In this document: positions 1 through 64,000 of the stretch, piece by piece | Position numbering within the stretch: the stretch's first letter is position 1 | How the letters are laid out: each line of letters starts with the position of its first letter | Position numbers and translations under genes: made by a program | NCBI RefSeq assembly: GCF_012295525.1 | Contig: NZ_CP051167.1 | Span: 5,685,299 to 5,749,298, forward strand | DNA from: Oxynema aestuarii AP17 | GTDB lineage: Bacteria > Cyanobacteriota > Cyanobacteriia > Cyanobacteriales > Laspinemataceae | Length of the DNA stretch: 64,000 nt | Reading direction: 5' to 3' | The notes under the pieces: generated by a model | Database searches by the model: none | What the model was told of the DNA's origin: nothing | What the model saw: only the letters and a program-made list of their open reading frames with translations

Positions 1-162
1 GAGGAAGAGTTAGAGGATTTAGATATTACCCTGGAAGAAGAGGAGGAAGCGCAAGAAGAAGGGGAAGAATCAACAGAATCTTCTCAAGAGGAGGAGAATG
101 TAGAATCCGAAGGAGAAACCGAAAACGACCCCACCACACCCCGCGAAATTCCGCAAGATTAG
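1..162 (+). CDS. 3' end of a gene running in from upstream; highly acidic C-terminal tail (EEELEDLD...EEEEE...), partial
   Basis: Open frame from position 1 to TAG at 160-162. Codon usage is coherent. A hairpin with T-run follows at ~285-328. Confidence 0.4.
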   Translation, partial: EEELEDLDITLEEEEEAQEEGEESTESSQEEENVESEGETENDPTTPREIPQD

Positions 163-284
163 AGGGGAATCAGGGGATTCTCGCGATCGATAAAGGTCAC
201 AACTCAAATAAGCTGTTAGACATTTAAACTGCATGAATCAAACCAGTGATGTTCCGATGAGACTGGTTACAAAGAAAATATCAA

Positions 285-328
285 AAAATCTAGTAGGGGT
301 TTGGTCACCAAACCCCTACAGGGTACAA
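285..328 (+). terminator. Putative intrinsic terminator: perfect palindrome GGGGTTTGGTGACCAAACCCC followed by a T-rich tract
   Basis: Seen in sequence (AGGGGTTTGGTCACCAAACCCCT ... TTTTTGG). Sits 3' of the partial + strand gene. Confidence 0.4.
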
Positions 329-427
329 TAGTTTTTGGTAGTTTGTGTGAGTACGGGCAGGATGCCCGCCTCGTAACTATGCATTTTAAAAGATAAACAG
401 TTTAGGATGGCTGTATAACAACTGAAA

Positions 428-1096
428 TTAGGCAATTTCTTGGTAACATTCTTCAACGGTTGCGCCGCGTTCCATTGCGGAAACTAAGCGTTCGTAAGCC
501 TCCCAATTAGCCTCAATTAAGGTTTTGGCTTGCAAGGTCGCCCAACGTTCTTTTAATTGAACTTCGGTGAGGTCGCGGCGATTTTGGGCGAGGATGGCGC
601 GCAGTTTTTGGCGATCGTCGTTACCGCCTTCAATCCGATCGCCCGTCAAACTTTCAGCAGCAATTCCCGCCATCCAAAGGATGCAATAGCGATCGAATAA
701 TTGAGCGGAAATTTTACCCGTTTCTAAAGCTTCAGCTAATTGCCGATCTTCAAAACGAACCCCTCCCTGGGCTCGTTGTCCTTGTCGAAATGCCTGCCAA
801 GCGTTGAGTGCATATCCGGTGACGGGAATATCGAGTAAGGTGGCGACGAGAAAATGTCCGGCTTCGTGGCGGACGACACGCGATCGATGTTCTGGAGAGA
901 GGCGCGCGAACCAATCGATAATGAGGGTTCCGCCTTGTCCTTCGAGGCTGAAACTGTCGAAAGTAAACAGTCCAAGAACGGTAAATGTAGCGGCAGCCGG
1001 CAGCAGGGGAGAGATATTAAAAACGGGAGAAAGTAAAGCGGAAAAGGTCATCGTGAAGACGCCGATCGCCGCTAAATTAAGAGCAGTTGGACTCAT
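428..1096 (-). CDS. Membrane-anchored zinc metalloprotease-like protein (HEAGH motif; resembles the FtsH/M41 protease domain without an AAA module)
   Basis: HExxH motif (VRHEAGHFLV) and a downstream MAGIAAESL segment resembling the M41 third-ligand region. Hydrophobic N-terminus. Confidence 0.5.
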   Translation of the reverse strand: MSPTALNLAAIGVFTMTFSALLSPVFNISPLLPAAATFTVLGLFTFDSFSLEGQGGTLIIDWFARLSPEHRSRVVRHEAGHFLVATLLDIPVTGYALNAWQAFRQGQRAQGGVRFEDRQLAEALETGKISAQLFDRYCILWMAGIAAESLTGDRIEGGNDDRQKLRAILAQNRRDLTEVQLKERWATLQAKTLIEANWEAYERLVSAMERGATVEECYQEIA

Positions 1097-1148
1097 GAGC
1101 TCAATGGTTGGAATTACACTTGGTTTGCAGGAGTTGGGAGGGTCGAAA

Positions 1149-2096
1149 TTAAGGCGTTTGGGGTTGGATTTCGTGAGCTTTATAGAAGGTTTCTAAGCTA
1201 TGACGATCGCCCACAAAACGCCAGTGCCAAGGTTCGTAAGCTACGCCCTGGGGATTGTCTTTAGGAAAGGATAACTCAAAACTATAATAAGGAGCGTTCG
1301 CCGCCAACCATTGGAACGCGGCGGTTTTCTCAAAATCTGGACTCAGATGGGTCGCCGGAACGTTCGCATCGCCAATATCGACCGCGTAACCCGTATGGTG
1401 TTCGCTGTACCCCGGCGGCGCGCTGACTTCGGCCCGTTCCCTAGCGATTTGTCCGCGTTGGGCTTTAATGTCGAAAAATAAGTATTGCTGGTCTTCTACG
1501 GTGCGAAAACCGGAGATTACCGCTAAATAAATCCCTTGAGCTGCGGCGTCCGCCTTCATTTGCAAGAACGCACGGGCAGCAGCACGGCGCATTTTGATGC
1601 TTCCGTCTCCTGTAATCGGCTCCAATTGTTCGAGGGGCGCCTGTTCGTAAGGTAAATGTCCGAGAACGTTTTCACCGTCGAGGGAGTTTTCGGGCGCCTC
1701 TGGGGAGGGAGAATCGGACGGCGCCGAGGGGGTGGCGGGGTCTGAGAAATTGCTATTGGGGGCGATCGCGGTTTCCCGGGGGGTTTGGGCGGCTAAGATG
1801 AACCAGAGTCCCGAAGCGAGGGCGATCGCCCCGGCGCCCGCGAAAACGACGATCGCACCGAGGGGCTTTGAGGTCGATGGTGCTGGCGCTTCAGGGGTAT
1901 CGCGAACCGCTTGGGGAATATCCTCGCCGATTCCGGCGGAGGCATTGGACGGGTTTCCTGACAAACCAACCTTATTCAAGGGAGTCACTCCTACGTGTAA
2001 AATCCAGCTTGCACTGTTAAAGATTTTAACGGTCTCGGACCGTTTCATCCGGTTTGTGAACCCGCGCCATCGGATCGAGTGCGATCGGGCCGTCAT
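1149..2096 (-). CDS. D-alanyl-D-alanine carboxypeptidase, VanY/peptidase M15B family, with N-terminal TM and Pro/Ser-rich linker
   Basis: C-terminal domain has the M15B signature (FRTVEDQ ... SEHHTGYAVDIGD ... EPWHWRF). Start codon is uncertain; an internal Met is possible. Confidence 0.8.
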   Translation of the reverse strand: MTARSHSIRWRGFTNRMKRSETVKIFNSASWILHVGVTPLNKVGLSGNPSNASAGIGEDIPQAVRDTPEAPAPSTSKPLGAIVVFAGAGAIALASGLWFILAAQTPRETAIAPNSNFSDPATPSAPSDSPSPEAPENSLDGENVLGHLPYEQAPLEQLEPITGDGSIKMRRAAARAFLQMKADAAAQGIYLAVISGFRTVEDQQYLFFDIKAQRGQIARERAEVSAPPGYSEHHTGYAVDIGDANVPATHLSPDFEKTAAFQWLAANAPYYSFELSFPKDNPQGVAYEPWHWRFVGDRHSLETFYKAHEIQPQTP

Positions 2097-2545
2097 CCCT
2101 ACGGACGGATAGACTGGGTTAATCTGTATTCATTTCTATTACTTTCTCGGGTTGAGTCTCGATCGTTTGCCTTAGATCCGAACGGTTGACAAAGCCGGAA
2201 GTCGCCGGGAAGATCGCTGCGTCCTCGAAGATCGCGCGATCGCGACCTTTACCCATTGATGCGATCGATGGTTCCCCTCGACTACCCCGCAGATTATTGA
2301 CAATTATTTGTTGTCTCGATAAAATTTGGTAGCGTCCGAAGGTTTTTCCAGAACGCCCCCTACAAATCAAAAATTAGATCTAAAGAATTGCCAATTTTAC
2401 TTGACAAAATTAAAATCGTTTTTTTTGGAATTTGACAGTCAAGTAACAGGAAAAGACGGCGATCGCCTTCAAGGTCGATTGTCGGGTTGTTGTTGCGCTT
2501 ATTTAAGGGGCGATCGCAAAAGATCCCTTAAAAACTGAACGAGTC

Positions 2546-4033
2546 ATGTTCTTGCTCAAACTTCAATCATTTTACCACTCGGCATTTCAATATGCCAGAC
2601 AACATAAGTGGTCGGTTTCTTATGGAATTTCTCTGATTTTGACCCTAGGGGCGATCGCCATTTTAATCCCCGAATATTATTGGGGAAGACCTTCCCAGCG
2701 CGAACAATATTCGAGCAAATCCATCGATTCGCGACCTATCCGTACCGTCGCCGATTTCAATCGTTACCGAGCCAAAATTGACCGATTGTGTCAGCTTCCC
2801 AAAGAGATTCGAGCGGAAAAAGGCTATACCTGGTGTCCGCCCGATGGCCAACTACAATATATTCCCACAGGTTTTTTTATCCAGTCGATTGACTTTATCA
2901 ATAGTAGTGACGTTCACGTTACGGGTTATATCTGGCAAAAAACACCCGAGGGTGTGGTAGCCTCCGAGAACGAGGAATCGACTTGTAAATTTATCTTTCC
3001 CGATACGGTGTATTCTCCGGATTATTTATTAATTGAAAAGCGCGATAATCCCAATAGTCCGAATACAACTCTGTGTTATTTTGAAGCCGCATTGCGTGAA
3101 AACTTCGATTACGGTAAATACCCGTTCGATCGCAAAATAGTTTGGATTCGAGTGTGGACGGGGAGTTATGACTTCTTACCCGTCCTCAAACCTGCGTTTG
3201 AAGATTACGAACTGAGTGCAACCACCGAAAGGAGGCAAATCTTAGATCCGGAAAATACACCCGTTCCCATCGAAGCGTTTATCGATCCCGAAGCGGTCAT
3301 TCCCGGCGAATTTGGCAAACCGGAAGATATTTACTTCAGTTACCGACAACATAAATATTTAACCACAATGGGATCGGTCGGTTGCCAGAAGGCCGATATC
3401 GAGGTGGGCTGTTTCGAGAAAGATCATCCCGAACTCTATTTTAATATCGTTTTGCGACGAAATCCGGGGACGGCGTTATTTCTTTATGGAGTACCGTTAC
3501 TGGTGACGGCGATGGTTTTGTGCGCCACGTTGATGATGCTGGTGAAAGATCAAAATCTCGCCCAACAATACGGTTTAGATACCTTTGGTATTTTAGGCGT
3601 TTGCGTCAGCTTATTTTTTGCCTTACTGATTTCACAAGCTCAGATTCGCGTCGAATTTACCGGTCCTTTAGTTTATATCGAACAACTTTACACGGTGATG
3701 TATGTCACGATCGCTTTAGTCGCCGTCGATGCGTATCTGTTCTTTAAAGATGACGATAATTCTAAGTTTAGTCGTTTTATTCGACATCAGGATAACTTGT
3801 ACTTCAAGTTATTTTATTGGCCGTTTATTTGCACCTGTTTCTTTCTAACAACCCTTTGGTACGTGTATTTAGACCGCAATTTTCCCAATCGACAGTTTTT
3901 CTGTTACCAGCATGGAGATAATATATTATCTTCTGTTTGCCAAAACTGGAGCGATCGCCAATTGAGAGAACGACATGAGGTTCCCACCCCAGTGCATCAG
4001 GTTCCGTCGGTTCCTGACGATCGCTCGGAATAA
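2546..4033 (+). CDS. Hypothetical membrane protein: N-terminal TM, ~280-aa extracytoplasmic domain, C-terminal polytopic region
   Basis: Long ORF with hydrophobic segments and no recognisable catalytic motif. TTGACA-like promoter hexamers lie upstream at ~2396-2440. Confidence 0.5.
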   Translation: MFLLKLQSFYHSAFQYARQHKWSVSYGISLILTLGAIAILIPEYYWGRPSQREQYSSKSIDSRPIRTVADFNRYRAKIDRLCQLPKEIRAEKGYTWCPPDGQLQYIPTGFFIQSIDFINSSDVHVTGYIWQKTPEGVVASENEESTCKFIFPDTVYSPDYLLIEKRDNPNSPNTTLCYFEAALRENFDYGKYPFDRKIVWIRVWTGSYDFLPVLKPAFEDYELSATTERRQILDPENTPVPIEAFIDPEAVIPGEFGKPEDIYFSYRQHKYLTTMGSVGCQKADIEVGCFEKDHPELYFNIVLRRNPGTALFLYGVPLLVTAMVLCATLMMLVKDQNLAQQYGLDTFGILGVCVSLFFALLISQAQIRVEFTGPLVYIEQLYTVMYVTIALVAVDAYLFFKDDDNSKFSRFIRHQDNLYFKLFYWPFICTCFFLTTLWYVYLDRNFPNRQFFCYQHGDNILSSVCQNWSDRQLRERHEVPTPVHQVPSVPDDRSE

Positions 4034-4166
4034 GGGGCGTTCGCGGAGGGCCGACCCAGGAAAATCGCCTTAAAATCGAGCATTGAGTGTCTTCTCCAGC
4101 CATTGGCGACGGCGGTCGATTTGGCCGCGTCTTTTTTTGGAGCGCTCCTGCAAACCCTAGCTTGAG

Positions 4167-5138
4167 ATGGTCACCATGTTCGATATCGGACAAAAACTGC
4201 TCGAAATTTACACCCAACTCGGCGGTTTAGCCTTACTCGGCTTTATCCTCGGGCGCTTGCTTCCCCCTCGGATTCCGATGTACGTGGGTCAATTTCTATT
4301 CTGGATCGGGGTTCCGGTGAGCGTGTTTGCATTCGTGCGGCGCACGGATTTATCCGGTTCGATTTGGCTGGCACCCGCGATCGCCTGGGGAGCCATTTTG
4401 TTAGGGGGGGCTCTGGGATGGTTGTGGTTGCAGGTGCGCCAACGCTGGCAGCCCCCGAATGCGGTCAAATCCGCACCGATGTATACCGTAGACACCCCCA
4501 GTCAGGGCAGTTTTCTGCTCGCGGCGATGGTCGGCAATACGGGATATATCGGTTATCCGGTGACCCTGACCCTGGTGGGGGAAAAATATTTCGGTTGGGC
4601 GCTGTTTTACGACTTATTCGGGACCGTGATCGGGGCCTACGGACTGGGAGTGGCGATCGCGGCCCGCTTTGGCGAAGGGGATAAAAACCCCTGGCAAGTG
4701 GCGGCGGCGACGGTTCGTAATCCCACCTTATTCGCCTTGGCCCTGGCGTTGCTGGTGCGATCGCAACCCCTCCCGGCGGCGATCGAAAGCGGCTTGCAAA
4801 CGTTCGCCTGGGGATCGATCTCGGGGGCCTTGGTGCTGCTGGGGATGCGACTGTCGCGACTGCGATCGTGGAGTAGCCTCAAACCTGCGGCAGTTTCTCT
4901 CGGGATTAAAATGCTCGTCGTTCCCGCCATTATCGGCGCGCTGTTAGCTGGGTTTGGGTTGCGCGGGATGCCGCAGTTGGTAATGGTGCTGCAGGTGGCG
5001 ATGCCTCCCGCGTTTGCCAATTTGGTGTTAGCGGAAACCTACCAACTCGATCGCGACTTGACCGTGACGGCGTTGGCGGTCGGATCGGTCGGTTTTTTAG
5101 TCACCTTACCCCTGTGGTTGTTGCTGTTTGGTCGTTAA
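4167..5138 (+). CDS. AEC (auxin efflux carrier)-family membrane transporter
   Basis: ~10 predicted TM segments in the two-half arrangement typical of PF03547-like permeases. Identification is by overall pattern only. Confidence 0.55.
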   Translation: MVTMFDIGQKLLEIYTQLGGLALLGFILGRLLPPRIPMYVGQFLFWIGVPVSVFAFVRRTDLSGSIWLAPAIAWGAILLGGALGWLWLQVRQRWQPPNAVKSAPMYTVDTPSQGSFLLAAMVGNTGYIGYPVTLTLVGEKYFGWALFYDLFGTVIGAYGLGVAIAARFGEGDKNPWQVAAATVRNPTLFALALALLVRSQPLPAAIESGLQTFAWGSISGALVLLGMRLSRLRSWSSLKPAAVSLGIKMLVVPAIIGALLAGFGLRGMPQLVMVLQVAMPPAFANLVLAETYQLDRDLTVTALAVGSVGFLVTLPLWLLLFGR

Positions 5139-5659
5139 GGGGTGCGCAGGGGGGCGTAAGTTTCGGCGAGTTTGGCTGGATTCATTTGCTCGTAACGCTC
5201 GAAAGGCTGGTGAATCCAGGGATTGTCCGCAAGATAGTCTACATAATAATCCGGTTTGATGCCGGAACTGGCTTTATACCAAATGACTGCCGATCGCAGT
5301 TCCCGGATTTGGTCGCCGTGATGCGCTTGCAACCAGTGAATAGTTTGCTGGAGGGAAACTCCGGAATCGACTAAATCGTCCGCCAGTAAGACGCGATCGC
5401 CCAAGGTCTGGGTCGTCATCGTCAAATGAGCGGCAATGGTTAAGGCGCCGCGCACTTTTCCCTCGGAACCGCCGTAGGAAGAGGCGAATAAAATCGCCAG
5501 AGGGCGATCGTAGATTCGGGCCAGTAAATCGCCGACGCGCAGACCGCCTTTAGCAATACAGACGATCTGGTTAAACTCCCAACCGGAGTGGTAAATTTGA
5601 GCCGCCAGTTGCTCGATTTTCTGATGGTACTCCGACCACGAAACATAGAGATCGCTCAT
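5135..5659 (-). CDS. Phosphoribosyltransferase-domain protein (purine/xanthine-guanine PRT-like)
   Basis: PRPP-binding motif VLLADDLVDSGVSL. Start placed at the internal Met (MSDLYVSW) by frame arithmetic from the ORF track. The longer ORF extends to 5743. Confidence 0.7.
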   Translation of the reverse strand: MSDLYVSWSEYHQKIEQLAAQIYHSGWEFNQIVCIAKGGLRVGDLLARIYDRPLAILFASSYGGSEGKVRGALTIAAHLTMTTQTLGDRVLLADDLVDSGVSLQQTIHWLQAHHGDQIRELRSAVIWYKASSGIKPDYYVDYLADNPWIHQPFERYEQMNPAKLAETYAPLRTP

Positions 5660-5848
5660 CTCGGGTGCTTGACTCGATAAGACCACGACGATCCTAGCCC
5701 ATTTTCGCGGGTCGTTCGTTTGCCGGGGCGCGATCGCCCACATCCTATGTCAAGATACGGAAAAATCGAGCCGAACGTCCCCGGAGGTTTTCTCCGGTCG
5801 TGGCGATCGCCCTATTTTCCTCTCCATCGTTCACGTTAGCCTGTACTT

Positions 5849-7273
5849 ATGGTCAAGACGCCGCCTTCCGCGAGTTCCCCTAACGACCCGTCCTCCGAAA
5901 AACTGAGTTTGTCCACGAAATTAGCCTATGGGGCGGGGGATATGAGTGCTGGGATGACGACGATTCTCCTGGCCTTTTCTTTGATGATTTTTCTCACCCA
6001 AGCGGCGGGATTGGATCCCGGTTTGGCGGGAACGGTGCTGTTAATCGGGAAAGTTTGGGATGCAATTAACGATCCGATTATCGGCATTCTCAGCGATCGC
6101 ACGCGATCGCGCTGGGGACGACGGCGATCGTGGATGCTGTTTGCCTCGGTTCCCTTTGCCTTGTTCTTCTTTCTCCAGTGGTTGGTTCCCCATTTCAGCG
6201 ACAATCCCGAGATCGATCGATGGGCTTTGTTTACCTACTACTGTATAATTTCGATCCTCTTTCAAACGGCTTATACCGCAGTCAACCTTCCTTATACCGC
6301 CCTCACTCCAGAACTGACCCAAGATTATAACGAACGCACCAGTCTCAACAGTTTTCGCTTTGCATTTTCGATTGGCGGCAGTATTTTCGCCCTGGCTTTA
6401 GGAGTTGTTTTTACTCAACTGACCGACAATCCCCAAACCCTTTATTTTCGATTGGGAACCACCTGTGCCCTGCTATCTTTACTGCCGATTTATTGGTGCG
6501 TTTGGGGAACCCGCGAACGTTATCAAAGCGAATCGGAAGAGTCGTTACCGATTTTTCAACAACTGAGAATCGTCGCCCAAAATAAACCGTTTCGCTTTGT
6601 AATTGCCATTTATTTATTTTCCTGGCTGGCGTTGCAGTTAACCACGGCGATCATTCCTTATTTTGTCGTCAGTTGGATGCGTCGGGAATCGTTTTTTGAA
6701 GTCGCATTAATCGTCCAGTCGGTGGCGATCGCCATGTTATTTTTCTGGAGTAAAGTGAGCCAAAAATTGGGCAGAAAAGCGGTTTACTTTATGGGGATGA
6801 GCTTTTGGATTGTCGCTCAAGGGGGACTGTTCTTTTTACCGCGCGATCGCGTCGATTTGATGTATCTACTGGCGGCGATCGCCGGATTTGGTGTCGCTAC
6901 CGCTTATCTCGTTCCCTGGTCGATGTTGACGGACATCGTGGATTTAGACGAACTGAAAACAGGTCAACGGCGCGAGGGGATTTTTTATTCCTTTATGGTG
7001 TTCCTGCAAAAAGTTGGTTTAGGTTTAGGCATCTTTTTAGTCGGAATCGTCCTCGATTTATCCGGTTTTATCAAAGCGGAACCCGGTCAACCGATTCCCC
7101 CTCAACCGGATTCCGCTTTATTGGCGATTCGGGTGGCGATCGGGCCGTTACCCACTGTTGCACTGATTATTGGCCTCGTTCTGGTCTATTTTTACCCCAT
7201 CACTCGGGAAATTCACAGCGAAATCTTACTCAAGTTACACGAACGCAAACGGAGGGAATCGGTTGAGAGTTGA
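5849..7273 (+). CDS. MFS transporter, glycoside-pentoside-hexuronide (GPH) cation symporter family
   Basis: N-terminal GPH signature (LAYGAGD ... GKVWDAINDPIIGILSDRTRSRWGRRR). 12 TM segments. Confidence 0.8.
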   Translation: MVKTPPSASSPNDPSSEKLSLSTKLAYGAGDMSAGMTTILLAFSLMIFLTQAAGLDPGLAGTVLLIGKVWDAINDPIIGILSDRTRSRWGRRRSWMLFASVPFALFFFLQWLVPHFSDNPEIDRWALFTYYCIISILFQTAYTAVNLPYTALTPELTQDYNERTSLNSFRFAFSIGGSIFALALGVVFTQLTDNPQTLYFRLGTTCALLSLLPIYWCVWGTRERYQSESEESLPIFQQLRIVAQNKPFRFVIAIYLFSWLALQLTTAIIPYFVVSWMRRESFFEVALIVQSVAIAMLFFWSKVSQKLGRKAVYFMGMSFWIVAQGGLFFLPRDRVDLMYLLAAIAGFGVATAYLVPWSMLTDIVDLDELKTGQRREGIFYSFMVFLQKVGLGLGIFLVGIVLDLSGFIKAEPGQPIPPQPDSALLAIRVAIGPLPTVALIIGLVLVYFYPITREIHSEILLKLHERKRRESVES

Positions 7274-7413
7274 GCAAGTTGCCGATGAGTTTGGCAACTG
7301 AATCGCCGGGAGGAACCGAGTTTCGCGCCGAGACTTCGGTAAAAATGCCATTTCCAAGAAACCCGGTTGGCGAACGAACGGTGGATGCAATGAATGCAGT
7401 CCACGTTGGATTT

Positions 7414-9486
7414 TTAAACCGCCCGTCCTTCGGCTTTGGCCAGTTGTTCGGTCAACTGTTCCTCACTCATGGCCGGGGATTTGCAGGTCAAGCCTTCGCA
7501 GACGAGGGCGATCGCCCCTTCCGGAAGATCCGCGACTTCTTGGAAAACCGCCGTGGGATGATATTCACTCATTAACTGACCGAGACGATCGCGGGTCGTT
7601 CGCACTAAGGTGGGATGGCGATACCCATCCAGGGCCGCAAATAAGGACGGACAGGCGGACGGAGAACGGTGCATGATGCTGCTAAACGCTTTCAATCCGG
7701 CTTCGGCGCGATCGAGATAGTCGAGATTGTCGGCGAGTAAGGCTAACCGCACTAAATTGGCGATCGCCACCCCATTCGCCGCCGGAGTGGCATTGTCTGT
7801 ATAACTGCGTTCGCGCACGATCGGGGCGTCGGGGCGATCGCCCGTGGTATTGAAATAGCCCCCGAGTTCCACACTCCAGAGTAACTCGTCAAATTCTGCC
7901 TGAACCGCGATCGCCTTGTCCAAATAAAGGCGCACATCCTCCGTGTCCCCATCAAAAGACAAACTCGCCTGTTGCACGTCCAACAAGGCTTTAATCAAAA
8001 AGGCATAATCTTCCGACTGGGCCAGGGTATCCGCTTCTCCGGCGTAGTTGAGGCGGTGGAAGCGTCCGTCTACCCAATGATGGGCGAGGATAAAATCGGC
8101 CCCTTGACGGGCTAACTCTAGATAAGACCGTTCCCGAAACACCGCCGCCGCGCGACTCAACCCCGAGATCGCCAGCGCATTCCAAGCGGCGATCGCCTTC
8201 GTATCGGTCACCGGAGGAATGCGACCGGGCCAACTCTTGGTTTTGGCTTCTTGATTGTCTCGCGCCGGGGGAAAGGTCTCGATTTGGGCGGGTTTTTTGC
8301 CGTAACGACCCGCAAAGAGCTCGTCGAGGGCCGATCGCGTCGTGGGGTCGATTCCCCGGCGATCGCGCCGTTGTAAAACGTTCTTCCCTTCAAAATTGCC
8401 CTCGGGAGAAACATCGAAGCGATCGGCGATCGCCTCCAATCCCTCCCGGGTCAACCGTCGTTCTAATTCGCGATAACTCCAAACGTAAAACGCCCCTTCT
8501 TCCGGTTCCGCTTCGTCGGGGGTGGTGAAACTGTCCGCATCTTGCGCCGCCCAAAAATAACCTTCGGGCGATCGCATTTCCTGTTGCAACCAGGCGATCG
8601 TACCGCGAATCGCTTCCTCAAACGCGGTTTCGCGAACCCCCGCACCCCACAAATTCGCCAGATATTCTAAAATTTGGCCGTTATCGTAGAGCATTTTCTC
8701 GAAATGCGGCACGGTCCACGTCGGATCGACGGTATAGCGGTGGAAGCCTCCGGCGACGACATCGTAAATCCCGCCGAGGGCGAGGTCTAAACCCCGTTGG
8801 GTCGCCGCTTCGGCGAGGTTGTAGCGCGATTCAAACTCGAAGCGCGTCCCTTGTAAAACCAACTGCGCGTAAGGCATCATCGGGAAACTCGGACCGTATT
8901 CGCGAGTGGCGATCGCCCCGGTATTGACTTCGAGTCCGCGCCAGAGTAAATCGTCGCTTAACGCTTCTCCGGCGCCGATTTGGGCCGCTTGTTGCATGTA
9001 GCCCATAATTTCCTGTTTGAAGCCGTGCAGTTTCTCTTTTTCCGTGTCGTAATAGCGCCGGATCGCTTGCAAGACTTGCAGGAAACCGGGACGCCCGTAG
9101 CGCGGTTCGAGGGGAAAATAGGTGCCGCCGTAGAAGGGAACGCGATCGTCCGGGGTCAGAAAGATATTGAGGGGCCACCCGCCTTGTCCGGTCATCATTT
9201 GCAGGGCTTGCATGTAGATGCTATCGATGTCCGGGCGTTCTTCGCGATCGACTTTAATCGGTAAAAAGTTGGCGTTCATGTATTCGGCGATCGCCTCGTC
9301 GGAAAAGGCTTCCCCTTCCATGACCGTACACCAATGACAGCTCGAATAGCCGATGGAGAGAAAGATCGGTTTGTTTTCCTGTTTGGCGGTTTCGAGGGCG
9401 TCTTCACTCCACGACCACCAGTCGATCGGGTTGTCGGCGTGTTTTCGCAGGTAAAGGCTTTTGCTGTGGGCTAGACGGTTGACCAT
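7414..9486 (-). CDS. Thioredoxin-domain protein, YyaL/DUF255 family (thioredoxin-like N-domain plus six-hairpin glycosidase-like domain)
   Basis: N-terminal block [45 protein letters not shown] is diagnostic for the DUF255/YyaL family. Confidence 0.85.
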
Positions 9487-9547
9487 TCTTTTTTAAAAAA
9501 ACTCGATATGATTGCGCTTTACTCGATCGTAGTTTAGCGCGTTCGCT

Positions 9548-10321
9548 TTAAGGCCGATCGCCGTCTAAAATGCCCGTAATGGCGGCGCGATCGTCGATCA
9601 ATTCGAGATCTTCGATTTGGAGGTTGCCCCGTTCGAGTTGGAGGACGAGTTGGCGTTCGAGGCGATCGACCGGGATCCCGAGGCGATCGGCCATTTGGGA
9701 CAAACTGAGGTTGAGATTGCCCAGTTTGACTTGAGTTTCCGAGTCGAATTTCAATTTGCCCTGATCGACCTGGGGCTGACCGTCGAGGGCCATATATACT
9801 TTGCGGTCTTTGAGAAAGGGGAAGGTCGTTAGGGCGCGATCGTATATTTTCCGTTCGGGCGGGGTCAAGGCGTCCACGGGGATCGCCCCTAAATTGACCA
9901 CGGCGCCCAGTTCGACTTTTCCCGCTTTGACCTCAGCTTTGAAGCCTTCGGTGGCTGGCAGAAACGGGGCGATCCCCGAGGTTTCGTTTAAACTGGAGAC
10001 GAGTAAATCGTTAAAGTCGCGATTGTCGAGGTCGAGTCGGATCGGGATCGAGCGATCGAATGGGTTTCGGGAAGCGGTCTCTGGGCGGGCGGCGGGGGTC
10101 TCGACGGCGGCGGGACGGGCGATCTCGTTGGCGATTTTGAGGTCGATGCGCGCTTGGGCGGCAGCGACGGCGCCGCGATCGCTCAAATTGACGGCTTGAG
10201 CGCTGTTGGGGAGATCGTTCTCGTACCAGTCGGGTAAAGTGGTGACTTGTCGCCAGTAGTAGTAACTGAGTGAGAATCCGGCGATGAGGGCGATAAAGGC
10301 GGCGATCGCAATTTTTTTCAT
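9548..10321 (-). CDS. Hypothetical secreted or membrane-anchored protein
   Basis: Signal/anchor sequence MKKIAIAAFIALIAGFSL. No recognisable domain. The ORF track begins at TTG 10342; ATG at 10321 is preferred. Confidence 0.45.
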   Translation of the reverse strand: MKKIAIAAFIALIAGFSLSYYYWRQVTTLPDWYENDLPNSAQAVNLSDRGAVAAAQARIDLKIANEIARPAAVETPAARPETASRNPFDRSIPIRLDLDNRDFNDLLVSSLNETSGIAPFLPATEGFKAEVKAGKVELGAVVNLGAIPVDALTPPERKIYDRALTTFPFLKDRKVYMALDGQPQVDQGKLKFDSETQVKLGNLNLSLSQMADRLGIPVDRLERQLVLQLERGNLQIEDLELIDDRAAITGILDGDRP

Positions 10322-10407
10322 GGGTGCAACGGTTCGAGACAATAGGATCAGATCGGGATCGACGGGGATAATTTCACCTTAACTCGTGCGATCGCCAATG
10401 GGGGAAT

Positions 10408-10463
10408 GACCTTGGCGATCGCACCGCGCCTGTTGCCCCTCGTGGCGGGCGATCGCCAAGGTC
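10408..10463. promoter_or_regulatory. 15-bp perfect inverted repeat (GACCTTGGCGATCGC / GCGATCGCCAAGGTC) with ~26-nt spacer in a divergent intergenic region
   Basis: Seen in sequence. Lies ~90-140 bp upstream of the 9548-10321 gene start. Contains HIP1 cores. Confidence 0.3.
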
Positions 10464-11250
10464 TATAAGTGCAACCTTAATTCTTTATTAAAAAATAATT
10501 TATTGTTATTTGCTGTTTTTATAAGTTCTTCCTGTAGATAGATTTTAGTCAGTTTAAAACCGAGATAAAGTGAATGGTAAATATAAGCTAAAATCGCAGT
10601 CATTGTCAGCTAAATATCGGAAAGCTCAATCTCTAGTTTAAGAAGCGGTAAAGAAAAGACGAGTTCCTCTCAGCCTCCCGGTAATTGCCCAAAAATAGTT
10701 GATTTTAGGGATTTTTAGGATAAAATAGGTTTAATTTACCTGCTGGCCAACACTGAGATTTTAAAGTGTTAGAATGCAGTTATTTAAGCCTCAAAAAAGC
10801 TTGACAGGGCGATCGCTGCAGTTCCATCGGGATCTTAGTGATGAACGATAAGATTAAATCGATATCAACGCTTTTAAAAATTGAATCTGCGATCGTTTAT
10901 ACCGATCGCCAAAATGGAGGAAGGACGATCGCCTTCAGGGGGAACGCGCCACGAACGATCGCCTCAATGAAAACTAATTCAAACATCGATTGCCGCGAAT
11001 CCATCAAACATGCGTTCGCGTTCGCGCAGCGTGCGCCTTGCGCTTAGCGACGCCTCCAGCGTATCGCATCGTCTTCGTCTGCAAGAGAGTGACTGGGGGG
11101 AATTTTCATCCGTCGGGAAATGGTGGGGGGTTTGGGCATCGGACCCAAGCCGGGTGTATCGGCTAAAAAATAAGACCGAATAACTGATACTAAGTGGTTT
11201 TAGTATTTGCAGCTCACAGGTCAGGTAAAATAATCCAAGAGGTAATTAAT

Positions 11251-13269
11251 ATGGAGATCGATACAGCCGTACCGCGCGATCGCCGCTCTCGTCATCACGG
11301 TAAAGAAGTATCCCCAGCAGTATCCCCGTCCGTCTCCTTGTCAGGGAGCACCACCGTCGCCACCGTACCGAAACCACCGGAGCAGACTCAATTCTTGCGG
11401 TGTATCGAAGCGGCGGAAGACTTGCTGATCCAGTACGACGCGCGATCGCGCTCTTCGTGGGTGAACCCGGCGGGAGCCGCGCAACTGGGGATCTGCCCGT
11501 CCTCGGCGATCGGTAAAACCAATGGGGAGCTCTTTGGTCAAGCGGGAGAAGTCCTCGATAAGGCCCTCGCACGGGCGATCGCCACTGGGGAAAGCACCTC
11601 GATCGCCCAAGAACTGGCGACCGCAAAAGGACGACAAACTTATAACTTTGTATATACGCCCGTGCGCGACGACGCCGGAGAAATTTGCGGGGCGATCGCC
11701 ATCGGTAGAGACCTGGGACGCCTGAACGCGGATTCTCGATCCGATCCTCCGCCCCATTCGGGACAGGTCGAAGTGGCGTTAGAACAAGCCGAATCCCTGC
11801 AAGATGTCAAAGCGCAAGCGCGCGAACTCGCCAACGCCCACCAACGCCAGCACGCCTTAGCCACGACCATCGACAACATCCGGCGATCGCTCGATATCGA
11901 GACGATTTTTAACACGACTACTCAGGAAGTGAGACAACTCCTACAGTGCGATCGCGTCGCCGTTTATCGCTTCAACCCGGACTTTAGCGGCATCTTCGTC
12001 GCCGAATCGTTCGCCGAAGGCTGGAAAGCCCTCGTGGGGAACCTTCCGGTGATTGCGGACAGTTACCTGCAAGAAACCCGAGGCGGACGCTACCGCCATA
12101 ACGAAACCGTCGCCGTCGCCGATATTTACAACGCCGGACACGCCCAATGTCACGTGGAAATGCTCGAAAGTTTCCAGGCGAAAGCCTACGCGATCGTGCC
12201 GATTTTCCACGGCGAAACCCTTTGGGGACTGCTGGCGGCGTATCAAAATGACGGCCCGCGCCAGTGGGAAGCTTACGAGGTCGAACTTCTCGCCCAGATT
12301 GGGGTTCAGTTCGGCGTCGCCATCCAACAAGCCCAATTACTCGATCGCACCCAACGCCAGAAAGAAGAACTCACCCAAACCCTCAACGAGTTGAAACAAG
12401 CTCAAACCCAACTGATTCAGTCGGAAAAAATGGCGAGTTTGGGGCAACTGGTCGCCGGAATTGCCCACGAAATTAACAATCCGGTCAATTTTATTTATGG
12501 CAATCTCACCTATGTCGGCGAATATATTCGCGATTTGCTCGAACACGTTCAATTGTACGAGCAGTATTATCCCGATCCTCCAGAGGCGATCGCCGAACAC
12601 GCCGAAGAGATGGAATTGGAGTTCTTACAAGAAGATTTGCCCAAAATCCTCGGTTCGATGAGGGTCGGCGCCGATCGCATTCGCCAGACCGTGATCTCGT
12701 TGCGGAATTTTTCCCGCCTGGACGAAGCGACGGTCAAAGCGGTGGATCTCCACGAAGGACTCGACAGTACCTTACTGATTTTGCAACATCGCCTGATCGA
12801 CCCGGCCCACGGTCCGAGTATCGAGTTAGTGAAAAATTACGGCAAGTTGCCAAAAGTCGAATGCTACGCCGCCCCCATCAATCAGGTATTTATGAGCTTG
12901 TTGGGGAATGCGATCGACGCGATCGAGTCCCATTTTGCCAGTCAAGGGGATTCGAACAACGGCGAACGGGTCAAACCGAAGATCGTTGTCGAAACCGCTC
13001 CCCTGGGTAAGGATCGCGTAGAAATCCGCATTCGCGATAACGGTCCGGGAATGAGCGAAGCGGTGCGATCGCACATTTTTGAACCCTTTTTCACCACCAA
13101 ACCTGTCGGAAAAGGCACCGGATTAGGATTGTCGATCTCCTATCAAATTATCGTCGAAAAACACGGCGGTCAGATCGAGTGTCACTCCCAACCCGGTGAA
13201 GGAACCGAGTTCGTGATTCAATTGCCGCGAACCCAAGGCGCTTGTGAGAGAGTCGGGAATCGGGAATAG
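11251..13269 (+). CDS. Sensor histidine kinase (PAS - GAF - HisKA - HATPase_c)
   Basis: H-box LGQLVAGIAHEINNPVNF. G-boxes DNGPGM and GTGLGLSISYQII. GAF-like block CDRVAVYRF. SD AAGAGG lies 9 nt before ATG 11251. The ORF track starts earlier at 11194. Confidence 0.85.
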   Translation: MEIDTAVPRDRRSRHHGKEVSPAVSPSVSLSGSTTVATVPKPPEQTQFLRCIEAAEDLLIQYDARSRSSWVNPAGAAQLGICPSSAIGKTNGELFGQAGEVLDKALARAIATGESTSIAQELATAKGRQTYNFVYTPVRDDAGEICGAIAIGRDLGRLNADSRSDPPPHSGQVEVALEQAESLQDVKAQARELANAHQRQHALATTIDNIRRSLDIETIFNTTTQEVRQLLQCDRVAVYRFNPDFSGIFVAESFAEGWKALVGNLPVIADSYLQETRGGRYRHNETVAVADIYNAGHAQCHVEMLESFQAKAYAIVPIFHGETLWGLLAAYQNDGPRQWEAYEVELLAQIGVQFGVAIQQAQLLDRTQRQKEELTQTLNELKQAQTQLIQSEKMASLGQLVAGIAHEINNPVNFIYGNLTYVGEYIRDLLEHVQLYEQYYPDPPEAIAEHAEEMELEFLQEDLPKILGSMRVGADRIRQTVISLRNFSRLDEATVKAVDLHEGLDSTLLILQHRLIDPAHGPSIELVKNYGKLPKVECYAAPINQVFMSLLGNAIDAIESHFASQGDSNNGERVKPKIVVETAPLGKDRVEIRIRDNGPGMSEAVRSHIFEPFFTTKPVGKGTGLGLSISYQIIVEKHGGQIECHSQPGEGTEFVIQLPRTQGACERVGNRE

Positions 13270-13316
13270 GCTGTCGGACGGGTGGCGGCGGGCAAGATGC
13301 CCGCCCCACGGAGGGT

Positions 13317-15539
13317 CTATCGATCCAAGCGTTCGAGCAGTTCCTTCGCCGCCGGATAAGCGGCGGTATCTTGGGGAACGAGCTGCGCGGCTTGAGTGGC
13401 GGTAGAGAAACGGCGACGACTGGCGCGATATTGGGCAATTTGCAAGATCGTATCGCTCCAGCGCTCGATTAAGGTGCGCGCTTGCTCGTATTGGGGCTGT
13501 CCCGGCGTAATTTGGCGAGCGAGGGCGATCGCGCGGTTGTAAGACGATGCCTGTCCCCGCCGGACGAGAGATTGGGCTTCTTGCAAGATTTCCCGATTTT
13601 TCTCGGCAATTTGCGCCTCTCGCTCCCATTCAGGCATCCTGGCTTGTACTTCTTTTTGTAATTGCGGGCGGTCTTTCGGGACTAATTTACCCGCCGCGAC
13701 GGCGCCTTCGTAGTTGCCTTGTTGGGCGCGACTGATGGCAATATCGAGAATAACCGCTCCCCAGCGATCGATATCTTTCTGCGCTTGGGCGTAACGCGGA
13801 TCGTCTTTTGGTATGTCGCGGGCTTCGGCGATCGCATAGCTGAATTGATGAGCCTGAGCGGGTTCTAGCGGTGCCAGCGCGCGATCGAGGTCTTCCGTTT
13901 CTCCAGGGCTACCCGTGGCTGTATTGTCTTGGTTTCCAGTCGGGGCTGGGGTTTGAGGGGTAGCAGCAGTGGTGCCATTGTTATTCCCCGTAGCAGCAGT
14001 GGCACCGTTATTATTCCCCGTAGCAGCAGTGGTGCCATTGTTATTCCCAGTAGCAGCAGTAGCGCCGTTATTCTCCCCAGTAGCAGCAGTGGCGCCGTTA
14101 TTGCCTTCGTTATTGTTCCCAGTAGCAGCAGTGGCGCCGTTATTCTCCCCAGTAGCAGCAGTGGCACCGTTATTGCCTTCGTTATTGTTCCCAGTAGCAG
14201 CAGTGGCGCCGTTATTGCCTTCGGTATTATTCCCAGTCGTGTTCGTTCCAGCCGTTGCAGGGGTTTCGCTATTGCCAGTCGTTCCCGTATTTCCAGCCGT
14301 TCCCGTCGTCGTCGTTCCGATCGCCCGAACGGGTTCGCCGTCACCTGTAACTTGCTCGGTTGGCGTTTCCTCCTGCCCCTCGGAATTGACCATTTTGACT
14401 AATTCCGGCCAAAACAGACCTAAAAGAATGACGAGAGCGACTAAACCGCCCCAAAATAGCCAACCTGCTATGCTGTTGCTGCGATTTTCCTCATCGTCGT
14501 CGCTGTCGAGGGGGGCGGGAGGAGGTTGGATGGTATTGCCAACGGGAGAATAACCCGTATTGTCGATATTCGGATCGGCCCAGCGCGATCGCCGTTCCCG
14601 TTCCGGGTCAAAATAAGGCAATTCAATACGGTTTGTATTGCTGGCGGTTTGGGTGGGGGTGGGGGCAGATGGCGCCAACTCCTCACGAGGCGGCAGGTCT
14701 GCATCGTCGTAACCCGAGTGTGACGCCGTCGTGGGGATCCCGGTTGCCATGGCGGCGAGTTCGCGATCGCCTGCATTCATAGCCCCCGCCATCACCAGTT
14801 GGCGCGGGAGGAACACCAATTGCAGTTTTTCCGGGGGATGGGCGATCGTCAAGGGGTCTTGACGGGGGCGACAGTGACGCTCGCATAATTGAGGGAGACG
14901 ATCGCACAAGAGGCGATCGAGACTTTCGAGGTTGTCCACGTCCCCGGATCGTAATGCTTCGAGCAAAGCGGCGGTAAAGAACCCGTGTTGTAGCGCCCCG
15001 GTTTCCCGAGAAAATTGTTCGTGCTGACAGGAGAGGATCGTGGGAATTTGCATTTCTCGGGCAAATTCCGCCGTCGATCGCCCGATTTCCTCCCCCGCAC
15101 TGGTTCCCATCGCCCGATTCATATCGAGGACGACGAGAATTTTATCGGTGGGACAGGCGTTAAAGGCATTGTAGAGCGATCGCATCGAAATGCCCGTCGC
15201 GCCGATATCGTCGGGGTTACCGTCAATAGGCATCAAGTAGTCTTCGCCGCGCCAAGTGACGCCGTAACCGCTAAAGAAGAACCACAAGACATCGTCGGAT
15301 TGGAGTTGGCGATCGCAAAATTCCTCGATCGCGTCGCCGAGGTTGGCTTGAATCGGATAAATCAAATTACTTTGCAGTTCGATGGAACTGTCGGTCACCA
15401 ATAAGGTGCGTTCCCCTGCAAAGCCCCGATTTTGGAGTAAAAATCGCGCCAGTTCTTCCGCGTCTTGCTTGGCGTATCCTAACGGCTGTAAATATTTATA
15501 TTCGTTAATCCCAATAAAGATACCTGCATGAGTTGTCAT
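13317..15539 (-). CDS. Orthocaspase-like (peptidase C14 fold) membrane protein, predicted catalytically inactive: caspase-like N-domain, TM helix, low-complexity GATAATGNNNG tandem repeats, and three C-terminal ~45-aa repeats
   Basis: N-terminus IFIGINEYK ... DDVLWFFFSGYG (Tyr where the catalytic His of SGHG would be) ... KILVVLDMNRAMG (no Cys at the DxCHSG position). TM segment IAGWLFWGGLVALVILLGLFW. Repeats are directly visible. Confidence 0.7.
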   Translation of the reverse strand: MTTHAGIFIGINEYKYLQPLGYAKQDAEELARFLLQNRGFAGERTLLVTDSSIELQSNLIYPIQANLGDAIEEFCDRQLQSDDVLWFFFSGYGVTWRGEDYLMPIDGNPDDIGATGISMRSLYNAFNACPTDKILVVLDMNRAMGTSAGEEIGRSTAEFAREMQIPTILSCQHEQFSRETGALQHGFFTAALLEALRSGDVDNLESLDRLLCDRLPQLCERHCRPRQDPLTIAHPPEKLQLVFLPRQLVMAGAMNAGDRELAAMATGIPTTASHSGYDDADLPPREELAPSAPTPTQTASNTNRIELPYFDPERERRSRWADPNIDNTGYSPVGNTIQPPPAPLDSDDDEENRSNSIAGWLFWGGLVALVILLGLFWPELVKMVNSEGQEETPTEQVTGDGEPVRAIGTTTTGTAGNTGTTGNSETPATAGTNTTGNNTEGNNGATAATGNNNEGNNGATAATGENNGATAATGNNNEGNNGATAATGENNGATAATGNNNGTTAATGNNNGATAATGNNNGTTAATPQTPAPTGNQDNTATGSPGETEDLDRALAPLEPAQAHQFSYAIAEARDIPKDDPRYAQAQKDIDRWGAVILDIAISRAQQGNYEGAVAAGKLVPKDRPQLQKEVQARMPEWEREAQIAEKNREILQEAQSLVRRGQASSYNRAIALARQITPGQPQYEQARTLIERWSDTILQIAQYRASRRRFSTATQAAQLVPQDTAAYPAAKELLERLDR
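13958..14240. repeat. Intragenic tandem repeat array, ~8 units of 33 bp (two 48-bp variants), consensus CCCCGTAGCAGCAGTGGCRCCGTTATTATT
   Basis: Seen in sequence. It encodes the GNNNGATAATG repeats of the orthocaspase-like protein and spawns spurious ORFs in all other frames. Confidence 0.85.
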
Positions 15540-16675
15540 TGTCGCTTCCCCACTCGTATTTAAAAATAGAAAGACTCAAACCCAATTTTAAGGCGATCGA
15601 GCCGACCTGTACGCGAACCCTATCCGACCGTCGTGCTTCCCCATTTTAGGGGAGTAATGCTGAAATCGTAGCGTCGATCGCCCCAGAATTCAACGAACTT
15701 TCAGGGATCGCAGACGATTGAGGGCTAGCGCCAGTTCAAAGCGGCGAAATACGGCCAAATCTCCCTCGGGAAAGGGGGTTAACCAATGCGACCCTTGGCT
15801 ATGGATGTCTTCGACGACCCGATCGACGATCTCGGCGAGCGATCGCCGCCCGTCGATATATTTATCTCGATATATTTATCTTTGACATAAACCATGGCCG
15901 CCGCGATCGACTGGGTGCGCCAAGGGGCGGCAGCTATTCCCGATGAGAATTACGAGATCCCTGAAAATACCGTCAACAGTCGGAGGAAATGCGACAAGCA
16001 GAAACAGAATGGATTTATACACAATGCGATCGCCTGCAAGAAAGTTCACAAGGGTTATTAAAAATTGTCGAAGTTGGTGATATTTTAATTCAAAAAAATA
16101 ATCATAGATCGACGGTATGTTGAACATAGTCAACCGATGACGCAACTCCCTTTCAACAGCATCCACAAACATAACCTTTAGAGAGACAAACGCCTGACTT
16201 AACAACTTTAGCCAACGGAAGCGTTTCAACTTACATTCCGCAGTTCATAAAAATGAAAAGAAGAGGCATAGTAAAGCGGACAAGCCTCTGATAGATCTGT
16301 TGAAAAAGAGCTGAGGCGTCAAAAAATTCAGCTTCAGTTTCAATTCGCCATTTCACCCCTTTGACTTCTGCGAACAGAAACATGGCAGCGAACGGGCGAT
16401 CGCTTGCGCTGTTCCGAATAATTTCTGTCTGCCACAGACTTTAAACGTTGAGCTTCCGTAACAAAACTAAAAAGTTTCGATCGTGCCAAATCGCTCTCGA
16501 CAATTCATAGGTCGTGCAGCACGATTGAGTTTCGATTGTAGCATGTTATATTAACGAACTCAGCCCCATCCCAATTTTGGTAAATATCGGGTGATTTGCG
16601 ATTTCTCAGGCAAAACTCATTCGAGTTCCCTGTAATTGAGATAACATCACAAGAGCGATCTCGCGATCGCCCTTC

Positions 16676-17689
16676 TTGCACCCACAAACAGTACAGCCGA
16701 TGATTCAGACCTCGATCTCCCCCTTTCAAACCAAACTCGGAGCCCCCTTAACCAAGCGCCCCATCAAAGTATTGCAAATCAATTTAGGCAAACGTTGCAA
16801 TCTCGCTTGCACTCATTGCCACGTAGAAGCCGGACCGAAGCGCACCGAAGAAATGACCCCGGAGGTTTGCGAACAACTGATCGAAGTAATCCGCCGTTTC
16901 GAGGGGATTGAAACCGTCGATTTAACCGGGGGTGCGCCGGAAATGAATTATGGTTTCAAACCCTTAGTCGAAGCTGCGCGGGAAACGAATAAAGAAGTCA
17001 TCGTCCGTTCTAATTTAACCATTTATTTTGAGCCGGGATATCAAGACCTTCCCGAATATTTTGCTCGTCATCAGGTTCGCGTCGTCGCTTCGCTGCCGTG
17101 CTATTTAGAAGATAACGTCGATCGAATGCGCGGTTCGGGGGTATATGACGGTTCCATTCGGGCTTTGCAATGGCTGAATCAATTGGGGTACGGCAGCGAC
17201 CCGAATTTAATCCTCGATTTAGTTTACAATCCCCCGGTTCCTACCGATCGGGATAAGTTTAGTTTACCCCCACAACAACAATCCTTAGAAACCGCTTACA
17301 AAACCTATTTAAGGGAGAATTTTCAAATCGAGTTCGACCGTTTACTAACGATTACGAATTTACCGATCGGACGCACGAAATTCCACTTAGAAAAACACGG
17401 TCTCAAGCGCCCTTATTTAGAATTTCTCGAAGCCAATTTTAACCCCACCACTGTCGAGAATTTGATGTGTCGCGACGAACTCTCCATCGACTATCTCGGT
17501 AATGTTTACGATTGCGATTTCAATCAAATGGAAGGACTTCCAGCGCGCACAAAAAGCGGTGAAGCGCTCACGATCGCCAAACTGCTCGAATGGGGAACGC
17601 TAGAGGCGAGCGATCGCGTGCAAACGGCTCCCTATTGCTACGGCTGCACGGCGGGTTGCGGTTCGAGTTGTGGTGGGTCGCTGGTGTGA
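16676..17689 (+). CDS. arsS: Radical SAM protein resembling arsenosugar-biosynthesis ArsS (N-terminal CxxxCxxC and a Cys-rich C-terminal tail)
   Basis: CNLACTHC radical SAM triad. C-terminal CYGCTAGCGSSCGG motif. The ~340-aa size is characteristic of the ArsS family. An alternative start is ATG 16700 (MIQTSIS). Confidence 0.7.
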   Translation: MHPQTVQPMIQTSISPFQTKLGAPLTKRPIKVLQINLGKRCNLACTHCHVEAGPKRTEEMTPEVCEQLIEVIRRFEGIETVDLTGGAPEMNYGFKPLVEAARETNKEVIVRSNLTIYFEPGYQDLPEYFARHQVRVVASLPCYLEDNVDRMRGSGVYDGSIRALQWLNQLGYGSDPNLILDLVYNPPVPTDRDKFSLPPQQQSLETAYKTYLRENFQIEFDRLLTITNLPIGRTKFHLEKHGLKRPYLEFLEANFNPTTVENLMCRDELSIDYLGNVYDCDFNQMEGLPARTKSGEALTIAKLLEWGTLEASDRVQTAPYCYGCTAGCGSSCGGSLV

Positions 17690-17943
17690 GACCGCACCGC
17701 AATTAAAGCATCCGGTTTCTGACCGATTGAGGGGAAAGGATAGAAACCGGGTGGCTGGGTGCCTACGATCTACGCGGTCAATTAACCGATCGCCAAGGTT
17801 TAACAAACGCCTTAGTTCTGAGGAAAACCTTACCCGCGATCTGCAAAAACATTCTACATTACAATTTTTGTAAAACCGATAACACGGCTATGCAAGTTTG
17901 TTATATTATCCAAATTAATTTGGATTTAATGCGAGGCGATCGA

Positions 17944-19019
17944 ATGGCATCTCAACTGACGAAAACCAGTAAACCGCTCTTTTCTCAACATTTCCTCGAT
18001 CGCCGCATTCAAGAACTTCCAGAAGCGCAGAACGCCCAGATTACGCGCTGTTTGCTTCTGAAAATCTCAAAAACGAAGCATTTTTGGTTCGAGAAGACGA
18101 AACGGCTTTTTACCATAAAGTGACGGCGATCGCAGAAGCAAAGTATTGGGAACGTGCGCTGAGTAAGGTTTCTAAAAACGACAAGCGCGATCGCTTCAAA
18201 AACGACAACCCATCGTTTCAGATTGTTAATTATCTAACGGGGACGGGCGTTGACTGGGGAGTCTTGACCAACGGACGGGAATGGCGACTGTATTACCGTC
18301 AAGGATCCTCAAAAGCGAAAGAATCCTATCAAATCGATTTGGTGGAAATTCTCGAATCAGAAAAAGACGAACCGGAGCAATTAGAAAAATTTAAATATTT
18401 TTGGCTGTTTTTCCGGCGCGACGCCTTTGTGAAAGACGCCTATGGAAAAACCTTTCTCGATCGCGTGCGGGAAGAAAGTACCACCTACGCCACGGAAGTG
18501 GAAGCCGAATTGAAAAAACTCGTCTTCGAGCGCGTGTTTCCCGATTTAGCGGGGGGATTCGTGGCGGCGGCGTATCGTCGGGGAGAGACGCCGGGACCTC
18601 GCGCAGTTTACGAGGCGACGCTATCGTTTCTGTATAAAATCTTGTTTTTGCTGTACGCGGAAGGGAAAAACCTGCTTCCGAGTCAGTTGGAGGCGTATCG
18701 CGAGTATAGTTTAATCGGGATGACGCAGGAAATCGCGACTCGCATCGATCGCGCCGCCACCTTCAGTCAGGCGGCGACGGGATGGTACGATAAACTCCTG
18801 AGTCTGTTTCACATTGTCGATCGCGGGGATGCAGTGTTACAGGTTCCCCGGTACAACGGCGGCTTGTTTCATCTGGCGTCGGCGACAAATGGCGGAACGG
18901 AGTCGAACGAAAACGAGTTTCTGCAACAGACGCTGCAACCGATTTTGAAAACGCGGGTGGCGCAGTTTGAGGCGAAGATGGCGGAAATTGAGGCGGTTCG
19001 ATCGCAAATTGCCAAATAG
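17944..19019 (+). pseudogene. Frameshifted and 3'-truncated remnant of a type IIG restriction-modification / BREX PglX-like enzyme (N-terminal region only)
   Basis: Two overlapping ORFs in different frames, 17890-18123 and 18084-19019, together encode an N-terminal region with ...LFSQHFLDRRIQEL... and the conserved ...PRYNGGLFHL motif seen in MmeI-like enzymes. The methyltransferase and target-recognition domains are absent. The ORF ends 44 bp from the tRNA. Confidence 0.5.
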
Positions 19020-19063
19020 GCACGAGAGTCAATATCCTAACCTAATTTAGGACAATAAAAAAA

Positions 19064-19136
19064 TGGAGAATAGGAGATTCGAACTCCTGACCTCTGCGGT
19101 GCGATCGCAGCGCTCTACCAACTGAGCTAATTCCCC
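19064..19136 (-). tRNA. tRNA-Ala (anticodon CGC)
   Basis: A 73-nt cloverleaf folded by hand: acceptor GGGGAAT/ATTCTCC with the G3:U70 Ala identity pair, D-arm GCTCAGTTGGTAGAGC, anticodon loop AUCGCAC, T-arm GGAGTTCGAATCTCC. CCA is not encoded. Confidence 0.85.
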
Positions 19137-19247
19137 GTGGCCGAACCTTTGCTATCCTAGCATACGCTTTAGAAAAATTGAAAGGGCTGGCCGAAAATTT
19201 TTTCAAAATTCCTAAAATCGCTGCTAGATCGAGGCTTCCCCGGTCTC

Positions 19248-19952
19248 TCAAGCGACGGGGGCGTAAACTTGCTGGATGCGATCGAGTTCGAGGTCGCGCA
19301 AGTAATCCACAGTCCAGTTAGCTTGGCGCTGGAGCATGTGAAACGGGTAAGTATTGGCGACGCCGACCACAGCAATTCCGGCGCGTTTGGCCGCTTCGAT
19401 CCCCGGGGGGGTATCCTCGATCGCCAGACATTGAGACGGTTTGAGGTGTAAGTCCGGATAACAATCATTCAGACGGGCGATCGCCCGTCGGTAGCCGTCC
19501 GGTTGCGGTTTGCTCGTGGTCACGTCATCTCCGGCGACGATCGCCGAAAAATATTCCGCTAAATTCGTTCGATGCAAAACCAACTCAACTTCCGCACGCA
19601 ACGCCCCGGTCACGATCGCCAACTTCAATTGAGCGCCGTGCAACTGATAAATTAACTCCGCCACCCCGGGAAAAATTGGCAGTTGCTCCATCTTCTCCAA
19701 CGCTTTGTGATACGCCTTCGCCTTGCGCGCCACCAGTTCGTCTAAATAATCGTCGGTGACGAAGCGACCGCGCGACATCAACAGCTCTCGCAAGCAGGCG
19801 CGATCGCTCCGTCCCAGGCAAATTTCGCGAAATTCCCCCGGTTTGGGGCGTAAATTCTCCTCGATCAGCAACTCCCCGATTAACTGTTCGTGTAAAGGTT
19901 CGTCATCGACAATCACCCCGTTGAAATCGAATAAAACCGCTTTGATACTCAT
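19248..19952 (-). CDS. HAD-superfamily hydrolase, subfamily IA (beta-phosphoglucomutase-like phosphatase)
   Basis: Motif I AVLFDFNGVIVDDEP, plus downstream motifs II-IV (VTGA..., GDDV...). SD GAGAGGG before ATG 19952. Start lies 17 nt downstream of the methyltransferase stop, suggesting an operon. Confidence 0.8.
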   Translation of the reverse strand: MSIKAVLFDFNGVIVDDEPLHEQLIGELLIEENLRPKPGEFREICLGRSDRACLRELLMSRGRFVTDDYLDELVARKAKAYHKALEKMEQLPIFPGVAELIYQLHGAQLKLAIVTGALRAEVELVLHRTNLAEYFSAIVAGDDVTTSKPQPDGYRRAIARLNDCYPDLHLKPSQCLAIEDTPPGIEAAKRAGIAVVGVANTYPFHMLQRQANWTVDYLRDLELDRIQQVYAPVA

Positions 19953-19968
19953 CGCTTTACCCTCTCGC

Positions 19969-20838
19969 TCAATAACTCGGCGCACTCGCCCAAGTCGGTT
20001 CGGTTCGGTCCGGTTCCGCTTCCGTCGCCGTCGGTTCCCCGGGGGCGATCGGTTTGACCCCGCGCGTCAGTTGGTTCAACCCCCACACCTGTTCGGTTTG
20101 CACCGCGCCAAATCCTGCCGCCCCCATCCAGGCGTCTACACTGCCTCGGGCGTATTCTTGGAGATACGGCTCTTCAAAAATGTCCATCATCCAGGGATTG
20201 TCCCGTAGGGTGTGCTGATGACCGTCGAGAATCAGCACCTCGCCGCCGACGCGCAAGAGGCGATAACTTTCCTTGAGGATCGCGCGGGCGATCGCCTCCG
20301 GGGTTTCGTGAAACAGCAACGATGCCGCGACCACGTCGAAGGATTCGTCATCAAATCCCGTCGCTTCCGCTTTAGCGTGAACCCAGGCGATTTCGACTCC
20401 CGCTTCGCGCGCCTTGCGATCGCCCATCACCAGCATGTAGGGCGACAGATCTAACCCCACCACCTCCGCGTCTGGAAATGCTTGTTTCAGCATCAGCGTC
20501 GTCGAACCCGTCCCGCAGCCGAGATCGAGAATTCGTCGCGGACGGGCGCGGATCGAGTGGATAACGCTTTCTCTGACCCAAGTTTCGTTAGGGGGTAAGG
20601 CGTATCGAGTAATCGGGTCGTAAGAGGTCGCGGCGGAGGCATTGAGGTAACCGCCTTCAATCCCGTGGAAGTTTTGACGCTGGTAGTACGCCGGATAGGT
20701 CAAGTTGGGCTGGCGGAGGCGATCGGTTTCGCTCTCCCAATGGATACTACTGTTCAACTCGCGCACTTTATCCCAATCGACAAACCAGCCGCTAATCGGG
20801 GCGAGAAACTGTTCAAAAATTGTTTTTTTCTCGGACAT
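19969..20838 (-). CDS. Class I SAM-dependent methyltransferase (Methyltransf_11-like)
   Basis: Motif I ILDLGCGTGSTTL. Acidic motif II VVGLDLS. Post-I DVVAASLLFHE. Confidence 0.8.
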   Translation of the reverse strand: MSEKKTIFEQFLAPISGWFVDWDKVRELNSSIHWESETDRLRQPNLTYPAYYQRQNFHGIEGGYLNASAATSYDPITRYALPPNETWVRESVIHSIRARPRRILDLGCGTGSTTLMLKQAFPDAEVVGLDLSPYMLVMGDRKAREAGVEIAWVHAKAEATGFDDESFDVVAASLLFHETPEAIARAILKESYRLLRVGGEVLILDGHQHTLRDNPWMMDIFEEPYLQEYARGSVDAWMGAAGFGAVQTEQVWGLNQLTRGVKPIAPGEPTATEAEPDRTEPTWASAPSY

Positions 20839-21093
20839 CGAGATCGAGTCTCCAATTTTAAAGGTGCAAGTTATGGGAAAAAATCTGGTGGCCGACTGCC
20901 AAGCCGTCCGGGCGATCGCCCGTCAGATCGGTCAGCTTCTATCACAATTTTAATAAACTTAGCGAAAGTTAACGAAATTTATTGCAAGTTGGGGCGATCG
21001 GGAAGAGATCGACCCCAGATCGACCATCAAAAAAGGTAGGCGCAGAGCCTACCTCAAAGATGCAAGATCGATTTTCAATAGGGACGGACGCCG

Positions 21094-22902
21094 TTAACGA
21101 ACCGAGACCACAACTCCAGCACTCTCATTGGCGAGGCGGTCTGCCGCACAGAGGGCATAAGTTCCCGGGGCTAAATTAGCGCTCGTCGTTTGGGCGTTAA
21201 AAATCTGTTTCAGTTGCCAGTTATTGCCCACCTGTTGGTAAAGCGTCCACGAACGCACCTCGTTGGAACTATCCCGATTCCAGGTCAAGTTACGACCGTT
21301 GAGGCTGACCCCCGTCGGACTTTGAGGGGGCGTAGCATCCAACCAAGGCATAGTCGGGGCCAGGGCGGGAGTCGTGTAGAGCTGGCTGCGGAAGCGATCG
21401 TTAACGCCGAGGCGATTTTCCTTAAACACCTTCATGCTAAAGAAAATATTCCCCAGAGAGAGCTTATCCGCACCCGCGCGGGAGATTTCCACCTGACGCT
21501 CGAACTCGGAAATCGGCCAAGAGCTCCCATCGAGTTTACTCAGATAATTTCCGGCGTAAATATGGCGGCGGAAGGGGTTGTGATCGCTCCACCACTGTAA
21601 TAAAACCGGATAACTTTGTTGGGGCGGATCGATGCGCCAGTACAGTTGAGGGGCGAGGTAGTCCACCCAGCCTTTTTCCAGCCACAGTTTGACATCCGCA
21701 TAAATTGCTTCGTACTGGTCCATCCCCACAATGCCGGGGGCTTTTCCGGGACGGTAAATCCCGAAGGGGCTGATCCCGAATTTCACCGAGGGTTTCTCGG
21801 TTTTGATACCTTTCCAGATGCGTTCGATGACCTGGTTGACATTTTGCCGCCGCCAGTCCGACACGGAGAGGGTTCCGCCTGCTTGTCGGTAAGCGTTATA
21901 AGTTTGCGAATCGGGGAATTGAATCCCTTCTTTGGGATAGGGATAGAAATAATCGTCGAGGTGGATACCGTCCACGTCGTAGCGGCGCACCACGTCCATA
22001 ATCACGTTGTAAACCCGGTCTTGTACGGGTTTGGCGCCGGGGTCCATCCAGATCAGATCGCCGTATTGATAGGCGTATTGCGGGTATTGGGCCGCCATGT
22101 GGTTGGGGCCGTAGGGATATTTTTCCCCGCCCATTTTGGCGCGGTAGGGGTTAAACCAGGCGTGCAGTTCGATGTTGCGTTTGTGGCTTTCGGCGATCGC
22201 AAATTCCAGAGGATCGTAATACGGGTTCGGCGCTTTCCCTTGAGTTCCCGTCAGCCAACCACTCCACGGCTCGATTTCGGAAGCGTAAAGGGCGTCCCCA
22301 TTCGGTCGGATTTGCAAGATCAAGGCGTTGAGATTGAGTTCTTGCATCCGGTCGAGGATGTTGATTAATTCCGCCTGTTGTTGGCTGACCGACAAATCGG
22401 ACCGCGAGGGCCAGTCGATATTGACCACCGAGGCGACCCAAGCCCCGCGAAACTCGTGTTGATGATTGACCCCAATTTTGGGCAGGAACTGGGCGGCGGG
22501 GGCGGGTGCGGGGGTAACGACAGGTTCCTCGGGTTGCTCCATCGGCGGGGGTGCGGGAAGAGGTACGGAAGCGGGATTCGGTCTCGCGATTTGGGTTGTG
22601 GTTTCTGTTGCCGTTTCTGGGGTAAACGGGACTGAGGCGGTCGGTTCGTAAGCGAAAGCGCGAGTGGCGCTGGTTGCGAGTAACAGCAAGCAGCCCCAAA
22701 TCGCAAATTGGGCGGCGAAACTGGGTCGTTTCCGGAAGACCGTTTGTAAGGAGTGCTGGTAAATCGACCAAAGTTGTTGGAAAAGCCGGAATATGACCCT
22801 AAATAAGCGGGTAAGTCGCATAGATTTGGAATTTTTCAAGTTCGATCGCATCAATTTCATAAACCTTGATTGAGCGGTGTACCCCATATTGAAAATCGGC
22901 AA
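21094..22902 (-). CDS. Glycoside-hydrolase-like family 10 protein (YddW/DUF187-type) with signal peptide and Pro-rich linker
   Basis: Conserved core FRGAWVASVVNIDWPS ... NALILQIRPNGDALY ... ELHAWFNPYRA typical of DUF187/GHL10. Start is uncertain; Met at ~22821 is possible. Confidence 0.75.
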   Translation of the reverse strand: MPIFNMGYTAQSRFMKLMRSNLKNSKSMRLTRLFRVIFRLFQQLWSIYQHSLQTVFRKRPSFAAQFAIWGCLLLLATSATRAFAYEPTASVPFTPETATETTTQIARPNPASVPLPAPPPMEQPEEPVVTPAPAPAAQFLPKIGVNHQHEFRGAWVASVVNIDWPSRSDLSVSQQQAELINILDRMQELNLNALILQIRPNGDALYASEIEPWSGWLTGTQGKAPNPYYDPLEFAIAESHKRNIELHAWFNPYRAKMGGEKYPYGPNHMAAQYPQYAYQYGDLIWMDPGAKPVQDRVYNVIMDVVRRYDVDGIHLDDYFYPYPKEGIQFPDSQTYNAYRQAGGTLSVSDWRRQNVNQVIERIWKGIKTEKPSVKFGISPFGIYRPGKAPGIVGMDQYEAIYADVKLWLEKGWVDYLAPQLYWRIDPPQQSYPVLLQWWSDHNPFRRHIYAGNYLSKLDGSSWPISEFERQVEISRAGADKLSLGNIFFSMKVFKENRLGVNDRFRSQLYTTPALAPTMPWLDATPPQSPTGVSLNGRNLTWNRDSSNEVRSWTLYQQVGNNWQLKQIFNAQTTSANLAPGTYALCAADRLANESAGVVVSVR

Positions 22903-23479
22903 TCGTTACATAAGTTAACCCACTTTGGGACGGGAAATATCGTTTTCGGGAAAAATCGTTTGGGAGGGAAAGGGAGTCCGAAGCGGGTGGGGAGTGGCAA
23001 GAGGGAAAATGGGGTATCGATGGAAAATACAGGCGATCGCCCTCACCATCCCGATAGTTTAAAGGGAATTTGGCAGCGAACCAAATCGGGATCGGTGGAG
23101 GATTGAATCACAAAGACGAGTCCAGTTGTTGCAGCAAGAGGGCTTCTTTGGGGGGTTTCCCGTTCGAGGATGGGGTTGCGCCGGATCGATTCAGGAGCTA
23201 AATCAAGGCCGAATCGCTTGTAGGCCGTGCTTTTCGGCGATCGCCATTCCCGCTCAAATGCCCGATGTTGCTCGAACGCCATCGATGGAGGTTGACCCGA
23301 TCTTTTGACATTTTAGCTAACTTGCGATCCGCCGATCGCCCCGGGGATTGCGATTGCGTCTTAGGGAGTGGCGATCGTGTTTTATAATGATAATTTAGAT
23401 AGTTTTGATAATAAATTCGACAGGCGATCGACAACATAATTTTAATGGCAATAGCGATCGCGATACAGGAGTTCAATCA

Positions 23480-23638
23480 ATGGCCGACCATAATACCGAC
23501 AAAAATCCCAAAGATCGAGATCCGAATCAACCTGCCAGTCAAATGACGCGCTTGAGTAATCGTACTCCACGTCCCCGCCCTGTGGGTTCCAACAACAATC
23601 AAGATGCGGAAAAAGATTTAATGGGTTATATCGACTAA
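23480..23638 (+). CDS. Small hypothetical protein (52 aa), strongly hydrophilic and probably disordered, no Cys
   Basis: SD AGGAG 8 nt upstream of ATG. A perfect palindrome (AAGTGGGCGATCGGCGATCGCCCACTT) follows the stop. There is no homology I can recognise. Confidence 0.3.
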   Translation: MADHNTDKNPKDRDPNQPASQMTRLSNRTPRPRPVGSNNNQDAEKDLMGYID

Positions 23639-23641
23639 AGT

Positions 23642-23732
23642 TTAAACGATGAAGTGGGCGATCGGCGATCGCCCACTTCTCAAATTTAATGCTTAAATCA
23701 TAGGGCGATCTTTTCATGAGGCGATCGCCCTT
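23642..23732. terminator. Two palindromic hairpins between convergent genes (small ORF on + strand, GT1 gene on - strand)
   Basis: AAGTGGGCGATC/GATCGCCCACTT and AGGGCGATC...GATCGCCCT, both seen in sequence. Flanking U-tracts are weak. Confidence 0.35.
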
Positions 23733-23734
23733 AT

Positions 23735-24742
23735 TTATCGACTTAACTTTTTTCGCAACTTATCGACTATCCCCCGTCCCCAGAGTTTCATCATTCGCCA
23801 TCGGGTCAATTCGGGAATGGTGGAACTCCACTGGTGACGACTATCAAAAAACTCGTTAATTTCTTCCAAAATTACTCGCAAGCGATTAAGAATATTATCC
23901 GTGCGGTATTCGGCGAGTAAAGATTCATCGAATAAGTTGGGATCGGGCTTTTCCAACACCCTTAAAATTCTTTGAATGTCGTAATCTGGAGAATATCCGG
24001 CAATTTTATAACTGTTAAATCCCGGATCGAGATAATCCGAAAGCCCACCATTAATGCTGGAGAAAACATAACAGCCACAGGCGATCGCCTCCAAGGGTTG
24101 CAATCCAAATCCCTCGCTGACCCCTTGTAATGCCCAATATTGAGCGGAATCGTAAAGATAAATTTTAGCGCGATTGAACAATCCCGGCAAATCTTCAATG
24201 TAGGAATTCACCACAAAAACATGACATTGTTTTTGCAAAGCTGGAACTAATCGATCGAGCAAATAATCGGAAGATTTACGCGCCTGTACTAAGACATCGA
24301 TATCGCGATCGCAGTTAAAATTTTTAAATTCATCGCCGATTTGATTGGGTAAATAATAAATTAAATTATGGGGTGCTTTTTGTCCCCAATATCCCATGGT
24401 ATTGCGGCTAACTGTAATAATAGGAATATGAGCGGGAATGTGGAAGCCATACCCGGCACTATGAGCGTGATAAATGACGGGATATCCTCGGAGGCGATCG
24501 GCCAGTTTGGCAACATCGAAGCCCCAACTCATGACAAAAATAATCTTATTTTTGATATCGGTTAAACTCGGATCTTTTAAAAGATCGTCCAAAAAAATAC
24601 GGTCTTTTTCTCGCTGTCGATAAGTAACAATTTCCGCCGGACAAATATGTTTGGCGAGATTAAAGGTTTTTAATTCTGCCCACAACCCACCGCAGGCAAA
24701 TTGACCAGTAGTTCCGGGTACTAAAAAATAGAGTTTTCTCAC
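23735..24742 (-). CDS. Glycosyltransferase family 1 (GT-B fold)
   Basis: C-terminal GT1 motif EGFGLQPLEAIACGCYVFSS. AT-rich coding sequence. GTG start. Confidence 0.7.
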   Translation of the reverse strand: MRKLYFLVPGTTGQFACGGLWAELKTFNLAKHICPAEIVTYRQREKDRIFLDDLLKDPSLTDIKNKIIFVMSWGFDVAKLADRLRGYPVIYHAHSAGYGFHIPAHIPIITVSRNTMGYWGQKAPHNLIYYLPNQIGDEFKNFNCDRDIDVLVQARKSSDYLLDRLVPALQKQCHVFVVNSYIEDLPGLFNRAKIYLYDSAQYWALQGVSEGFGLQPLEAIACGCYVFSSINGGLSDYLDPGFNSYKIAGYSPDYDIQRILRVLEKPDPNLFDESLLAEYRTDNILNRLRVILEEINEFFDSRHQWSSTIPELTRWRMMKLWGRGIVDKLRKKLSR

Positions 24743-24920
24743 AGTTTTTTACAGACTTTTTTGGGGTTAGTCCAACTAAAGTAGTTTACATTTAATTGAA
24801 TATAGCAATTCTCAGTTTGGCGAAATTCATCGCTATTTTAGTGGATTTCCGTTCCCATGGGAATGACAAATTAAGTAGATTTACTTATGATAAAAAAGGA
24901 TATAGAACCAGTTGCAATAA

Positions 24921-26270
24921 CTATATTCGCTTTGCGAAAATTACATAATCGTCAAGGGTATAGTGTGAATTATAAGCAAGGTTTAAATATTTAGTTTTTA
25001 GGGGATTAAGATAAGTTTGCAGGGGGAGATGATTGGATGCAAAATTGTAAAAATTTTTTATTTTAGTTCGGCTACCTGTTGACGTTAAATATTTATACCA
25101 TTCAAGACGAAGACCTAAATTTTCTAGAAATTCAACGATAAGTGTTTGTTCTTTTTTTATATCTTTATTTTGATTTACAATGAAATTTTGAGATTTAAAT
25201 AATTTACTTTTTTGAATAACCAACACGACTTTACCATTACTTTTTAAGCAATTTTCAATTATTTTACTATAAGCTTTATAGGATCTTTCTCTAGATTGAA
25301 GATCGCTGAAAAAACAATGGGAAATAAAAACAAAGTCAAAAAAGTCTCGTGGGAGTTTTTCTAAAAAATTTTCGTAATCGAAAATATTGGCAGTATCGAA
25401 GCGGAAATAAGTATTGGGAGGTTGAGGATGAGATTCGAGATAACGCCGCCAAAACTGGAAACCCCGATATTGTAAGTTAGCTTGAGCTTCTAAAGAATAA
25501 TAAGAAATATGAAATAGTGGATTTTGCAAAAATTGATGACTGCTTTGTAAGAATAACGCCAACCCATAAGCTACTGTACCCGGTCCGGCAGCCAGATCGA
25601 GAACATTAAAATTAGTGGGTAACAGTCCAGCTTGATAAATCAAAAACCATACTAAATAGTTACAGTAAACATTTTCTGCAAAATATTTCAGCAAATAGAC
25701 ATCAGGAGTGAAATTAAATGCGTATTCGGGATCGATTCCCTTTTTAAGCTTTTCCAGATCTTCGATCGCTTTTTGAATCTCTTCACGTTTCTTGGGAGTC
25801 GAATTTTTCTTAAATGCTTCGGTTAAAAACAAAGACAACTCATGTTCAAATCGATCGAAAACTGTTCGATCGATTCCCGTTACTTGCAATTTTGCGCGAT
25901 CGTGTTCGACCACATGAAAACTATTGGTAATAAAATCAATTAAATTAGAGTCTGGGGTTAAAAGTCCACGAGCATCCGTATTGTCAAAAAGCTGTTCGAG
26001 TTCTAAAAAATTAACCTTTTGACGAAATTCGATAACTTCTTGTTTAAGTTTTTTAATTTCTTGTTTGGCATCTTCTAACTCGGTTTCAGCTTGTTTCTTT
26101 TTGTTAAGTAATTTGGCAATTCCCGATATCGGACTCTTCTGGATCTTGAGCTTGGCTAATCGTCGTTCGGCAAGATCGAAGTTGTTATTATTGAGTGCGG
26201 TAATCACATACAGGGAATTCCACCAGTTTTTAATCAGTTCAATCATAGCCAAATCCAGAGGCGCCCTCAA
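24921..26270 (-). CDS. Hypothetical protein: N-terminal Lys/Glu-rich coiled coil plus C-terminal class I SAM-methyltransferase-like fold
   Basis: Motif I-like NVLDLAAGPGTVAYGLALFL followed by the hydrophobic and acidic blocks expected of a Rossmann-type MTase. Heptad-like KQEIKKLKQEVIEFRQK. ~35% GC. Confidence 0.5.
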   Translation of the reverse strand: MRAPLDLAMIELIKNWWNSLYVITALNNNNFDLAERRLAKLKIQKSPISGIAKLLNKKKQAETELEDAKQEIKKLKQEVIEFRQKVNFLELEQLFDNTDARGLLTPDSNLIDFITNSFHVVEHDRAKLQVTGIDRTVFDRFEHELSLFLTEAFKKNSTPKKREEIQKAIEDLEKLKKGIDPEYAFNFTPDVYLLKYFAENVYCNYLVWFLIYQAGLLPTNFNVLDLAAGPGTVAYGLALFLQSSHQFLQNPLFHISYYSLEAQANLQYRGFQFWRRYLESHPQPPNTYFRFDTANIFDYENFLEKLPRDFFDFVFISHCFFSDLQSRERSYKAYSKIIENCLKSNGKVVLVIQKSKLFKSQNFIVNQNKDIKKEQTLIVEFLENLGLRLEWYKYLTSTGSRTKIKNFYNFASNHLPLQTYLNPLKTKYLNLAYNSHYTLDDYVIFAKRI

Positions 26271-27150
26271 ATACTTCTACATCAGATAAGAGAGATTTGA
26301 GCTTTTCCTTAAAGCTGTGATAATGCATGGCCTCTTCATTATACCACCATTGATACTTGTCAATGATATCTAGCGCTTGTTGACGGGTTCCCGCAACGAG
26401 CGATCGCTCACTAAATTGGTGAAAGGGTTGAATCACCACACGATCTACTGTTTGAAGCTGATGTATGAACTGGTTTCGATCTTCTGGAAAAGTAGGCAAT
26501 AAGGGAGTAATCGTTACGGAGAAACGACTATCATATTCTTCATTGCACGGAATATTATGTTTTAAAAAACCGATCGCGCGCAGTCTAGCTTTAATACTGG
26601 GCGAACGTCCTTCAAAATCCCTTCTCACTCTTTCGCTTCCCGTTGGAATACTCATATTAATCCGAATCCGTTTAAACTTCCGGAGGAGATCGAGATCGCG
26701 AACGATCATGGGGGTACGGGTTTGAATGACTAAAGTCGGCTGGTATTTAATCATGATTTCCAACAAACTTCGCGTCAATTTCTTTTTGGTTTCAATAGGT
26801 TGGTAAGGATCGGTTACCGTACTCATATAGATACTGGGCGGGCGTTCGGGATGGTTATTTGCCCATTTTTGTAATTCTTTTTCTAAAAGAGTGGCGGCAT
26901 TTTTTTTAACCATCGCCCAATTTCCCCAATTTTCCCGCATTTTTGAATTAGGGCTAAAGGCGGCAGCATAACAGTAAGTACAACCATACTGACAGCCTTT
27001 ATAAGGATTTAAAGTAAAGTCATAAGCTTTGATAAATCCACTCGCTTTGTTGAGTATAGATTTGGCTTCTATAGATCGAATGGTTGTATTTCCTAATTTT
27101 TCTTCTTGAGGGTCATCAGAATGGGTTGAAAGATTCCGATCGTGAACCAT
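26239..27150 (-). CDS. Radical SAM protein of the spore-photoproduct-lyase (SPL/COG1533) family
   Basis: CQYGCTYC triad preceded by AYDFTLNPYKG, the typical COG1533 N-terminus. SD AGGAGG lies 5 nt before ATG 27150 and inside the 3' end of the upstream GST gene. AT-rich. Confidence 0.7.
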   Translation of the reverse strand: MVHDRNLSTHSDDPQEEKLGNTTIRSIEAKSILNKASGFIKAYDFTLNPYKGCQYGCTYCYAAAFSPNSKMRENWGNWAMVKKNAATLLEKELQKWANNHPERPPSIYMSTVTDPYQPIETKKKLTRSLLEIMIKYQPTLVIQTRTPMIVRDLDLLRKFKRIRINMSIPTGSERVRRDFEGRSPSIKARLRAIGFLKHNIPCNEEYDSRFSVTITPLLPTFPEDRNQFIHQLQTVDRVVIQPFHQFSERSLVAGTRQQALDIIDKYQWWYNEEAMHYHSFKEKLKSLLSDVEVFEGASGFGYD

Positions 27151-27153
27151 CAC

Positions 27154-28089
27154 TTATCCTCCTGTTGCAGTTCCGAAGCGATCGCGATCGTGAGGGTGGT
27201 GCAGTTGGGTGATGTCCGGTCCGGAGGGAATAATCCCGCCGGGATTGAGAGGAAATAAATTACCGTAATAGTCCCGTTTGACTTGCTCTAGATCGCAGGT
27301 CTCGGCAACCCCTGGAAGTTGATATAAATCGCGTAAATACGATCCGAGATGAAGATAATCTTGGATGCGGCGGCGATTGCATTTAAATAAGCTATAGTAG
27401 ACAATATCAAAACGGAATAAAGTTGTAAATAGACGCACGTCGGCTAAAGTGAGGCGATCGCCGCATAAATATCGCCGTTCTTCCAAAGTGCGATCGATCC
27501 GGTCGAGCATCGAAAACAGTTCCTCGCAGGCGCGATCGTAAGCGATTTGAGTTTGGGCAAAACCGCAGCGATAAACTCCATTATTCACCGCATCATAAAT
27601 CTGCTCGTTCCAGCGATCGATTTCGGTTTTTAATTCCGACGGATACAGATCTAGTTCGGGATGCTTTGCAAAGTGGTTAAATTCGGCATTGAGCATCACG
27701 ATAATTTCCGAACTTTCGTTATTGACGATCGCCCGTTTTTGCTTGTCCCATAAGACCGGAACCGTCGATCTGCCGTCGTATCCCGGTTTCGCTAACCGAT
27801 AGAGTTCGGGCAAGCTTTGGCAACCTTCCTGGGGAGTTTCAAACACCCACATGCCATCGTTAGGGGAAGGAACGACCAGACCGACAGAAATCGCATTCTC
27901 TAACCCTTTTAAAGCGCGAACGACTAGGGTTCGATGAGCCCAAGGACATCCCATTCCCACGAATAATTGATAACGTCCTTCGGCGGGAGGATGGGGATTG
28001 TCCGGTTCGGTGCCAATAGTTTTTCGGAATTGACTTTGCGGACGGATGTAAGCCCCGGATTTATCCGACGGCGCCATATTAGACATCAT
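27154..28089 (-). CDS. Xi-class glutathione S-transferase / glutathionyl-hydroquinone reductase (YqjG/ECM4-like)
   Basis: CPWAHRT active-site motif with the RYQLFVGMGCPWA context. GST C-terminal domain. Start chosen at the internal MM (28089). The ORF track extends to 28161. Confidence 0.8.
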   Translation of the reverse strand: MMSNMAPSDKSGAYIRPQSQFRKTIGTEPDNPHPPAEGRYQLFVGMGCPWAHRTLVVRALKGLENAISVGLVVPSPNDGMWVFETPQEGCQSLPELYRLAKPGYDGRSTVPVLWDKQKRAIVNNESSEIIVMLNAEFNHFAKHPELDLYPSELKTEIDRWNEQIYDAVNNGVYRCGFAQTQIAYDRACEELFSMLDRIDRTLEERRYLCGDRLTLADVRLFTTLFRFDIVYYSLFKCNRRRIQDYLHLGSYLRDLYQLPGVAETCDLEQVKRDYYGNLFPLNPGGIIPSGPDITQLHHPHDRDRFGTATGG

Positions 28090-28164
28090 GGTTTGCCAGA
28101 GGGTCGTCCAGACAAATTTTCCGAGTCGGATAATAGGGGTGGGGGGAAGGGCGAACAGCATGGG

Positions 28165-28213
28165 TTTTAGGATTTTAGAGTTTAGAGTTTAGATTTTAGA
28201 GTTTAGATAGAGA
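28165..28213. repeat. STRR-like heptanucleotide tandem repeat, (TTTAGAG/TTTAGAT)n, ~6 units
   Basis: Seen in sequence in the divergent intergenic region between the GST gene and dnaN. Confidence 0.7.
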
Positions 28214-28438
28214 GGGTAACCTTTGCGTTTTCAGGGACTGGTGTCTGGAGTGAAAGTTATCTCGATGTCCGAGCCAGGGGTAAACTAAGGATGATGCCAA
28301 CCCTGGATCTCCCGCCCGTCTTTGGCCTGCTGAGTTCTCAACGGCTGCCTTCAAAAATGGTACGATTGCCTTCCGAGCAAATTTTGCCGCGTTAGTGCTG
28401 CTCAGTTCGACCATTTCACGCCAAATCGTAATACATCT

Positions 28439-29629
28439 ATGAAATTCGTTTGCAAGCAAAGCGACCTAGGAACTAATCTGTCATTGGTGAGCCGGGCGGT
28501 ACCGTCTCGACCGACGCATCCGGTACTGGCGAACGTGCTGTTAAGTGCGGACGAAGAGAAGCAGGAAGTCAGTTTGACGGCGTTTGATTTAAGCTTGGGT
28601 ATCAAGACCACGTTTGAGGCTCAGGTGGAAACCGAAGGGACGATCGCCCTTCCGGCAAAACTCTTTAACGATATTGTATCCCGCTTGCCGGAGGGAGAAA
28701 TTTTGTTCGATGACGAAGCGAAAGACACGGCAGAAACGTCATCGGAGAGTGCGGCGATCGCCACCCTAACCTGTGCGACGGGACGCTATCAAGTCCGGGG
28801 GATGAGTGCGGATGAATTTCCGTCGTTACCGACGATTCAAGAGGGACAAAGCCTCGAAATCGCTATTGACGTTCTCATGGAAGGATTGCGCGGTTCGCTG
28901 TTCGCGACCAGTGGCGACGAAACGAAGCAAATTCTCACGGGAGTTCATGTTAAGGTTCACCCGGAAACGTTCGAGTTTGCGGCGACGGACGGCCATCGTT
29001 TGGCGGTGACGGAAACGGCGAGCCATCCGGAAGCGGAGGGGGAAGAAGAGGCGCCCAAACCGTCGGAACCGCGAGAATTTTTTGAAATGACGATTCCGGC
29101 CCGGGCGTTGCGCGAACTGGAACGGATGGCGGCGATGGGGGGTAAAGGAGAGGCGATCGCCCTGTCGTTGGATCCCGGTCAAATTGCCTTCGAGTTGTCG
29201 AACCAACGGCTGACGAGTCGCACTCTCGAAGGTCAATATCCCAATTACGGACAGTTGATTCCCCGGTCTTTCGAGCGCCAAATTACCGTAGAACGGCGTA
29301 AATTGCTCTCGGCGTTAGAACGGATCTCGATTTTGGCGGATAAAAAAAATAATATCGTCAAATTCTCGATCGATAGCGAAGGGCAGAAATTACGCTTGTC
29401 TGTGGAAGCGGCGGATGTCGGCAGTGGGGAAGAAGCTCTCGACGCTCAGATTTCTGGGGAGAGTTTGGACATTGCATTTAATGTTAAATATGCAATGGAA
29501 TCGTTAAAAAATCTCGGGTCCCAGGAAGTTCAAGTCAAATTGAATACGGCGACTTCTCCGGTCGTCCTGACGCCGTTAGGGGGAACGAAAATGACTCATT
29601 TATTAATGCCCGTACAGTTGCGCTCTTGA
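28439..29629 (+). CDS. dnaN: DNA polymerase III subunit beta (sliding clamp)
   Basis: N-terminus MKFVCKQSDLGTNLSLVSRAV...HPVLANVLL. Three-domain ~390-aa architecture. C-terminal ...VVLTPLGG...LLMPVQLR. Confidence 0.9.
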   Translation: MKFVCKQSDLGTNLSLVSRAVPSRPTHPVLANVLLSADEEKQEVSLTAFDLSLGIKTTFEAQVETEGTIALPAKLFNDIVSRLPEGEILFDDEAKDTAETSSESAAIATLTCATGRYQVRGMSADEFPSLPTIQEGQSLEIAIDVLMEGLRGSLFATSGDETKQILTGVHVKVHPETFEFAATDGHRLAVTETASHPEAEGEEEAPKPSEPREFFEMTIPARALRELERMAAMGGKGEAIALSLDPGQIAFELSNQRLTSRTLEGQYPNYGQLIPRSFERQITVERRKLLSALERISILADKKNNIVKFSIDSEGQKLRLSVEAADVGSGEEALDAQISGESLDIAFNVKYAMESLKNLGSQEVQVKLNTATSPVVLTPLGGTKMTHLLMPVQLRS

Positions 29630-29661
29630 CAGAGTGCCGCCGTGGGGGTCAGTCTTTCAGA

Positions 29662-31296
29662 ATGGATGTGCAGCTAGCTAAAAAAAAGTTAAGAGGGGGA
29701 GTCAGATGGGTCGTCGCATCGGGGGTGCTGACCCTGGTTTGCGGTGGGGGTTGGTGGCTGTATGCGAGCAATTTCGGCGCTCGATCGCAGGCGATCGCGG
29801 TGCGGGCGATCGATGTGGAGCTCGGGACCATCGAGAAAAAAATTGACGAGAGTGGAATTGTCGAATTTGGCAACCAACAAACCCTCAAATCGCCCACGGA
29901 TGCGACGGTAGACACCCTCTGGGTGGAGGTCGGCGATCGCGTCGATCTCGGTAGCGAACTGCTGCGCTTGCGCGATTCCCAGCAACAGTTGGGGCTTAAC
30001 GAACACCAACTGAAAATCCGCCAGCAAGAACTGACCCTCGCTTACCACCGCGATCGCCTCCAAAACGCCCGTCTGGCGGTGGAGGCTGCCGAAACTGACC
30101 TCGCCGCTAAAATCGCCCAAACGACCCGTAGCGAGCAAATTCAACTGGAAGCCAAAGCCCTCGAAATTGAAAAACAACAACTGACCGTCGCCAATACCCA
30201 GGCAAAAATCGAAACGGCCCAGGGACAACTCGACGCGGCGCGCCAAGAACTCGAAGAAGTCGAAGCCCTCGTCGAAAAAGGCTATATTCCCAGCAACGAA
30301 TTGCGCGCCGCCCAAGATGAAATTCGTAATGGTCAAGACCAATTGCGCGAGGCTGAATTGGACTTTGCGATCGCCCAATTAGAGTTGAAAAATCTGCAAC
30401 TCGATCGCCAACGTCTCCAGCAAGAACGACAAGACAAACTCGCCCAACAAGAGAGCGAAATCCGGCAGGCGCGATCGGCCCTACGCGAAGCTCAAGCAAC
30501 CCTCGCCAACGTTGAGAATGAGGTTCGCACTGCCGACATCGAACTCGAAAATCTCGAACTCGAACGCCAACGACTCGCCAAAGAACTACAAGCGAATATC
30601 GTCACTTCCCCCATCTTCGGTACCGTCCTCGACCTGTTCGTTAAACCCGGCGATGGCGTCGAACGCGGCAAAGATTTACTCGTCCTCGGCGACCCCAGTC
30701 GCGAAGTGGTCAAACTGCAACTGTCTACCCTCAACGCCAAACAAGTTGAAGTCAACCAAGCCGCGCGCGTCAGCCTCATCGGACCCAATCCGAAAACTTT
30801 TGAGGGTCGCGTTCGCAGCTTGTCCCCCCTCGCCAGTACCTCCGCCACGGACTCCTCCGGTCGTCAGTCCGGTCAAGCCACGATCGCCGCCATCGTCGAA
30901 CTCGATCGCCCCAGCAATTTTCTCATTCCCGGGAGTCAAGTCAGCGTCGAGATTATTTTACAACGTCGTGAAGAGGTCGTCGTTTTACAAATGGAAGCGA
31001 TTCAGCGCGACGACCGAGAGCCCTATGTTTGGGTGCGCGCCGATGACGGAACCGCCCAAAAACAAGCGATCGCCCTCGGACTGGAAGGGATTGTCGAAGT
31101 CGAAGTCACCGAAGGCTTAAAACCGGGCGATCGGGTGATTTTACCTCCCGTAGATGTCCCCCTACAACCGGGAATTCCAGTGATTGAAGAAGACGAACAA
31201 GGTCAAGAGTCGGCGATCGAACGGCCAAACATAAAGAGTAAAAGGCAAAAGGCAAAACGCAAAAGGCAAAAGATAGACGAAGTTTTGATGTCTTGA
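29662..31296 (+). CDS. HlyD-family membrane fusion protein / periplasmic adaptor subunit (DevB-like)
   Basis: N-terminal TM, then a long coiled coil (repeated Q/E/L heptads) and C-terminal beta-barrel/lipoyl-like segments. ATG 29662 is preferred over the track start 29626. Confidence 0.8.
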   Translation: MDVQLAKKKLRGGVRWVVASGVLTLVCGGGWWLYASNFGARSQAIAVRAIDVELGTIEKKIDESGIVEFGNQQTLKSPTDATVDTLWVEVGDRVDLGSELLRLRDSQQQLGLNEHQLKIRQQELTLAYHRDRLQNARLAVEAAETDLAAKIAQTTRSEQIQLEAKALEIEKQQLTVANTQAKIETAQGQLDAARQELEEVEALVEKGYIPSNELRAAQDEIRNGQDQLREAELDFAIAQLELKNLQLDRQRLQQERQDKLAQQESEIRQARSALREAQATLANVENEVRTADIELENLELERQRLAKELQANIVTSPIFGTVLDLFVKPGDGVERGKDLLVLGDPSREVVKLQLSTLNAKQVEVNQAARVSLIGPNPKTFEGRVRSLSPLASTSATDSSGRQSGQATIAAIVELDRPSNFLIPGSQVSVEIILQRREEVVVLQMEAIQRDDREPYVWVRADDGTAQKQAIALGLEGIVEVEVTEGLKPGDRVILPPVDVPLQPGIPVIEEDEQGQESAIERPNIKSKRQKAKRKRQKIDEVLMS

Positions 31297-31371
31297 CGGC
31301 TTTCAGCTTAGAACCAGAAATTTTCCGAATGTAGGAGCACTTAGGAGTTAAATCCGAAGCGTTAGCCTTCC

Positions 31372-31410
31372 ACTCTAAACTCTAAGATCTAAAATGTAAC
31401 ATCTAAAATC
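31372..31410. repeat. STRR-like heptamer tract (CTAAACT/ATCTAAA) in inverse orientation to the 28165-28213 tract
   Basis: Seen in sequence: CACTCTAAACTCTAAGATCTAAAATGTAACATCTAAAATCC. It is the reverse complement of TTTAGAG/TTTAGAT units. Confidence 0.6.
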
Positions 31411-31421
31411 CCCAAAACTTC

Positions 31422-32597
31422 ATGAGTTTAAAAACCTTAGACTTATTAAATTTAACCTATAAATCTTTAACCGGAAACCTCGTGCGTTCTACCTTAACTA
31501 GTTTGGGCGTATTTATGGGGGTTGCCGCCGTCAACGCTACCTTACAAGTCGGCAGTATTTCCGAACGAGTGATTGCCGAACAACTCTCCAAACGCGAAGC
31601 CCCTCAAATTAATGCCTATATCTGGTTGCGCGACGGACGCAGCTTGCGTTTGGAAGATATGGAATTTTTAAAACAACGCCTAATCGGTTTAAAAGCGATT
31701 TCGACTTCCGCCGGATTTGCTTACGATTATGTCGTCTATCAAGACCGTTCCGAAGAAATGTTTGTCGAAGCGGTTTCGGAAGATTACTTACTGACCTCCG
31801 GACGGCAAGTTTTGCAAGGTCGTTTTTTTAATAATGAAGATTTTAGCAGTTTTCGCCCAGTCGTCGCGATCGATGACTTTTTACGCGGTCAGTTTTTCGA
31901 GCATGAAAATCCGATCGGCAAACGACTTTATATCGGAGGAAAACCGTATATTATTATTGGGGTTGTCGAAACTAAGTTACGCTACCAAGACGACGAACCG
32001 AAAGGTGAAATTTTCGTACCCCTCTCTTTACGAACGGCACTGACAGGACGGCGCAACATTGGCGGCATTCAAATCCGTCCTTCTCACTTAGAAGATATGG
32101 AATCGATTGAAGAACAAACGGAAAAATTGTTACTTCAACGCTTCCCTGGCGGCGAATTTTATGCGTGGAACAATGCCGAAGATATTTTAGAACAGAAAAA
32201 AACCTTAGAAATGACATCGCGCGCTTTGTTAGCTGTCGGTGGAATTGCGTTATTAGTCGGAGGGGTCGGTATCGCGAATATCACGATCGCCTCGACCATC
32301 GAAAGGACGCCGGAAATTGGCTTGCGGCGCGCTTTAGGCGCGACCCAACGCGATATTATGTTGCAATTTATTTTAGAAGCCGCTTTATTGAGTTTACTCG
32401 GTGGAACGCTGGCGATCGCTAGTGTCCATAGTTTAACTGTTGTGGTCGCCAAAACTTTCGATTTACCGTATAATTTCGAGGAAAAAACGGCGGCGATCGC
32501 ATTAGGATCGGCAGTCTTGGTCGGTGTCGGTGCCGGATTTTTACCCGCATTGAAAGCAAGTCAACTCGATCCTGTTAAAGCTTTACGCTTGGGTTAA
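31422..32597 (+). CDS. ABC exporter permease, FtsX/MacB-like (DevC-like), with no ATPase domain
   Basis: N-terminal TM, a ~220-aa periplasmic domain, then three C-terminal TMs with the GIANIM.....ER..EIGLRRALGA block. Confidence 0.8.
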   Translation: MSLKTLDLLNLTYKSLTGNLVRSTLTSLGVFMGVAAVNATLQVGSISERVIAEQLSKREAPQINAYIWLRDGRSLRLEDMEFLKQRLIGLKAISTSAGFAYDYVVYQDRSEEMFVEAVSEDYLLTSGRQVLQGRFFNNEDFSSFRPVVAIDDFLRGQFFEHENPIGKRLYIGGKPYIIIGVVETKLRYQDDEPKGEIFVPLSLRTALTGRRNIGGIQIRPSHLEDMESIEEQTEKLLLQRFPGGEFYAWNNAEDILEQKKTLEMTSRALLAVGGIALLVGGVGIANITIASTIERTPEIGLRRALGATQRDIMLQFILEAALLSLLGGTLAIASVHSLTVVVAKTFDLPYNFEEKTAAIALGSAVLVGVGAGFLPALKASQLDPVKALRLG

Positions 32598-32633
32598 AAA
32601 AGGATAAAAATAAGCTAATTATAATGGGTATTT

Positions 32634-34307
32634 GTGGTGTTGCGAGAAGATTTATTCATTGCCAGAGCAATAGGTGGCGCGATCGCTGTTATCGGCATTG
32701 TCAACAGTGGCGAATGGGGGGATTTTGCTCAAGCAGCTCCCCAACCACGCGATCGACAAACAACATTAAATATGGTCAAACAGTCGGTGATTTATAGATT
32801 TCCTGAAGTAAAACATAATCGCAGATTTGAAATTACAAACAATTATCTTTTTGCAAATCGCGATCTTGAAAACAATAGCCGTATCGACGAATCCGAACAG
32901 CGATCGCTTCCCTATTTTAACGAAGACGATCGGGCGATCGCCCTAACCTTAGCCGATATTGTAATTTTAGCCGTACAAAACAACCGCAATATTAAAAATG
33001 CCTATCTCCAACGCATCGCCGATCGCGAAAATTTAGCCGTCGAACTCGATAAATTTTCTCCTAATATCACCCCAGAAGCTTCTCTTTCTGTAGGCAGTAG
33101 TGATTTGGGAAGCTTAACTACAAATACCGCGCAATTGGGGTTCGGCGCGATCGTTTCCATTGCCTTACCCACCGGGGCTGAAATTATCGCCGAATGGGAA
33201 ACAAGCGGCATCGCTCAAAATAATAGTGAAGCGGCGATCGACGATGAAACGGGTCTGCAACAAAACATTGAATTGCGCTTCAGTCAACCCCTTTTAAGGG
33301 GATTTGGCAGAGAAGTGAATATAGCTTCTATTGAAGTTGCAAAACTTTCGGAACAGGTCAATATTCTCGATTTAAAATCTACATTAATCGAAACTGTTAG
33401 TGACGCGATCGTTGCCTACCGAAATCTCGTCCGCGCTCAAGAGCAGGTGGAAATTGAACGGCTTTCTTTACAGCGTGCCAAAGAATTATTAGAAATTAAC
33501 CGCGTGCTAATTGAAGCGGGACGACGCGCTCCAATTGAGATGGTACAAAGTCAAACCAATGTTGCCAATCAAGAAGTTCGCGTTTTAGAAGCGGAAAATG
33601 ACCTCGAAAGTCGCCAACTCGCTTTAATTGAAATTCTCGATATCGACCAACAAACTAAAATTACGGCGATCGAACAACTCGAAATTGAAGAAGCAGAATT
33701 ACCAAAAGAGCAGGAGTTAATCGATTTAGCTTATCAAAACCGTCCCGATTTTTTACAAGCTTTACTGGCGCTAGAAATTGCTGAATTTGATTTGTTACTG
33801 GCTGAAGATAACCGACGCTGGGATTTAGATTTAGAAGCCAGTTATATCAGTGGATTGCGAACCGATACGGAGGATACCAATGACTTGCGAGCTGGACTAA
33901 ATTTGAGTCGAGAATTTGGCGATCGCACGCTCCAACGAGATCTAGAAACAAGTCGCGTTAATATTTTACAAGAGCAAAATCGGCTGGAAGATTTACGCGA
34001 AACGATTAAAATTGAAGTGCGCGATCGCATCCGGGATGTTAATTTATTGCGTCGTCAAGTCGAACTCGCACGGACAGCGAAAGAATTATCTGCCCAAAAG
34101 TTAGCCAACGAGCGAGAACTCCTCAAACTCGGTCGTTCCTCGATCGCCGAAATCGTTCGTTTCCAAGAAGATTTAGTCGAGGCCACCAATGCCGAACTCA
34201 ATGCTAAAATTAATTATCTCAACGCTTTAACCCAGCTCGATCGCACGGTTGGCATTACCTTGGATACGTGGGAAATTACCGTTGAAGCGTTTCCTAAACT
34301 GGATTAA
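32634..34307 (+). CDS. TolC-family outer-membrane efflux protein
   Basis: Signal peptide, then two repeated ~200-aa OEP-type segments rich in coiled-coil A/E/L/Q repeats. GTG start. Confidence 0.75.
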   Translation: MVLREDLFIARAIGGAIAVIGIVNSGEWGDFAQAAPQPRDRQTTLNMVKQSVIYRFPEVKHNRRFEITNNYLFANRDLENNSRIDESEQRSLPYFNEDDRAIALTLADIVILAVQNNRNIKNAYLQRIADRENLAVELDKFSPNITPEASLSVGSSDLGSLTTNTAQLGFGAIVSIALPTGAEIIAEWETSGIAQNNSEAAIDDETGLQQNIELRFSQPLLRGFGREVNIASIEVAKLSEQVNILDLKSTLIETVSDAIVAYRNLVRAQEQVEIERLSLQRAKELLEINRVLIEAGRRAPIEMVQSQTNVANQEVRVLEAENDLESRQLALIEILDIDQQTKITAIEQLEIEEAELPKEQELIDLAYQNRPDFLQALLALEIAEFDLLLAEDNRRWDLDLEASYISGLRTDTEDTNDLRAGLNLSREFGDRTLQRDLETSRVNILQEQNRLEDLRETIKIEVRDRIRDVNLLRRQVELARTAKELSAQKLANERELLKLGRSSIAEIVRFQEDLVEATNAELNAKINYLNALTQLDRTVGITLDTWEITVEAFPKLD

Positions 34308-34535
34308 AACATTAAAGGAATCGGATCTATAGCTTTTTTCACGATCGGGCGGAGAATTGATTAGGCGACTTTCTCCCTCGGAGTGCATGTCTGCCCCCCT
34401 AACTTTAGCTCTTAAGTAAGATACAAGTAAATAGATTAATTATTTTTAGTATAGCACGCCCGGATTTCGGGAGGGGCGATCGCCGGGTCGATGGAGCCTG
34501 CGATAAAATCGAGAAAAGCTTGGATTTAACCAACG

Positions 34536-34943
34536 ATGAACCAACCTCAATCGGACAATCAAACGGCAACCTCGCCCACCTCGACCCCGCCAGGGAACAA
34601 CTCGTCAAACTTTTTCAGTGACTGGCGCGTTCGAGTCGGCTTGCTTGTGGGAACGGTCGGCGGTCTTATTTTGAGTTTATTTTTGGTCGGCTTTTTCTGG
34701 CCCCATTGGCTCGCCGGACTCGGGATGCGCTCTTGGTCGTCTCACGCGAACGCCACGCCAATTGAATGCATGATGCGCGATACCAATGACGACGGTTATG
34801 TCAGTTGCAGTGCCATGCTTAAAGGAGAAGTCGTCCCCTTGGAATGCGGCGCCAGCGTGTTTAATATCGGATGCCGGGTCAATTACGGTGCGGCGGCAGC
34901 TCCTCCGGTACGGGCGAATAAAGCGAATGGTCGGGGAGGTTAA
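34536..34943 (+). CDS. Hypothetical small membrane protein, Cys-containing C-terminal domain
   Basis: ORF with one TM (LLVGTVGGLILSLFLVGFFW) and six Cys in the C-terminal half. Weak evidence only. Confidence 0.3.
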   Translation: MNQPQSDNQTATSPTSTPPGNNSSNFFSDWRVRVGLLVGTVGGLILSLFLVGFFWPHWLAGLGMRSWSSHANATPIECMMRDTNDDGYVSCSAMLKGEVVPLECGASVFNIGCRVNYGAAAAPPVRANKANGRGG

Positions 34944-34971
34944 GATCGAGGCCAGCCGCAATTTATGATGA

Positions 34972-36315
34972 TTGTCGATCTCGGTTATGGTCAAATTACT
35001 ACCGTTCGCACCGATCGCCGCTCTCTTCTTCGCTCTCACGTTGACGGAAATGGAGCAACCGACGCGGGCCGAGTCCCTGGAAGGCTTAGTCCGTCAAAGC
35101 CTGTCTTCGGAAAGTGAGGAAGCCGAACGGGCGATCGCCCGCTTGCGCGAACTCGGTCCGGCGGGGTTGCAAGCATTTCTCGATCGCCGTCCCCCGGATC
35201 TCGATCCCTCCGAGGCGGCGATCGCCCGTTGGCGCCGGGTTCTCGATCGCCTCTGCCAGCAACGGGACTGTTACGCCTCACAACTGTACTGGTACACGGA
35301 TTGGGAACGAGCGAAAGCGGCAGCGCGCCGCAGTGGCAAGCCGATCTTATCCTTGCGCCTGCTCGGTCACTTAGACGAAGACCTCAGTTGTGCGAACAGT
35401 CGCTTTTTCCGGGTCGCGGTTTACGCTAACGCTCTCGTTGCCTCACGGTTGCGCGATCGCGTCATCCTCCACTGGGAATCCGTCCGCCCGGTTCCCACGG
35501 TGACCGTGGATTTCGGCGACGGGCGCACCCTCAAGCGCACCGTCACGGGCAACAGCATTCACTACCTGCTCGATGCCGAGGGACGACCTCTCGACGCCTT
35601 GCCCGGTCTCTACGGTCCCCAAGCCTTTCTCACTTGGCTCGATCGCGCCGTGCCGATGGCGCGCCAATTTGCCCGACTGTCGGCCTCGGAACGGGAACGA
35701 GTTCTCACTGAATACCACCGCGATCGCCTCGAAACGATACAGCAACAGTGGCGAGGCGATCTGGCGGCTCTCAACGGATCTCCCTCCCCAGCTTTGGAAC
35801 CGATTCCGGAGGGGGAACCCGATGCAGAAACTGCGGGTCGCTTGGCGGTGACGAAAATGGTGGTCGAGTTTCCGGTTTTGGAACAGTTGGGGGCGATCGA
35901 ACGCAATCGTCAAACCCTCGAATCCCTTACAAATAGAGAGTTTTGGCAGCAAATTGCCCGCGATCGCGCCGACACGGCCCGCCTCGATGTCAATAGCTTG
36001 GCTCTGATGCGGGACAAAAACCCGGCCTTCGACGATCCGGAGCAACTCGAAGCGGTGCAAACTCAGTTCGAGGCGATGATGGCTCTCGATACGGTACGCA
36101 ACGAGTACCTGTTACATTCGCAAATCCATCAATGGTTTCTCACGGGAGACCCGACCGCGACCCGCGTTTCAACGCTCAACGATCGCGTTTACGAGGAACT
36201 CTTTCTCACGCCTAATTCGGATCCGTGGATGGGTTTAGCCCCCGAAAATATTTACAGCGCGATCGACGATGGCGGCTTGTCGCCTCAACCCGGCGATCGC
36301 GCGATCGATCGATAA
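34972..36315 (+). CDS. Hypothetical secreted protein
   Basis: Signal peptide MVKLLPFAPIAALFFALTLT. No recognisable motif. Confidence 0.5.
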   Translation: MSISVMVKLLPFAPIAALFFALTLTEMEQPTRAESLEGLVRQSLSSESEEAERAIARLRELGPAGLQAFLDRRPPDLDPSEAAIARWRRVLDRLCQQRDCYASQLYWYTDWERAKAAARRSGKPILSLRLLGHLDEDLSCANSRFFRVAVYANALVASRLRDRVILHWESVRPVPTVTVDFGDGRTLKRTVTGNSIHYLLDAEGRPLDALPGLYGPQAFLTWLDRAVPMARQFARLSASERERVLTEYHRDRLETIQQQWRGDLAALNGSPSPALEPIPEGEPDAETAGRLAVTKMVVEFPVLEQLGAIERNRQTLESLTNREFWQQIARDRADTARLDVNSLALMRDKNPAFDDPEQLEAVQTQFEAMMALDTVRNEYLLHSQIHQWFLTGDPTATRVSTLNDRVYEELFLTPNSDPWMGLAPENIYSAIDDGGLSPQPGDRAIDR

Positions 36316-36463
36316 GCTGTCGAACATTTAACCAAAAAAATCAGGGGCAAGTTGCCCCTAGAGTGGCGATGGGGTTGGATCGATCTCGAAACGGGTTCGA
36401 TGAGTCAGCTTCGCTGCGGGCGATCGCTACTCAACAGATGGGATGCTTAAACACCCATAAAAA

Positions 36464-36799
36464 CTAACTTTCTTCGGAATGACCTGTTAACTGTAAAGAC
36501 TGTTCTAATGCCATCCGTTGTTCGGCATTGCGCAGGAAATAACCACTCATCATGGCGGAAGCGAGCAGTTGACCTAAAGTGTCGCGATTAGTGGTCACGG
36601 AAACATCAAAGCGATCGCCGGGTAAACCGCCCAAAATTCCTTTGAGATTGCGTTCCATGACCTGTGCGGCGGAAGAACTCGGTTGCGAGAGTTGGGCGAT
36701 CGTATCGGGATTGAGGGATTGAACGTATTTCCAAAGGAGGTTGCTGCTTTCGGAAGCTCCATCGAAGAAGTCGGGGCGGTTAGAGATAGGTTCTTTCAC
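36464..36799 (-). CDS. DUF760-family protein (conserved in cyanobacteria and chloroplasts)
   Basis: Core LLWKYVQSLNPDTIAQLSQPSS..VMERNLKGILGGLP...LLASAMMSGYFLRNAEQRM matches my memory of the DUF760 consensus. Confidence 0.55.
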   Translation of the reverse strand: MKEPISNRPDFFDGASESSNLLWKYVQSLNPDTIAQLSQPSSSAAQVMERNLKGILGGLPGDRFDVSVTTNRDTLGQLLASAMMSGYFLRNAEQRMALEQSLQLTGHSEES

Positions 36800-37097
36800 G
36801 ATCGTCTCCTCTCAAATGACATCAATCTAGCTCGTTCTACGTTCTAAGTTAACAAGGTTGGGGATTGGATTGACAGGGAGTGCAACCGAACCATCCGGGC
36901 GGATTTTTCGACCTAATAACGATCGCCAATGCGCTAACCCAGGGGACGCCTAGGGGGAATCGGTATTAAGGGATGTTTAAAATTGGTGGTTGCCACGGGA
37001 AAAAGGGCGATCGCAATCCGTTTCACGGGAGTTTTCTATACTTGCAACTTGGCGATCGCCCGATTTATCCCGGACATTCCCCTGGGGTGGGGTGGAT

Positions 37098-37463
37098 CTA
37101 AAGGCTCACCCAGGACGGATGCCAACCGAACAGAGAAAGACTAAAGAAAGAAATGTCAGACCTTCGAGGGAGGGGAGGCGGAGGTTGAAACTCGCTGGAA
37201 TTGGCAACGACTTCGCCATTGGCATCGACGAGCACCCGGTCCGACGCGCGCACGATCGTTTGACCGCTATCGAGTGCTTGACGTAACTGACGTCCGGTTT
37301 TCCACGCGGCAAATTTTACGGCATTCCAACGGGGGTTGGCCGGATATCCGGCAAAACCGGATCGTAACGCCGGAATGTTGACACTGGGGAGTGTCGTACG
37401 AAATTTGATGCCATCGACTAATTCGACGGTAATTACGTGGCGATGATTGAAAATTTTAGACAA
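37098..37463 (-). CDS. Hypothetical protein
   Basis: ORF only. No motif recognised. Confidence 0.3.
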   Translation of the reverse strand: MSKIFNHRHVITVELVDGIKFRTTLPSVNIPALRSGFAGYPANPRWNAVKFAAWKTGRQLRQALDSGQTIVRASDRVLVDANGEVVANSSEFQPPPPLPRRSDISFFSLSLFGWHPSWVSL

Positions 37464-37603
37464 TCGAACTCACCCCCTACTGATGAGATGGTTTCTCGAT
37501 TAAGTTTGTGGTAATTATAATATAAAACCCCAATCTTTGAAATAAAGTTGTGTAAATTTTTGGCTAAAATTGGCTAAAATTTGCCCGTTCGATCGCCTAA
37601 AGT

Positions 37604-39247
37604 TTAAGAGAGGCGATCGAATTCAATGCGAATTTTTTGAGTCTCTTTTGGAGAGTTCGGATCGTTACCGTAGAGGTCGTAGACGATCGCAACTTCGCCG
37701 TCCTCGCGAACGATCGCGCGCACGATGCCGAAATTATTCTGACGGCAAATGGCCAATTTTCGGAAATGATAGGGGGGATTGCCTTGGCGATCGCCCAAGG
37801 TGCCGCGTTCGGGGACTAATTGTTCTAAAAGCCAACGACCGAAAGGGGTTAATTCTGCATAGGTAATCCCACTAGAGGTCAATTGGTAAATTTTAGCTTC
37901 GGGAAAGCGATCGTGACTCAAGGTAAACGCCGCACCGATGTGAACGTCCCCACTCAAAAACACGACGGGTTTGCCCGTTTCTTGAGAAAATTCAAAAAGT
38001 TTATCTAACAAACAATTGCGTTCGTCCCAATTGCTGCGATGCTCCCAATGATCCCGTTGGTCGTCTTGATACCCCATTAAGGTCAGGTCGATATTATTAA
38101 TAAAAAAGCTGTACAGGTGGACGATGGGAACCGGAGAAATAATAAACAAAGCCCGAGAATCGGACTGGTAATGAGAGTCCAACCACTGTTGGACGCGCTG
38201 CCACTGTTGCACTCCCAACGCCCCCCATTCTTTGCGGTTGAAGTCGTGGTTACCTCGCATGTCCAAAACGAAGAACGAGCAGAAGGCGCAGTCGAACTCG
38301 TAGTCGAAGCGATTCTCAGCGTCGTCGGTGGGAGGATTGTGCGAATGCTGGTATTCGTGATATACTTGCTTGGCGGCGTCGAACATTTGATGGGCGAGGC
38401 GCAAATGTCGTTCGCGATCGCGCAGTTTCCAGGAAACGTCCAAGACTCCGGCGAGTTCGTCCCGGGTGTACGAACCCCAACCGTCCACAATTTCGTGGTC
38501 GTCCCACATCATATAATTGGGGAAGCCGCGAAAAATACGCTGGACTTCGGGAATGCCCCAATAACCGCGATAAATATCCCGATACCACTCGACCATCTGC
38601 TCGCGGGAGGGGTTGTGGTCTTGAACTTTTCGCAACCAGTGCCAGATGCTCAATTCCGGGGTTCCATCGACGTAAACTTGATCCCCGGTTCCCAACACTA
38701 AGCGGGCGTTGGCATTGTTGAGTTCTCGGTAAAACGCATCCCACATGTGAATGTTGACGAGTTCGCGGTTGTCGTAGGGCATGTGGCAACTGTAGATCCC
38801 GAAACAGATTTCCGTGGCAGTTTCAGGAAAGGTACGAAAGGTGAGCGGTTCGTCTTCCGGCAGTTCCCAAGGGCGATCGCGATGGGGATGAAATAAGCCG
38901 TAGTAGTAAAGGGTATCCGGTTCGAGGCGATCGAGATCGACGACTCCGGTGAGATCGGTGGTGGGGGTCATCTCGACGGCAGCGATCGCCACGGTCGGGA
39001 CTTGCTCGCAGCGATCGGAGGCGATCGCCCGCAGTTGGTAGCGGTCATTTTCAGCGACGACTAAGGGGCGCCCGTAGGTCGGCAGGGGTTCGCGCGAAAC
39101 GGCGAGGACGTAATTACCTGGAGATGAAACGCGAAACCACAGGCGCACGCTCCTAGGCGTGGTGTGACCGACAATACTGGTGCGTTCTAGACGAGAATGG
39201 GGCCAAGGGCGTCGTTCGGGATCGTAAAAGTTGAGCTTGGGCGTCAT
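37604..39247 (-). CDS. PhoD-like alkaline phosphatase / metallophosphatase
   Basis: LVLGTGDQVYVDG and MMWDDHEIVDGWGS metallophosphatase/PhoD signatures. ~550 aa. Confidence 0.8.
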   Translation of the reverse strand: MTPKLNFYDPERRPWPHSRLERTSIVGHTTPRSVRLWFRVSSPGNYVLAVSREPLPTYGRPLVVAENDRYQLRAIASDRCEQVPTVAIAAVEMTPTTDLTGVVDLDRLEPDTLYYYGLFHPHRDRPWELPEDEPLTFRTFPETATEICFGIYSCHMPYDNRELVNIHMWDAFYRELNNANARLVLGTGDQVYVDGTPELSIWHWLRKVQDHNPSREQMVEWYRDIYRGYWGIPEVQRIFRGFPNYMMWDDHEIVDGWGSYTRDELAGVLDVSWKLRDRERHLRLAHQMFDAAKQVYHEYQHSHNPPTDDAENRFDYEFDCAFCSFFVLDMRGNHDFNRKEWGALGVQQWQRVQQWLDSHYQSDSRALFIISPVPIVHLYSFFINNIDLTLMGYQDDQRDHWEHRSNWDERNCLLDKLFEFSQETGKPVVFLSGDVHIGAAFTLSHDRFPEAKIYQLTSSGITYAELTPFGRWLLEQLVPERGTLGDRQGNPPYHFRKLAICRQNNFGIVRAIVREDGEVAIVYDLYGNDPNSPKETQKIRIEFDRLS

Positions 39248-39388
39248 GAAACTTTACGGGGTCGTCGTCACTACGAGTCCGGCAATGCCATTATTATCGA
39301 CGATCGCCCTGAGTTTGCCGATTTACTGCGCTCAAAAATGAAAAAAGCCCCGGGAGGGGCTTTGCATGGGGTAAATCAAACCGTCAGC

Positions 39389-39853
<465 letters not shown>

Positions 39854-39980
39854 TTAAAGGTTACTACGATCGGGCGGTCGATCGGTTGGATTCGACCTTA
39901 GAATCACTATATTACTGATTAGCGATTTAGTCAAGTAAAAAAATCGATCGCCTCGGAAACGAGAGCGGGACGAGTCCGAG

Positions 39981-40769
39981 TCACGAGCGGCCCTCAGTCA
40001 ATGCCGTCACTGCAGCCAACCAGGCAAAATGAGGCAGGGCAAGCATTCGCCGCCAGCGCCAGGGTTCTTGATAGAGACGATAGGCCCATTCGAGATGCGC
40101 TCGTTGGATCCAACGGGGGGCGCGAACTTTCAGACCCGCCCAAATGTCGAAGCTGCCGCCGACGCCGATCCAGATCGATTGCGGGCAAAGGTGGCGGTGG
40201 TGGTCGATCCAAAATTCTTGGCGCGGGACCCCCATGCCGACGAGAATTAATTTCGGCTGTAACTTTTGTAGGGTGAGGGCGATCGCCGCTTCGTCTTCCG
40301 GCTTGAGATAGCCATGTTGGCAGCCCGCCACCGTCAATTCCGGGCAATGTTGCCGCCAGGAGGCCACCGCGCGATCGGCCACCCCCGGCGCCCCACCGAG
40401 GAAAAAGACCGATTCCCCTCGACGGGCGATCGCGCGCACCATCGATTCGGCCAATTCGATGCCGGGAGTGCGGCGGACTGTTTGGCCGCGAAGTTGCAAG
40501 TAAAAGACAATACCCGACCCGTCGGGAATCGCGAGATCCGCTCGTTGTAAAACTTGAGCCAGTTGGCGATCGCTGCGGGCTTGCATGGTCATTTCCGCAT
40601 TGAGCGTGACCACGTGGGTTCCGAGACCCCGTTCGGCGCGATCGCATAACCATTGCGGGTAATCATCCAGTAGCTGCACGGGTATTCCCAACACGGAAAA
40701 CGTTTGGGGAGCATCCGCCGTTTCCCTGACAGGCAAATCTTGGGCGTTTTGAGGAGTTGGCACGACCAT
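39981..40769 (-). CDS. WecB/TagA/CpsF-family glycosyltransferase (N-acetylmannosaminyltransferase-like)
   Basis: VVTLNAEM...DLAIPDGSGIV...FFLGGAPGVA...VAGCQHGY...LILVGMGVPRQE match the family blocks. Confidence 0.8.
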   Translation of the reverse strand: MVVPTPQNAQDLPVRETADAPQTFSVLGIPVQLLDDYPQWLCDRAERGLGTHVVTLNAEMTMQARSDRQLAQVLQRADLAIPDGSGIVFYLQLRGQTVRRTPGIELAESMVRAIARRGESVFFLGGAPGVADRAVASWRQHCPELTVAGCQHGYLKPEDEAAIALTLQKLQPKLILVGMGVPRQEFWIDHHRHLCPQSIWIGVGGSFDIWAGLKVRAPRWIQRAHLEWAYRLYQEPWRWRRMLALPHFAWLAAVTALTEGRS

Positions 40770-40956
40770 TTAACTAAAGCAAAAGGTGAGCGCTTGTATT
40801 TTAACCAGTTTCTGAGCATCCCTTGATAATCCGCCAAACTTCCACCAATCGATCCGCAACCTTTCCCCAAGCTCATTTTTGCCCTTTTAAAGATGTTGTC
40901 GTTGCTGCCAACAGTCGGGGGATGACTCTCAAATCGAGAGGCGATCGATTCGTTCC

Positions 40957-41769
40957 CTAATTCTTCAACCGTCGGACTTCGCGATCCACACTCAACCCAA
41001 TTTGTAACGCTTGATTGAGCAATCGTCCGTATTCGCTCACCTCGTCGCTAATTTCCAATCCTCGCAGGGTCGCCAAATTACTTTCAATACTGGCAAACAA
41101 TTCGTAACGGCGTTCGAGTAATCCTCGGTGTTCTCTGAGAATACGTTCCGTCCTCAAACTCCCAATTAAACTGTCTCGGGTCACTTGGAGGGCCGCGAGC
41201 ACTTCCGCGCGATCGCGCACCTGAACCCCCGTATTTCCCGCCGCTTCAATGCGATCGATCGCGTCGATCGATCGAATCACTTGATTGTATTTTTCAAGCT
41301 CTTCTAAAAACCTAAAAAAGTTCGTCAACTTCCTAGATTTTTTCCAAAGATAAATATTAATGAAACCCGCGATCGTCGCCACGATCGCTCCATTAATAGC
41401 GACAAATGTCAGCCCACTGCCCATGTCATTGCCCGAAAATCCCAAATAGCGAACCAGACTCAAACTAATCGGCGTACACAGCATAAACATTAAGGCGATC
41501 GCCAGCAAATGACTGACCAAAAACGCGATAAATTTCTGGCGATCGTGCCACAGTTTTGGGTGGTAAAGCAATCCTAAAATGGGATCGTTAATTTCGATGC
41601 CACTGACCTCTTCGATTTCTTCTTCTGTAACGATCAGCTCTTCTAATTCAGCGCGCATAGATATCGCCCACAAGATACAACCACGACCGGACTGATATTC
41701 GACTGGCGATCGCCCCAACCTTATCCTACCAAGGATTGAAGATACCACAAAGCACTTAACTCCAACCAA
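40957..41769 (-). CDS. Hypothetical membrane protein with C-terminal coiled-coil soluble domain
   Basis: Two TMs mid-protein. Overlaps the upstream gene by 14 nt, suggesting an operon. Start may be the internal MRAELEEL. Confidence 0.4.
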   Translation of the reverse strand: MVGVKCFVVSSILGRIRLGRSPVEYQSGRGCILWAISMRAELEELIVTEEEIEEVSGIEINDPILGLLYHPKLWHDRQKFIAFLVSHLLAIALMFMLCTPISLSLVRYLGFSGNDMGSGLTFVAINGAIVATIAGFINIYLWKKSRKLTNFFRFLEELEKYNQVIRSIDAIDRIEAAGNTGVQVRDRAEVLAALQVTRDSLIGSLRTERILREHRGLLERRYELFASIESNLATLRGLEISDEVSEYGRLLNQALQIGLSVDREVRRLKN

Positions 41770-42436
41770 ATATCCGCGAAATTAAATAAATCAAATTTAA
41801 GTAAAAATTCCCTTCAATTTGACGAAAAATTTGAAACTCTCCCCCTGGAGAACCGAAAAATGGTCTGAGCGTCCAAGCCATTTGCGTTCCGACAAAAGCA
41901 TAGAGAAACAACCAAAACTGTAACAATTTAGTGCGAGTTTCCTGTCCCGGGATCTCCGGTTCTGCCATCAACTGCATTCCCTCGTAGAAAAATTTAATAC
42001 CGAGTAACCCTGACAACCCCATAATCACCACATTCAGCAACAAAAAGAATTCATAACTTTGGGTACTGAGCAGAAAAAACAAACTGACGGGAGCAAAGCC
42101 AAACAAAATCGCACTCATGATCGACATGGCCGTCATCAATAACGCCAAATATTGTTTAAAACTGCGTTTTGAACCAAAAATTACACTAAAAATGTAAAGT
42201 GTTGGAAAGCAAATAATAAGGGTTAGCAGATAAAGAGCGGGCAGTTTAATAAATGAGGAAATTGACTGTAAAATGCTATGAGAAGCACCTAAAATTAATC
42301 CATAGATTCCAAAGAATATGGCACTGGCAAATAAAAGGGCAATTATTTTGCTTTGTAGTTTGACCCCTTTGAGGATTTCCTGTAAGAATTGGTTCCGATC
42401 TTGAAGCAGAGCAATCAAAACAGAAAAGCTGTTCAT
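41756..42436 (-). CDS. Hypothetical polytopic integral membrane protein (5-6 TM)
   Basis: Hydrophobicity pattern only. No family recognised. Confidence 0.45.
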   Translation of the reverse strand: MNSFSVLIALLQDRNQFLQEILKGVKLQSKIIALLFASAIFFGIYGLILGASHSILQSISSFIKLPALYLLTLIICFPTLYIFSVIFGSKRSFKQYLALLMTAMSIMSAILFGFAPVSLFFLLSTQSYEFFLLLNVVIMGLSGLLGIKFFYEGMQLMAEPEIPGQETRTKLLQFWLFLYAFVGTQMAWTLRPFFGSPGGEFQIFRQIEGNFYLNLIYLISRIFGWS

Positions 42437-42800
42437 GATGGAATGAGAGCGTAGTTAATTTTTAAGCCACGACTCTAACACAGCTTTTGGGGAAATTCGG
42501 TGAAATATATGAATTTTTCATAAAATTTTGCTAAATTTCCTGAAGTCCTTCGATGAGATTTAAATTGTCTCCGGCGATCGTTAAAACTGAAAAGGTCGGA
42601 GGGATCGGACCCAATGGCGATCGCGCCACGGTCAAATCGAGATCGCCAACCGACGCCATCGAGTCGAAAAGGGAAACGTCGCCCTCTGGAGGAAGTGCAT
42701 CGAAGCCGATCGCGGGCGATCGCATTGGTAAAGAATCGATCTAAAATTATAAAAGCGATTTCTATTTGTTGTTTTTGTAACTCATTCGAGGAGGTTAACT

Positions 42801-43769
42801 CTGAACCTTTCTGAAAACGCCCTCATTCCCGAAGCCCCCGAGGGATTCAAATCTGGATTTGTTGCGATTATCGGTCGTCCGAATGTGGGGAAATCCACGT
42901 TGATGAATCGATTGGTGGGACAAAAAATAGCGATTACTTCGCCCGTGGCGCAGACGACTCGCAACCGCCTGCGAGGGATTTTGACGACCCAGAAGGCACA
43001 AATTATTTTTGTTGATACGCCTGGGATTCACAAACCTCATCATCAATTGGGTAAAGTTCTGGTTAAAAATGCTCAAATTAGTATCGATTTAGTCGATGTT
43101 ATTTTGTTTCTCGTCGATGGTTCGACGGTGGCGGGGGGCGGCGATCGCTTCATTGCTGAATTATTGGAAAAAACCAAAACTCCTGTTATTTTAGGATTGA
43201 ATAAAGTCGATCTCAGACCCGAGATTTCTCAGGAACTCTCGGGGGAAAAAACGACAGAAGAAGACCCGATCGATGCCAGTTATCGCGCGATCGCCGAACC
43301 TCACAACTGGCCGATCGTCAACTTTTCTGCCTTGACGGGCGACCGCCTCAATGAGTTGATGCAGTTGTCGATCGATCGCCTCGAACCCGGGCCGTATTAC
43401 TATCCCCCCAACTTGGTGACCGACCAACCCGAACGGTTCATTATGGGGGAATTAATTCGCGAACAAATCTTATTATTAACTCGTGAAGAAATTCCGCATT
43501 CTGTCGCCGTCAGTATCGATCGCGTCGAAGAAACTGAAGCCATTACCCGAGTGTTAGCGACGATTAATATCGAACGTCAATCACAAAAAGGGATTATCAT
43601 TGGAAAAGGCGGTCAAATGCTCAAAGCGATCGGTTCCGCAGCCCGCCAACAAATGCAAAAGTTAGTCGATGGCAAAGTTTATCTCGAATTATTTGTCAAA
43701 GTGCAGCCGAAATGGCGACAATCTCGCACCCGTTTGGCCGAATTGGGTTATAAAGTTGAAAGAGATTGA
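42801..43769 (+). CDS. era: GTPase Era
   Basis: G1 GRPNVGKST, G3 DTPG, G4 NKVD, and a C-terminal KH domain (GKGGQMLKAIG). Upstream in-frame PEGFKSGFVAII suggests a non-ATG start near 42801. The ORF track begins at GTG 42885. Confidence 0.85.
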   Translation: MNLSENALIPEAPEGFKSGFVAIIGRPNVGKSTLMNRLVGQKIAITSPVAQTTRNRLRGILTTQKAQIIFVDTPGIHKPHHQLGKVLVKNAQISIDLVDVILFLVDGSTVAGGGDRFIAELLEKTKTPVILGLNKVDLRPEISQELSGEKTTEEDPIDASYRAIAEPHNWPIVNFSALTGDRLNELMQLSIDRLEPGPYYYPPNLVTDQPERFIMGELIREQILLLTREEIPHSVAVSIDRVEETEAITRVLATINIERQSQKGIIIGKGGQMLKAIGSAARQQMQKLVDGKVYLELFVKVQPKWRQSRTRLAELGYKVERD

Positions 43770-44240
43770 ACCGCATCGGCGTAATCGTTCGATCCGGCAC
43801 GATCGAGATCGCCGAGTCAAGATAGAATAGGAACGCGCGATCGCACGGGAGAAAATTTCCGCCTTTTCCGGGGCGATCGTGGCGATCGTAGAATCTCCTT
43901 GATTGAATTTATATCGTGCTTTATTTTGCTTGAACGGGGTGCAAATCGAGTCAGTCGGCGGGCGATGAAAGCCGATCTAGTTCTCCCGTCCAGTTAATCT
44001 ATCCCTGACGTTCCACTGATGCCCTATCCGAGGGGATGGAGTCAAAAGTAGGCGATCGCACGTGGATCTTCCATTAATAATCTTCCTACTTTTTGGCATA
44101 AACAGTTAAAAATATCGCTCTTTTCAAGGGCTATTATTGGTATTCCACGGAACAGACGGGAAATTGGGTAAATTTTTATCGTTTTGTAGTTCCTTGTTGA
44201 CCTGGATTTAAAGTCAATTCGATTAATTGTTTTTGTTGCT

Positions 44241-47200
44241 ATGTTCTTTTCTCTTGACGGCTACCAAGTCCTCGAATTAGTTTCTGAAACTGCAGCCTCG
44301 AAAGTTTATCGAGGCATCCGAGAAGACGATCGCACCCCAGTCGTCCTTAAACTTCTCAACAGCGAATATCCCACCCCCATTCAGTTAAAACGATATCGAC
44401 GAGAATATGAAATCCAAAAGAAATTAACCGGGGAAAAGATTTGTCAGGCGATCGCGCTTGAAGAATATAAAAACACCCTGATATTAATTTCTGAAGATGC
44501 AGGCATCTGTTTAAAACATCTCCTCAAGCGAGAACCGTTAACTTTGACGGAAAAGCTCGAAATAGCGATCCAAATTTGCGAGGCATTAGCGGAGGTCCAT
44601 CGAGCTAATATTATTCATAAAGACATCAATCCTTTTAATATCGTTGTCAATTCTGAAACTCGCAAAGTAAAGCTGATTGATTTCGGGATTGCAACTGCTT
44701 TAACCCGAGAACATCCCACCCTCAAGAATCCTACAATTTTAGAAGGAACGTTACCTTATATTTCTCCCGAACAAACCGGGCGGATGAATCGATCTTTAGA
44801 CTATCGTAGCGATTTTTATTCCTTCGGGATCGCCTTATACGAAATGTTTTCGGGACGAGTTCCTTTTGAGAGTGACGATGCGTTAGAGTTGGTTCACTGT
44901 CATATTGCTAAACCGCCGACCCCTTTAGATCGCCTAGATTGGGGGGACTCTGGTGATTTTCCCCAACCCTTGAGCGAGATCGTCATGAAATTGCTCGCGA
45001 AAAATGCGGAAGAACGGTATAAAAGTGCGTGGGGAATTCAAGCAGATTTAGCAGAATGTTTGGAACAACTCAAGGCGACCAATAGGGTTCGACCATTTGC
45101 TTTAGGGAAAAAAGATATTTCCGATCGCTTTGAAATTCCCCAAAAGCTTTATGGGAGAGAAAAAGAACTAGAAAGGTTATTAAAAGCTTTTTTTGATGTA
45201 GCTTCCACGCCAGAAGAACGGGGCGATCGCCAATCGGCTCGAACGAAATTGATTGTTGTTGAAGGATATTCTGGGGTAGGTAAATCTTGTTTAGTCTTAC
45301 AACTTTATAAACCCATTACTCGCCGTCGCGGTTATTTTATTTCGGGAAAATTCGATCAATTTCAGCGCAATATTCCCTATTCGGCGGTCGTTAGTGCTTT
45401 TCAGCAATTAGTCCGACAGTTGTTAACAGAAAGTGAAGCAGAATTAAAACGCTGGCGAGATAAAATACTGGCGGCGATCGCCCCCAACGCTCAAGTGATT
45501 GTCGATGTTCTTCCCGATATTGAAAAAATTATTGGTAAGCAGCCCCCAGTCGCCGAAGTGGGGGCGTCAGAAGCCCAAAATCGGTTTAATTTAGTCTTTC
45601 AAAACTTCATTCGGGCATTTTGCGATCGCGACCATCCCCTGACTATTTTTCTCGACGATTTACAATGGGCCGATTTAGCCAGTCTCAAATTGATCGAGTT
45701 AATGATGAGCGACGATCGTACCGAATATTTATTACCGATTGTTTCGTATCGAGAAAATGAAGTCGATGCTACACATCCGGCGATCGTTACCATTGAAAAA
45801 CTGCGTCAACAAGGGATTGAAATCGAGCAGATAGCCTTACAACCTTTGGATAAAGGCGCGATCGCTCAATTAGTAGCCGACACCTTACAGCATCCTGTTG
45901 AAAGAGTAGAAAGCTTAGCAAAATTACTGTTGCAAAAAACGGAAGGAAATCCATTTTTTGTCAATCAGTTTTTACAAACATTATATACAGAAGGCGCTAT
46001 TTTTCTAGATCTCCAGACTCATCAATGGCAGTGGGATGTTGCCGAGATCGAGCGCATGGATATTGCCGAAAATGTCGTTGAATTAACGGTAAAAAATTTA
46101 AAAAAATTACCCGAACTCACTCAAAAAGTTCTCCATCTTGGTGCTTGTCTCGGGTCGGAGTTTGATTTAGATACTCTGGCTACGATCGATCGCCAATCGA
46201 CTCAAGAACTCTTCAATCTCTTACTTCCTGCCGTAGAATCGGGTAGTGTTTTAACCCACAGCGATCGCGAAGAACGTCCCCGTCAAATCTATCAATTTGC
46301 TCACGATCGCATTCAACAAGTCGCCTACAATTCCTTTGAGGAAAACTACACGAAAAATATTCACTTGCAAATCGGTCGTTTTCTCTTGGAAGAAACCCCT
46401 CAAGAGAGTTTGCATGAAAATATTTTCGCGATCGCCGATCATTTTAATTTTGCTAAAGAACGAGTTATCGATTGTAACGAAATTGAAATGATAGCGAAAC
46501 TGAACTTGATGGCTGGAGAAAAGGCGATCGCCTCGACGGCTTATCCTGCAGCTTTAAATTATTGTCAAAAGGCGATCGATTGTCTGAGTGATTCTTGCTG
46601 GGAAGCACAATACGATCTGACCCTAACACTTTATACGAAACTCACCAAGGCGGCATTCTTATGCGGTCAGTTTGACAACGTAGAAAAATTTGCACGCATA
46701 GTTATCGATAACGCCAAGAATCCCTTCGATACCGTGCAAGTGTACTACATTAAAATTGAAACAGGAATGGCTCAAAATCAACTACAAAAAGCCATTCAAA
46801 TTGGTTTGAGCATTCTCAAAAAATTGGGAGTTGATTTTGGAGAAAATCTCGAAGCCATTGACGTGACTCAAAGTCTCGAAAATATTAACCGTCGATTGGC
46901 AAATATCGAACCCGAAAGCCTGCTCGATTTGCCGATCTTAGAAGATCCCCAACAATTGGGAATTCTGGAAATTCTCACTATTGTATCTCCTTGTTCTTTT
47001 ATTACAGCTCCTCAATTATTTATTGCCATCATTTGTAAGCAAATTGAAATTTACTTAGTCGCGGGAAATGCTATAAGTTTCGCTCCCACCACTTACGCAT
47101 TTTATGGATCGATTTGCTGTGGAATTCTGGGGGATGTAGAACGGGGTTATCAATTTGGTAAGCTGGCTATCAATTTAATTGATAAGTTTCACTTAGAAGC

Positions 47201-50096
47201 ACAACGAGCTAAAGTTGCAGTCATTTTTAATGCCACAACGGCTCACTGGAAAGATTCAGTCCAATCGAGCATTCAATCTTTGGTTGAAGCTTACAATATC
47301 GGACAACAAACCGGGGATTTACAATTTGCCGCCCATGGTTTGTATAATGCAGAGTTAGCGGCTTATATGAGTGGATCGCCTTTGCCGGAGTTGCTGGAAC
47401 GGATGGATCGCACGAACAAAATTATGGTTCAACTGCGGCAAAAAACTTTATTAAATTATCATTCAATTCACCATCAATCGATTCTCAATTTACTGGGAAA
47501 TGCTAAAGAAGAAAACCCAGAAGATAACAATACTCCACCCTGGATGTTACTCGGTTCGACGTATGACGAGCGAGAAAAGTTTAGCCTGCACGAGCAAGCC
47601 AAAGATTTGACGGGATTAGTCCATTTTTATTTAGCAAAAACCTTTCTGTTTTATTTATTTGAACAATTCGATCGCGCCCGTGAATTTGCGGAAAGGGGGC
47701 GTCAATCTTTAAGTGGGGTGACCGGACTGCTTTGCGGTTCCGTTTTTCAGTTTTACGAGGTTTTAGCCTATCTCGCATTTTACCCCCAAGCTTCGCCCGC
47801 CGACGGTCCCAGTTTACTCCAAAAAGTCGATGAAGCTCTGGCTAACTTTAAACGCTGGGGAGAACATGCGCCGTCAAATTACTTGCATAAATATTATCTC
47901 ATTAAAGCAGAAAAATATCGCGCGATCGGCGATCCGCTCAAGGCGATGGAAGCTTTCGATCGCGCGATCGAAATTGCGCGAAAATGCGCCTACTTGCACG
48001 AAGAGGCGATCGCCTACGAACGGGCCGCTCATTTCTATCTCGAATTGGGACGAGAAATGATTGCAAAAACTTACTTTTCTCAAGCTTATTATACCTATTT
48101 ACGCTGGGGAGCGATCGCCAAAGTACGAGATTTAGAAAGTCGCTATTCTCAATTTATCGCTCAAACTTCTACAAGTTCGACCCGTACTGTATCGACAAAA
48201 ACGAGCGTTCATACCTCTACCAGTACTGGATCGGGAAGCTCCCTCGATTTGGCGACAGTGATGAAAGCCTCTCAAGCTATTTCTGGAGAGATTCTCCTCG
48301 ATCGCCTCCTCGAACAATTGATGACAATTGTGATGGAAAATGCAGGAGCGCAACGGGGTTATTTAATCTTAGAAAGAAACGAAAAATTCTTTATTGAAGG
48401 GCGCGCCGAACTCGACTCCGTAACTGTTTTAGAATCTCTTTCTTTCGACGATCGCCTACCCATTTCTGTTATTAATTACGTCATTCGGACTCATGAAATA
48501 GTTGTAAAAACAAATGCATTTGAAGCCGGACAGTTCACCAACGATCCCTATATTCAAACTCATCAAACTCAGTCGATGTTATGCGCGCCCTTGCTCGATC
48601 GCGGACAGTTGACCGGGTTAATTTATCTGGAAAACAACTTAACTCCCGGCGCTTTTACCCCAGAACGCATCGAACTGTTACAACTACTTTCCGGACAGGC
48701 GGCGATCGCGATTGCCAATGCCAAACTGTACCAACAAGTCCGCGACAACCAACAACAACTTACCCAGTTTCTCGAAGCGATTCCCGTCGGTATTTTTATT
48801 AGCAATTCCCGAGGTCAATCCTACTATGCCAACCGCATCGCTCAAGAATTAATGGGGCGGGGAATTGCGCCGGAAGCTTCTTTAGAAGAATGGCCCGACG
48901 TCTATCAAATTTATTTAGCCGATAGCAATGCCAAATGCTCTATAGAAAATCTGCCGATCGCCAAAGCTTTAAGTGGCAAAACAATTAAAGTTGACGATTT
49001 AGAAATTGCTCATCAAAATCGACGAGTTCCTATTGAAGTTTTAGCAACGCCAATCTACGACGAACGGGGAAATTTAAACTACGCGATCGCCGCTTTTCAA
49101 GATATTAGCGAACGCAAACAAGCCGAAAAATTACTCGCCGAATACAATCGGACTCTCGAACGACAAGTCGCCGAACGCACCCAAGAACTACAACAAACTC
49201 TCGAATACTTGCAAGCGACCCAACAAGAGTTAATTCAATCGGAAAAAATGGCGGCTTTAGGCCAACTCGTTGCGGGAGTAGCTCACGAAATCAATACCCC
49301 CCTCGGTGCGATTCGTTCTAGTGCGGGCAATATGGGTAAATTCCTCAATCAAAGCCTCGAAGATTTACCCGGAATTTTACAATCCCTTTCTTCAGAAGAA
49401 ACTCGTGAATTCCTCAATTTGCTACGTCGTTCGTTGGAACAAGAAAATACACTTTCTGCACGAGAAGAACGCAAAATCCGCCGCAGTTTAATCCGCGAAC
49501 TCGATGCAGAAAATATCGAAAACAGTACCCACTTAGCCGATACCCTTGTCGATATGGGAATTTACGATAATATCGGCGAACTTTTACCCTTATTTCGACG
49601 GGAAAACAGCGATAAAATTGTCGATCTGGCCTACAAGCTTTCCGGGCTGCAAAAAAGTACGGCTCGTATCGAAATGGCGACGGAACGCGCCTCAAAAGTC
49701 GTGTTTGCACTAAAAACCTACGCTCGTTACGATAGTAGTGGGGAAAAAACGACGGCCAGCTTGAGCGAAAGCATCGAAACGGTTTTGACGTTATATCACA
49801 ACCAACTCAAACATGGAGTCGAAGTCATCCGCAATTACCAAGATCTGCCGCCGATTTGGTGTTATCCGGACGAACTCAATCAAGTCTGGACGAATCTCAT
49901 TCACAATGCTTTGCAAGCGATGAATTATCGAGGTCGATTATGGCTGACGATTGCTCGCTGCGGCGGCGAAGCGAAAGTTTCGATTACAGATAACGGTTGT
50001 GGGATTCCTGCGGAGGTCTTGCCGAAAATTTTCAATCCTTTTTTCACGACCAAACCCGCAGGAGAGGGGAAGCGGTTTGGGACTCGATATCGTTAA
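44241..50096 (+). CDS. HstK-type hybrid sensor: Ser/Thr-kinase-like domain - P-loop STAND/AAA ATPase - TPR-like helical region - GAF - PAS - HisKA - HATPase_c; 3' end frameshifted
   Basis: Kinase subdomains ([20 protein letters not shown]). Walker [12 protein letters not shown] ([16 protein letters not shown]...[18 protein letters not shown]). PAS. H-box [21 protein letters not shown]1 boxes. A 1-nt insertion near 50068-50072 stops the frame at 50096; the remaining G2 box and C-terminus continue in the +1 frame to 50196. Confidence 0.8.
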
Positions 50097-50425
50097 CAAA
50101 ATTGTGCAGAAACATTCAGGTACAATTGAAGTGGAAAGCGAACCGGGTCGCACCAGTTTCCACATTTCTCTGCCGTTACAGATAGATAAAGGGTGAGAGC
50201 GACGATTGCCTAAAAGCGATCGCCTAATTCTAAGGCAGGCATTCTATAATTTTGCTTATACTTCTGACTTGAAGATTACCTTAAGTCGGTACTTGACCCG
50301 GCGCGTGCTTGAAGCTTTATCAATTTTATCCGGTTATTCTCCCAAATGATTTGAGAGATCGATCTACTCCCCCGTCCTGTCACTGTCTCGACGAACCCCC
50401 GTATTGAATAAGGAGACTTCTGCTC

Positions 50426-53400
50426 GTGTTGGTTCTTGAAGGTTATCAGATTCTCGAAAAAATTTGTGAAAGTGTTGCATCTACGGTCTACCGAGGCATC
50501 CGAAAAACCGATCGCCGCCGCGTTATTTTAAAAGTTCTCAATAGTGAATATCCTACCCCAATTCAACTCAAGCGATATGAAAGAGAATATGAAATACTCC
50601 AACTCTTTGATACGGCATCAGTTTGCCAAGCTCTCGGTTTACAAGCCTATGAAAATACCCTCGTCCTCATTATGGAAGATGTGGGAATTTCACTCAAAGA
50701 ACTTATCAAAACATCCCCATTAACTTTAGACGATCGCCTCAGATTAGCGATTCAAGCGTGCGAGGCGATCGGACAGATCCACGCGGTTCACGTCATTCAT
50801 AAAGATATCAATTCTTCCAACCTTGCTGTCAATCCGGAAACCGGAGAATTGAAGGCGATCGATTTCGGTTTGGCGACGGTTTTAACTCAAGAACATCCGA
50901 TCCTTAAAAATCCTTCCATTTTAGAAGGAACTTTAACTTATATTTCCCCCGAACAAACCGGACGGATGAATCGCTCTCTAGACTATCGCAGCGATTTTTA
51001 TTCTCTGGGCGTCACCTTTTACGAACTGTTTTCGGGACGAGTTCCTTTTGAGAGTGGCGATGCTTTAGAGTTGGTTCACTGTCATATTGCTAAAACGCCG
51101 AAACCGTTGTGCGAACTAGATGCGATCGCCGATGGCAAACCGATCCCCGAAGCTATTTCTAAGATCGTGATGAAACTGCTGGCAAAAAATGCAGAAGAAC
51201 GCTATCAAAGTGCTTGGGGGATTAAAGCCGATCTCGAACGCTGTGCGGCGCAATTGCAAGAAAACGGATCGATCGAACCCTTTTCCATCGGTCAATTTGA
51301 CTTATCCGATCGCTTCCATATTCCGCAAAAACTTTACGGTCGGCAAGTTCAAATTCAACAATTACTAGATACTTTTGAGCGAGTTGCAACTCCGAATAAT
51401 TTTCAAGCTCATATTACCTTTATCACCGGATATTCTGGAATTGGTAAATCCGCCCTCGTCGCCGAACTCTACAAGCCAATTACCGCGCGACGGGGCTATT
51501 TTATTACGGGTAAATTCGACCAATTTCAACGCAACATTCCCTATTCGGCAGTCGTACACGCCTTCAAACAGTTGGTGAAATACCTGTTAACTGAAAGTGA
51601 AGGACAGTTATCTCAATGGCGCCAAAAATTACTGACAGCGTTGGGAACGAACGCGCAACTCATCGTCGATGCGATTCCCGAACTCGAAACAATTATTGGC
51701 CCACAGCCGCCCGTTCCCGATCTGGAGCCGTCCGAAGCCCAAAATCGCTTTAATTTTGTCTTTCAACATTTCATTCGGGTGTTTTGTTCTCCGGAACATC
51801 CGTTAACGATCTTTCTCGATGATTTGCAATGGGCCGATTCGGCGAGTTTGCACGCGATCGAGTTGATGTTGTCCGATCTCGAAACACGACATCTATTTAT
51901 TATCGGTGCCTATCGCCATCAAGAAGTGGGGGCGACTCATCCACTGCGGACGACTTTAGAAACTCTGGAAAAAGAAGGGGTTCCGATCGCCAATATTCAT
52001 CTCAAATCGTTGAAGTTAAATCAAATCGCCCAACTGATTGCCGATACTTTACACGACGATGCCGAAGCGGTCAGACCGTTAGCGAAATTGACCTTACAAA
52101 AAACCGGGGGGAATCCCTTTTTTGTCAGTCAATTTTTGAAAACGTTACACGAAAAAGGGGCGATCGCTTTCGATTGCGATCGCCACAGTTGGCAGTGGGA
52201 TCTCAAGCAGATTCAACAGACCAAAATTGCCGATAATATTGTCGAACTCACCCTCGAAAACCTCAAAAAATTGCCGCCGCTTACCCAAGACTTGCTCAAA
52301 ATGGCCGCTTGTCTCGGTTCTAGCTTCCAAACCCAAACCCTGGCGCTGGTGAGCGATCGCCCGGAAGCGGAGATCGGACGGGAGTTGATGAGTGCGGTCC
52401 GTTCGGGGGCGATCGCCACCACGTGCGAATTCGACGATCGCGGCTACATTCGCGAGTATCAATTCACTCACGATCGCGTGCAGCAAGCAGCTTATGCCTC
52501 GATCGCCCCTCGGGAACGTGCGGCCATGCATTTGAAAATCGGGCGGTCTTTGTGGCAGCATACGGACAATTTAGCCGAAAATCTGTTTAAAATCGTCGAT
52601 TGTCTCGATTTTGGCGTCGATTCGATTCACGATCGCCACGAACGGGAACGGGTGGCGGAACTCAACGCGATCGCCGGAGAGAAAGCCAAAGCCGCCAATG
52701 CTTACGCCGCCGCGATCGGCTATTTTAACGTGGGACTGCAATTACTCAGTACCGATGCCTGGGAGCAATCTTACGATCTCACCTTGCGACTCTACCGCGA
52801 AGCTGCCGAAGTCGCCTATTTAGCCGGAGACTACGATCGCCTCGAAGAATTGGCGGACATCGTCTGCGATCGCGCTCGCACCTTGCTCGATCGCATTAAA
52901 GTATATGAAGTGCAAATCGAAGCCTATAAAGCCCGAGGTCAAAACCGCGAGGCGATCGCGATCGCCCGTCCCCTCCTCCAGCAATTGGGTTTCGACCTTC
53001 CCGAAGCGCCGACTCCGGAACAAATCGGTGACGTTCTCGAAACCACGGCTCGATGCTGGCGCGATCGCGGCGTCGAGAGCTTACTAGACCTACCGCCGAT
53101 GCGCGACCCGGAACATCTCGCCGTTATGAGGATCGCCAACCGCCTGTTTGCCCCCATTTTTATCACCGTTCCCACCCTATTACCCGTGCTGGTGGGCAAA
53201 CAAGTTCAGCTCTCGATCGCCCACGGCAATGCACCATCTTCGTGCTACGCCTACGTCAATTACGGCTTAATTTTGTGCGGAATCGTCGGTGAGATCGAGA
53301 TCGGCTATCAATTCGGTCAGTTAGCGCTCAAATCGATCGACCCTCCCAATATGGCACAATATACCGCTCAAGTGCGCGGCCCCTTCCACGCGGGGATCGC

Positions 53401-56326
53401 GATCGGCAAAGAGCATTTAAAAGACTCCCTCGCCCCCCTGCGTGCCGCCTACCAAAAAGGGTTGGAGTTTGGGGACTTGTATTATGCAACTACCTGCGCT
53501 TTTGTATACAGTCTCCACGGCCTTTTTTCCGGGGTCGAACTCGATCTCCTCGACTCACAAATCGCCGCCTATCGCGACGCGATCGCCCAACTGCAACAAA
53601 CCACGACTTTAATTTATACATCGATTTACCACCAAACCCTTTTAAACTTAGTCCATCCGAGCGAAACCCCCTGGAAGTTCTGCGGCGATGCTTTCGACGA
53701 AGGCCAGCAATTAGCCGCCATTGTTGAAACGAACGATCGCTATGCCCTTTGCGCGTTCTACATCCATAAACTCTTCCTCGCTTACTTGCTCGACGGCTCG
53801 ACTGACTTGAGCGAGCTACTCGAAAACAGCGCCGAATATTTAGACGGAGCCACCGGAACCCTGTTAGTGCGCCTGTTCCATTTTTACGGCGCTTTAACTC
53901 GTTTAAAACTCTATCCATCGGCAACAGAACAACAACGACAAGTACACCTCGAAGCCGTCGAATTGTCCTGTCAAAAATTACAAAATTGGGCTAAATTTGC
54001 GCCGATGAACTACGCCCATAAATATCATCTCGTCGTGGCGGAACGGGCGCGAGTTTTGGGAGAAAAAATCGAGGCGATCGAACATTACGATCGCGCGATC
54101 GAACTGGCGCGCCAACATCAATATCTCAACGAAGAAGCCCTCGCCAACGAACGAGCCGCCCTCTTTTATCAAGGGTGGGGTAAAGCGAAAATTGCCCGGG
54201 TCTATCTCGCCGAAGCTTACTATGCCTATCAACGTTGGGGCGCGATCGCCAAAGTCAAGCAATTAGAACGACAGTATCCCGACTGGATCGATTCGTCAAC
54301 GGGGATAGCACCTCGCCTCGGCGTCAACACGACCACGACCCACCATTCCACCGCCACCGAATCGATTAAAGCATTAGATTTCGCCACCTTTATGAAAGCC
54401 TCTCAAGCCATTTCCGGCGAAATCATTTTAGAAAAACTACTCGTCGAACTATTAAAAATTCTCCTGGAAAATGCCGGGGCGCAAGTCGGCTATTTAATTT
54501 TAGAAACTGACGGGGAACTGCTCGTACAAGCGCGCGGGGAACGAGAAGGGGAAGATATCGCCGTTTTGGAAGCGTTACCGTTGGGCGATCGCCTGCCTCA
54601 ATCGGTAATTAACTACGTCGTTCGCACCAAAGAAACGATCGTCAAAACGAATGCGACTCGGGAAGGAAAATTTACCAACGATCCGTACATCCAAACCCAT
54701 CAAATCCAGTCGATGCTGTGTGCGCCCTTGCTCGATCGCGGGCAGTTAACTGGGTTAATTTATCTGGAAAATAACTTAACCCCCGGCGCTTTTACCCCGG
54801 AACGAGTCGAACTGTTGCAATTACTATCTTCCCAGGCGGCGATCGCGATCTCCAACGCCAAACTGTACCAACAAGTGCGCCAAAATCAACAACAACTCAC
54901 CCAATTTCTCGAAGCGATTCCCGTCGGCGTTTTCGTCGTCACCGCCCAAGGAGAACCCTTTTACGCCAACCGACGCGCCCAAGAAATCCTCGGACAGGGA
55001 ATTATTCCCCAAACCCAAAGCGATCGCCTCGGGGAGGTCTATCAAACTTACGTCGCCGGAACCGATCGCCTCTATCCCAACGAACGCAATGTCGTCCTAC
55101 GCGCCTTGAAAGGAGAAACCGCCACCATAGACGACGCCGAAATTCACCAACACGGGAAAATTATCCCCATCGAAGCCTCCTGCACCCCGATTTACGACGG
55201 CGACGGTAAAATTGTCTACGCGATCGCCGCGTTTCAAGATATCACCCAGCGCAAACAAGCGGAACAATTACTCGCCGAGTACAACCGCACCCTGGAACAG
55301 CAAGTCGCCGAACGCACTCAAGAATTACAGCAAACCCTCGAATATCTGCAAGCCACTCAGCAAGAACTGATTCAATCGGAAAAAATGGCCGCTTTAGGCC
55401 AACTCGTCGCCGGAGTCGCCCACGAAATCAATACGCCCCTGGGCGCCATTCGCTCCAGTGCGGGCAATATGGCCAAATTTCTCAATCAAAGCTTGGAAGA
55501 ACTACCCGGGATCTTCCAATCCCTCTCCCCGGAACAAACCCGGGAATTCCTGGATCTGTTGAGTCGTTCCCTGCAACAAGAAAACACCTTGTCCGCCCGC
55601 GAAGAACGCAAACGGCGGCGCGCCTTAGTCGGCGAACTCGACGCACGATCCATCGAAAATAGTACCCATCTCGCCGATACCCTCGTGGATATGGGGATTT
55701 ACGAGAATATCGACGAATTTTTCCCGTTATTTGAACGTCCCGACAGTCCCCACATCGTCGATCTCGCCTACAAACTGTCCGGACTGCAAAAAAGTACGAC
55801 CCGCATCGAAATGGCGACGGAACGCGCCTCGAAAGTGGTGTTTGCGCTCAAAACCTACGCCCGTTACGACAGCAGTGGCGAAAAAATGGCCACGGATTTG
55901 AGTGAAAGTATCGAAACGGTTTTGACCTTATATCACAACCAGATCAAACACGGGGTCGAAGTCGTCCGCGATTACGAAACTTTGCCCCCCATTCCGTGTT
56001 ATCCGGACGAACTCAATCAAGTTTGGACGAATTTGGTTCATAACGCCTTACAGGCGATGGACTATCGCGGTACTCTGACCGTGGCGATCGCCCGGGACGG
56101 CGATCGGGCCAAAATTACCATTGGCGATAGCGGACCGGGAATTCCCGAGGAGGTCTTACCGAAAATCTTCAATCCCTTTTTCACGACCAAACCCCCCGGC
56201 GAGGGTAGCGGTTTGGGACTCGATATCGTCAATAAGATCGTGCAGAAGCATTCCGGTAAGATTGAAGTGGAAACTCGACCGGGTTCGACCTGTTTTCATG
56301 TTTTTCTTCCTTTAGAGCCGCATTAG
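50426..56326 (+). CDS. HstK-type hybrid sensor, intact paralogue (Ser/Thr-kinase-like - STAND ATPase - helical - GAF - PAS - HisKA - HATPase_c)
   Basis: Same architecture as the upstream gene. Complete G2 box [31 protein letters not shown] lies 9 nt before GTG 50426. Confidence 0.85.
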   Translation: MLVLEGYQILEKICESVASTVYRGIRKTDRRRVILKVLNSEYPTPIQLKRYEREYEILQLFDTASVCQALGLQAYENTLVLIMEDVGISLKELIKTSPLTLDDRLRLAIQACEAIGQIHAVHVIHKDINSSNLAVNPETGELKAIDFGLATVLTQEHPILKNPSILEGTLTYISPEQTGRMNRSLDYRSDFYSLGVTFYELFSGRVPFESGDALELVHCHIAKTPKPLCELDAIADGKPIPEAISKIVMKLLAKNAEERYQSAWGIKADLERCAAQLQENGSIEPFSIGQFDLSDRFHIPQKLYGRQVQIQQLLDTFERVATPNNFQAHITFITGYSGIGKSALVAELYKPITARRGYFITGKFDQFQRNIPYSAVVHAFKQLVKYLLTESEGQLSQWRQKLLTALGTNAQLIVDAIPELETIIGPQPPVPDLEPSEAQNRFNFVFQHFIRVFCSPEHPLTIFLDDLQWADSASLHAIELMLSDLETRHLFIIGAYRHQEVGATHPLRTTLETLEKEGVPIANIHLKSLKLNQIAQLIADTLHDDAEAVRPLAKLTLQKTGGNPFFVSQFLKTLHEKGAIAFDCDRHSWQWDLKQIQQTKIADNIVELTLENLKKLPPLTQDLLKMAACLGSSFQTQTLALVSDRPEAEIGRELMSAVRSGAIATTCEFDDRGYIREYQFTHDRVQQAAYASIAPRERAAMHLKIGRSLWQHTDNLAENLFKIVDCLDFGVDSIHDRHERERVAELNAIAGEKAKAANAYAAAIGYFNVGLQLLSTDAWEQSYDLTLRLYREAAEVAYLAGDYDRLEELADIVCDRARTLLDRIKVYEVQIEAYKARGQNREAIAIARPLLQQLGFDLPEAPTPEQIGDVLETTARCWRDRGVESLLDLPPMRDPEHLAVMRIANRLFAPIFITVPTLLPVLVGKQVQLSIAHGNAPSSCYAYVNYGLILCGIVGEIEIGYQFGQLALKSIDPPNMAQYTAQVRGPFHAGIAIGKEHLKDSLAPLRAAYQKGLEFGDLYYATTCAFVYSLHGLFSGVELDLLDSQIAAYRDAIAQLQQTTTLIYTSIYHQTLLNLVHPSETPWKFCGDAFDEGQQLAAIVETNDRYALCAFYIHKLFLAYLLDGSTDLSELLENSAEYLDGATGTLLVRLFHFYGALTRLKLYPSATEQQRQVHLEAVELSCQKLQNWAKFAPMNYAHKYHLVVAERARVLGEKIEAIEHYDRAIELARQHQYLNEEALANERAALFYQGWGKAKIARVYLAEAYYAYQRWGAIAKVKQLERQYPDWIDSSTGIAPRLGVNTTTTHHSTATESIKALDFATFMKASQAISGEIILEKLLVELLKILLENAGAQVGYLILETDGELLVQARGEREGEDIAVLEALPLGDRLPQSVINYVVRTKETIVKTNATREGKFTNDPYIQTHQIQSMLCAPLLDRGQLTGLIYLENNLTPGAFTPERVELLQLLSSQAAIAISNAKLYQQVRQNQQQLTQFLEAIPVGVFVVTAQGEPFYANRRAQEILGQGIIPQTQSDRLGEVYQTYVAGTDRLYPNERNVVLRALKGETATIDDAEIHQHGKIIPIEASCTPIYDGDGKIVYAIAAFQDITQRKQAEQLLAEYNRTLEQQVAERTQELQQTLEYLQATQQELIQSEKMAALGQLVAGVAHEINTPLGAIRSSAGNMAKFLNQSLEELPGIFQSLSPEQTREFLDLLSRSLQQENTLSAREERKRRRALVGELDARSIENSTHLADTLVDMGIYENIDEFFPLFERPDSPHIVDLAYKLSGLQKSTTRIEMATERASKVVFALKTYARYDSSGEKMATDLSESIETVLTLYHNQIKHGVEVVRDYETLPPIPCYPDELNQVWTNLVHNALQAMDYRGTLTVAIARDGDRAKITIGDSGPGIPEEVLPKIFNPFFTTKPPGEGSGLGLDIVNKIVQKHSGKIEVETRPGSTCFHVFLPLEPH

Positions 56327-56346
56327 AACTTATGGAGGCGTTGACC

Positions 56347-56742
56347 ATGTCAAAACCCGTTATTTTATGTGTCGATGACGAAAAAGTTGTGTTAGACAGT
56401 CTCAAAAGCCAACTCAAGCAAGCCTTCGGAGATAAGTATTTTTACGAAATGGCCGAAGATGGAGCCGACGCCCTCGACGCGATCCAAGAACTCATGGAAG
56501 ATAGCATCCCGATTGTCATGATTGTTTCCGATTGGCTGATGCCGGGAATGAAAGGAGATGAGTTGTTAATTCGCATTCACCAACAATATCCGAACATCGT
56601 TAAAATCATGCTCACGGGTCAAGCCGAACCCTCGGCGATCGAACGAGCGAAACAAGAAGCCAATTTAAGTTTTTGTTTGCACAAGCCTTGGTCTGAAGAG
56701 GAATTAGTAACGGCAATTCAAGCTAGTTTAGCAAAGTTATGA
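56347..56742 (+). CDS. Single-domain response regulator (CheY-like receiver)
   Basis: VILCVDDE...IVSDWLMPGMKG...KIMLTGQ...HKPW receiver motifs. SD GGAGG lies 8 nt before ATG 56347. Starts 21 nt after the HstK stop. Confidence 0.8.
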   Translation: MSKPVILCVDDEKVVLDSLKSQLKQAFGDKYFYEMAEDGADALDAIQELMEDSIPIVMIVSDWLMPGMKGDELLIRIHQQYPNIVKIMLTGQAEPSAIERAKQEANLSFCLHKPWSEEELVTAIQASLAKL

Positions 56743-58517
56743 CGAAACAAGTCATTGTTTGTGTCGATGACGAACCGACAGTGTTGAGAAGCTTAAAAGC
56801 CGAACTCAAAGAAGCCGTCGGTGCCGATTATTTAATTGAAATTGCCGAAGGAGGCGAAGATGCGTTGGAGTTGGTTGAGGAATTACTCGAAGATGGTTAT
56901 GAAATTCCCCTAATCGTTTCCGATCATATCATGCCGGATATTAAAGGAGACGAACTGTTAAAAAGAGTTCACGAAATTTCTCCATCTACGTTGAAAATTA
57001 TGCTCACGGGTCAAGCCAGTATCGAAGCCGTGGGCAATGCCATTCAATATGCCCGCCTCTATCGTTATATTGCTAAACCTTGGCAGGCAGAAGATTTAAA
57101 ACTGACGGTCAAAGAAGCGATTAATAGTTATTTTCAAGAAAAGAAATTAGCCGAACAAAACGTCCAACTCCAAAAAATGAACGAAGAGTTGGAACAGTTA
57201 AACCGAGAACAGGCGGCGTTAATTGCCAAGTTACACGAAAAGGAAAATCGCCTGACCCAGTTTTTAGAGGCGATGCCCGTTGGCGTGTTTGTGGTCGATC
57301 GCGATGGCCAGCCTTATTATATTAACTCTCGCGCCCAACAACTGCTCGGACGGGGGGTGGAGTCTAATACAGTTTTAAGTGAAATTCGCTCGATTTATCA
57401 GGTCTATTTGGCCGGAACGGAGCAATTATACCCCGAACAGAGCGATCCGTTATTGCAAACCTTGCGGGGGAAGAGTATGACCGTGGATGATATGGAAATT
57501 CACCACGGCGATCGCGCGATCCCCATTGAAGTTTGGGGAACGCCGATTTACGACGATGAAGGTCAAATTGCTTACGGGATTGTCGCCTTTAACGATATCA
57601 GCGATCGCAAGAAAGCCGAAGCAGAACGGCAGCAGTTTATTCAAGAACTTTTTGAACTCAATACCAACTTAGAACTGGCGTTAGATTCCGAACTCAAATT
57701 GACCGACGCCGCCAGTCGCTTCGTCCCGAACGAGTTTCTTTCGTTTCTCGGTTACGAAAGTATTGCCGAAGTCAAATTAGGCGATAGCATAGAACAAGAA
57801 ATGTCCGTGTTTTTCTCCGATATTCGCGACTTTACTACCCTATCGGAGACGATGACGCCGGAAGATAACTTTAAATTTATTAATGCGTATTTATCGAGAA
57901 TGGAACCCGCGATCGTCGATAATCAGGGGTTTATTGATAAGTTTATCGGCGATGCGATTATGGCCTTGTTTGGCGGGGAAGCCGACAATGCAGTGAAAGC
58001 GGGCATTTCGATGCTGCATTGCTTACACGATTATAACGAACATCGCGATCGCTCCGGCTATTTACCCATTTCTATCGGCATCGGTATTAATACCGGACGC
58101 TTGATGCTCGGAACCGTCGGCGGATCGTTAAGAATGGACGGTACTGTGATTAGCGATGCGGTTAATTTGGCTTCGCGACTGGAAGGGTTAACCAAAAATT
58201 ACGGCGTCTCTTTACTGATTTCTCATCATACCTATTCTCGCTTACATAACGCCGACGATTATGCAATTCGCCTGATCGATCGCGTCAAAGTCAAAGGCAA
58301 ATCGGAAAGCGTCACGGTCTACGAAGTTTTTGATGCCGACTTGCCGAAATTAAAAGCTGGAAAACTCGCCAGTCTCGATCGCTTTGCTAAAGCGTTGGAT
58401 CTCTACAATCGCCACGTCTATCGCGAAGCTGCGGACCTCTTTCAAGCCTGTTTGGAACTCGAACCCGGCGATACGGTCGCGCAGATCTATCATAACCGAG
58501 CTTGCGATCGCCTTTAA
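56739..58517 (+). CDS. Response regulator with receiver - coiled coil - PAS - class III adenylate/guanylate cyclase domain
   Basis: REC (VIVCVDDE...VSDHIMPDIKG). The PAS region is homologous to the HstK PAS region (LTQFLEAMPVGVFVV...). Cyclase motifs FSDIRDFTTLSE, KFIGDAIMALFG, NLASRLEGLTK. ATGA overlap with the upstream REC gene. Confidence 0.85.
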   Translation: MTKQVIVCVDDEPTVLRSLKAELKEAVGADYLIEIAEGGEDALELVEELLEDGYEIPLIVSDHIMPDIKGDELLKRVHEISPSTLKIMLTGQASIEAVGNAIQYARLYRYIAKPWQAEDLKLTVKEAINSYFQEKKLAEQNVQLQKMNEELEQLNREQAALIAKLHEKENRLTQFLEAMPVGVFVVDRDGQPYYINSRAQQLLGRGVESNTVLSEIRSIYQVYLAGTEQLYPEQSDPLLQTLRGKSMTVDDMEIHHGDRAIPIEVWGTPIYDDEGQIAYGIVAFNDISDRKKAEAERQQFIQELFELNTNLELALDSELKLTDAASRFVPNEFLSFLGYESIAEVKLGDSIEQEMSVFFSDIRDFTTLSETMTPEDNFKFINAYLSRMEPAIVDNQGFIDKFIGDAIMALFGGEADNAVKAGISMLHCLHDYNEHRDRSGYLPISIGIGINTGRLMLGTVGGSLRMDGTVISDAVNLASRLEGLTKNYGVSLLISHHTYSRLHNADDYAIRLIDRVKVKGKSESVTVYEVFDADLPKLKAGKLASLDRFAKALDLYNRHVYREAADLFQACLELEPGDTVAQIYHNRACDRL

Positions 58518-58619
58518 AGCCCTGTTTTTATCGATCCGATCCCCCCGCCGTTGACCGACACTCGACATGCGTACTCGGGACGACGTTCGCGGTGGTGCTT
58601 CCCTCTACTTCTCGCAAGT

Positions 58620-58875
58620 TCTGCTAAATTGTGGAAAACTTGCCTACGGACGTTGAAAGGCTGTGGAAAACTTGGGGAAAGGTTGGGGAAAACTCGGGGA
58701 AAATGCAAGATTTCCCACGGGCGTTCGCCTAGGGTCTCCAAGGGAGAATAGGTTCACATCTCCCCTCGGATAGCAAAAATCGGGGGTTTTCCACAGGTTT
58801 TCCACAGGTGCTGGGACAGGCGATCGCCCCAACTCGGGGAAAGATCGGTGATTTTCCACAAGTTCCACCAGGAAG
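58620..58875. repeat. Intergenic repeat cluster: 2 direct and 3 inverted copies of TGTGGAAAAC(TTG), plus repeated (A)CTCGGGGAAA units
   Basis: Seen in sequence. TGTGGAAAAC at ~58628 and ~58660. GTTTTCCACAGG at ~58788 and ~58800. ATTTTCCACAAG at ~58851. Confidence 0.7.
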
Positions 58876-58939
58876 GATCCCGGGAAGCATCGGTTTCTAA
58901 AAACCCTAGTGGTGGCGCCTCCAGCACGCGATCGTGCTT

Positions 58940-59524
58940 TCAGACAGGCGATCGTCGTTGGTCGAGGATCTTCATCCAGTTCTCGATTCCCTTGCGCGTC
59001 GGCTGACCCGTGGCGGTAAACGTCCACAGATCTTGTTTGGATTGGGAACTATAACTCACGTGGATCGGGCGATCGCTCCCGTAGAAATAGAGAGAATCAA
59101 ACGGTAATTGCGCTTCTAGTATCCAATCGACCACGCGATCGCTCCCCACATTGAGAATGCGAAAGTCGCAGGCGGCCCCCAACCGGGGACAGTAATAAGC
59201 GCCGTTGCGATTGCGTTCGCAGGCCATGTGTTGGTCGAGACGGGGCGCCACGCGCCCGTTTTTTTTACCTGTTTCCGGGTCTTTTCGTTCTAAAAACCGT
59301 TTTAAATCTTTAGAACAAAAACCGTAAGTCAGTTGAAAGTTCTCGAACCCAAACTGTTCGATGGTCGGATCGAGAATTCGCTCGTTTAAAGCGATTAAAG
59401 CGGGTAACGTTTCTTCGAGATTTTCGGGATAAGGATTGATGCGATCGCGATATTTTTGATAAGTTTGGCTGCAGGTGCAAAAGGTTTCTAAGGTCAAATA
59501 TTTGAACGAATAGGAAACGCTCAT
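58940..59524 (-). CDS. Hypothetical Cys-containing protein
   Basis: ORF with coherent composition. Cys at CTCS, HMACERN, YYCPRLGAACDF. No family recognised. Confidence 0.4.
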   Translation of the reverse strand: MSVSYSFKYLTLETFCTCSQTYQKYRDRINPYPENLEETLPALIALNERILDPTIEQFGFENFQLTYGFCSKDLKRFLERKDPETGKKNGRVAPRLDQHMACERNRNGAYYCPRLGAACDFRILNVGSDRVVDWILEAQLPFDSLYFYGSDRPIHVSYSSQSKQDLWTFTATGQPTRKGIENWMKILDQRRSPV

Positions 59525-59720
59525 CGGCTACATCTTTCGGCTGAATAGATCGAGTCGATCCCCTCCAAACCTATAGAAAAAAGGGAGGTTTTGCAGGGGC
59601 TTTGCCCTTATTCTCCTAAAGTCCCCCTGATTAAGGGGGATTTAGGGGCATCTTCCCTCATCAGATTGAGAAACGCGCGATCGCGCGATCGCTGAATCGG
59701 GGAATCGAGCAGAAAGCGCT

Positions 59721-60794
59721 TTACTCGTCAATTTGCCACGGTTCGGCGGTAAAGCCTTCGTCCAAGATTCTTTTCGGACGCAGGACGAGAATTAACTGAC
59801 CGAGTAAGCGAGTTTCCGGTTGGGTTTCAAACCACTGTAATTCTAATTGACCGTTTTGTTCGATTAAAAAATAAGCGTCGTCTCGCCACTGGCGCTGGCG
59901 GCGATCGACGATCGCTAGTGTACGTTCGACTTTTCCCGGTAAGGGGTTCGGAAGGCGATCGCTCGCACAGGCGATCGCGACGGGATCTTCGGCTTTGAGA
60001 ATGACTTGCCATCCCGGAATCGAGACCCAGGCGGCGTTTCCGCTCGATTTAACGATTCCGAACGGTCCGATCTCTTCGAGAATCGGCACCGCTTTAAGAT
60101 CCTCGGCGGTTAACGGAAATTCGCCGACTACGGGGATCGTGCGCGGGAGTTCGTCGGAAGACTCCAGGCGGAACAGGGGCAGACGGGGGGCGCTGCGGCT
60201 TTTAACGACGGTGAAATCGGTGAGCAAATCTTGCAATTTTTGGCGGGCGCCCTCGGTTTCGGCGTAGTTCAAGCCTTTGGCAATCAGGCGCGATCGCTCC
60301 TGTAGGTCGGACTTCTGGCGGGCGTGTTTCCAGCATTGATAGGCGATCGCCTCCCCGGGTCCGGGACCGAAACCGTCGGGAAATTCGGAAAATCGCGAGT
60401 ATTCTTTGAGCGCTTTGGCAATTTCGTGGGCGTCGTCGGCGTTGAATTGGTGTTTGAGGATAAAATCCGCCGCCGCCGCGCGATCGTCTTGGGTCAGGAT
60501 CCGCAGTTCGTAGAGAATATCGCTGGCTTTCTGTTGAAAATAGGCTCGGGTGGCGTCGGCGGCGCCTCCGGCAACGATCGAGGCGTAGACTTGGGCGCCG
60601 ACAAGAATTTGATTTTGCTGGATCGGCTCGAATCCAGTTTCTTCAAAAATCTGTTGGGGACTGTAGCCCGCTTTTTGCAAGGTTTGACAGTGTTGCGCCC
60701 ACTCCACCCAGGTTCCCTCTTTGCGACGCAGAGCTTGGAATAGAGGGTCGGGAGCGATTTCGGCGGTGGGTTGTTCGGGGGGTGTGTTCGTCAT
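59721..60794 (-). CDS. raf1: RuBisCO accumulation factor 1
   Basis: N-terminal block LFQALRRKEGTWVEWAQHCQTLQKAGYSPQQIFEETGFEPIQQNQI is the hallmark of the cyanobacterial Raf1 alpha-domain. ~355 aa. Confidence 0.8.
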   Translation of the reverse strand: MTNTPPEQPTAEIAPDPLFQALRRKEGTWVEWAQHCQTLQKAGYSPQQIFEETGFEPIQQNQILVGAQVYASIVAGGAADATRAYFQQKASDILYELRILTQDDRAAAADFILKHQFNADDAHEIAKALKEYSRFSEFPDGFGPGPGEAIAYQCWKHARQKSDLQERSRLIAKGLNYAETEGARQKLQDLLTDFTVVKSRSAPRLPLFRLESSDELPRTIPVVGEFPLTAEDLKAVPILEEIGPFGIVKSSGNAAWVSIPGWQVILKAEDPVAIACASDRLPNPLPGKVERTLAIVDRRQRQWRDDAYFLIEQNGQLELQWFETQPETRLLGQLILVLRPKRILDEGFTAEPWQIDE

Positions 60795-60950
60795 AAGGCA
60801 CTATCGAGGGTCTTCCAAAATTTATCAGTTTATCGGCGATGTTCGTCAATGCGATCGCCGATCGCGTCGGCGCCGGACTCGAACCGCCACGGGGGGCGAT
60901 CGCGATCGGATTCTTTAAAATGAAGGGACAAATTTTGACAGGTGCATGTT

Positions 60951-61238
60951 ATGTCCGATCCCCATTCCGATCGCCCTCGCCATCGCTCTAAAGGCGCCCG
61001 CGATCTCGATCCCGAGAAATACGCCCGTTTGAAGGCGGAGGTCAAAGCTCCCTATCGGGGACTGCGCAAGTTCATTTACGGGGTTTGTGCGGCGTCCGGG
61101 GCGATCGGCGCCTTTGTCTTTTTCGCCAAACTGCTCGCCGGACGAGACCTCAGTTCGACGGTGCCGAATTTCTTCTTTCAACTCGGGGTCGTCGCGTTGA
61201 TGGTCTGGCTGTTTCGCATCGACCGGGAACGGAACTAA
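60951..61238 (+). CDS. DUF3493-like small membrane protein
   Basis: LKAEVKAPYRGLRKFIYGVCAASGAIGAFVFFAKLLAGRD ... LGVVALMVWLF pattern with two TMs. Identity is from memory of the family consensus. Confidence 0.45.
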   Translation: MSDPHSDRPRHRSKGARDLDPEKYARLKAEVKAPYRGLRKFIYGVCAASGAIGAFVFFAKLLAGRDLSSTVPNFFFQLGVVALMVWLFRIDRERN

Positions 61239-61581
61239 ACCCCAGGATTCACCGGGGGAGTCGGTCTCTCTCGGCTGAATGGGGCGATCGGTTGAAATTT
61301 TGTATTTTACTTTACACTCATTTATGAAAATTAATGATATGACTCGGCATTTGTTTATATTGTAAACCGAGGGTTCAAATGGCTTTTCAAAGGTGCAAGT
61401 GTTTGTCTATCTAGCTTTTAGCCGTTGGTAACTTGGCGATCCCCGGTCATTCAGTTAAAAAAATAAAGAAAATATTACGAAATTTAGTATTTCGCTATAA
61501 ATGAAGTCATAATGAAAGCGTTGCAGTTCAAATGGGGTCAGCCAATATATAGACCCTAACCATAAAAGCTCTGATAGTCAG

Positions 61582-61632
61582 CACGGGACGCCAGCATCGC
61601 GCGTATGAAGATGCTGGCGTCCCGTGTTTTTG
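61582..61632 (+). terminator. Strong intrinsic terminator: 17-bp perfect stem CACGGGACGCCAGCATC / GATGCTGGCGTCCCGTG followed by TTTTT
   Basis: Seen in sequence. The U-tract is on the + strand only. Confidence 0.65.
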
Positions 61633-61665
61633 AGTGGCGATCGCTGGAATTCGGAGGCGAACTCG

Positions 61666-63300
61666 TCAAGGAAGGCGAACTAAATAAGGAGAGGAGATCG
61701 GTTCCGCTTCACCCGCATTGACGAGGGCCTGATAGACAAAGGCGGCGACTTCGGCGCGGGTTGCTTCGCGATTGGGATTGAGGCGATCGCGCAGGGGATA
61801 GTTAACCACCAAGCCCTTAGCCGTCGCCCCCGCGATCGCCGTCGTCGCCCAATCGGGGATCGCCGAGCTATCTTGATAAACCGACAGCACCCCGGTTTCG
61901 TTCGAGCGCCAGTCCAAACCACTGACCAGAGCCACCAGCACCTGTACCCGAGGGATCTGCTGCTGGGCGCGGAATTCGTTGTTGGGGTATCCCCGCAGAA
62001 ATCCGCCCCGACAGGCGTTTAAAATCGCGTTGAAGCCCCAGAAACGGCTCGAAACGTCAGAAAAGGCCGAACACGACTGGCTCGCCGTAGGGGAGAAGGC
62101 TTGGTTGATAATCGCGGCAAACTGAGCGCGGGTGACGGGTTCGTTGGGGCGGAAGGTGCCGTCTTCAAATCCGGCGATAATTTTTTTGCTGGCGAGGGCT
62201 TCGATGTAGGGTTGGGCCCAGTGACCGACGACGTCGGGAAAACCGCGATCGACGATGACGGCGACGAAATCGACGGCGCCGGAGATGCGATCGCGATCGA
62301 TGTCGTTGCCGACGGCGACGATGGTATTGCTGGATGTGGCGTTGTAGAGGTCGTAGCGACCGTTATCGCGAATGTAGTTCTTGCCAGAATCTTCTGCCGT
62401 TCCCAAGTTCGGCGCCGCGTTGGCGATCGCCACGATCCCGTCGCGGACGTTATTGGTAATCGTGTTTTCTCGTAAAATCGGTTTTGCCGAACCGGAGACC
62501 ACGATCCCGTCATTGTTGCGGGTGATGCGGTTGTCTTCAATTCGCGGCGCCGCATCGCCGCCGACGGCAATCCCAAAACCAGTTTGGTCGAAGACGTTCC
62601 CGCGAATGATTCCGGTGGCGGTGCGTACGATCGAAATCCCGTTACCGTTGTTTTGAATGAAAACATTGCCTTCGACGGTCGGATTGGCGCTTCCGGTGAT
62701 GAAGATCCCGTCGCGCAAGCTGTTGGTAAAGGTATTGTTGGCGATCGTCGGGGCGCTCGATTCGATCCACAATGCGGTTCCCCGACTGCGAGGGTTGCTC
62801 AGGGTGACGCCGCGAAGGATACTGCCGTTTTTGGCGATAACTGTGGAACTCTGGCGGGCGAAGCTCGGACTGATATGGTCGCCGCCGCCGACGACGAGGG
62901 TGGTTTGACCTTTGGTGGTTTCGTCCCCGCGCAAGGTGACGCCGGAGGGGAGGACGATGGGAAAGGTTTCTCCGCTATCGGCGCTGTAGGTTCCCGGTGC
63001 GAGTTGAATGGTGGCGGGGGTGTTGAGTTGGCTGAGGGCGTAGGTAATCGAGCGATAGGGGGCGCCTTGGCTTTCTCCGGCTCCGGGGGTATCTCGACCC
63101 AAGGCGGAGTTGACGTAAACGATCGTGGTGTTGGAGGAGTTTTGGGCGAGGGGAACCGGGCGATCGAGCGATCGCGCCGGAGGGGCGACTCCGATCGAGG
63201 CGCCGAGGGGCGTGGCGAGCAGCAGTACGGTGGCGAGGAGGCGCCAGCTCCCCCGTGAGGGGGTCAGGGATGGCGAGGTCGGGGTGTTGGGGTAGGTCAT
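61666..63300 (-). CDS. Surface protein with signal peptide, right-handed parallel beta-helix repeats, and three C-terminal S-layer-homology (SLH) domains
   Basis: Repeated NxxxNNxxxGI beta-helix units (NNTFTNSLRDGIFITGS..., IQNNGNGISIV...). SLH consensus FPDVVGHWAQPYIEALASKKIIAGFEDGTFRPNEPVTRAQFAAII, seen three times. ORF track start is 63393; Met at 63300 is preferred. Confidence 0.75.
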   Translation of the reverse strand: MTYPNTPTSPSLTPSRGSWRLLATVLLLATPLGASIGVAPPARSLDRPVPLAQNSSNTTIVYVNSALGRDTPGAGESQGAPYRSITYALSQLNTPATIQLAPGTYSADSGETFPIVLPSGVTLRGDETTKGQTTLVVGGGDHISPSFARQSSTVIAKNGSILRGVTLSNPRSRGTALWIESSAPTIANNTFTNSLRDGIFITGSANPTVEGNVFIQNNGNGISIVRTATGIIRGNVFDQTGFGIAVGGDAAPRIEDNRITRNNDGIVVSGSAKPILRENTITNNVRDGIVAIANAAPNLGTAEDSGKNYIRDNGRYDLYNATSSNTIVAVGNDIDRDRISGAVDFVAVIVDRGFPDVVGHWAQPYIEALASKKIIAGFEDGTFRPNEPVTRAQFAAIINQAFSPTASQSCSAFSDVSSRFWGFNAILNACRGGFLRGYPNNEFRAQQQIPRVQVLVALVSGLDWRSNETGVLSVYQDSSAIPDWATTAIAGATAKGLVVNYPLRDRLNPNREATRAEVAAFVYQALVNAGEAEPISSPYLVRLP

Positions 63301-63539
63301 TGAAGATCGAGATCGAGATCGGGAGGTGAACAGAGTGTCATCGTAATTTTTCGAGGCGATCGGGGCAAAATCCTGAGAACTCGTTCCGGACAATTCCCGT
63401 CTGTGAGGACGGGCGTGTTAGGATCGAGCCTCGCACGGCGCGCCCCCGCGCGGGTTTGGGGCGATCGCGGCAGGGGCGATCGCCCCACGGCGTTCTAGAG
63501 TGTGGATTAATCGTTTATTCAAGTATGGTGGTCAAAAAA

Positions 63540-64000
63540 ATGCACTTTTCTCGGTGGATTGAGGGGGGGCGCTGGCCCCGGGCGATCGCCCTGACGGTGG
63601 CCTTGTGGGCGATCGGCAGCACCCAGGCGGTTTCGGCAGCCCAACGGATCGTCTTACTTTACGGACCGATGCGCGCGCCGATTTCCGTGGCGGAATTGAG
63701 CGATTTCGCCCGTACCGGAGAGCTGTCCCCGGCGTTGTCGGGCTATTTGGGACTGGCGAATCAGGAACCGGAGAAAGTGCGCGAGCATTTGACGAAATCG
63801 GTGCAAGTTAAAGCGGTCTTGCTCGATCGCGTTCTCAACCACCAACTCGGCGAGCGGCTCCTGCGGCAAGTGGGCCGAGGGTTACGGACGCCCTCGGGAG
63901 AACGCAACGAACAGGCGTTGAGAGCGGCGCTAGTGCTGTCGGCGAGCGACGATGACGAGATTCACTTGATGGAGATTTTGGAGAATTATCCGGCAGAATC
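63540..64000 (+). CDS. DUF1400-like protein (alpha/beta-hydrolase N-terminal module), 5' partial and running off the window
   Basis: Open frame from ATG 63540 to the window end. Signal peptide. Motif ...SVAELSDFARTGELSPALSGYLGL...AVLLDRVLNHQLGERLL resembles DUF1400. Confidence 0.45.
   Translation, partial: MHFSRWIEGGRWPRAIALTVALWAIGSTQAVSAAQRIVLLYGPMRAPISVAELSDFARTGELSPALSGYLGLANQEPEKVREHLTKSVQVKAVLLDRVLNHQLGERLLRQVGRGLRTPSGERNEQALRAALVLSASDDDEIHLMEILENYPAE

Follow-up and report, generated by a model that had tools for sequence, protein, structure and literature searches.

Cyanobacterial dual protein kinases belonging to STK family III (cbSTKIII) combine a Ser/Thr kinase at the N-terminus, one or more GAF domains and a histidine kinase at the C-terminus (PMC2176072). 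The founding member is HstK (Alr2258) of Anabaena PCC 7120, and the same organism carries Pkn40 and Pkn41 (Alr0709/Alr0710), an adjacent and co-transcribed pair described as a 'recent duplication' (PMC2176072). Here we analyze two adjacent genes of this kind in a 64,000-nucleotide stretch of the chromosome of Oxynema aestuarii AP17, referred to below as the window, in which the first copy is interrupted by a single-base frameshift close to its 3′ end.

Long-read-only assemblies contain residual indels that truncate predicted proteins; such errors usually cluster in longer homopolymers and, where polishing was poor, number many per genome. Single-base frameshifts are also fixed in laboratory lines of cyanobacteria, where they affect signalling and motility genes, as in substrains of Synechocystis PCC 6803 that carry a 1-bp insertion in the Ser/Thr kinase gene spkA (sll1574/sll1575) and a frameshift in pilC (PMC3514855).

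A tandem pair of dual kinases with one interrupted copy

Gene 1 (44241–50096, + strand) encodes, as assembled, a dual Ser/Thr kinase–histidine kinase of 1951 aa (RefSeq WP_246259714.1) and is followed by its intact paralogue, gene 2 (50426–56326, + strand; 1966 aa), with which it shares 57% identity overall. Pfam assigns to gene 1, in order, Pkinase, AAA_16, GAF, PAS, HisKA and a HATPase_c domain that is cut at position 76 of 111; gene 2 has the same architecture, with the corresponding junction in one frame and HATPase_c running to position 110 of 111. The Pkinase match covers residues 10–261 (E = 1.1e-36 for gene 1 and E = 8.4e-35 for gene 2), the VLK lysine and the HKD, DFG and SPE motifs are seen in the kinase translation, and the GAF domain occupies residues 1353–1491 of gene 1 (E = 7e-18) and 1335–1475 of gene 2. 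The label 'HstK paralogue', given to gene 1 in the first-pass annotation, agrees with this architecture (Pfam; PMC2176072).

Directly 3′ of gene 2 lies a gene for a CheY-like response regulator (56332–56742, + strand), overlapped by 4 nt by a gene for a response regulator–PAS–adenylate/guanylate cyclase (56739–58517, + strand). The product of the CheY-like gene is found in identical form on four other contigs, including JGI contigs of 6.3 Mb and 102 kb, on both of which the kinase upstream of the regulator is called at 1984 aa.

The break in gene 1 becomes apparent when the junction DNA, GAGGGGAAGCGG, is set against the paralogous segment of gene 2, GAGGGTAGCGG. Downstream of the extra base, the zero frame continues as an out-of-frame tail, KRFGTRYR, and a premature TAA at 50094–50096 (tail and stop together 50071–50096, + strand), while the +1 frame (50071–50196, + strand) holds the remaining 41 codons and a stop at 50194–50196, encoding the CA domain's G2 box together with its C-terminal helix and strands. 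As assembled, gene 1 scores 55.4 bits against HATPase_c over profile positions 3–76 of 111; removal of one base raises the score to 98.9 bits over positions 3–110 of 111, a gain indicating that the frame break is not a chance resemblance. The two central claims of the first-pass annotation, that a one-base frameshift makes gene 1 stop at 50096 and that the G2 box and C-terminus continue intact in the +1 frame to 50196, are thus borne out by the sequence, the open reading frames, the nucleotide comparison with gene 2 and the gain in HATPase_c score.

The extra base lies at position 50070 (+ strand), where GGGGAGC has become GGGGAAGC; comparison with the orthologues identifies it as an A (A → AA) following the GGGG run and not as an additional G. 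Its surroundings are a low-complexity purine stretch (GGAGAGGGGAAGCGG). The earlier description of an extra base in a purine run or homopolymer therefore holds for the extra base, but not for the expansion of a long homopolymer, given that A has become AA beside G4. The truncated product is listed in RefSeq as an ordinary protein without a frameshift flag, and it is also a UniRef100 entry; the RefSeq sequence has the out-of-frame tail at its end and shares the residues that are particular to the window.

The lesion is specific to AP17

At the DNA level, gene 1 was compared with its counterparts in four close relatives: JGI 3300059096, J007 (JGI 3300014822), CENA135 and JGI 3300040801. All four of these other Oxynema assemblies, which are 95–99.7% identical, read GAGGGGAGCGG at the junction and encode an intact protein of 1984 aa, which places the extra base as the A at 50070. 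The wider context in each of them is TTTTTCAC(G/C)ACCAAACCCGCAGGAGAGGGGAGCGGTTTGGGACTCG, and AP17 has the same sequence plus one A at 50070. The protein data are in line with this: the 90% identity cluster of the 1984-aa kinase has six members, three from JGI, the MAG J007 (RMH75472.1), Oxynema sp. CENA135 (WP_200669087.1) and AP17, of which AP17 alone is 1951 aa long, whereas the other five are 1984 aa and all have the full C-terminus.

More distant members of the family were collected in a scan of genome contigs that returned no Oxynema records (best match 61% identity), and all 79 of these loci, from other species, gave a single in-frame match across the junction. The frame break is thus absent from all 83 related loci, four from Oxynema and 79 from the wider family, and the gene 1 frameshift is a lesion specific to AP17. 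Two further searches are uninformative on carriers of the AA allele. A scan of metagenome contigs for both alleles with an optional-base pattern returned no matches, although JGI assemblies hold the intact allele, and a protein search with the frameshifted C-terminus retrieved only relatives of at most 67% identity, missing the known Oxynema cluster.

Selection on gene 1 and age of the lesion

In every relative gene 1 is 5,955 nt long with no other indel, and pairwise omega within Oxynema is 0.13–0.15 at dS of 0.11–0.16, indicating that the gene is under purifying selection throughout the genus. AP17 and its nearest relative do not differ in the 41 codons that follow the shift. Substitutions unique to AP17 number seven in gene 1 and all fall within one 297-nt tract (45821–46117), far upstream of the shift, which looks like an imported recombination patch. 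An origin of this tract by gene conversion from gene 2 is unsupported, as gene 2 matches only four of the seven sites. Signs of a decaying pseudogene, namely further disabling changes, relaxed constraint or substitutions that postdate the lesion, were sought in gene 1 and not found. A real lesion would have to be very young and to postdate every point substitution in gene 1.

To the right-hand 34.6 kb of the window (29387–64000) the nearest relative is 99.6–99.7% identical. Indels occur in this region at three places: position 50070 and two SNP-rich intergenic tracts, 34394–34460 and 58546–58572. The insertion at 50070 is thus the sole coding indel and the sole isolated indel in 34.6 kb. The closest substitutions lie at 49280 and 51285, so that the flanks match the nearest relative exactly for about 0.8 kb upstream and about 1.2 kb downstream, about 2 kb altogether. 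The left-hand part of the window (1–29386) was covered by a Pfam screen for split genes only, which found no split domains in ten other ORFs.

Divergence of the paralogues and the downstream cassette

Between gene 1 and gene 2, pS is 0.4–0.9 along the whole alignment, and with synonymous sites near saturation the duplication must be old. The description of gene 1 as a 'redundant' paralogue is unsupported in view of this age and of the low omega values across the genus; gene 1 is not a fresh, dispensable copy.

Identity between the paralogues is distributed unevenly, reaching 91% in the coiled-coil/DHp segment, compared with 57% overall and 40% in the middle region. In the coiled-coil/DHp segment pS is 0.60 and pN is 0.01. 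Gene conversion as the cause of the near-identical DHp regions is ruled out by this pS value, and the combination of the two values implies that selection, and not conversion, holds the two DHp regions alike. Their sameness fits a response-regulator partner shared by the two kinases or the formation of heterodimers.

The gene order is also widespread: at 45 of the 79 related loci, including loci from non-cyanobacterial lineages, the kinase is directly followed by one or two receiver-domain genes, often together with a cyclase. The conservation of the DHp region between the paralogues and the wide occurrence of the regulator/regulator–cyclase cassette are the more interesting lead at this locus, and they are independent of the frameshift.

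Predicted effect on the kinase

Histidine kinases depend on the G2 box and the C-terminal strands for both ATP binding and the Bergerat fold. The CA domain of gene 1 aligns with those of the solved histidine kinases ZraS (9jfj) and CckA (5idj), with ...FTTK..EGTGLGL... at the matching segment. The frame is lost as the G2 box (GxGxG ATP-lid motif) begins, between GEG and SGLGL, and the lesion removes HATPase_c profile positions 77–110, comprising the G2 box, the next helix and the terminal strands. The N box, G1 (DNGCG), the F box (FNPFF), the H box (AHEINTPL) and HisKA are still present. Removing one A makes HATPase_c whole again, with the N, G1, F and G2 boxes, as is found in all orthologues. 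From the established biochemistry of histidine kinases, with its requirement for the G2 box and the C-terminal strands, we infer that the truncated product should lose ATP binding and hence His autophosphorylation. The Ser/Thr kinase, NTPase-like, GAF, PAS and DHp modules are untouched by the shift. Polar effects on gene 2 should be negligible, because the premature stop is only 100 nt ahead of the natural stop and no + strand terminator was found between the two genes.

Origin of the extra base

The AP17 insertion is not a programmed frameshift but either an ordinary mutation confined to the strain or an error of the consensus. The first-pass annotation had offered a choice between an assembly error, a recent inactivating mutation and, as less likely, a slippery site. 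This framing and its ranking were sound; the first two options remain, and the third drops out with the absence of the break from the four Oxynema and 79 family loci.

That the lesion is a genuine, very recent and unprogrammed insertion of a single A into the dual-kinase gene of AP17 is, in our estimation, evenly poised between likely and unlikely. The A would have been inserted in the AP17 lineage either in nature or over years of serial laboratory subculture, shifting the frame just ahead of the G2 motif and replacing the last 41 residues of the CA domain by 8 unrelated ones. The resulting protein would be unable to autophosphorylate its own His while keeping its Ser/Thr kinase, NTPase-like, GAF, PAS and DHp modules, and the signal to the response regulator and cyclase encoded downstream would have to come from intact gene 2.

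Several observations were counted in favour of a real mutation: the restriction of the lesion to AP17, the apparently good polishing of the region, the high depth, the untypical form of the change for a PacBio error, the long subculture and the pseudogenes of a sister species. The errors left in PacBio assemblies after polishing are for the most part deletions in longer homopolymers and not A → AA insertions. Canu 2.0 and SMRT Link were used to assemble the chromosome (CP051167; 6,357,750 bp) from PacBio continuous long reads, without Illumina polishing (PMC7595944). The subreads, deposited under SRX8430131 (BioProject PRJNA614629), number 1.28 million and have a length of about 6.8 kb for 6.36 Mb of sequence, and polishing was done with SMRT Link (PMC7595944); from these figures we calculate a raw depth of roughly 1,400x. 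From isolation to sequencing the strain was subcultured every 15–21 days (PMC7595944). Genuine pseudogenes are not unusual in Oxynema, 84 being annotated in the sister species.

The alternative, which we rate a shade below even, is a consensus artefact: the true AP17 chromosome would have a single A, leaving the 1984-aa gene intact, and the A in excess would be a residual insertion error of the PacBio consensus. Several observations are in line with this explanation and were counted against a real mutation. The consensus is PacBio-only and lacks Illumina polishing; the indel stands alone among identical flanks, and the frame downstream of it shows no decay; gene 1 is conserved and under purifying selection in all relatives; the site lies in a purine stretch; and AP17 is the sole carrier among the six cluster members, no independent carrier of the AA allele having been found in searches that were uninformative on this point. 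At an error rate of 1 in 10^5, about 0.35 errors would be expected per 34.6 kb, a rough estimate at which a single error is unremarkable. However, the read depth is very high and a polishing step was applied, and the absence of any other isolated indel, coding or intergenic, in 34.6 kb indicates a low residual error rate here. The position of the insertion, at a run of one base, also differs from the long-homopolymer deletion that is usual for PacBio data. Weighing these points, we lean slightly towards a real mutation over an artefact, the rough prior for each of the two being a few percent in a gene of 6 kb.

A very improbable extension of the real-mutation reading is that the truncation is tolerated or even useful, with the product acting as a phosphatase-biased or dominant-negative modulator of the kinase–regulator–cyclase cassette while its Ser/Thr kinase stays active. 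Such a product could heterodimerise with the gene 2 protein or compete for a shared regulator, an idea based on the truncated kinase's retention of a DHp region which shares 91% identity with its gene 2 counterpart and is kept so by selection. In a weaker variant, low-level +1 slippage at GGG-A would yield a trickle of full-length enzyme.

Least probable is regulation by a +1 ribosomal frameshift at GGG-A, programmed or tolerated, or by transcriptional slippage there, either of which would restore some full-length kinase. Exactly +1 is needed, re-pairing of the glycine tRNA from GGG to GGA followed by AGC would give the canonical ...GEGSGLGL, the following zero-frame codon AAG is the less used Lys codon (7.3 versus 31.8 per 1000 for AAA), and a Shine–Dalgarno-like AGGAG lies 2 nt upstream, in superficial resemblance to prfB. 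However, the break is not conserved, with no extra A in 4/4 Oxynema and 79/79 family loci in frame; the AGGAG and the G run just encode the conserved A-G-E-G and are also present in intact genes; AAG is neither a rare nor a stall codon (the rare codon being AGG, at 1.2 per 1000), and the A site holds no stop; transcriptional slippage would need homopolymers much longer than G4 and A2; RNA folding downstream of the junction does not stand out (z = −1.9, with 12 of 200 shuffles folding as well); and a −1 shift is unable to restore the frame. A recognised shift-prone motif with a stimulator, whether a stop or rare A-site codon of the +1 type or an X XXY YYZ heptamer with structure of the −1 type, was looked for at the junction and not found. 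Because the lesion is not conserved, a +1 shift is required, and there is neither a stall codon nor a long homopolymer, programmed frameshifting at gene 1 is effectively excluded.

Significance

Whether mutation or error, a lesion that affects one strain and one of two paralogous sensor kinases is of small biological significance. Such lesions are routine in cultured cyanobacteria and in long-read-only assemblies. The practical value of the result is a curation note for WP_246259714.1. AP17 was for a time the sole Oxynema genome, and when used as a reference for the kinase family it passes on a CA domain without a G2 box.

Comparison with known systems

With prfB, the gene of release factor 2, the site in gene 1 shares the requirement for a +1 shift and a Shine–Dalgarno-like AGGAG just upstream. 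Unlike prfB, it has neither a stop nor a hungry codon in frame at the point of the shift and is not conserved, and its upstream motif codes for conserved residues.

There is also a resemblance to residual long-read errors: an isolated 1-bp indel in a PacBio-only assembly truncates the RefSeq protein of a conserved gene. The AP17 indel differs from such errors in being the sole one in 34.6 kb and in being an A → AA insertion. A parallel exists with spkA of Synechocystis, as in both cases a one-base insertion in one cultured line truncates a kinase that is intact in sister lines, and in both the lesion was found by comparing strains. The Synechocystis lesions, however, were confirmed by resequencing and tied to loss of motility, whereas the AP17 lesion is read from the assembly consensus.

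Among the dual kinases themselves, the Oxynema paralogues are adjacent and on the same strand, as are Pkn40 and Pkn41, but the pair is far more diverged, with 57% identity and synonymous sites near saturation. In contrast to both HstK and Pkn40/Pkn41, copy 1 in AP17 lacks the end of its CA domain, the two Oxynema proteins have additional AAA_16 NTPase-like and PAS domains, and their genes lie directly upstream of a CheY-like regulator and a regulator–PAS–cyclase gene.

Divergence of the two kinase paralogues

The coiled-coil/DHp (H-box) region of gene 1, the truncated dual Ser/Thr-histidine kinase gene (49116-49460, codons 1626-1740), and its counterpart in the intact paralogue gene 2 (about 55250-55600) share 91% protein identity, compared with 57% over the whole length and 40% in the middle region. 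Between the paralogues, this region has a pS of 0.60, a synonymous divergence on a par with the rest of the alignment, and a pN of 0.01. Across an old duplication, very strong selection therefore holds both DHp regions alike. This sameness suggests that the paralogues have a common response-regulator partner or form heterodimers.

Gene 1 contains seven nucleotides unique to AP17, all inside a 297-nt tract at 45821-46117 (codons 527-626), and none were found in the rest of the gene (5,955 nt compared). Four of the seven sites are nonsynonymous, giving G585, Q592, V600 and L626 in place of the D, H, I and P present in 5/5 relatives. The segment resembles a short stretch imported by recombination. 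Conversion from gene 2 as its source is unsupported, as gene 2 matches only 4/7 sites.

The truncated 1951-aa product (44241-50096; WP_246259714.1 in RefSeq, UniRef100_UPI001FE45301 in UniRef) appears in both databases under the ordinary name 'ATP-binding sensor histidine kinase' and is not marked as a frameshifted pseudogene, likely because 98% of the full length remains.

Variation around the locus

Strain comparison delineated two hypervariable intergenic tracts, 34260-34463 and 58546-58610, with dense SNPs among strains that are elsewhere 99.6-99.7% identical. Every non-coding indel between the compared strains, C-run length differences included, falls in one of the two. The start codon of the response regulator at 56332-56742 is ambiguous, with 136 aa in the JGI call versus 131 aa in the NCBI call; the 136-aa start lies 5 nt past the gene 2 stop. 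In Oxynema sp. CENA135 (L088, 1-576), an IS605 OrfB/Cas12f-like TnpB gene adjoins the 121-aa ORF 3' of the PhoD gene, whereas a DUF760 gene lies past that ORF in the other Oxynema assemblies; the TnpB gene is a strain-specific insertion close to the kinase locus.

Gene order across the family

At 50426-58517, a dual Ser/Thr-His kinase gene is followed by genes for a CheY-like regulator and a second receiver-domain protein. The same order, starting directly 3' of the kinase gene, occurs at 45 of 79 related loci (L005-L083), including those of Beggiatoa-like Gammaproteobacteria, Moduliflexus, KSB1 and Bacteroidota MAGs, and the second receiver-domain protein is often a receiver-PAS-cyclase. In this comparison, Scytonema (L021, L022) and Oxynema alone showed a second kinase copy directly 3' of the first.

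Follow-up and report, generated by a model that had tools for sequence, protein, structure and literature searches.

Kinases of the HstK type belong to the 'dual protein kinase' family described as cbSTKIII by Zhang et al. 2007, for which the trees of the kinase, GAF and HisKA domains are incongruent and in which Alr0709 and Alr0710 (Pkn40 and Pkn41) form a co-transcribed tandem pair (PMC2176072). Here we analyze two tandem paralogues, A and B, in a 64,000-nt stretch of the Oxynema aestuarii AP17 genome (the window). They resemble HstK (Alr2258) and Alr0709/Alr0710 in the order of Ser/Thr kinase, GAF, HisKA and HATPase domains, in standing as a tandem pair and in their discordant domain trees. 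However, the A/B pair is confined to Oxynema, with nearest homologues elsewhere at most 51% identical, and it is linked to genes for a single-domain response regulator (REC) and a REC-PAS-cyclase (C). Gene conversion and concerted evolution are known in bacterial paralogues such as the duplicated tuf genes. Like these, A and B have segment-limited excess similarity within one genome and, in the comparison of close strains, a discrete exchanged tract. In contrast to them, the homogenization of A and B appears old and partial (dS of at least 0.8), there is no present concerted evolution, and the recent event is reciprocal instead of one-way. We found no earlier description in the literature of so fine a mosaic, with a divergent PAS core set between similar linkers.

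Results

The first-pass annotation had proposed tandem HstK paralogues, and the open reading frames and Pfam matches bear this out, with the REC gene and C following downstream (Table 1). Both A and B have the architecture Pkinase-AAA_16-TPR-like-GAF-PAS-HisKA-HATPase_c, in which the AAA_16 module is a STAND-like ATPase. The Pkinase match (E = 1e-36 in A, 8e-35 in B) is accompanied by legible HKD, DFG and SPE kinase motifs in both translations, and the GAF match (E = 7e-18 and 6e-18) is placed between the two kinase modules. HisKA scores 26.1 bits in A and 25.6 in B, slightly below the Pfam cut-off of 26.9, with a legible H-box, AHEINTPLG. HATPase_c is matched in B at E = 2e-26; in A it is truncated by a frameshift in the window and complete in four other assemblies. 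Judged by the layout of Pkinase, GAF, HisKA and HATPase_c, A and B are HstK-type dual kinases (cbSTKIII), with both kinase activities predicted. B is 96% identical to an 'AAA family ATPase' of Oxynema sp. CENA135, against 57% to A.

Table 1 Features of the A/B locus, in positions of the window
Feature	Position	Strand	Counterpart in B	Description and basis
hstK-type paralogue A	44241..50196	+		ORF list; Pfam Pkinase, AAA_16, GAF, PAS, HisKA, HATPase_c
Kinase C-lobe tract of A	44780..44912	+		Holds both longest exact A/B runs; exchanged in CENA135
Central TPR-like region of A	46157..47937	+	about 52321-54068	30-45% amino-acid identity; ratio to outgroups about 1.0
Similar block 1 of A	48501..48800	+	54638-54937	GAF C-terminal half, linker helix, PAS N-cap
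PAS core of A	48801..49100	+	54938-55237	Divergence island flanked by similar blocks
Similar block 2 of A	49101..49850	+	55238-55987	Coiled coil, H-box/DHp, DHp-CA linker
Similar block 3 of A	49971..50196	+	56108-56326	C-terminal part of HATPase_c
One-base insertion in A	50066..50071	+		GGGGAAGCGG in place of GGGGAGCGG; comparison with other assemblies
hstK-type paralogue B	50426..56326	+		1966 aa, GTG start; ORF list, Pfam
Partner kinase tract of B	50962..51094	+		Other half of the CENA135 exchange
Single-domain response regulator (REC)	56332..56742	+		136 aa; gene calls and Pfam in L001; translation
C, REC-PAS-class III nucleotidyl cyclase	56739..58517	+		592 aa; Pfam Response_reg, PAS, Guanylate_cyc
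PAS domain of C	57252..57620	+		Pfam, motif, pairwise comparison

Hardly any sequence separates B, REC and C: the REC gene starts 5 nt past the end of B and overlaps C by 4 nt. The order hstK-REC-REC-PAS-cyclase also occurs in Coleofasciculus (L066 and L023), and L029 has an hstK gene with two REC genes and a cyclase-domain gene on the opposite strand. C resembles the response-regulator class III adenylate/guanylate cyclases in its REC-PAS-Guanylate_cyc layout. In the kinase-GAF-cyclase proteins of Anabaena and others, an HstK-like N-terminus is joined to a related cyclase domain; L056, L041, L071, L035 and L063 each have a Pkinase-AAA-GAF protein that runs directly into such a domain, which is 45-68% identical to C. 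In Oxynema, by contrast, the cyclase has a gene of its own, downstream of those for the two kinases.

The similarity between A and B had been described as patchy, and the identity map along the pair is indeed strongly uneven. At the DNA level, blastn aligns 1465 nt of the 5' end with 69.8% identity and 2276 nt of the 3' end with 72.8%, and finds no match in the middle of the gene (46157-47937). Three 3' blocks are 75-100% identical as protein and just 83-86% as DNA: block 1 has 88-95% amino-acid and about 86% DNA identity, with 62% of fourfold sites identical; block 2 has 80-100% amino-acid identity; and block 3 has 56% identical fourfold sites and a ratio of A-B to family distance of 0.09-0.38. 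The PAS core between the first two blocks is only 28-50% identical in amino acids, and 32% of its fourfold sites (6/19) are identical. Within the 3' half, exact in-register matches reach at most 27 nt, the next longest being 26 nt. The two longest of the whole pair, 30 nt each, belong to the kinase domain (44845 and 44883). Several details of the first-pass annotation need correction. The stretch 48590-48800, reported as near-identical in nucleotides, is 86.3% identical in DNA, and its true partner is 54727-54937 (offset 6137), not 54720-54930 (offset 6130). The 5' kinase region had been held to be much more diverged than the 3' half, but divergence is greatest in the middle and the PAS core, and the longest exact runs are those of the kinase domain.

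For each segment, the A-B distance was divided by the median distance to 36 homologues from other genomes, although the nearest of these outgroups are only 45-51% identical and no species at intermediate distance carries the pair. The ratio is 0.71 for Pkinase, 0.95 for AAA and 1.00 for both parts of the middle, which is the fastest-evolving region family-wide (median p-distance 0.6-0.7). Further along the proteins it is 0.80 for GAF-N, 0.22 for GAF-C, 0.96 for PAS, 0.23 for the coil and HisKA, 0.36 for the linker and 0.28 for HATPase, and a fine map places the similar blocks at 0.1-0.45 and the PAS core at 0.94-1.24. The segment trees are incongruent, with A and B mutually closest in some segments only. 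They are monophyletic in 100/100 bootstraps for Pkinase, GAF-C and linker and in 91/100 for residues 641-1000. In the second half of the middle (residues 1001-1340), B clusters with L004-L006 in 64/100 neighbor-joining (NJ) bootstraps, and in the PAS tree with L010 in 56/100, both with weak support. Faster evolution of A could explain part of this contrast.

Synonymous sites give a mixed picture of the similar blocks. Fourfold sites in conserved codons are identical at 65/120 (54%) in the blocks versus 93/263 (35%) elsewhere (Fisher P = 7.5e-4). Compared with the saturation expectation, the observed identity is 0.63 vs 0.31 in GAF-C, 0.55 vs 0.35 in the linker, 0.54 vs 0.27 in HATPase and 0.43 vs 0.25 in Pkinase (all on small site counts). 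There is no excess in the coil and HisKA (0.38 vs 0.36 expected) or in the first part of the middle (0.27 vs 0.24). The coil and HisKA (residues 1626-1740) combine 91% amino-acid identity with saturated synonymous sites, and dS is 0.8-1.5 in the similar blocks and at least 0.8 along the whole pair. GC3 is about 0.35 in A but reaches 0.49-0.51 in just three segments, GAF-C, linker and HATPase; in B it drops to 0.40 in the kinase domain only. The earlier proposal of gene conversion or a recent partial duplication gains support for part of the 3' half (ratios 0.22-0.36 and the fourfold excess), but its recency is contradicted by the dS values, by the saturated coil and HisKA, and by the comparison between strains.

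Between Oxynema strains, 1889 sites sort by gene and just 6 by strain, and no cluster of cross or strain-specific sites was found in the 3' half among the A and B orthologues of three Oxynema lineages. Ongoing concerted evolution of A and B was rejected on these counts, with a kinase tract of CENA135 as the sole exception. In this strain, as seen in one draft assembly, the A and B versions of about 120 nt of the kinase C-lobe are reciprocally swapped. Over a tract of 133 nt, AP17 A differs from CENA135 B at 1 site and CENA135 A from AP17 B at 5, whereas the same-gene comparisons of AP17 with CENA135 give 11 differences for A and 13 for B; 10 of the 16 'cross' sites are packed into 103 columns (permutation P<=5e-5). 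The third strain has the AP17 arrangement. This swap is the only recent A/B exchange found, and it suggests that ectopic exchange between the two genes continues. Between strains, purifying selection acts on both copies; in A, for example, the linker has 16 synonymous vs 1 non-synonymous codon changes and HisKA 13 vs 4.

The PAS motif reported for three proteins of the operon is present in A, B and C. The cores (123 aa) have pairwise identities of 0.50 (A-B), 0.50 (A-C) and 0.52 (B-C), and share 44-68% identity with their counterparts in homologues of other genera. That of B is 68% identical to Microcoleus L010 against 50% to A, the other homologues ranging over 0.44-0.58. A single recently shared PAS module in the operon was considered and rejected, given that the three cores are not each other's closest relatives. 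The PAS profile matches 1,293 cluster representatives at E<=1e-30 in many architectures, and in >1,000 protein clusters the module is flanked by a coiled-coil input (GAF, REC or HAMP) on one side and an output domain on the other. The motif is the consensus of a very widespread PAS subfamily, a promiscuous module, and as the signature of such a module it is not a sign of a common ligand. The E-F region of PAS domains usually lines the pocket; here it is the least conserved part (28% identical between A and B). The suggestion that all three proteins sense the same ligand is therefore not sustained, with cores no closer to one another than to those of other genera.

An AlphaFold model of the PAS domain (pLDDT 88) has a five-stranded sheet and flanking helices, and Foldseek matches it to many PAS structures with probability 1.0 and TM-scores of 0.5-0.7. 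TodS is the sole sequence-level PDB match (E = 1e-5), and identity to any solved PAS is at most 26%. The predicted fold, in which an N-terminal A'-alpha helix and a C-terminal J-alpha helix run into coiled coils, resembles the cytoplasmic linker PAS domains of histidine kinases (TodS PAS1, WalK, CitA PASc and BvgS PAS). LOV and heme PAS domains are fold neighbors, but the PAS sequences of A, B and C lack the NCRFL cysteine motif of LOV, have no histidine on the predicted F-alpha helix (VVLRAL, PIAKAL, PLLQTL), the place of the proximal His in heme PAS sensors such as FixL and DosP, and have no cysteine conserved among the three, which leaves no equivalent of the PYP Cys. No cofactor class (flavin, heme or other) could be assigned from structure prediction and diagnostic residues.

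Discussion

We put the probability at roughly 60% that the A/B patchwork reflects old ectopic recombination between the tandem copies combined with strong purifying selection. Through old gene conversion or partial duplication, four patches would share a younger common ancestor than the rest: the GAF C-half with the PAS N-cap, the linker from DHp to CA, the end of HATPase and a portion of the kinase domain. These patches retain excess synonymous identity and a GC3 in between those of the two genes. The coiled coil and the phospho-accepting helix of the DHp would be held at 91-100% protein identity, despite synonymous saturation, by very strong purifying selection. Homogenization would have bypassed the TPR-like middle, the N-half of GAF and the PAS core, leaving A and B as distant there as any two family members and B nearer to homologues of other genera than to A. 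An old event is preferred to a recent one because the fourfold excess is seen in the blocks jointly and the coil and DHp are near saturation, although the date and direction of old conversions rest on rate normalization, composition and few fourfold sites (19-55 per block). If both kinases co-evolved in this lineage with the same response regulators, the DHp could look as if it had a recent common ancestor.

An account by constraint alone, a single whole-gene tandem duplication without conversion in which domain-specific purifying selection made the patchwork, seems unlikely to suffice. It would accommodate the conserved but synonymously saturated coil and HisKA, the high dS everywhere, the family-wide fast evolution of the middle (a second tandem pair, L047, likewise has a diverged middle) and the monophyly of A and B over residues 641-1000. 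However, the same-segment family distance should cancel differences in constraint, so the remaining range of ratios, about 0.1 to 1.2, counts against it. So do the fourfold excess in the blocks, the shift of each gene's GC3 toward the other precisely there, and the closeness of B to L004-L006 and L010 in the middle and PAS.

We give a somewhat smaller chance to a domain-shuffling chimera, in which one gene received its N-terminal and middle parts from another HstK lineage, joined to a copy of the other gene's stretch from GAF-C to the transmitter, and the PAS core came later from a third source. Domain recruitment and incongruent domain trees are known in the HstK family (PMC2176072), the C-terminal outputs of the homologues vary widely (HisKA types, REC, PP2C and cyclase), and the PAS of B is closer to that of Microcoleus than to that of A. 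Such a chimera nevertheless requires several independent junctions that fall precisely on the N-cap and the J-alpha helix, A and B also group together in the kinase domain, and with the present outgroups the outcome is indistinguishable from conversion tracts sparing the PAS core. A recent origin of the 3' similarity, by conversion or by partial duplication, is very improbable, even though the three 3' blocks are 88-100% identical in amino acids and the genes are direct tandem repeats with a known exchange, given the modest DNA identity, the short 3' exact runs, the high dS and the strain comparison, in which sites sort by gene and do not cluster in the 3' half.

More tentatively, and rather doubtfully, selection may shape the conversion tracts between A and B, with the helical linkers and transmitter repeatedly homogenized or frozen and the PAS core and TPR-like region protected for differing input specificities. 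If so, both kinases would go on addressing the same response regulators and perhaps heterodimerize. The points where the tracts end, at the PAS N-cap and J-alpha helix, would then reveal which junctions naturally tolerate an exchange of sensor modules with signaling intact, and the CENA135 swap would show the process still active.

A similar output end with differing sensing parts is an ordinary pattern for the HstK family. In Oxynema the differing sensory parts and almost identical transmitters of A and B would make two inputs with one output. Because the transmitters are almost identical, both kinases probably phosphorylate the same downstream partners, the single-domain REC and the REC-PAS-cyclase, and A and B may heterodimerize. 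The pathway output would then be cyclic-nucleotide synthesis.

The reading frame of A in the window stops at 50096 rather than 50196. An extra A at about 50070, missing from four other assemblies, shifts the frame within the G2 box of the ATPase domain. Intact versions of A (1984 aa) are found in L001, L002, L084 and L085, whereas the RefSeq protein of Oxynema aestuarii is the truncated form of 1951 aa.

Results

The hstK-type paralogues A and B are co-oriented with two further genes, the single-domain response regulator REC and the REC-PAS-class III cyclase C. By Pfam, A and B both comprise Pkinase, AAA_16, a long TPR-like region, GAF, PAS, HisKA and HATPase_c, and C comprises Response_reg, PAS and Guanylate_cyc; the translation start of B is GTG. 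Oxynema sp. CENA135 (L084) has the same locus at 95.8% DNA identity to AP17. Promoter and terminator predictions across 43700-59000 were no better than on shuffled sequence.

Positions of the features discussed (window positions unless a homologous locus is named)
Feature	Sequence	Positions	Strand	Remark
A	window	44241-50196	+	intact frame; stop at 50096 in window sequence
B	window	50426-56326	+	begins 229 nt past A's intact end
REC	window	56332-56742	+	136-aa receiver gene; begins 5 nt past B
C	window	56739-58517	+	4-nt overlap with REC
HisKA of A	window	49250-49700
HisKA of B	window	55390-55840
Extra base in A	window	50066-50071
Exchanged kinase C-lobe tract, ~120 nt	window	A 44780-44912; B 50962-51094
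Same tract, CENA135	L084	~4362-4494; 10543-10675
Low-divergence tract, ~4.2 kb	window	54224-58424		B from GAF domain to end, REC and C
Site of the extra ~1.35 kb of CENA135	window / L084	~61241 / 20874-22218
HstK-cyclase fusion	L056	9980-15280		single protein, ~1770-1830 aa (all five fusions)
HstK-cyclase fusion	L041	9980-15280
HstK-cyclase fusion	L071	3199-8574
HstK-cyclase fusion	L035	5217-10703
HstK-cyclase fusion	L063	9977-15400
Tandem HstK-type pair, Waterburya MAG	L047	3114-9140; 11974-17818

A and B are 57% identical overall, and the mosaic similarity described by the first-pass annotation is real: amino-acid identity, taken from a codon alignment, runs from 36 to 91% by segment. That observation is confirmed only in part, as its quoted 3' stretch of near-identical nucleotides has 86.3% DNA identity in the correct register (offset 6137), with longest exact runs of 27 and 26 nt in the 3' half. 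Its much more diverged 5' kinase region was not found either, and it is in the kinase domain that A and B share their two longest exact runs, of 30 nt each. Since blastn gives nearly the same identity at the 5' end (69.8%) as at the 3' end (72.8%) and A has no DNA match to B at 46157-47937, the diverged parts are the middle and the PAS core, not the kinase region.

Similarity between A and B by segment. Fourfold identity counts sites of codons for the same residue in both genes, observed and expected at saturation; the ratio is d(A,B) over the median distance to homologues
Segment	Amino-acid identity	Fourfold observed	Fourfold expected	Ratio
Kinase domain (Pkinase)	64%	0.43	0.25	0.71
AAA_16	63%			0.95
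Residues 501-640				0.81
Residues 641-1340	38%
Middle, first half		0.27	0.24	1.00
Middle, second half				1.00
GAF N-half	60%			0.80
GAF C-half (identity with PAS N-cap)	88%	0.63	0.31	0.22
PAS (identity for core)	36%			0.96
Coiled coil plus HisKA	91%; one 50-codon window 100%	0.38	0.36	0.23
DHp-CA linker	81%	0.55	0.35	0.36
HATPase	76%	0.54	0.27	0.28

Such a pattern could arise by conversion or partial duplication, or by selection on the protein. By the Nei-Gojobori method, dS reaches saturation in the middle and lies at 0.8-1.5 in the similar blocks. With finer block limits, fourfold identity is 65/120 in the blocks vs 93/263 in the rest (Fisher P = 7.5e-4), and 6/19 in the PAS core. For the family-normalised ratio, A and B from two strains were aligned with 36 homologues of other genomes; a 40-residue sliding version places the low-ratio blocks at A residues ~1421-1520, 1621-1860 and 1911-1984 and gives 0.94-1.24 for the PAS core. 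In neighbour-joining (NJ) trees of Pkinase, GAF-C and linker, A and B are monophyletic (100/100 bootstraps); in the tree of residues 1001-1340, B clusters with the Waterburya/Pleurocapsa-type homologues L004-L006 (64/100). Third-codon-position GC (GC3) of A is ~0.35 but 0.49-0.51 in GAF-C, linker and HATPase, and that of B is 0.45-0.72 but 0.40 in the kinase domain, equal to A there; this is a hint only, consistent with B as donor of the 3' blocks and A as donor of the kinase domain. Together, the synonymous, family-normalised and composition tests support a younger common ancestor, through conversion or partial duplication, for part of the similarity. The events proposed by the first-pass annotation would thus be old (dS at least 0.8), patchy and mixed with selection. 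The near-identity of coil and DHp is, by the same tests, held by selection over saturated synonymous sites. Both genes are under purifying selection between strains.

As side observations, GC3 differs strongly between and along the two genes (A 0.34-0.51, B 0.40-0.72), and overall GC within the window spans 0.36 to 0.61. Pfam covers only profile positions 2-49 of 66 of HisKA in both, and the H-box helix lies more than 100 residues from the next conserved helix; this spacing points to an insertion of unusual length in the DHp region, one also kept in Coleofasciculaceae homologues.

To look for recent events, the four A and B sequences of AP17 and CENA135 were aligned; 1889 variable sites group by gene, 6 by strain and 16 crosswise. 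Of the crosswise sites, ten cluster in a 103-column stretch of the kinase C-lobe (permutation P<=5e-5). In this tract A of AP17 equals B of CENA135 bar one site (both read SFGIALYEM...SDD), and A of CENA135 has the B version (SLGVTFYEL...SED, against SLGVTFYEL...SGD in B of AP17). The third Oxynema lineage (L085) keeps the AP17 arrangement, its B tract being identical to the A tract of CENA135, so CENA135 carries the derived state, a reciprocal swap. The exchange, specific to that strain, changes six residues per protein. It is based on one draft assembly, but an assembly artefact is unlikely: at the patchy 5' border A and B share no exact match above 14 nt, and a k-mer mis-join would need a longer one. 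The 3' half, for which a recent conversion or duplication had been proposed, has no comparable cluster of crosswise sites between these strains; with its dS and the predominance of gene-grouped sites, that proposal is not supported. A six-sequence screen for one-way conversion (a strain's A with the B base, or the reverse) returned scattered sites and a loose cluster in A of AP17 (columns 4130-4575), and was rejected because, where A nearly matches B, a substitution on the branch of the other two strains gives the same pattern.

Separately, AP17 and CENA135 differ by 0-0.7% across the low-divergence tract (2.3% in one 300-nt window) and by 3-7% in its flanks; L085 differs by 2.7-3.3% across it. 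This has the look of a recent transfer between lineages by homologous recombination, or of a sweep, either of which would have moved the B transmitter with both response regulators.

The PAS cores of A, B and C (123 aa) are pairwise 50%, 50% and 52% identical, no closer than to PAS domains of HstK homologues from other genera (44-68%; B vs Microcoleus L010 68%). The motif that led to the proposal of one ligand for all three does occur in each, but B's PAS is not nearest to A's and groups with L010 (56/100 NJ bootstraps). Exhaustive HMMER search with a profile of the three among 1.84 billion cluster representatives matched 1,293 at E<=1e-30 and 22,059 at E<=1e-10; sampled matches were REC-PAS-cyclase, REC-PAS-HK, REC-PAS alone, GAF-PAS, GAF-PAS-GGDEF, GAF-PAS-cyclase and dCache-HAMP-PAS-HK, and the motif is the consensus of this widespread subfamily. 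Modelling of the B PAS, suggested earlier as a route to a cofactor, gave the usual PAS fold, flanked by a long helix at either terminus (pLDDT 88). PDB sequence and fold searches returned generic neighbours only (TodS, WalK, DosP, BvgS, LOV, CitA, FixL; <=26% identity) and residues diagnostic of LOV or haem PAS domains are missing, so a common ligand is not supported. Identity of A to B is 95% in the N-terminal helix, 83% in the C-terminal one and 28% in the E-F region, which usually closes the PAS pocket; if anything, A and B would differ in input.

At the 3' end of A, one extra base (GGGGAAGCGG in place of GGGGAGCGG) causes a frameshift within the G2 box of the ATPase domain, with loss of the last 33 residues; the RefSeq entry for Oxynema aestuarii is the truncated 1951-aa protein. 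The homologous loci L001, L002, L084 and L085 are without the insertion, which would be either an AP17 sequencing error or a mutation that inactivates the histidine kinase of A in this strain only.

Discussion

A and B belong to the HstK (cbSTKIII) family of cyanobacterial 'dual protein kinases'. For this family Zhang et al. 2007 (PMC2176072) described domain shuffling, disagreement between the trees of the kinase, GAF and HisKA domains, and a tandem pair transcribed together, Alr0709/Alr0710, comparable to the tandem A/B. On gene conversion in tandem histidine kinases we found nothing relevant in the literature. In the L047 pair, too, the ends are alike (64-87%) and the middle has diverged (43-53%), a pattern that may be general for tandem members of the family. 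Given this and the reported mosaicism, A/B is a new, well-resolved example of a known pattern and overturns no current view. It offers a clean, well-bounded case of segmental homogenisation of tandem signalling genes in a cyanobacterium, with a datable reciprocal exchange between sister strains and a DHp whose 91-100% protein identity was kept over saturated synonymous sites.

Given the tight B-REC-C arrangement and near-identical DHp regions, A and B probably sense different inputs and phosphorylate the same receivers, with cyclic-nucleotide synthesis by C as the pathway output; identical DHp regions may also permit A/B heterodimers. Coleofasciculus L066 and L023 have the same gene order, and L029 has an hstK and two REC genes, its cyclase-domain gene lying on the other strand. 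Some other cyanobacteria and Chloroflexi-type MAGs encode an HstK-like N-terminus (~40-46% identical to B's first ~1,480-1,495 residues) that leads directly into a class III cyclase domain with 45-68% identity to C's, which links HstK-type sensors to cyclase output. For annotation, two duplicate-looking 6-kb genes most likely represent two sensors with one cyclic-nucleotide output, and a PAS motif in common does not mean a ligand in common.

Downstream, CENA135 carries ~1.35 kb, with no gene called inside, that AP17 is without, between the DUF3493 gene and the beta-helix/SLH gene.

Follow-up and report, generated by a model that had tools for sequence, protein, structure and literature searches.

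We analysed 64,000 nucleotides of DNA from Oxynema aestuarii AP17 (the whole of this stretch is called the window below) and examined a repeat array that sits in a 422-bp spacer between the 3' ends of two convergent genes. HIP1 repeats (GCGATCGC) and Raf1 mark the DNA as cyanobacterial, and core genes lie on either side of the array (raf1 and nusA-infB). The locus is chromosomal, since a 6.31-Mb JGI contig codes for an identical Raf1. The first-pass annotation had placed the array 3' of a cyclase operon and before the next gene. The former is correct, while the array is not upstream of the latter, which converges on it (3' end at 58940). A promoter and terminator scan returned two weak promoter-like matches and no terminator in the array region, and ARAGORN found no tRNA and no tmRNA. 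The features of the locus are as follows.

28439..29629, + strand: dnaN (beta clamp), from a Pfam scan of all large ORFs; 29 kb from the array
56739..58517, + strand: response-regulator-PAS-adenylate/guanylate cyclase gene, left neighbour, 3' end toward the array
58518..58629, no strand: left flank, GC-rich, no boxes, differing between strains; mosaic at 58545-58612
58630..58638, - strand: DnaA box L1, a perfect TTTTCCACA that reads TGTGGAAAA on the + strand; isolated, the next box being 23 bp off
58662..58703, - strand: four head-to-tail DnaA boxes with 2-bp spacers, 11-bp period
58662, - strand: first of the four, TTTTCCACA, 0 mismatches
58673, - strand: second, CTTTCCCCA, 2 mismatches
58684, - strand: third, TTTTCCCCA, 1 mismatch
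58695, - strand: fourth, TTTTCCCCG, 2 mismatches
58704..58786, no strand: central spacer between the opposed arrays, not AT-rich
58711-58719, + strand: doubtful 2-mismatch box in the central spacer
58787..58806, + strand: tandem pair of perfect boxes TTTTCCACAggTTTTCCACA (starts 58787 and 58798), 11-bp period; position 0/+11 of the origin plan
58852-58860, + strand: perfect box, 0 mismatches; position +65
58861-58869, + strand: degenerate box abutting the 58852 box, AGTTCCACC, 3 mismatches; position +74
58870..58939, + strand: right flank, without GC spacer, CTACTACTA DnaA-trios or AT-rich DNA-unwinding element (DUE); ~43% A+T by a by-eye count
58940..59524, - strand: conserved cyanobacterial 194-aa protein, right neighbour, 3' end toward the array; no Pfam match

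The repeated motif is a DnaA box: TGTGGAAAA is the reverse complement of TTTTCCACA, the species-specific cyanobacterial DnaA box (PMC4674748; PMC3480399). The dense direct and inverted repeats seen in the first-pass annotation are real, with two direct and three inverted copies, the third inverted copy (ATTTTCCACA) being exact in its 9-nt core. Specifically, the + strand has exact TGTGGAAAAC at 58630-58639 and 58662-58671, and the - strand has it at 58786-58795 and 58797-58806; with one mismatch, it recurs at 58684 (+) and 58851 (-). The interleaved, reiterated CTCGGGGAAA units are real as well and correspond to weaker DnaA boxes (TTTTCCCCA/G) at an 11-bp spacing; AACTCGGGGAAA lies at 58691 and 58831, and its variant AACTTGGGGAAA at 58669 (family D3). 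Tandem Repeats Finder delimited period-11 arrays at 58665-58703 and 58785-58809. Overall, nine boxes fall within 240 bp, five of them perfect and four degenerate relative to TTTTCCACA, and they form two opposed, helically phased groups, with - strand boxes to the left, + strand boxes to the right and a within-group period of 11 bp (9-mer plus 2-bp spacer). That the array consists of protein-binding sites was thus rightly suspected, in the form of DnaA boxes but not of palindromic half-sites for a dimer: the sites are single 9-mers, and well-matched opposed boxes have starts at least 92 bp apart (the nearest being 58695 versus 58787), the doubtful 2-mismatch box at 58711 being the one exception at shorter range.

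This density is confined to the array. All five exact copies of the 9-mer (TTTTCCACA/TGTGGAAAA) in the 64-kb window lie inside 231 bp (58630-58860), against an expectation of 0.83 per 64-kb window, and none of 100 shuffles (0/100) gave five. A weighted box score in 300-bp windows reached 25 at the array and 7 at the next best place in the 64-kb window, and the array is the only DnaA-box cluster within these 64 kb of a ~6.3 Mb chromosome.

DnaA-box clusters of this kind are best known from origins next to dnaN. The experimentally mapped origin of Synechococcus elongatus PCC 7942 lies upstream of dnaN and holds 11 boxes, 7 of them TTTTCCACA, a DnaA-binding assay bore out the boxes predicted in Anabaena PCC 7120, and in vitro work with DnaA domain IV validated the origin of Cyanothece 51142 (PMC4674748; PMC3480399). 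Across 68 cyanobacteria, TTTTCCACA dominates the predicted origins and dnaN adjoins oriC in 55/68 (PMC4674748; PMC3480399), origins away from dnaN having already been reported in 13/68 (PMC4674748). Among the relatives that we compared, Laspinema olomoucense, Crinalium epipsammum PCC 9333 and Planktothricoides have dnaA next to dnaN, with a TTTTCCACA cluster in the spacer between the two genes. These origins share details with the window. The variant box TTTTCCCCA is found in all three; the flank AAATTGTGGAAAAC of box L1 is common to Laspinema, which likewise has the tandem pair on the + strand as well as phased TGGGGAAAA/CGGGGAAAA boxes. In Planktothricoides, the L1 flank TGTGGAAAACTTGC accompanies boxes on the - strand; these are followed by a 24-mer at the tandem pair (GTTTTCCACAGGTTTTCCACAGGT) that is identical to the window, a third perfect box 55 bp past the second, and a degenerate box abutting the third. 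Crinalium repeats the 11-bp and 55-bp spacings of the window, and the 0/+11/+65/+74 spacing is common to the window, Crinalium and Planktothricoides.

To extend this comparison, JGI metagenome contigs were scanned for TTTTCCACA-NN-TTTTCCACA-N40-50-TTTTCCACA, which gave at least 120 stretches; 80 loci were analysed, and dnaN was sought around them by tblastn with the window's DnaN. At 31 of the 80, dnaN lies on the same strand and starts 52-441 bp downstream of the third box. Restricting the count to the 65 of 80 loci that are informative, i.e., have at least 600 bp of sequence on the dnaN side, dnaN was just downstream in 29/65, and in 21/27 of those with HIP1 GCGATCGC. Most dnaN-adjacent metagenome loci also have dnaA upstream. 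Their - strand boxes stand at about -112, -91, -80, -48 and -18 and their + strand boxes at 0, +11, +65 and +74, compared with -157, -125, -114, -103 and -92 and the same 0, +11, +65 and +74 in the window. Given this match in layout, the array is an oriC-type DnaA-box cluster whose right side would normally face dnaN. Seven loci with the same three-box spacing (L028, L033, L035, L042, L092, L094 and L097) lie on contigs with a GC content of 0.27-0.29 and no HIP1, so that the spacing is not confined to cyanobacteria; there, the 3' end of dnaA lies on the opposite strand ~0.5 kb downstream of the boxes. In searches with genes from around the array, relatives found with Raf1 reach 53-59% identity only and have no box cluster near their raf1, and around homologues of the 194-aa ORF, in Phormidium and on one JGI contig, synteny is broken and no cluster is present.

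Judged by its sequence, then, the array is almost certainly homologous to the DnaA-box clusters of cyanobacterial oriC, with which it shares the TTTTCCACA consensus, a cluster of 5-9 boxes and the two-array 0/+11/+65/+74 plan. The central spacer is longer than in those origins, with the nearest - strand box at -92 and not -18. The plan also resembles that of E. coli oriC, where Left- and Right-DOR, described in 2011 by Rozgaja et al., are reportedly opposed arrays of low-affinity sites 2 bp apart. In both, the arrays are opposed in the same sense (left boxes TGTGG..., right boxes ...CCACA on the same strand, as checked on the sequences), and perfect anchor boxes stand alongside weaker ones with a period of 11 bp. 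An orientation check on the E. coli K-12 oriC placed its 13-mer DUE beyond R1, in the same relative orientation. The two differ at consensus position 3 (TTTTCCACA here versus TTATCCACA), and the array is without 13-mer DUE repeats. We consider it probable that the array serves a chromosomal replication origin of the oriC type as its DnaA-assembly region.

Next, we asked how the array has diverged within the genus. O. aestuarii AP17, with a published genome of 6.37 Mb, has 95.8% ANI to Oxynema sp. CENA135 (O. mangrovii), in which the 194-aa ORF is 94% identical, DnaN 99% identical and synteny complete. The motif is present in the orthologous Oxynema spacers, the array occupying a fixed syntenic site in three Oxynema lineages. 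The window was aligned with three metagenome copies (L001-L003) and CENA135, and the well-matched boxes, L1 included, are identical in 5/5 Oxynema sequences. Between the window and CENA135, 46/421 aligned positions of the whole spacer differ (10.9%), compared with 1.3% at four-fold sites of the cyclase gene and 9.5% at those of raf1, while the eight well-matched boxes differ at 0/72 nucleotides (hypergeometric P = 1e-4 against 46/421 overall). In the four-box group at 58662..58703, no box carries a substitution and the sole nearby change, at 58682, is inside a 2-bp spacer. The ninth, degenerate box at 58861 has one change, 58869 C to A, which makes it AGTTCCACA in CENA135, with 2 mismatches and nearer to consensus. 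Since spacer divergence approximates that of four-fold sites and the boxes are unchanged, the spacer evolves at a nearly neutral rate and the 9-mers are constrained. Box-specific constraint of this kind is the signature of protein-binding sites, and the alignment shows the boxes, not the spacers, as the targets of purifying selection.

Divergence is uneven across the locus. The stretch 58729-58777 is hypervariable, with 14/49 positions differing from CENA135, ~3x the divergence at raf1 four-fold sites; the boxes on both sides are invariant. The cyclase gene (56739-58517, against L016:11027-12805 of CENA135) differs at 4/1779 nt and raf1 at 25/1074 nt, compared with ~11% in the array spacer, a mosaic that suggests recent recombination. 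The window and L001-L003 differ only at 58545-58612, where L001-L003 equal CENA135, and a putative recombination breakpoint or hypervariable patch abuts the array there.

The array lacks the part of an origin that opens the duplex. A basal unwinding system (BUS) with DnaA-trios was reportedly described by Richardson in 2016. It consists of a DnaA-box pair, a GC spacer and DnaA-trios (PMC8287927, Pelliciari 2021) and is needed in vitro for strand separation by S. elongatus DnaA (PMC8287927). In canonical origins the DnaA-trios follow a box pair, whose counterpart here is the pair at 58852/58861. We applied the trio rule of Pelliciari, which takes a box with at most 2 mismatches, a spacer of 0-16 bp and at least 3 NAN trios (3'-GAT-5' type) in the correct orientation. 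The rule was positive in 27/31 dnaN-adjacent loci; in 20 of these the repeats are CTA and the spacer is 12-13. In 20/31 dnaN-adjacent loci, the +65/+74 pair, a short GC spacer, CTACTACTA(CTA) at offset 12-13 and a stretch of 70-87% A+T come one after the other, and the canonical loci have 0.7-0.9 A+T at +20 to +80. A textbook BUS, TTTTCCACA-GTTTCCACA-GCCC-CTACTACTACTA, is found in many metagenome cyanobacterial origins. Many of these (L030-L098) follow a uniform pattern, TTTTCCACA-[G/T]TTTCCACA-GCCC-CTACTACTACTA followed by AT-rich DNA, for example at L039:4355-4470 and L063:2569-2690. A subset of origins is without the module, dnaN-adjacent and orphan ones alike (L055, L057, L034 and L081).

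By the same rule, both strands of the window, of CENA135, of Crinalium and of Planktothricoides came out free of trios, and Laspinema gave a weak match only, on the strand facing away from dnaN. CTACTACTA at up to 1 mismatch was absent near the array and near dnaN. In contrast to most cyanobacterial origins of canonical type, neither CTA trios nor an AT-rich stretch follow the +65/+74 pair. No AT-rich DUE was found: the highest 40-bp A+T in 58400-59050 is 0.62, compared with a window-wide 95th percentile of 0.70, and a duplex-stability profile put the least stable 30-mers inside the flanking genes and not in the array spacer. Loss of the unwinding module seems to be common to Oxynema, Laspinema, Planktothricoides and Crinalium, even where the array lies between dnaA and dnaN, while the lost dnaA/dnaN linkage is, as far as the sequences compared indicate, specific to Oxynema among the genomes examined. 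Because Laspinema, Planktothricoides and Crinalium are without trios and yet keep the array between dnaA and dnaN, trio loss would predate the relocation of the array, and the absence of trios alone is therefore no mark of decommissioning.

The setting of the array also departs from that of other cyanobacterial origins: dnaN is 29 kb off, dnaA is not adjacent, and the array is bordered by convergent 3' ends. No DnaA box at up to 1 mismatch is present in 28162-28438, the spacer that precedes dnaN. Within this spacer, a heptamer tandem array at 28165-28208 (TTTAGAG/TTTAGAT, ~6 copies) is STRR-like, and similar short arrays occur at 31240-31272 (AAAAGGC) and 31374-31410. No dnaA was found in the 64-kb window or in a 10-kb extension by Pfam scan of large ORFs and tblastn, and the Oxynema dnaA was not among the best 120 homologues of Laspinema DnaA. 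The genes to either side, and nusA-infB farther to the right, are read toward the array, the reverse of the co-oriented arrangement that an origin would lead one to expect. Near 56 kb, the cumulative GC skew passes through a local minimum, which is uninformative because the skew tracks gene orientation, and the 64-kb window is far too short for it; cyanobacterial GC skews are irregular in general (PMC7198777).

Other parts of the window have features of their own. Upstream of the response-regulator/cyclase pair, 44241-56326 holds two tandem paralogous giant genes of 1951 and 1966 aa; Pfam assigns Ser/Thr kinase, AAA_16, GAF, PAS and histidine-kinase domains to the 1966-aa gene, to which the scan was limited, and JGI gene calls give the 1951-aa gene a similar domain set. 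At 24001-26000, GC content falls to 0.36 from ~0.50, with an ORF without Pfam match (24921-26270) just downstream of a glycosyltransferase gene (23735-24742), and this low-GC patch possibly represents a cell-envelope island gained by horizontal transfer. Inside a caspase-domain ORF (13317-15539), 13960-14237 carries tandem repeats in coding sequence, with units of 30, 60 and 72 nt.

Overall, on balance we favour the view that the array is still the chromosome's origin, with a non-canonical mode of opening. The chief alternative, tentative but serious, is a decommissioned former oriC that no longer opens DNA and is kept to titrate or regulate DnaA, replication starting elsewhere or without DnaA. 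Such a history would account for the missing unwinding module (trios plus AT-rich DUE), the detachment from both dnaA and dnaN, the transcription that converges on the array from both sides, and boxes that are nevertheless under purifying selection. It also has precedents: several cyanobacteria with DnaA boxes replicate without DnaA, namely Synechocystis 6803, Nostoc 7120 and Synechococcus 7002 (PMC7198777), and non-origin DnaA-box clusters that regulate initiation are known elsewhere, as with the six B. subtilis clusters (DBCs; PMC3245932). Like these and like datA and DARS, the array is a DnaA-box cluster away from dnaA and dnaN and without an unwinding element, whereas the known examples do not have full origin architecture. 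In E. coli, datA and DARS are non-origin loci that titrate or regulate DnaA; we know of no datA-, DARS- or DBC-type locus described in cyanobacteria. Against decommissioning, Laspinema, Planktothricoides and Crinalium are also without trios and still have the array between dnaA and dnaN, no alternative cluster exists within the 64 kb, including upstream of dnaN, and the complete two-array origin plan has been kept. That the array is an orphaned origin, having lost its unwinding module and its dnaA/dnaN linkage and now serving as a datA-like DnaA sink or regulatory locus under selection, is a reading that we regard as rather doubtful.

The other explanations fare far worse. An operator cluster for a CRP/NtcA-family or other dimeric factor, tied to the cyclic-nucleotide operon as the first-pass annotation had speculated, draws on the adjoining cyclase gene and on the TGTG contained in the box, and is very improbable. 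A motif search returned neither palindromic sites nor GTA-N8-TAC in the array; the best CRP-like match, with 2 mismatches, falls at 58743 within the hypervariable spacer and is not conserved, being lost in CENA135. There is no promoter to regulate, because the array lies between two convergent 3' ends, and the same array stands upstream of dnaN in other genera with no cyclase nearby. As for the supposed link to the cyclase, the position 3' of the operon is a coincidence of rearrangement.

Equally improbable is a structured non-coding RNA or 3'-UTR element that folds through the inverted repeats. The minimum free energy of -100.6 kcal/mol (z = -4.0) would favour it, but the opposite strand does nearly as well (z = -3.3), and both strands fold alike, as repeats inverted at the DNA level would lead one to expect. 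An Rfam search of 57500-60000 at E <= 10 gave no family over the array except a chance match to a miRNA model, and neither a terminator nor compensatory changes (covariation) were seen. Across genera, the 9-mer is kept in either orientation while box number and spacing vary, and no helix is kept; the hairpins proposed earlier thus find no place. A miniature inverted-repeat transposable element, or neutral repeat debris, is the least credible reading of all: apart from the inverted-repeat symmetry, the motif search yielded a single array copy and no dispersed 250-bp copies in the 64-kb window, the architecture elsewhere occurs about once per contig and next to dnaN, and the site is fixed and syntenic in the three Oxynema lineages, with boxes conserved while spacers diverge by ~11%. 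The array is neither a MITE nor an RNA nor a cluster of CRP sites. It is a cyanobacterial oriC-type DnaA-box cluster, an element type already known; what sets it apart is its orphan position, 29 kb from dnaN, and the lack of trios and of the usual DNA-unwinding element.

How a retained origin of this kind might work can be sketched from established DnaA biology. DnaA-ATP would bind first to the perfect boxes and then spread cooperatively onto the phased weak boxes, and two oppositely oriented DnaA oligomers would form, as at E. coli oriC. In canonical relatives, the + strand oligomer would extend onto the trios and open the adjacent AT-rich DNA. In Oxynema, a rearrangement would have parted the array from dnaA and dnaN, and the trio route would not be available in recognisable form. 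With neither trios nor an AT-rich module, strand opening would therefore be non-canonical or inefficient, and the DnaA complex most likely would still mark the start of chromosome replication.

Dependence on DnaA and oriC is strict in some cyanobacteria, whereas others, at the far end of the range, do without DnaA, and in most of them GC skew is uninformative. In this context, the array is the likely oriC of the genus Oxynema, whose position an annotation anchored on dnaN or dnaA would miss. In practice the result is of modest use, for origin annotation, marker-frequency baselines and vector design, the underlying concept being established. The survey indicates that the box-pair/GC/CTA-trio module is well conserved in other cyanobacterial origins. 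If the array were instead an orphaned origin, it would offer a snapshot of cyanobacteria drifting away from dependence on DnaA and oriC. An array with selected boxes, without the trio/DUE module and without dnaA/dnaN linkage, constitutes a natural test of whether boxes alone are enough for initiation.
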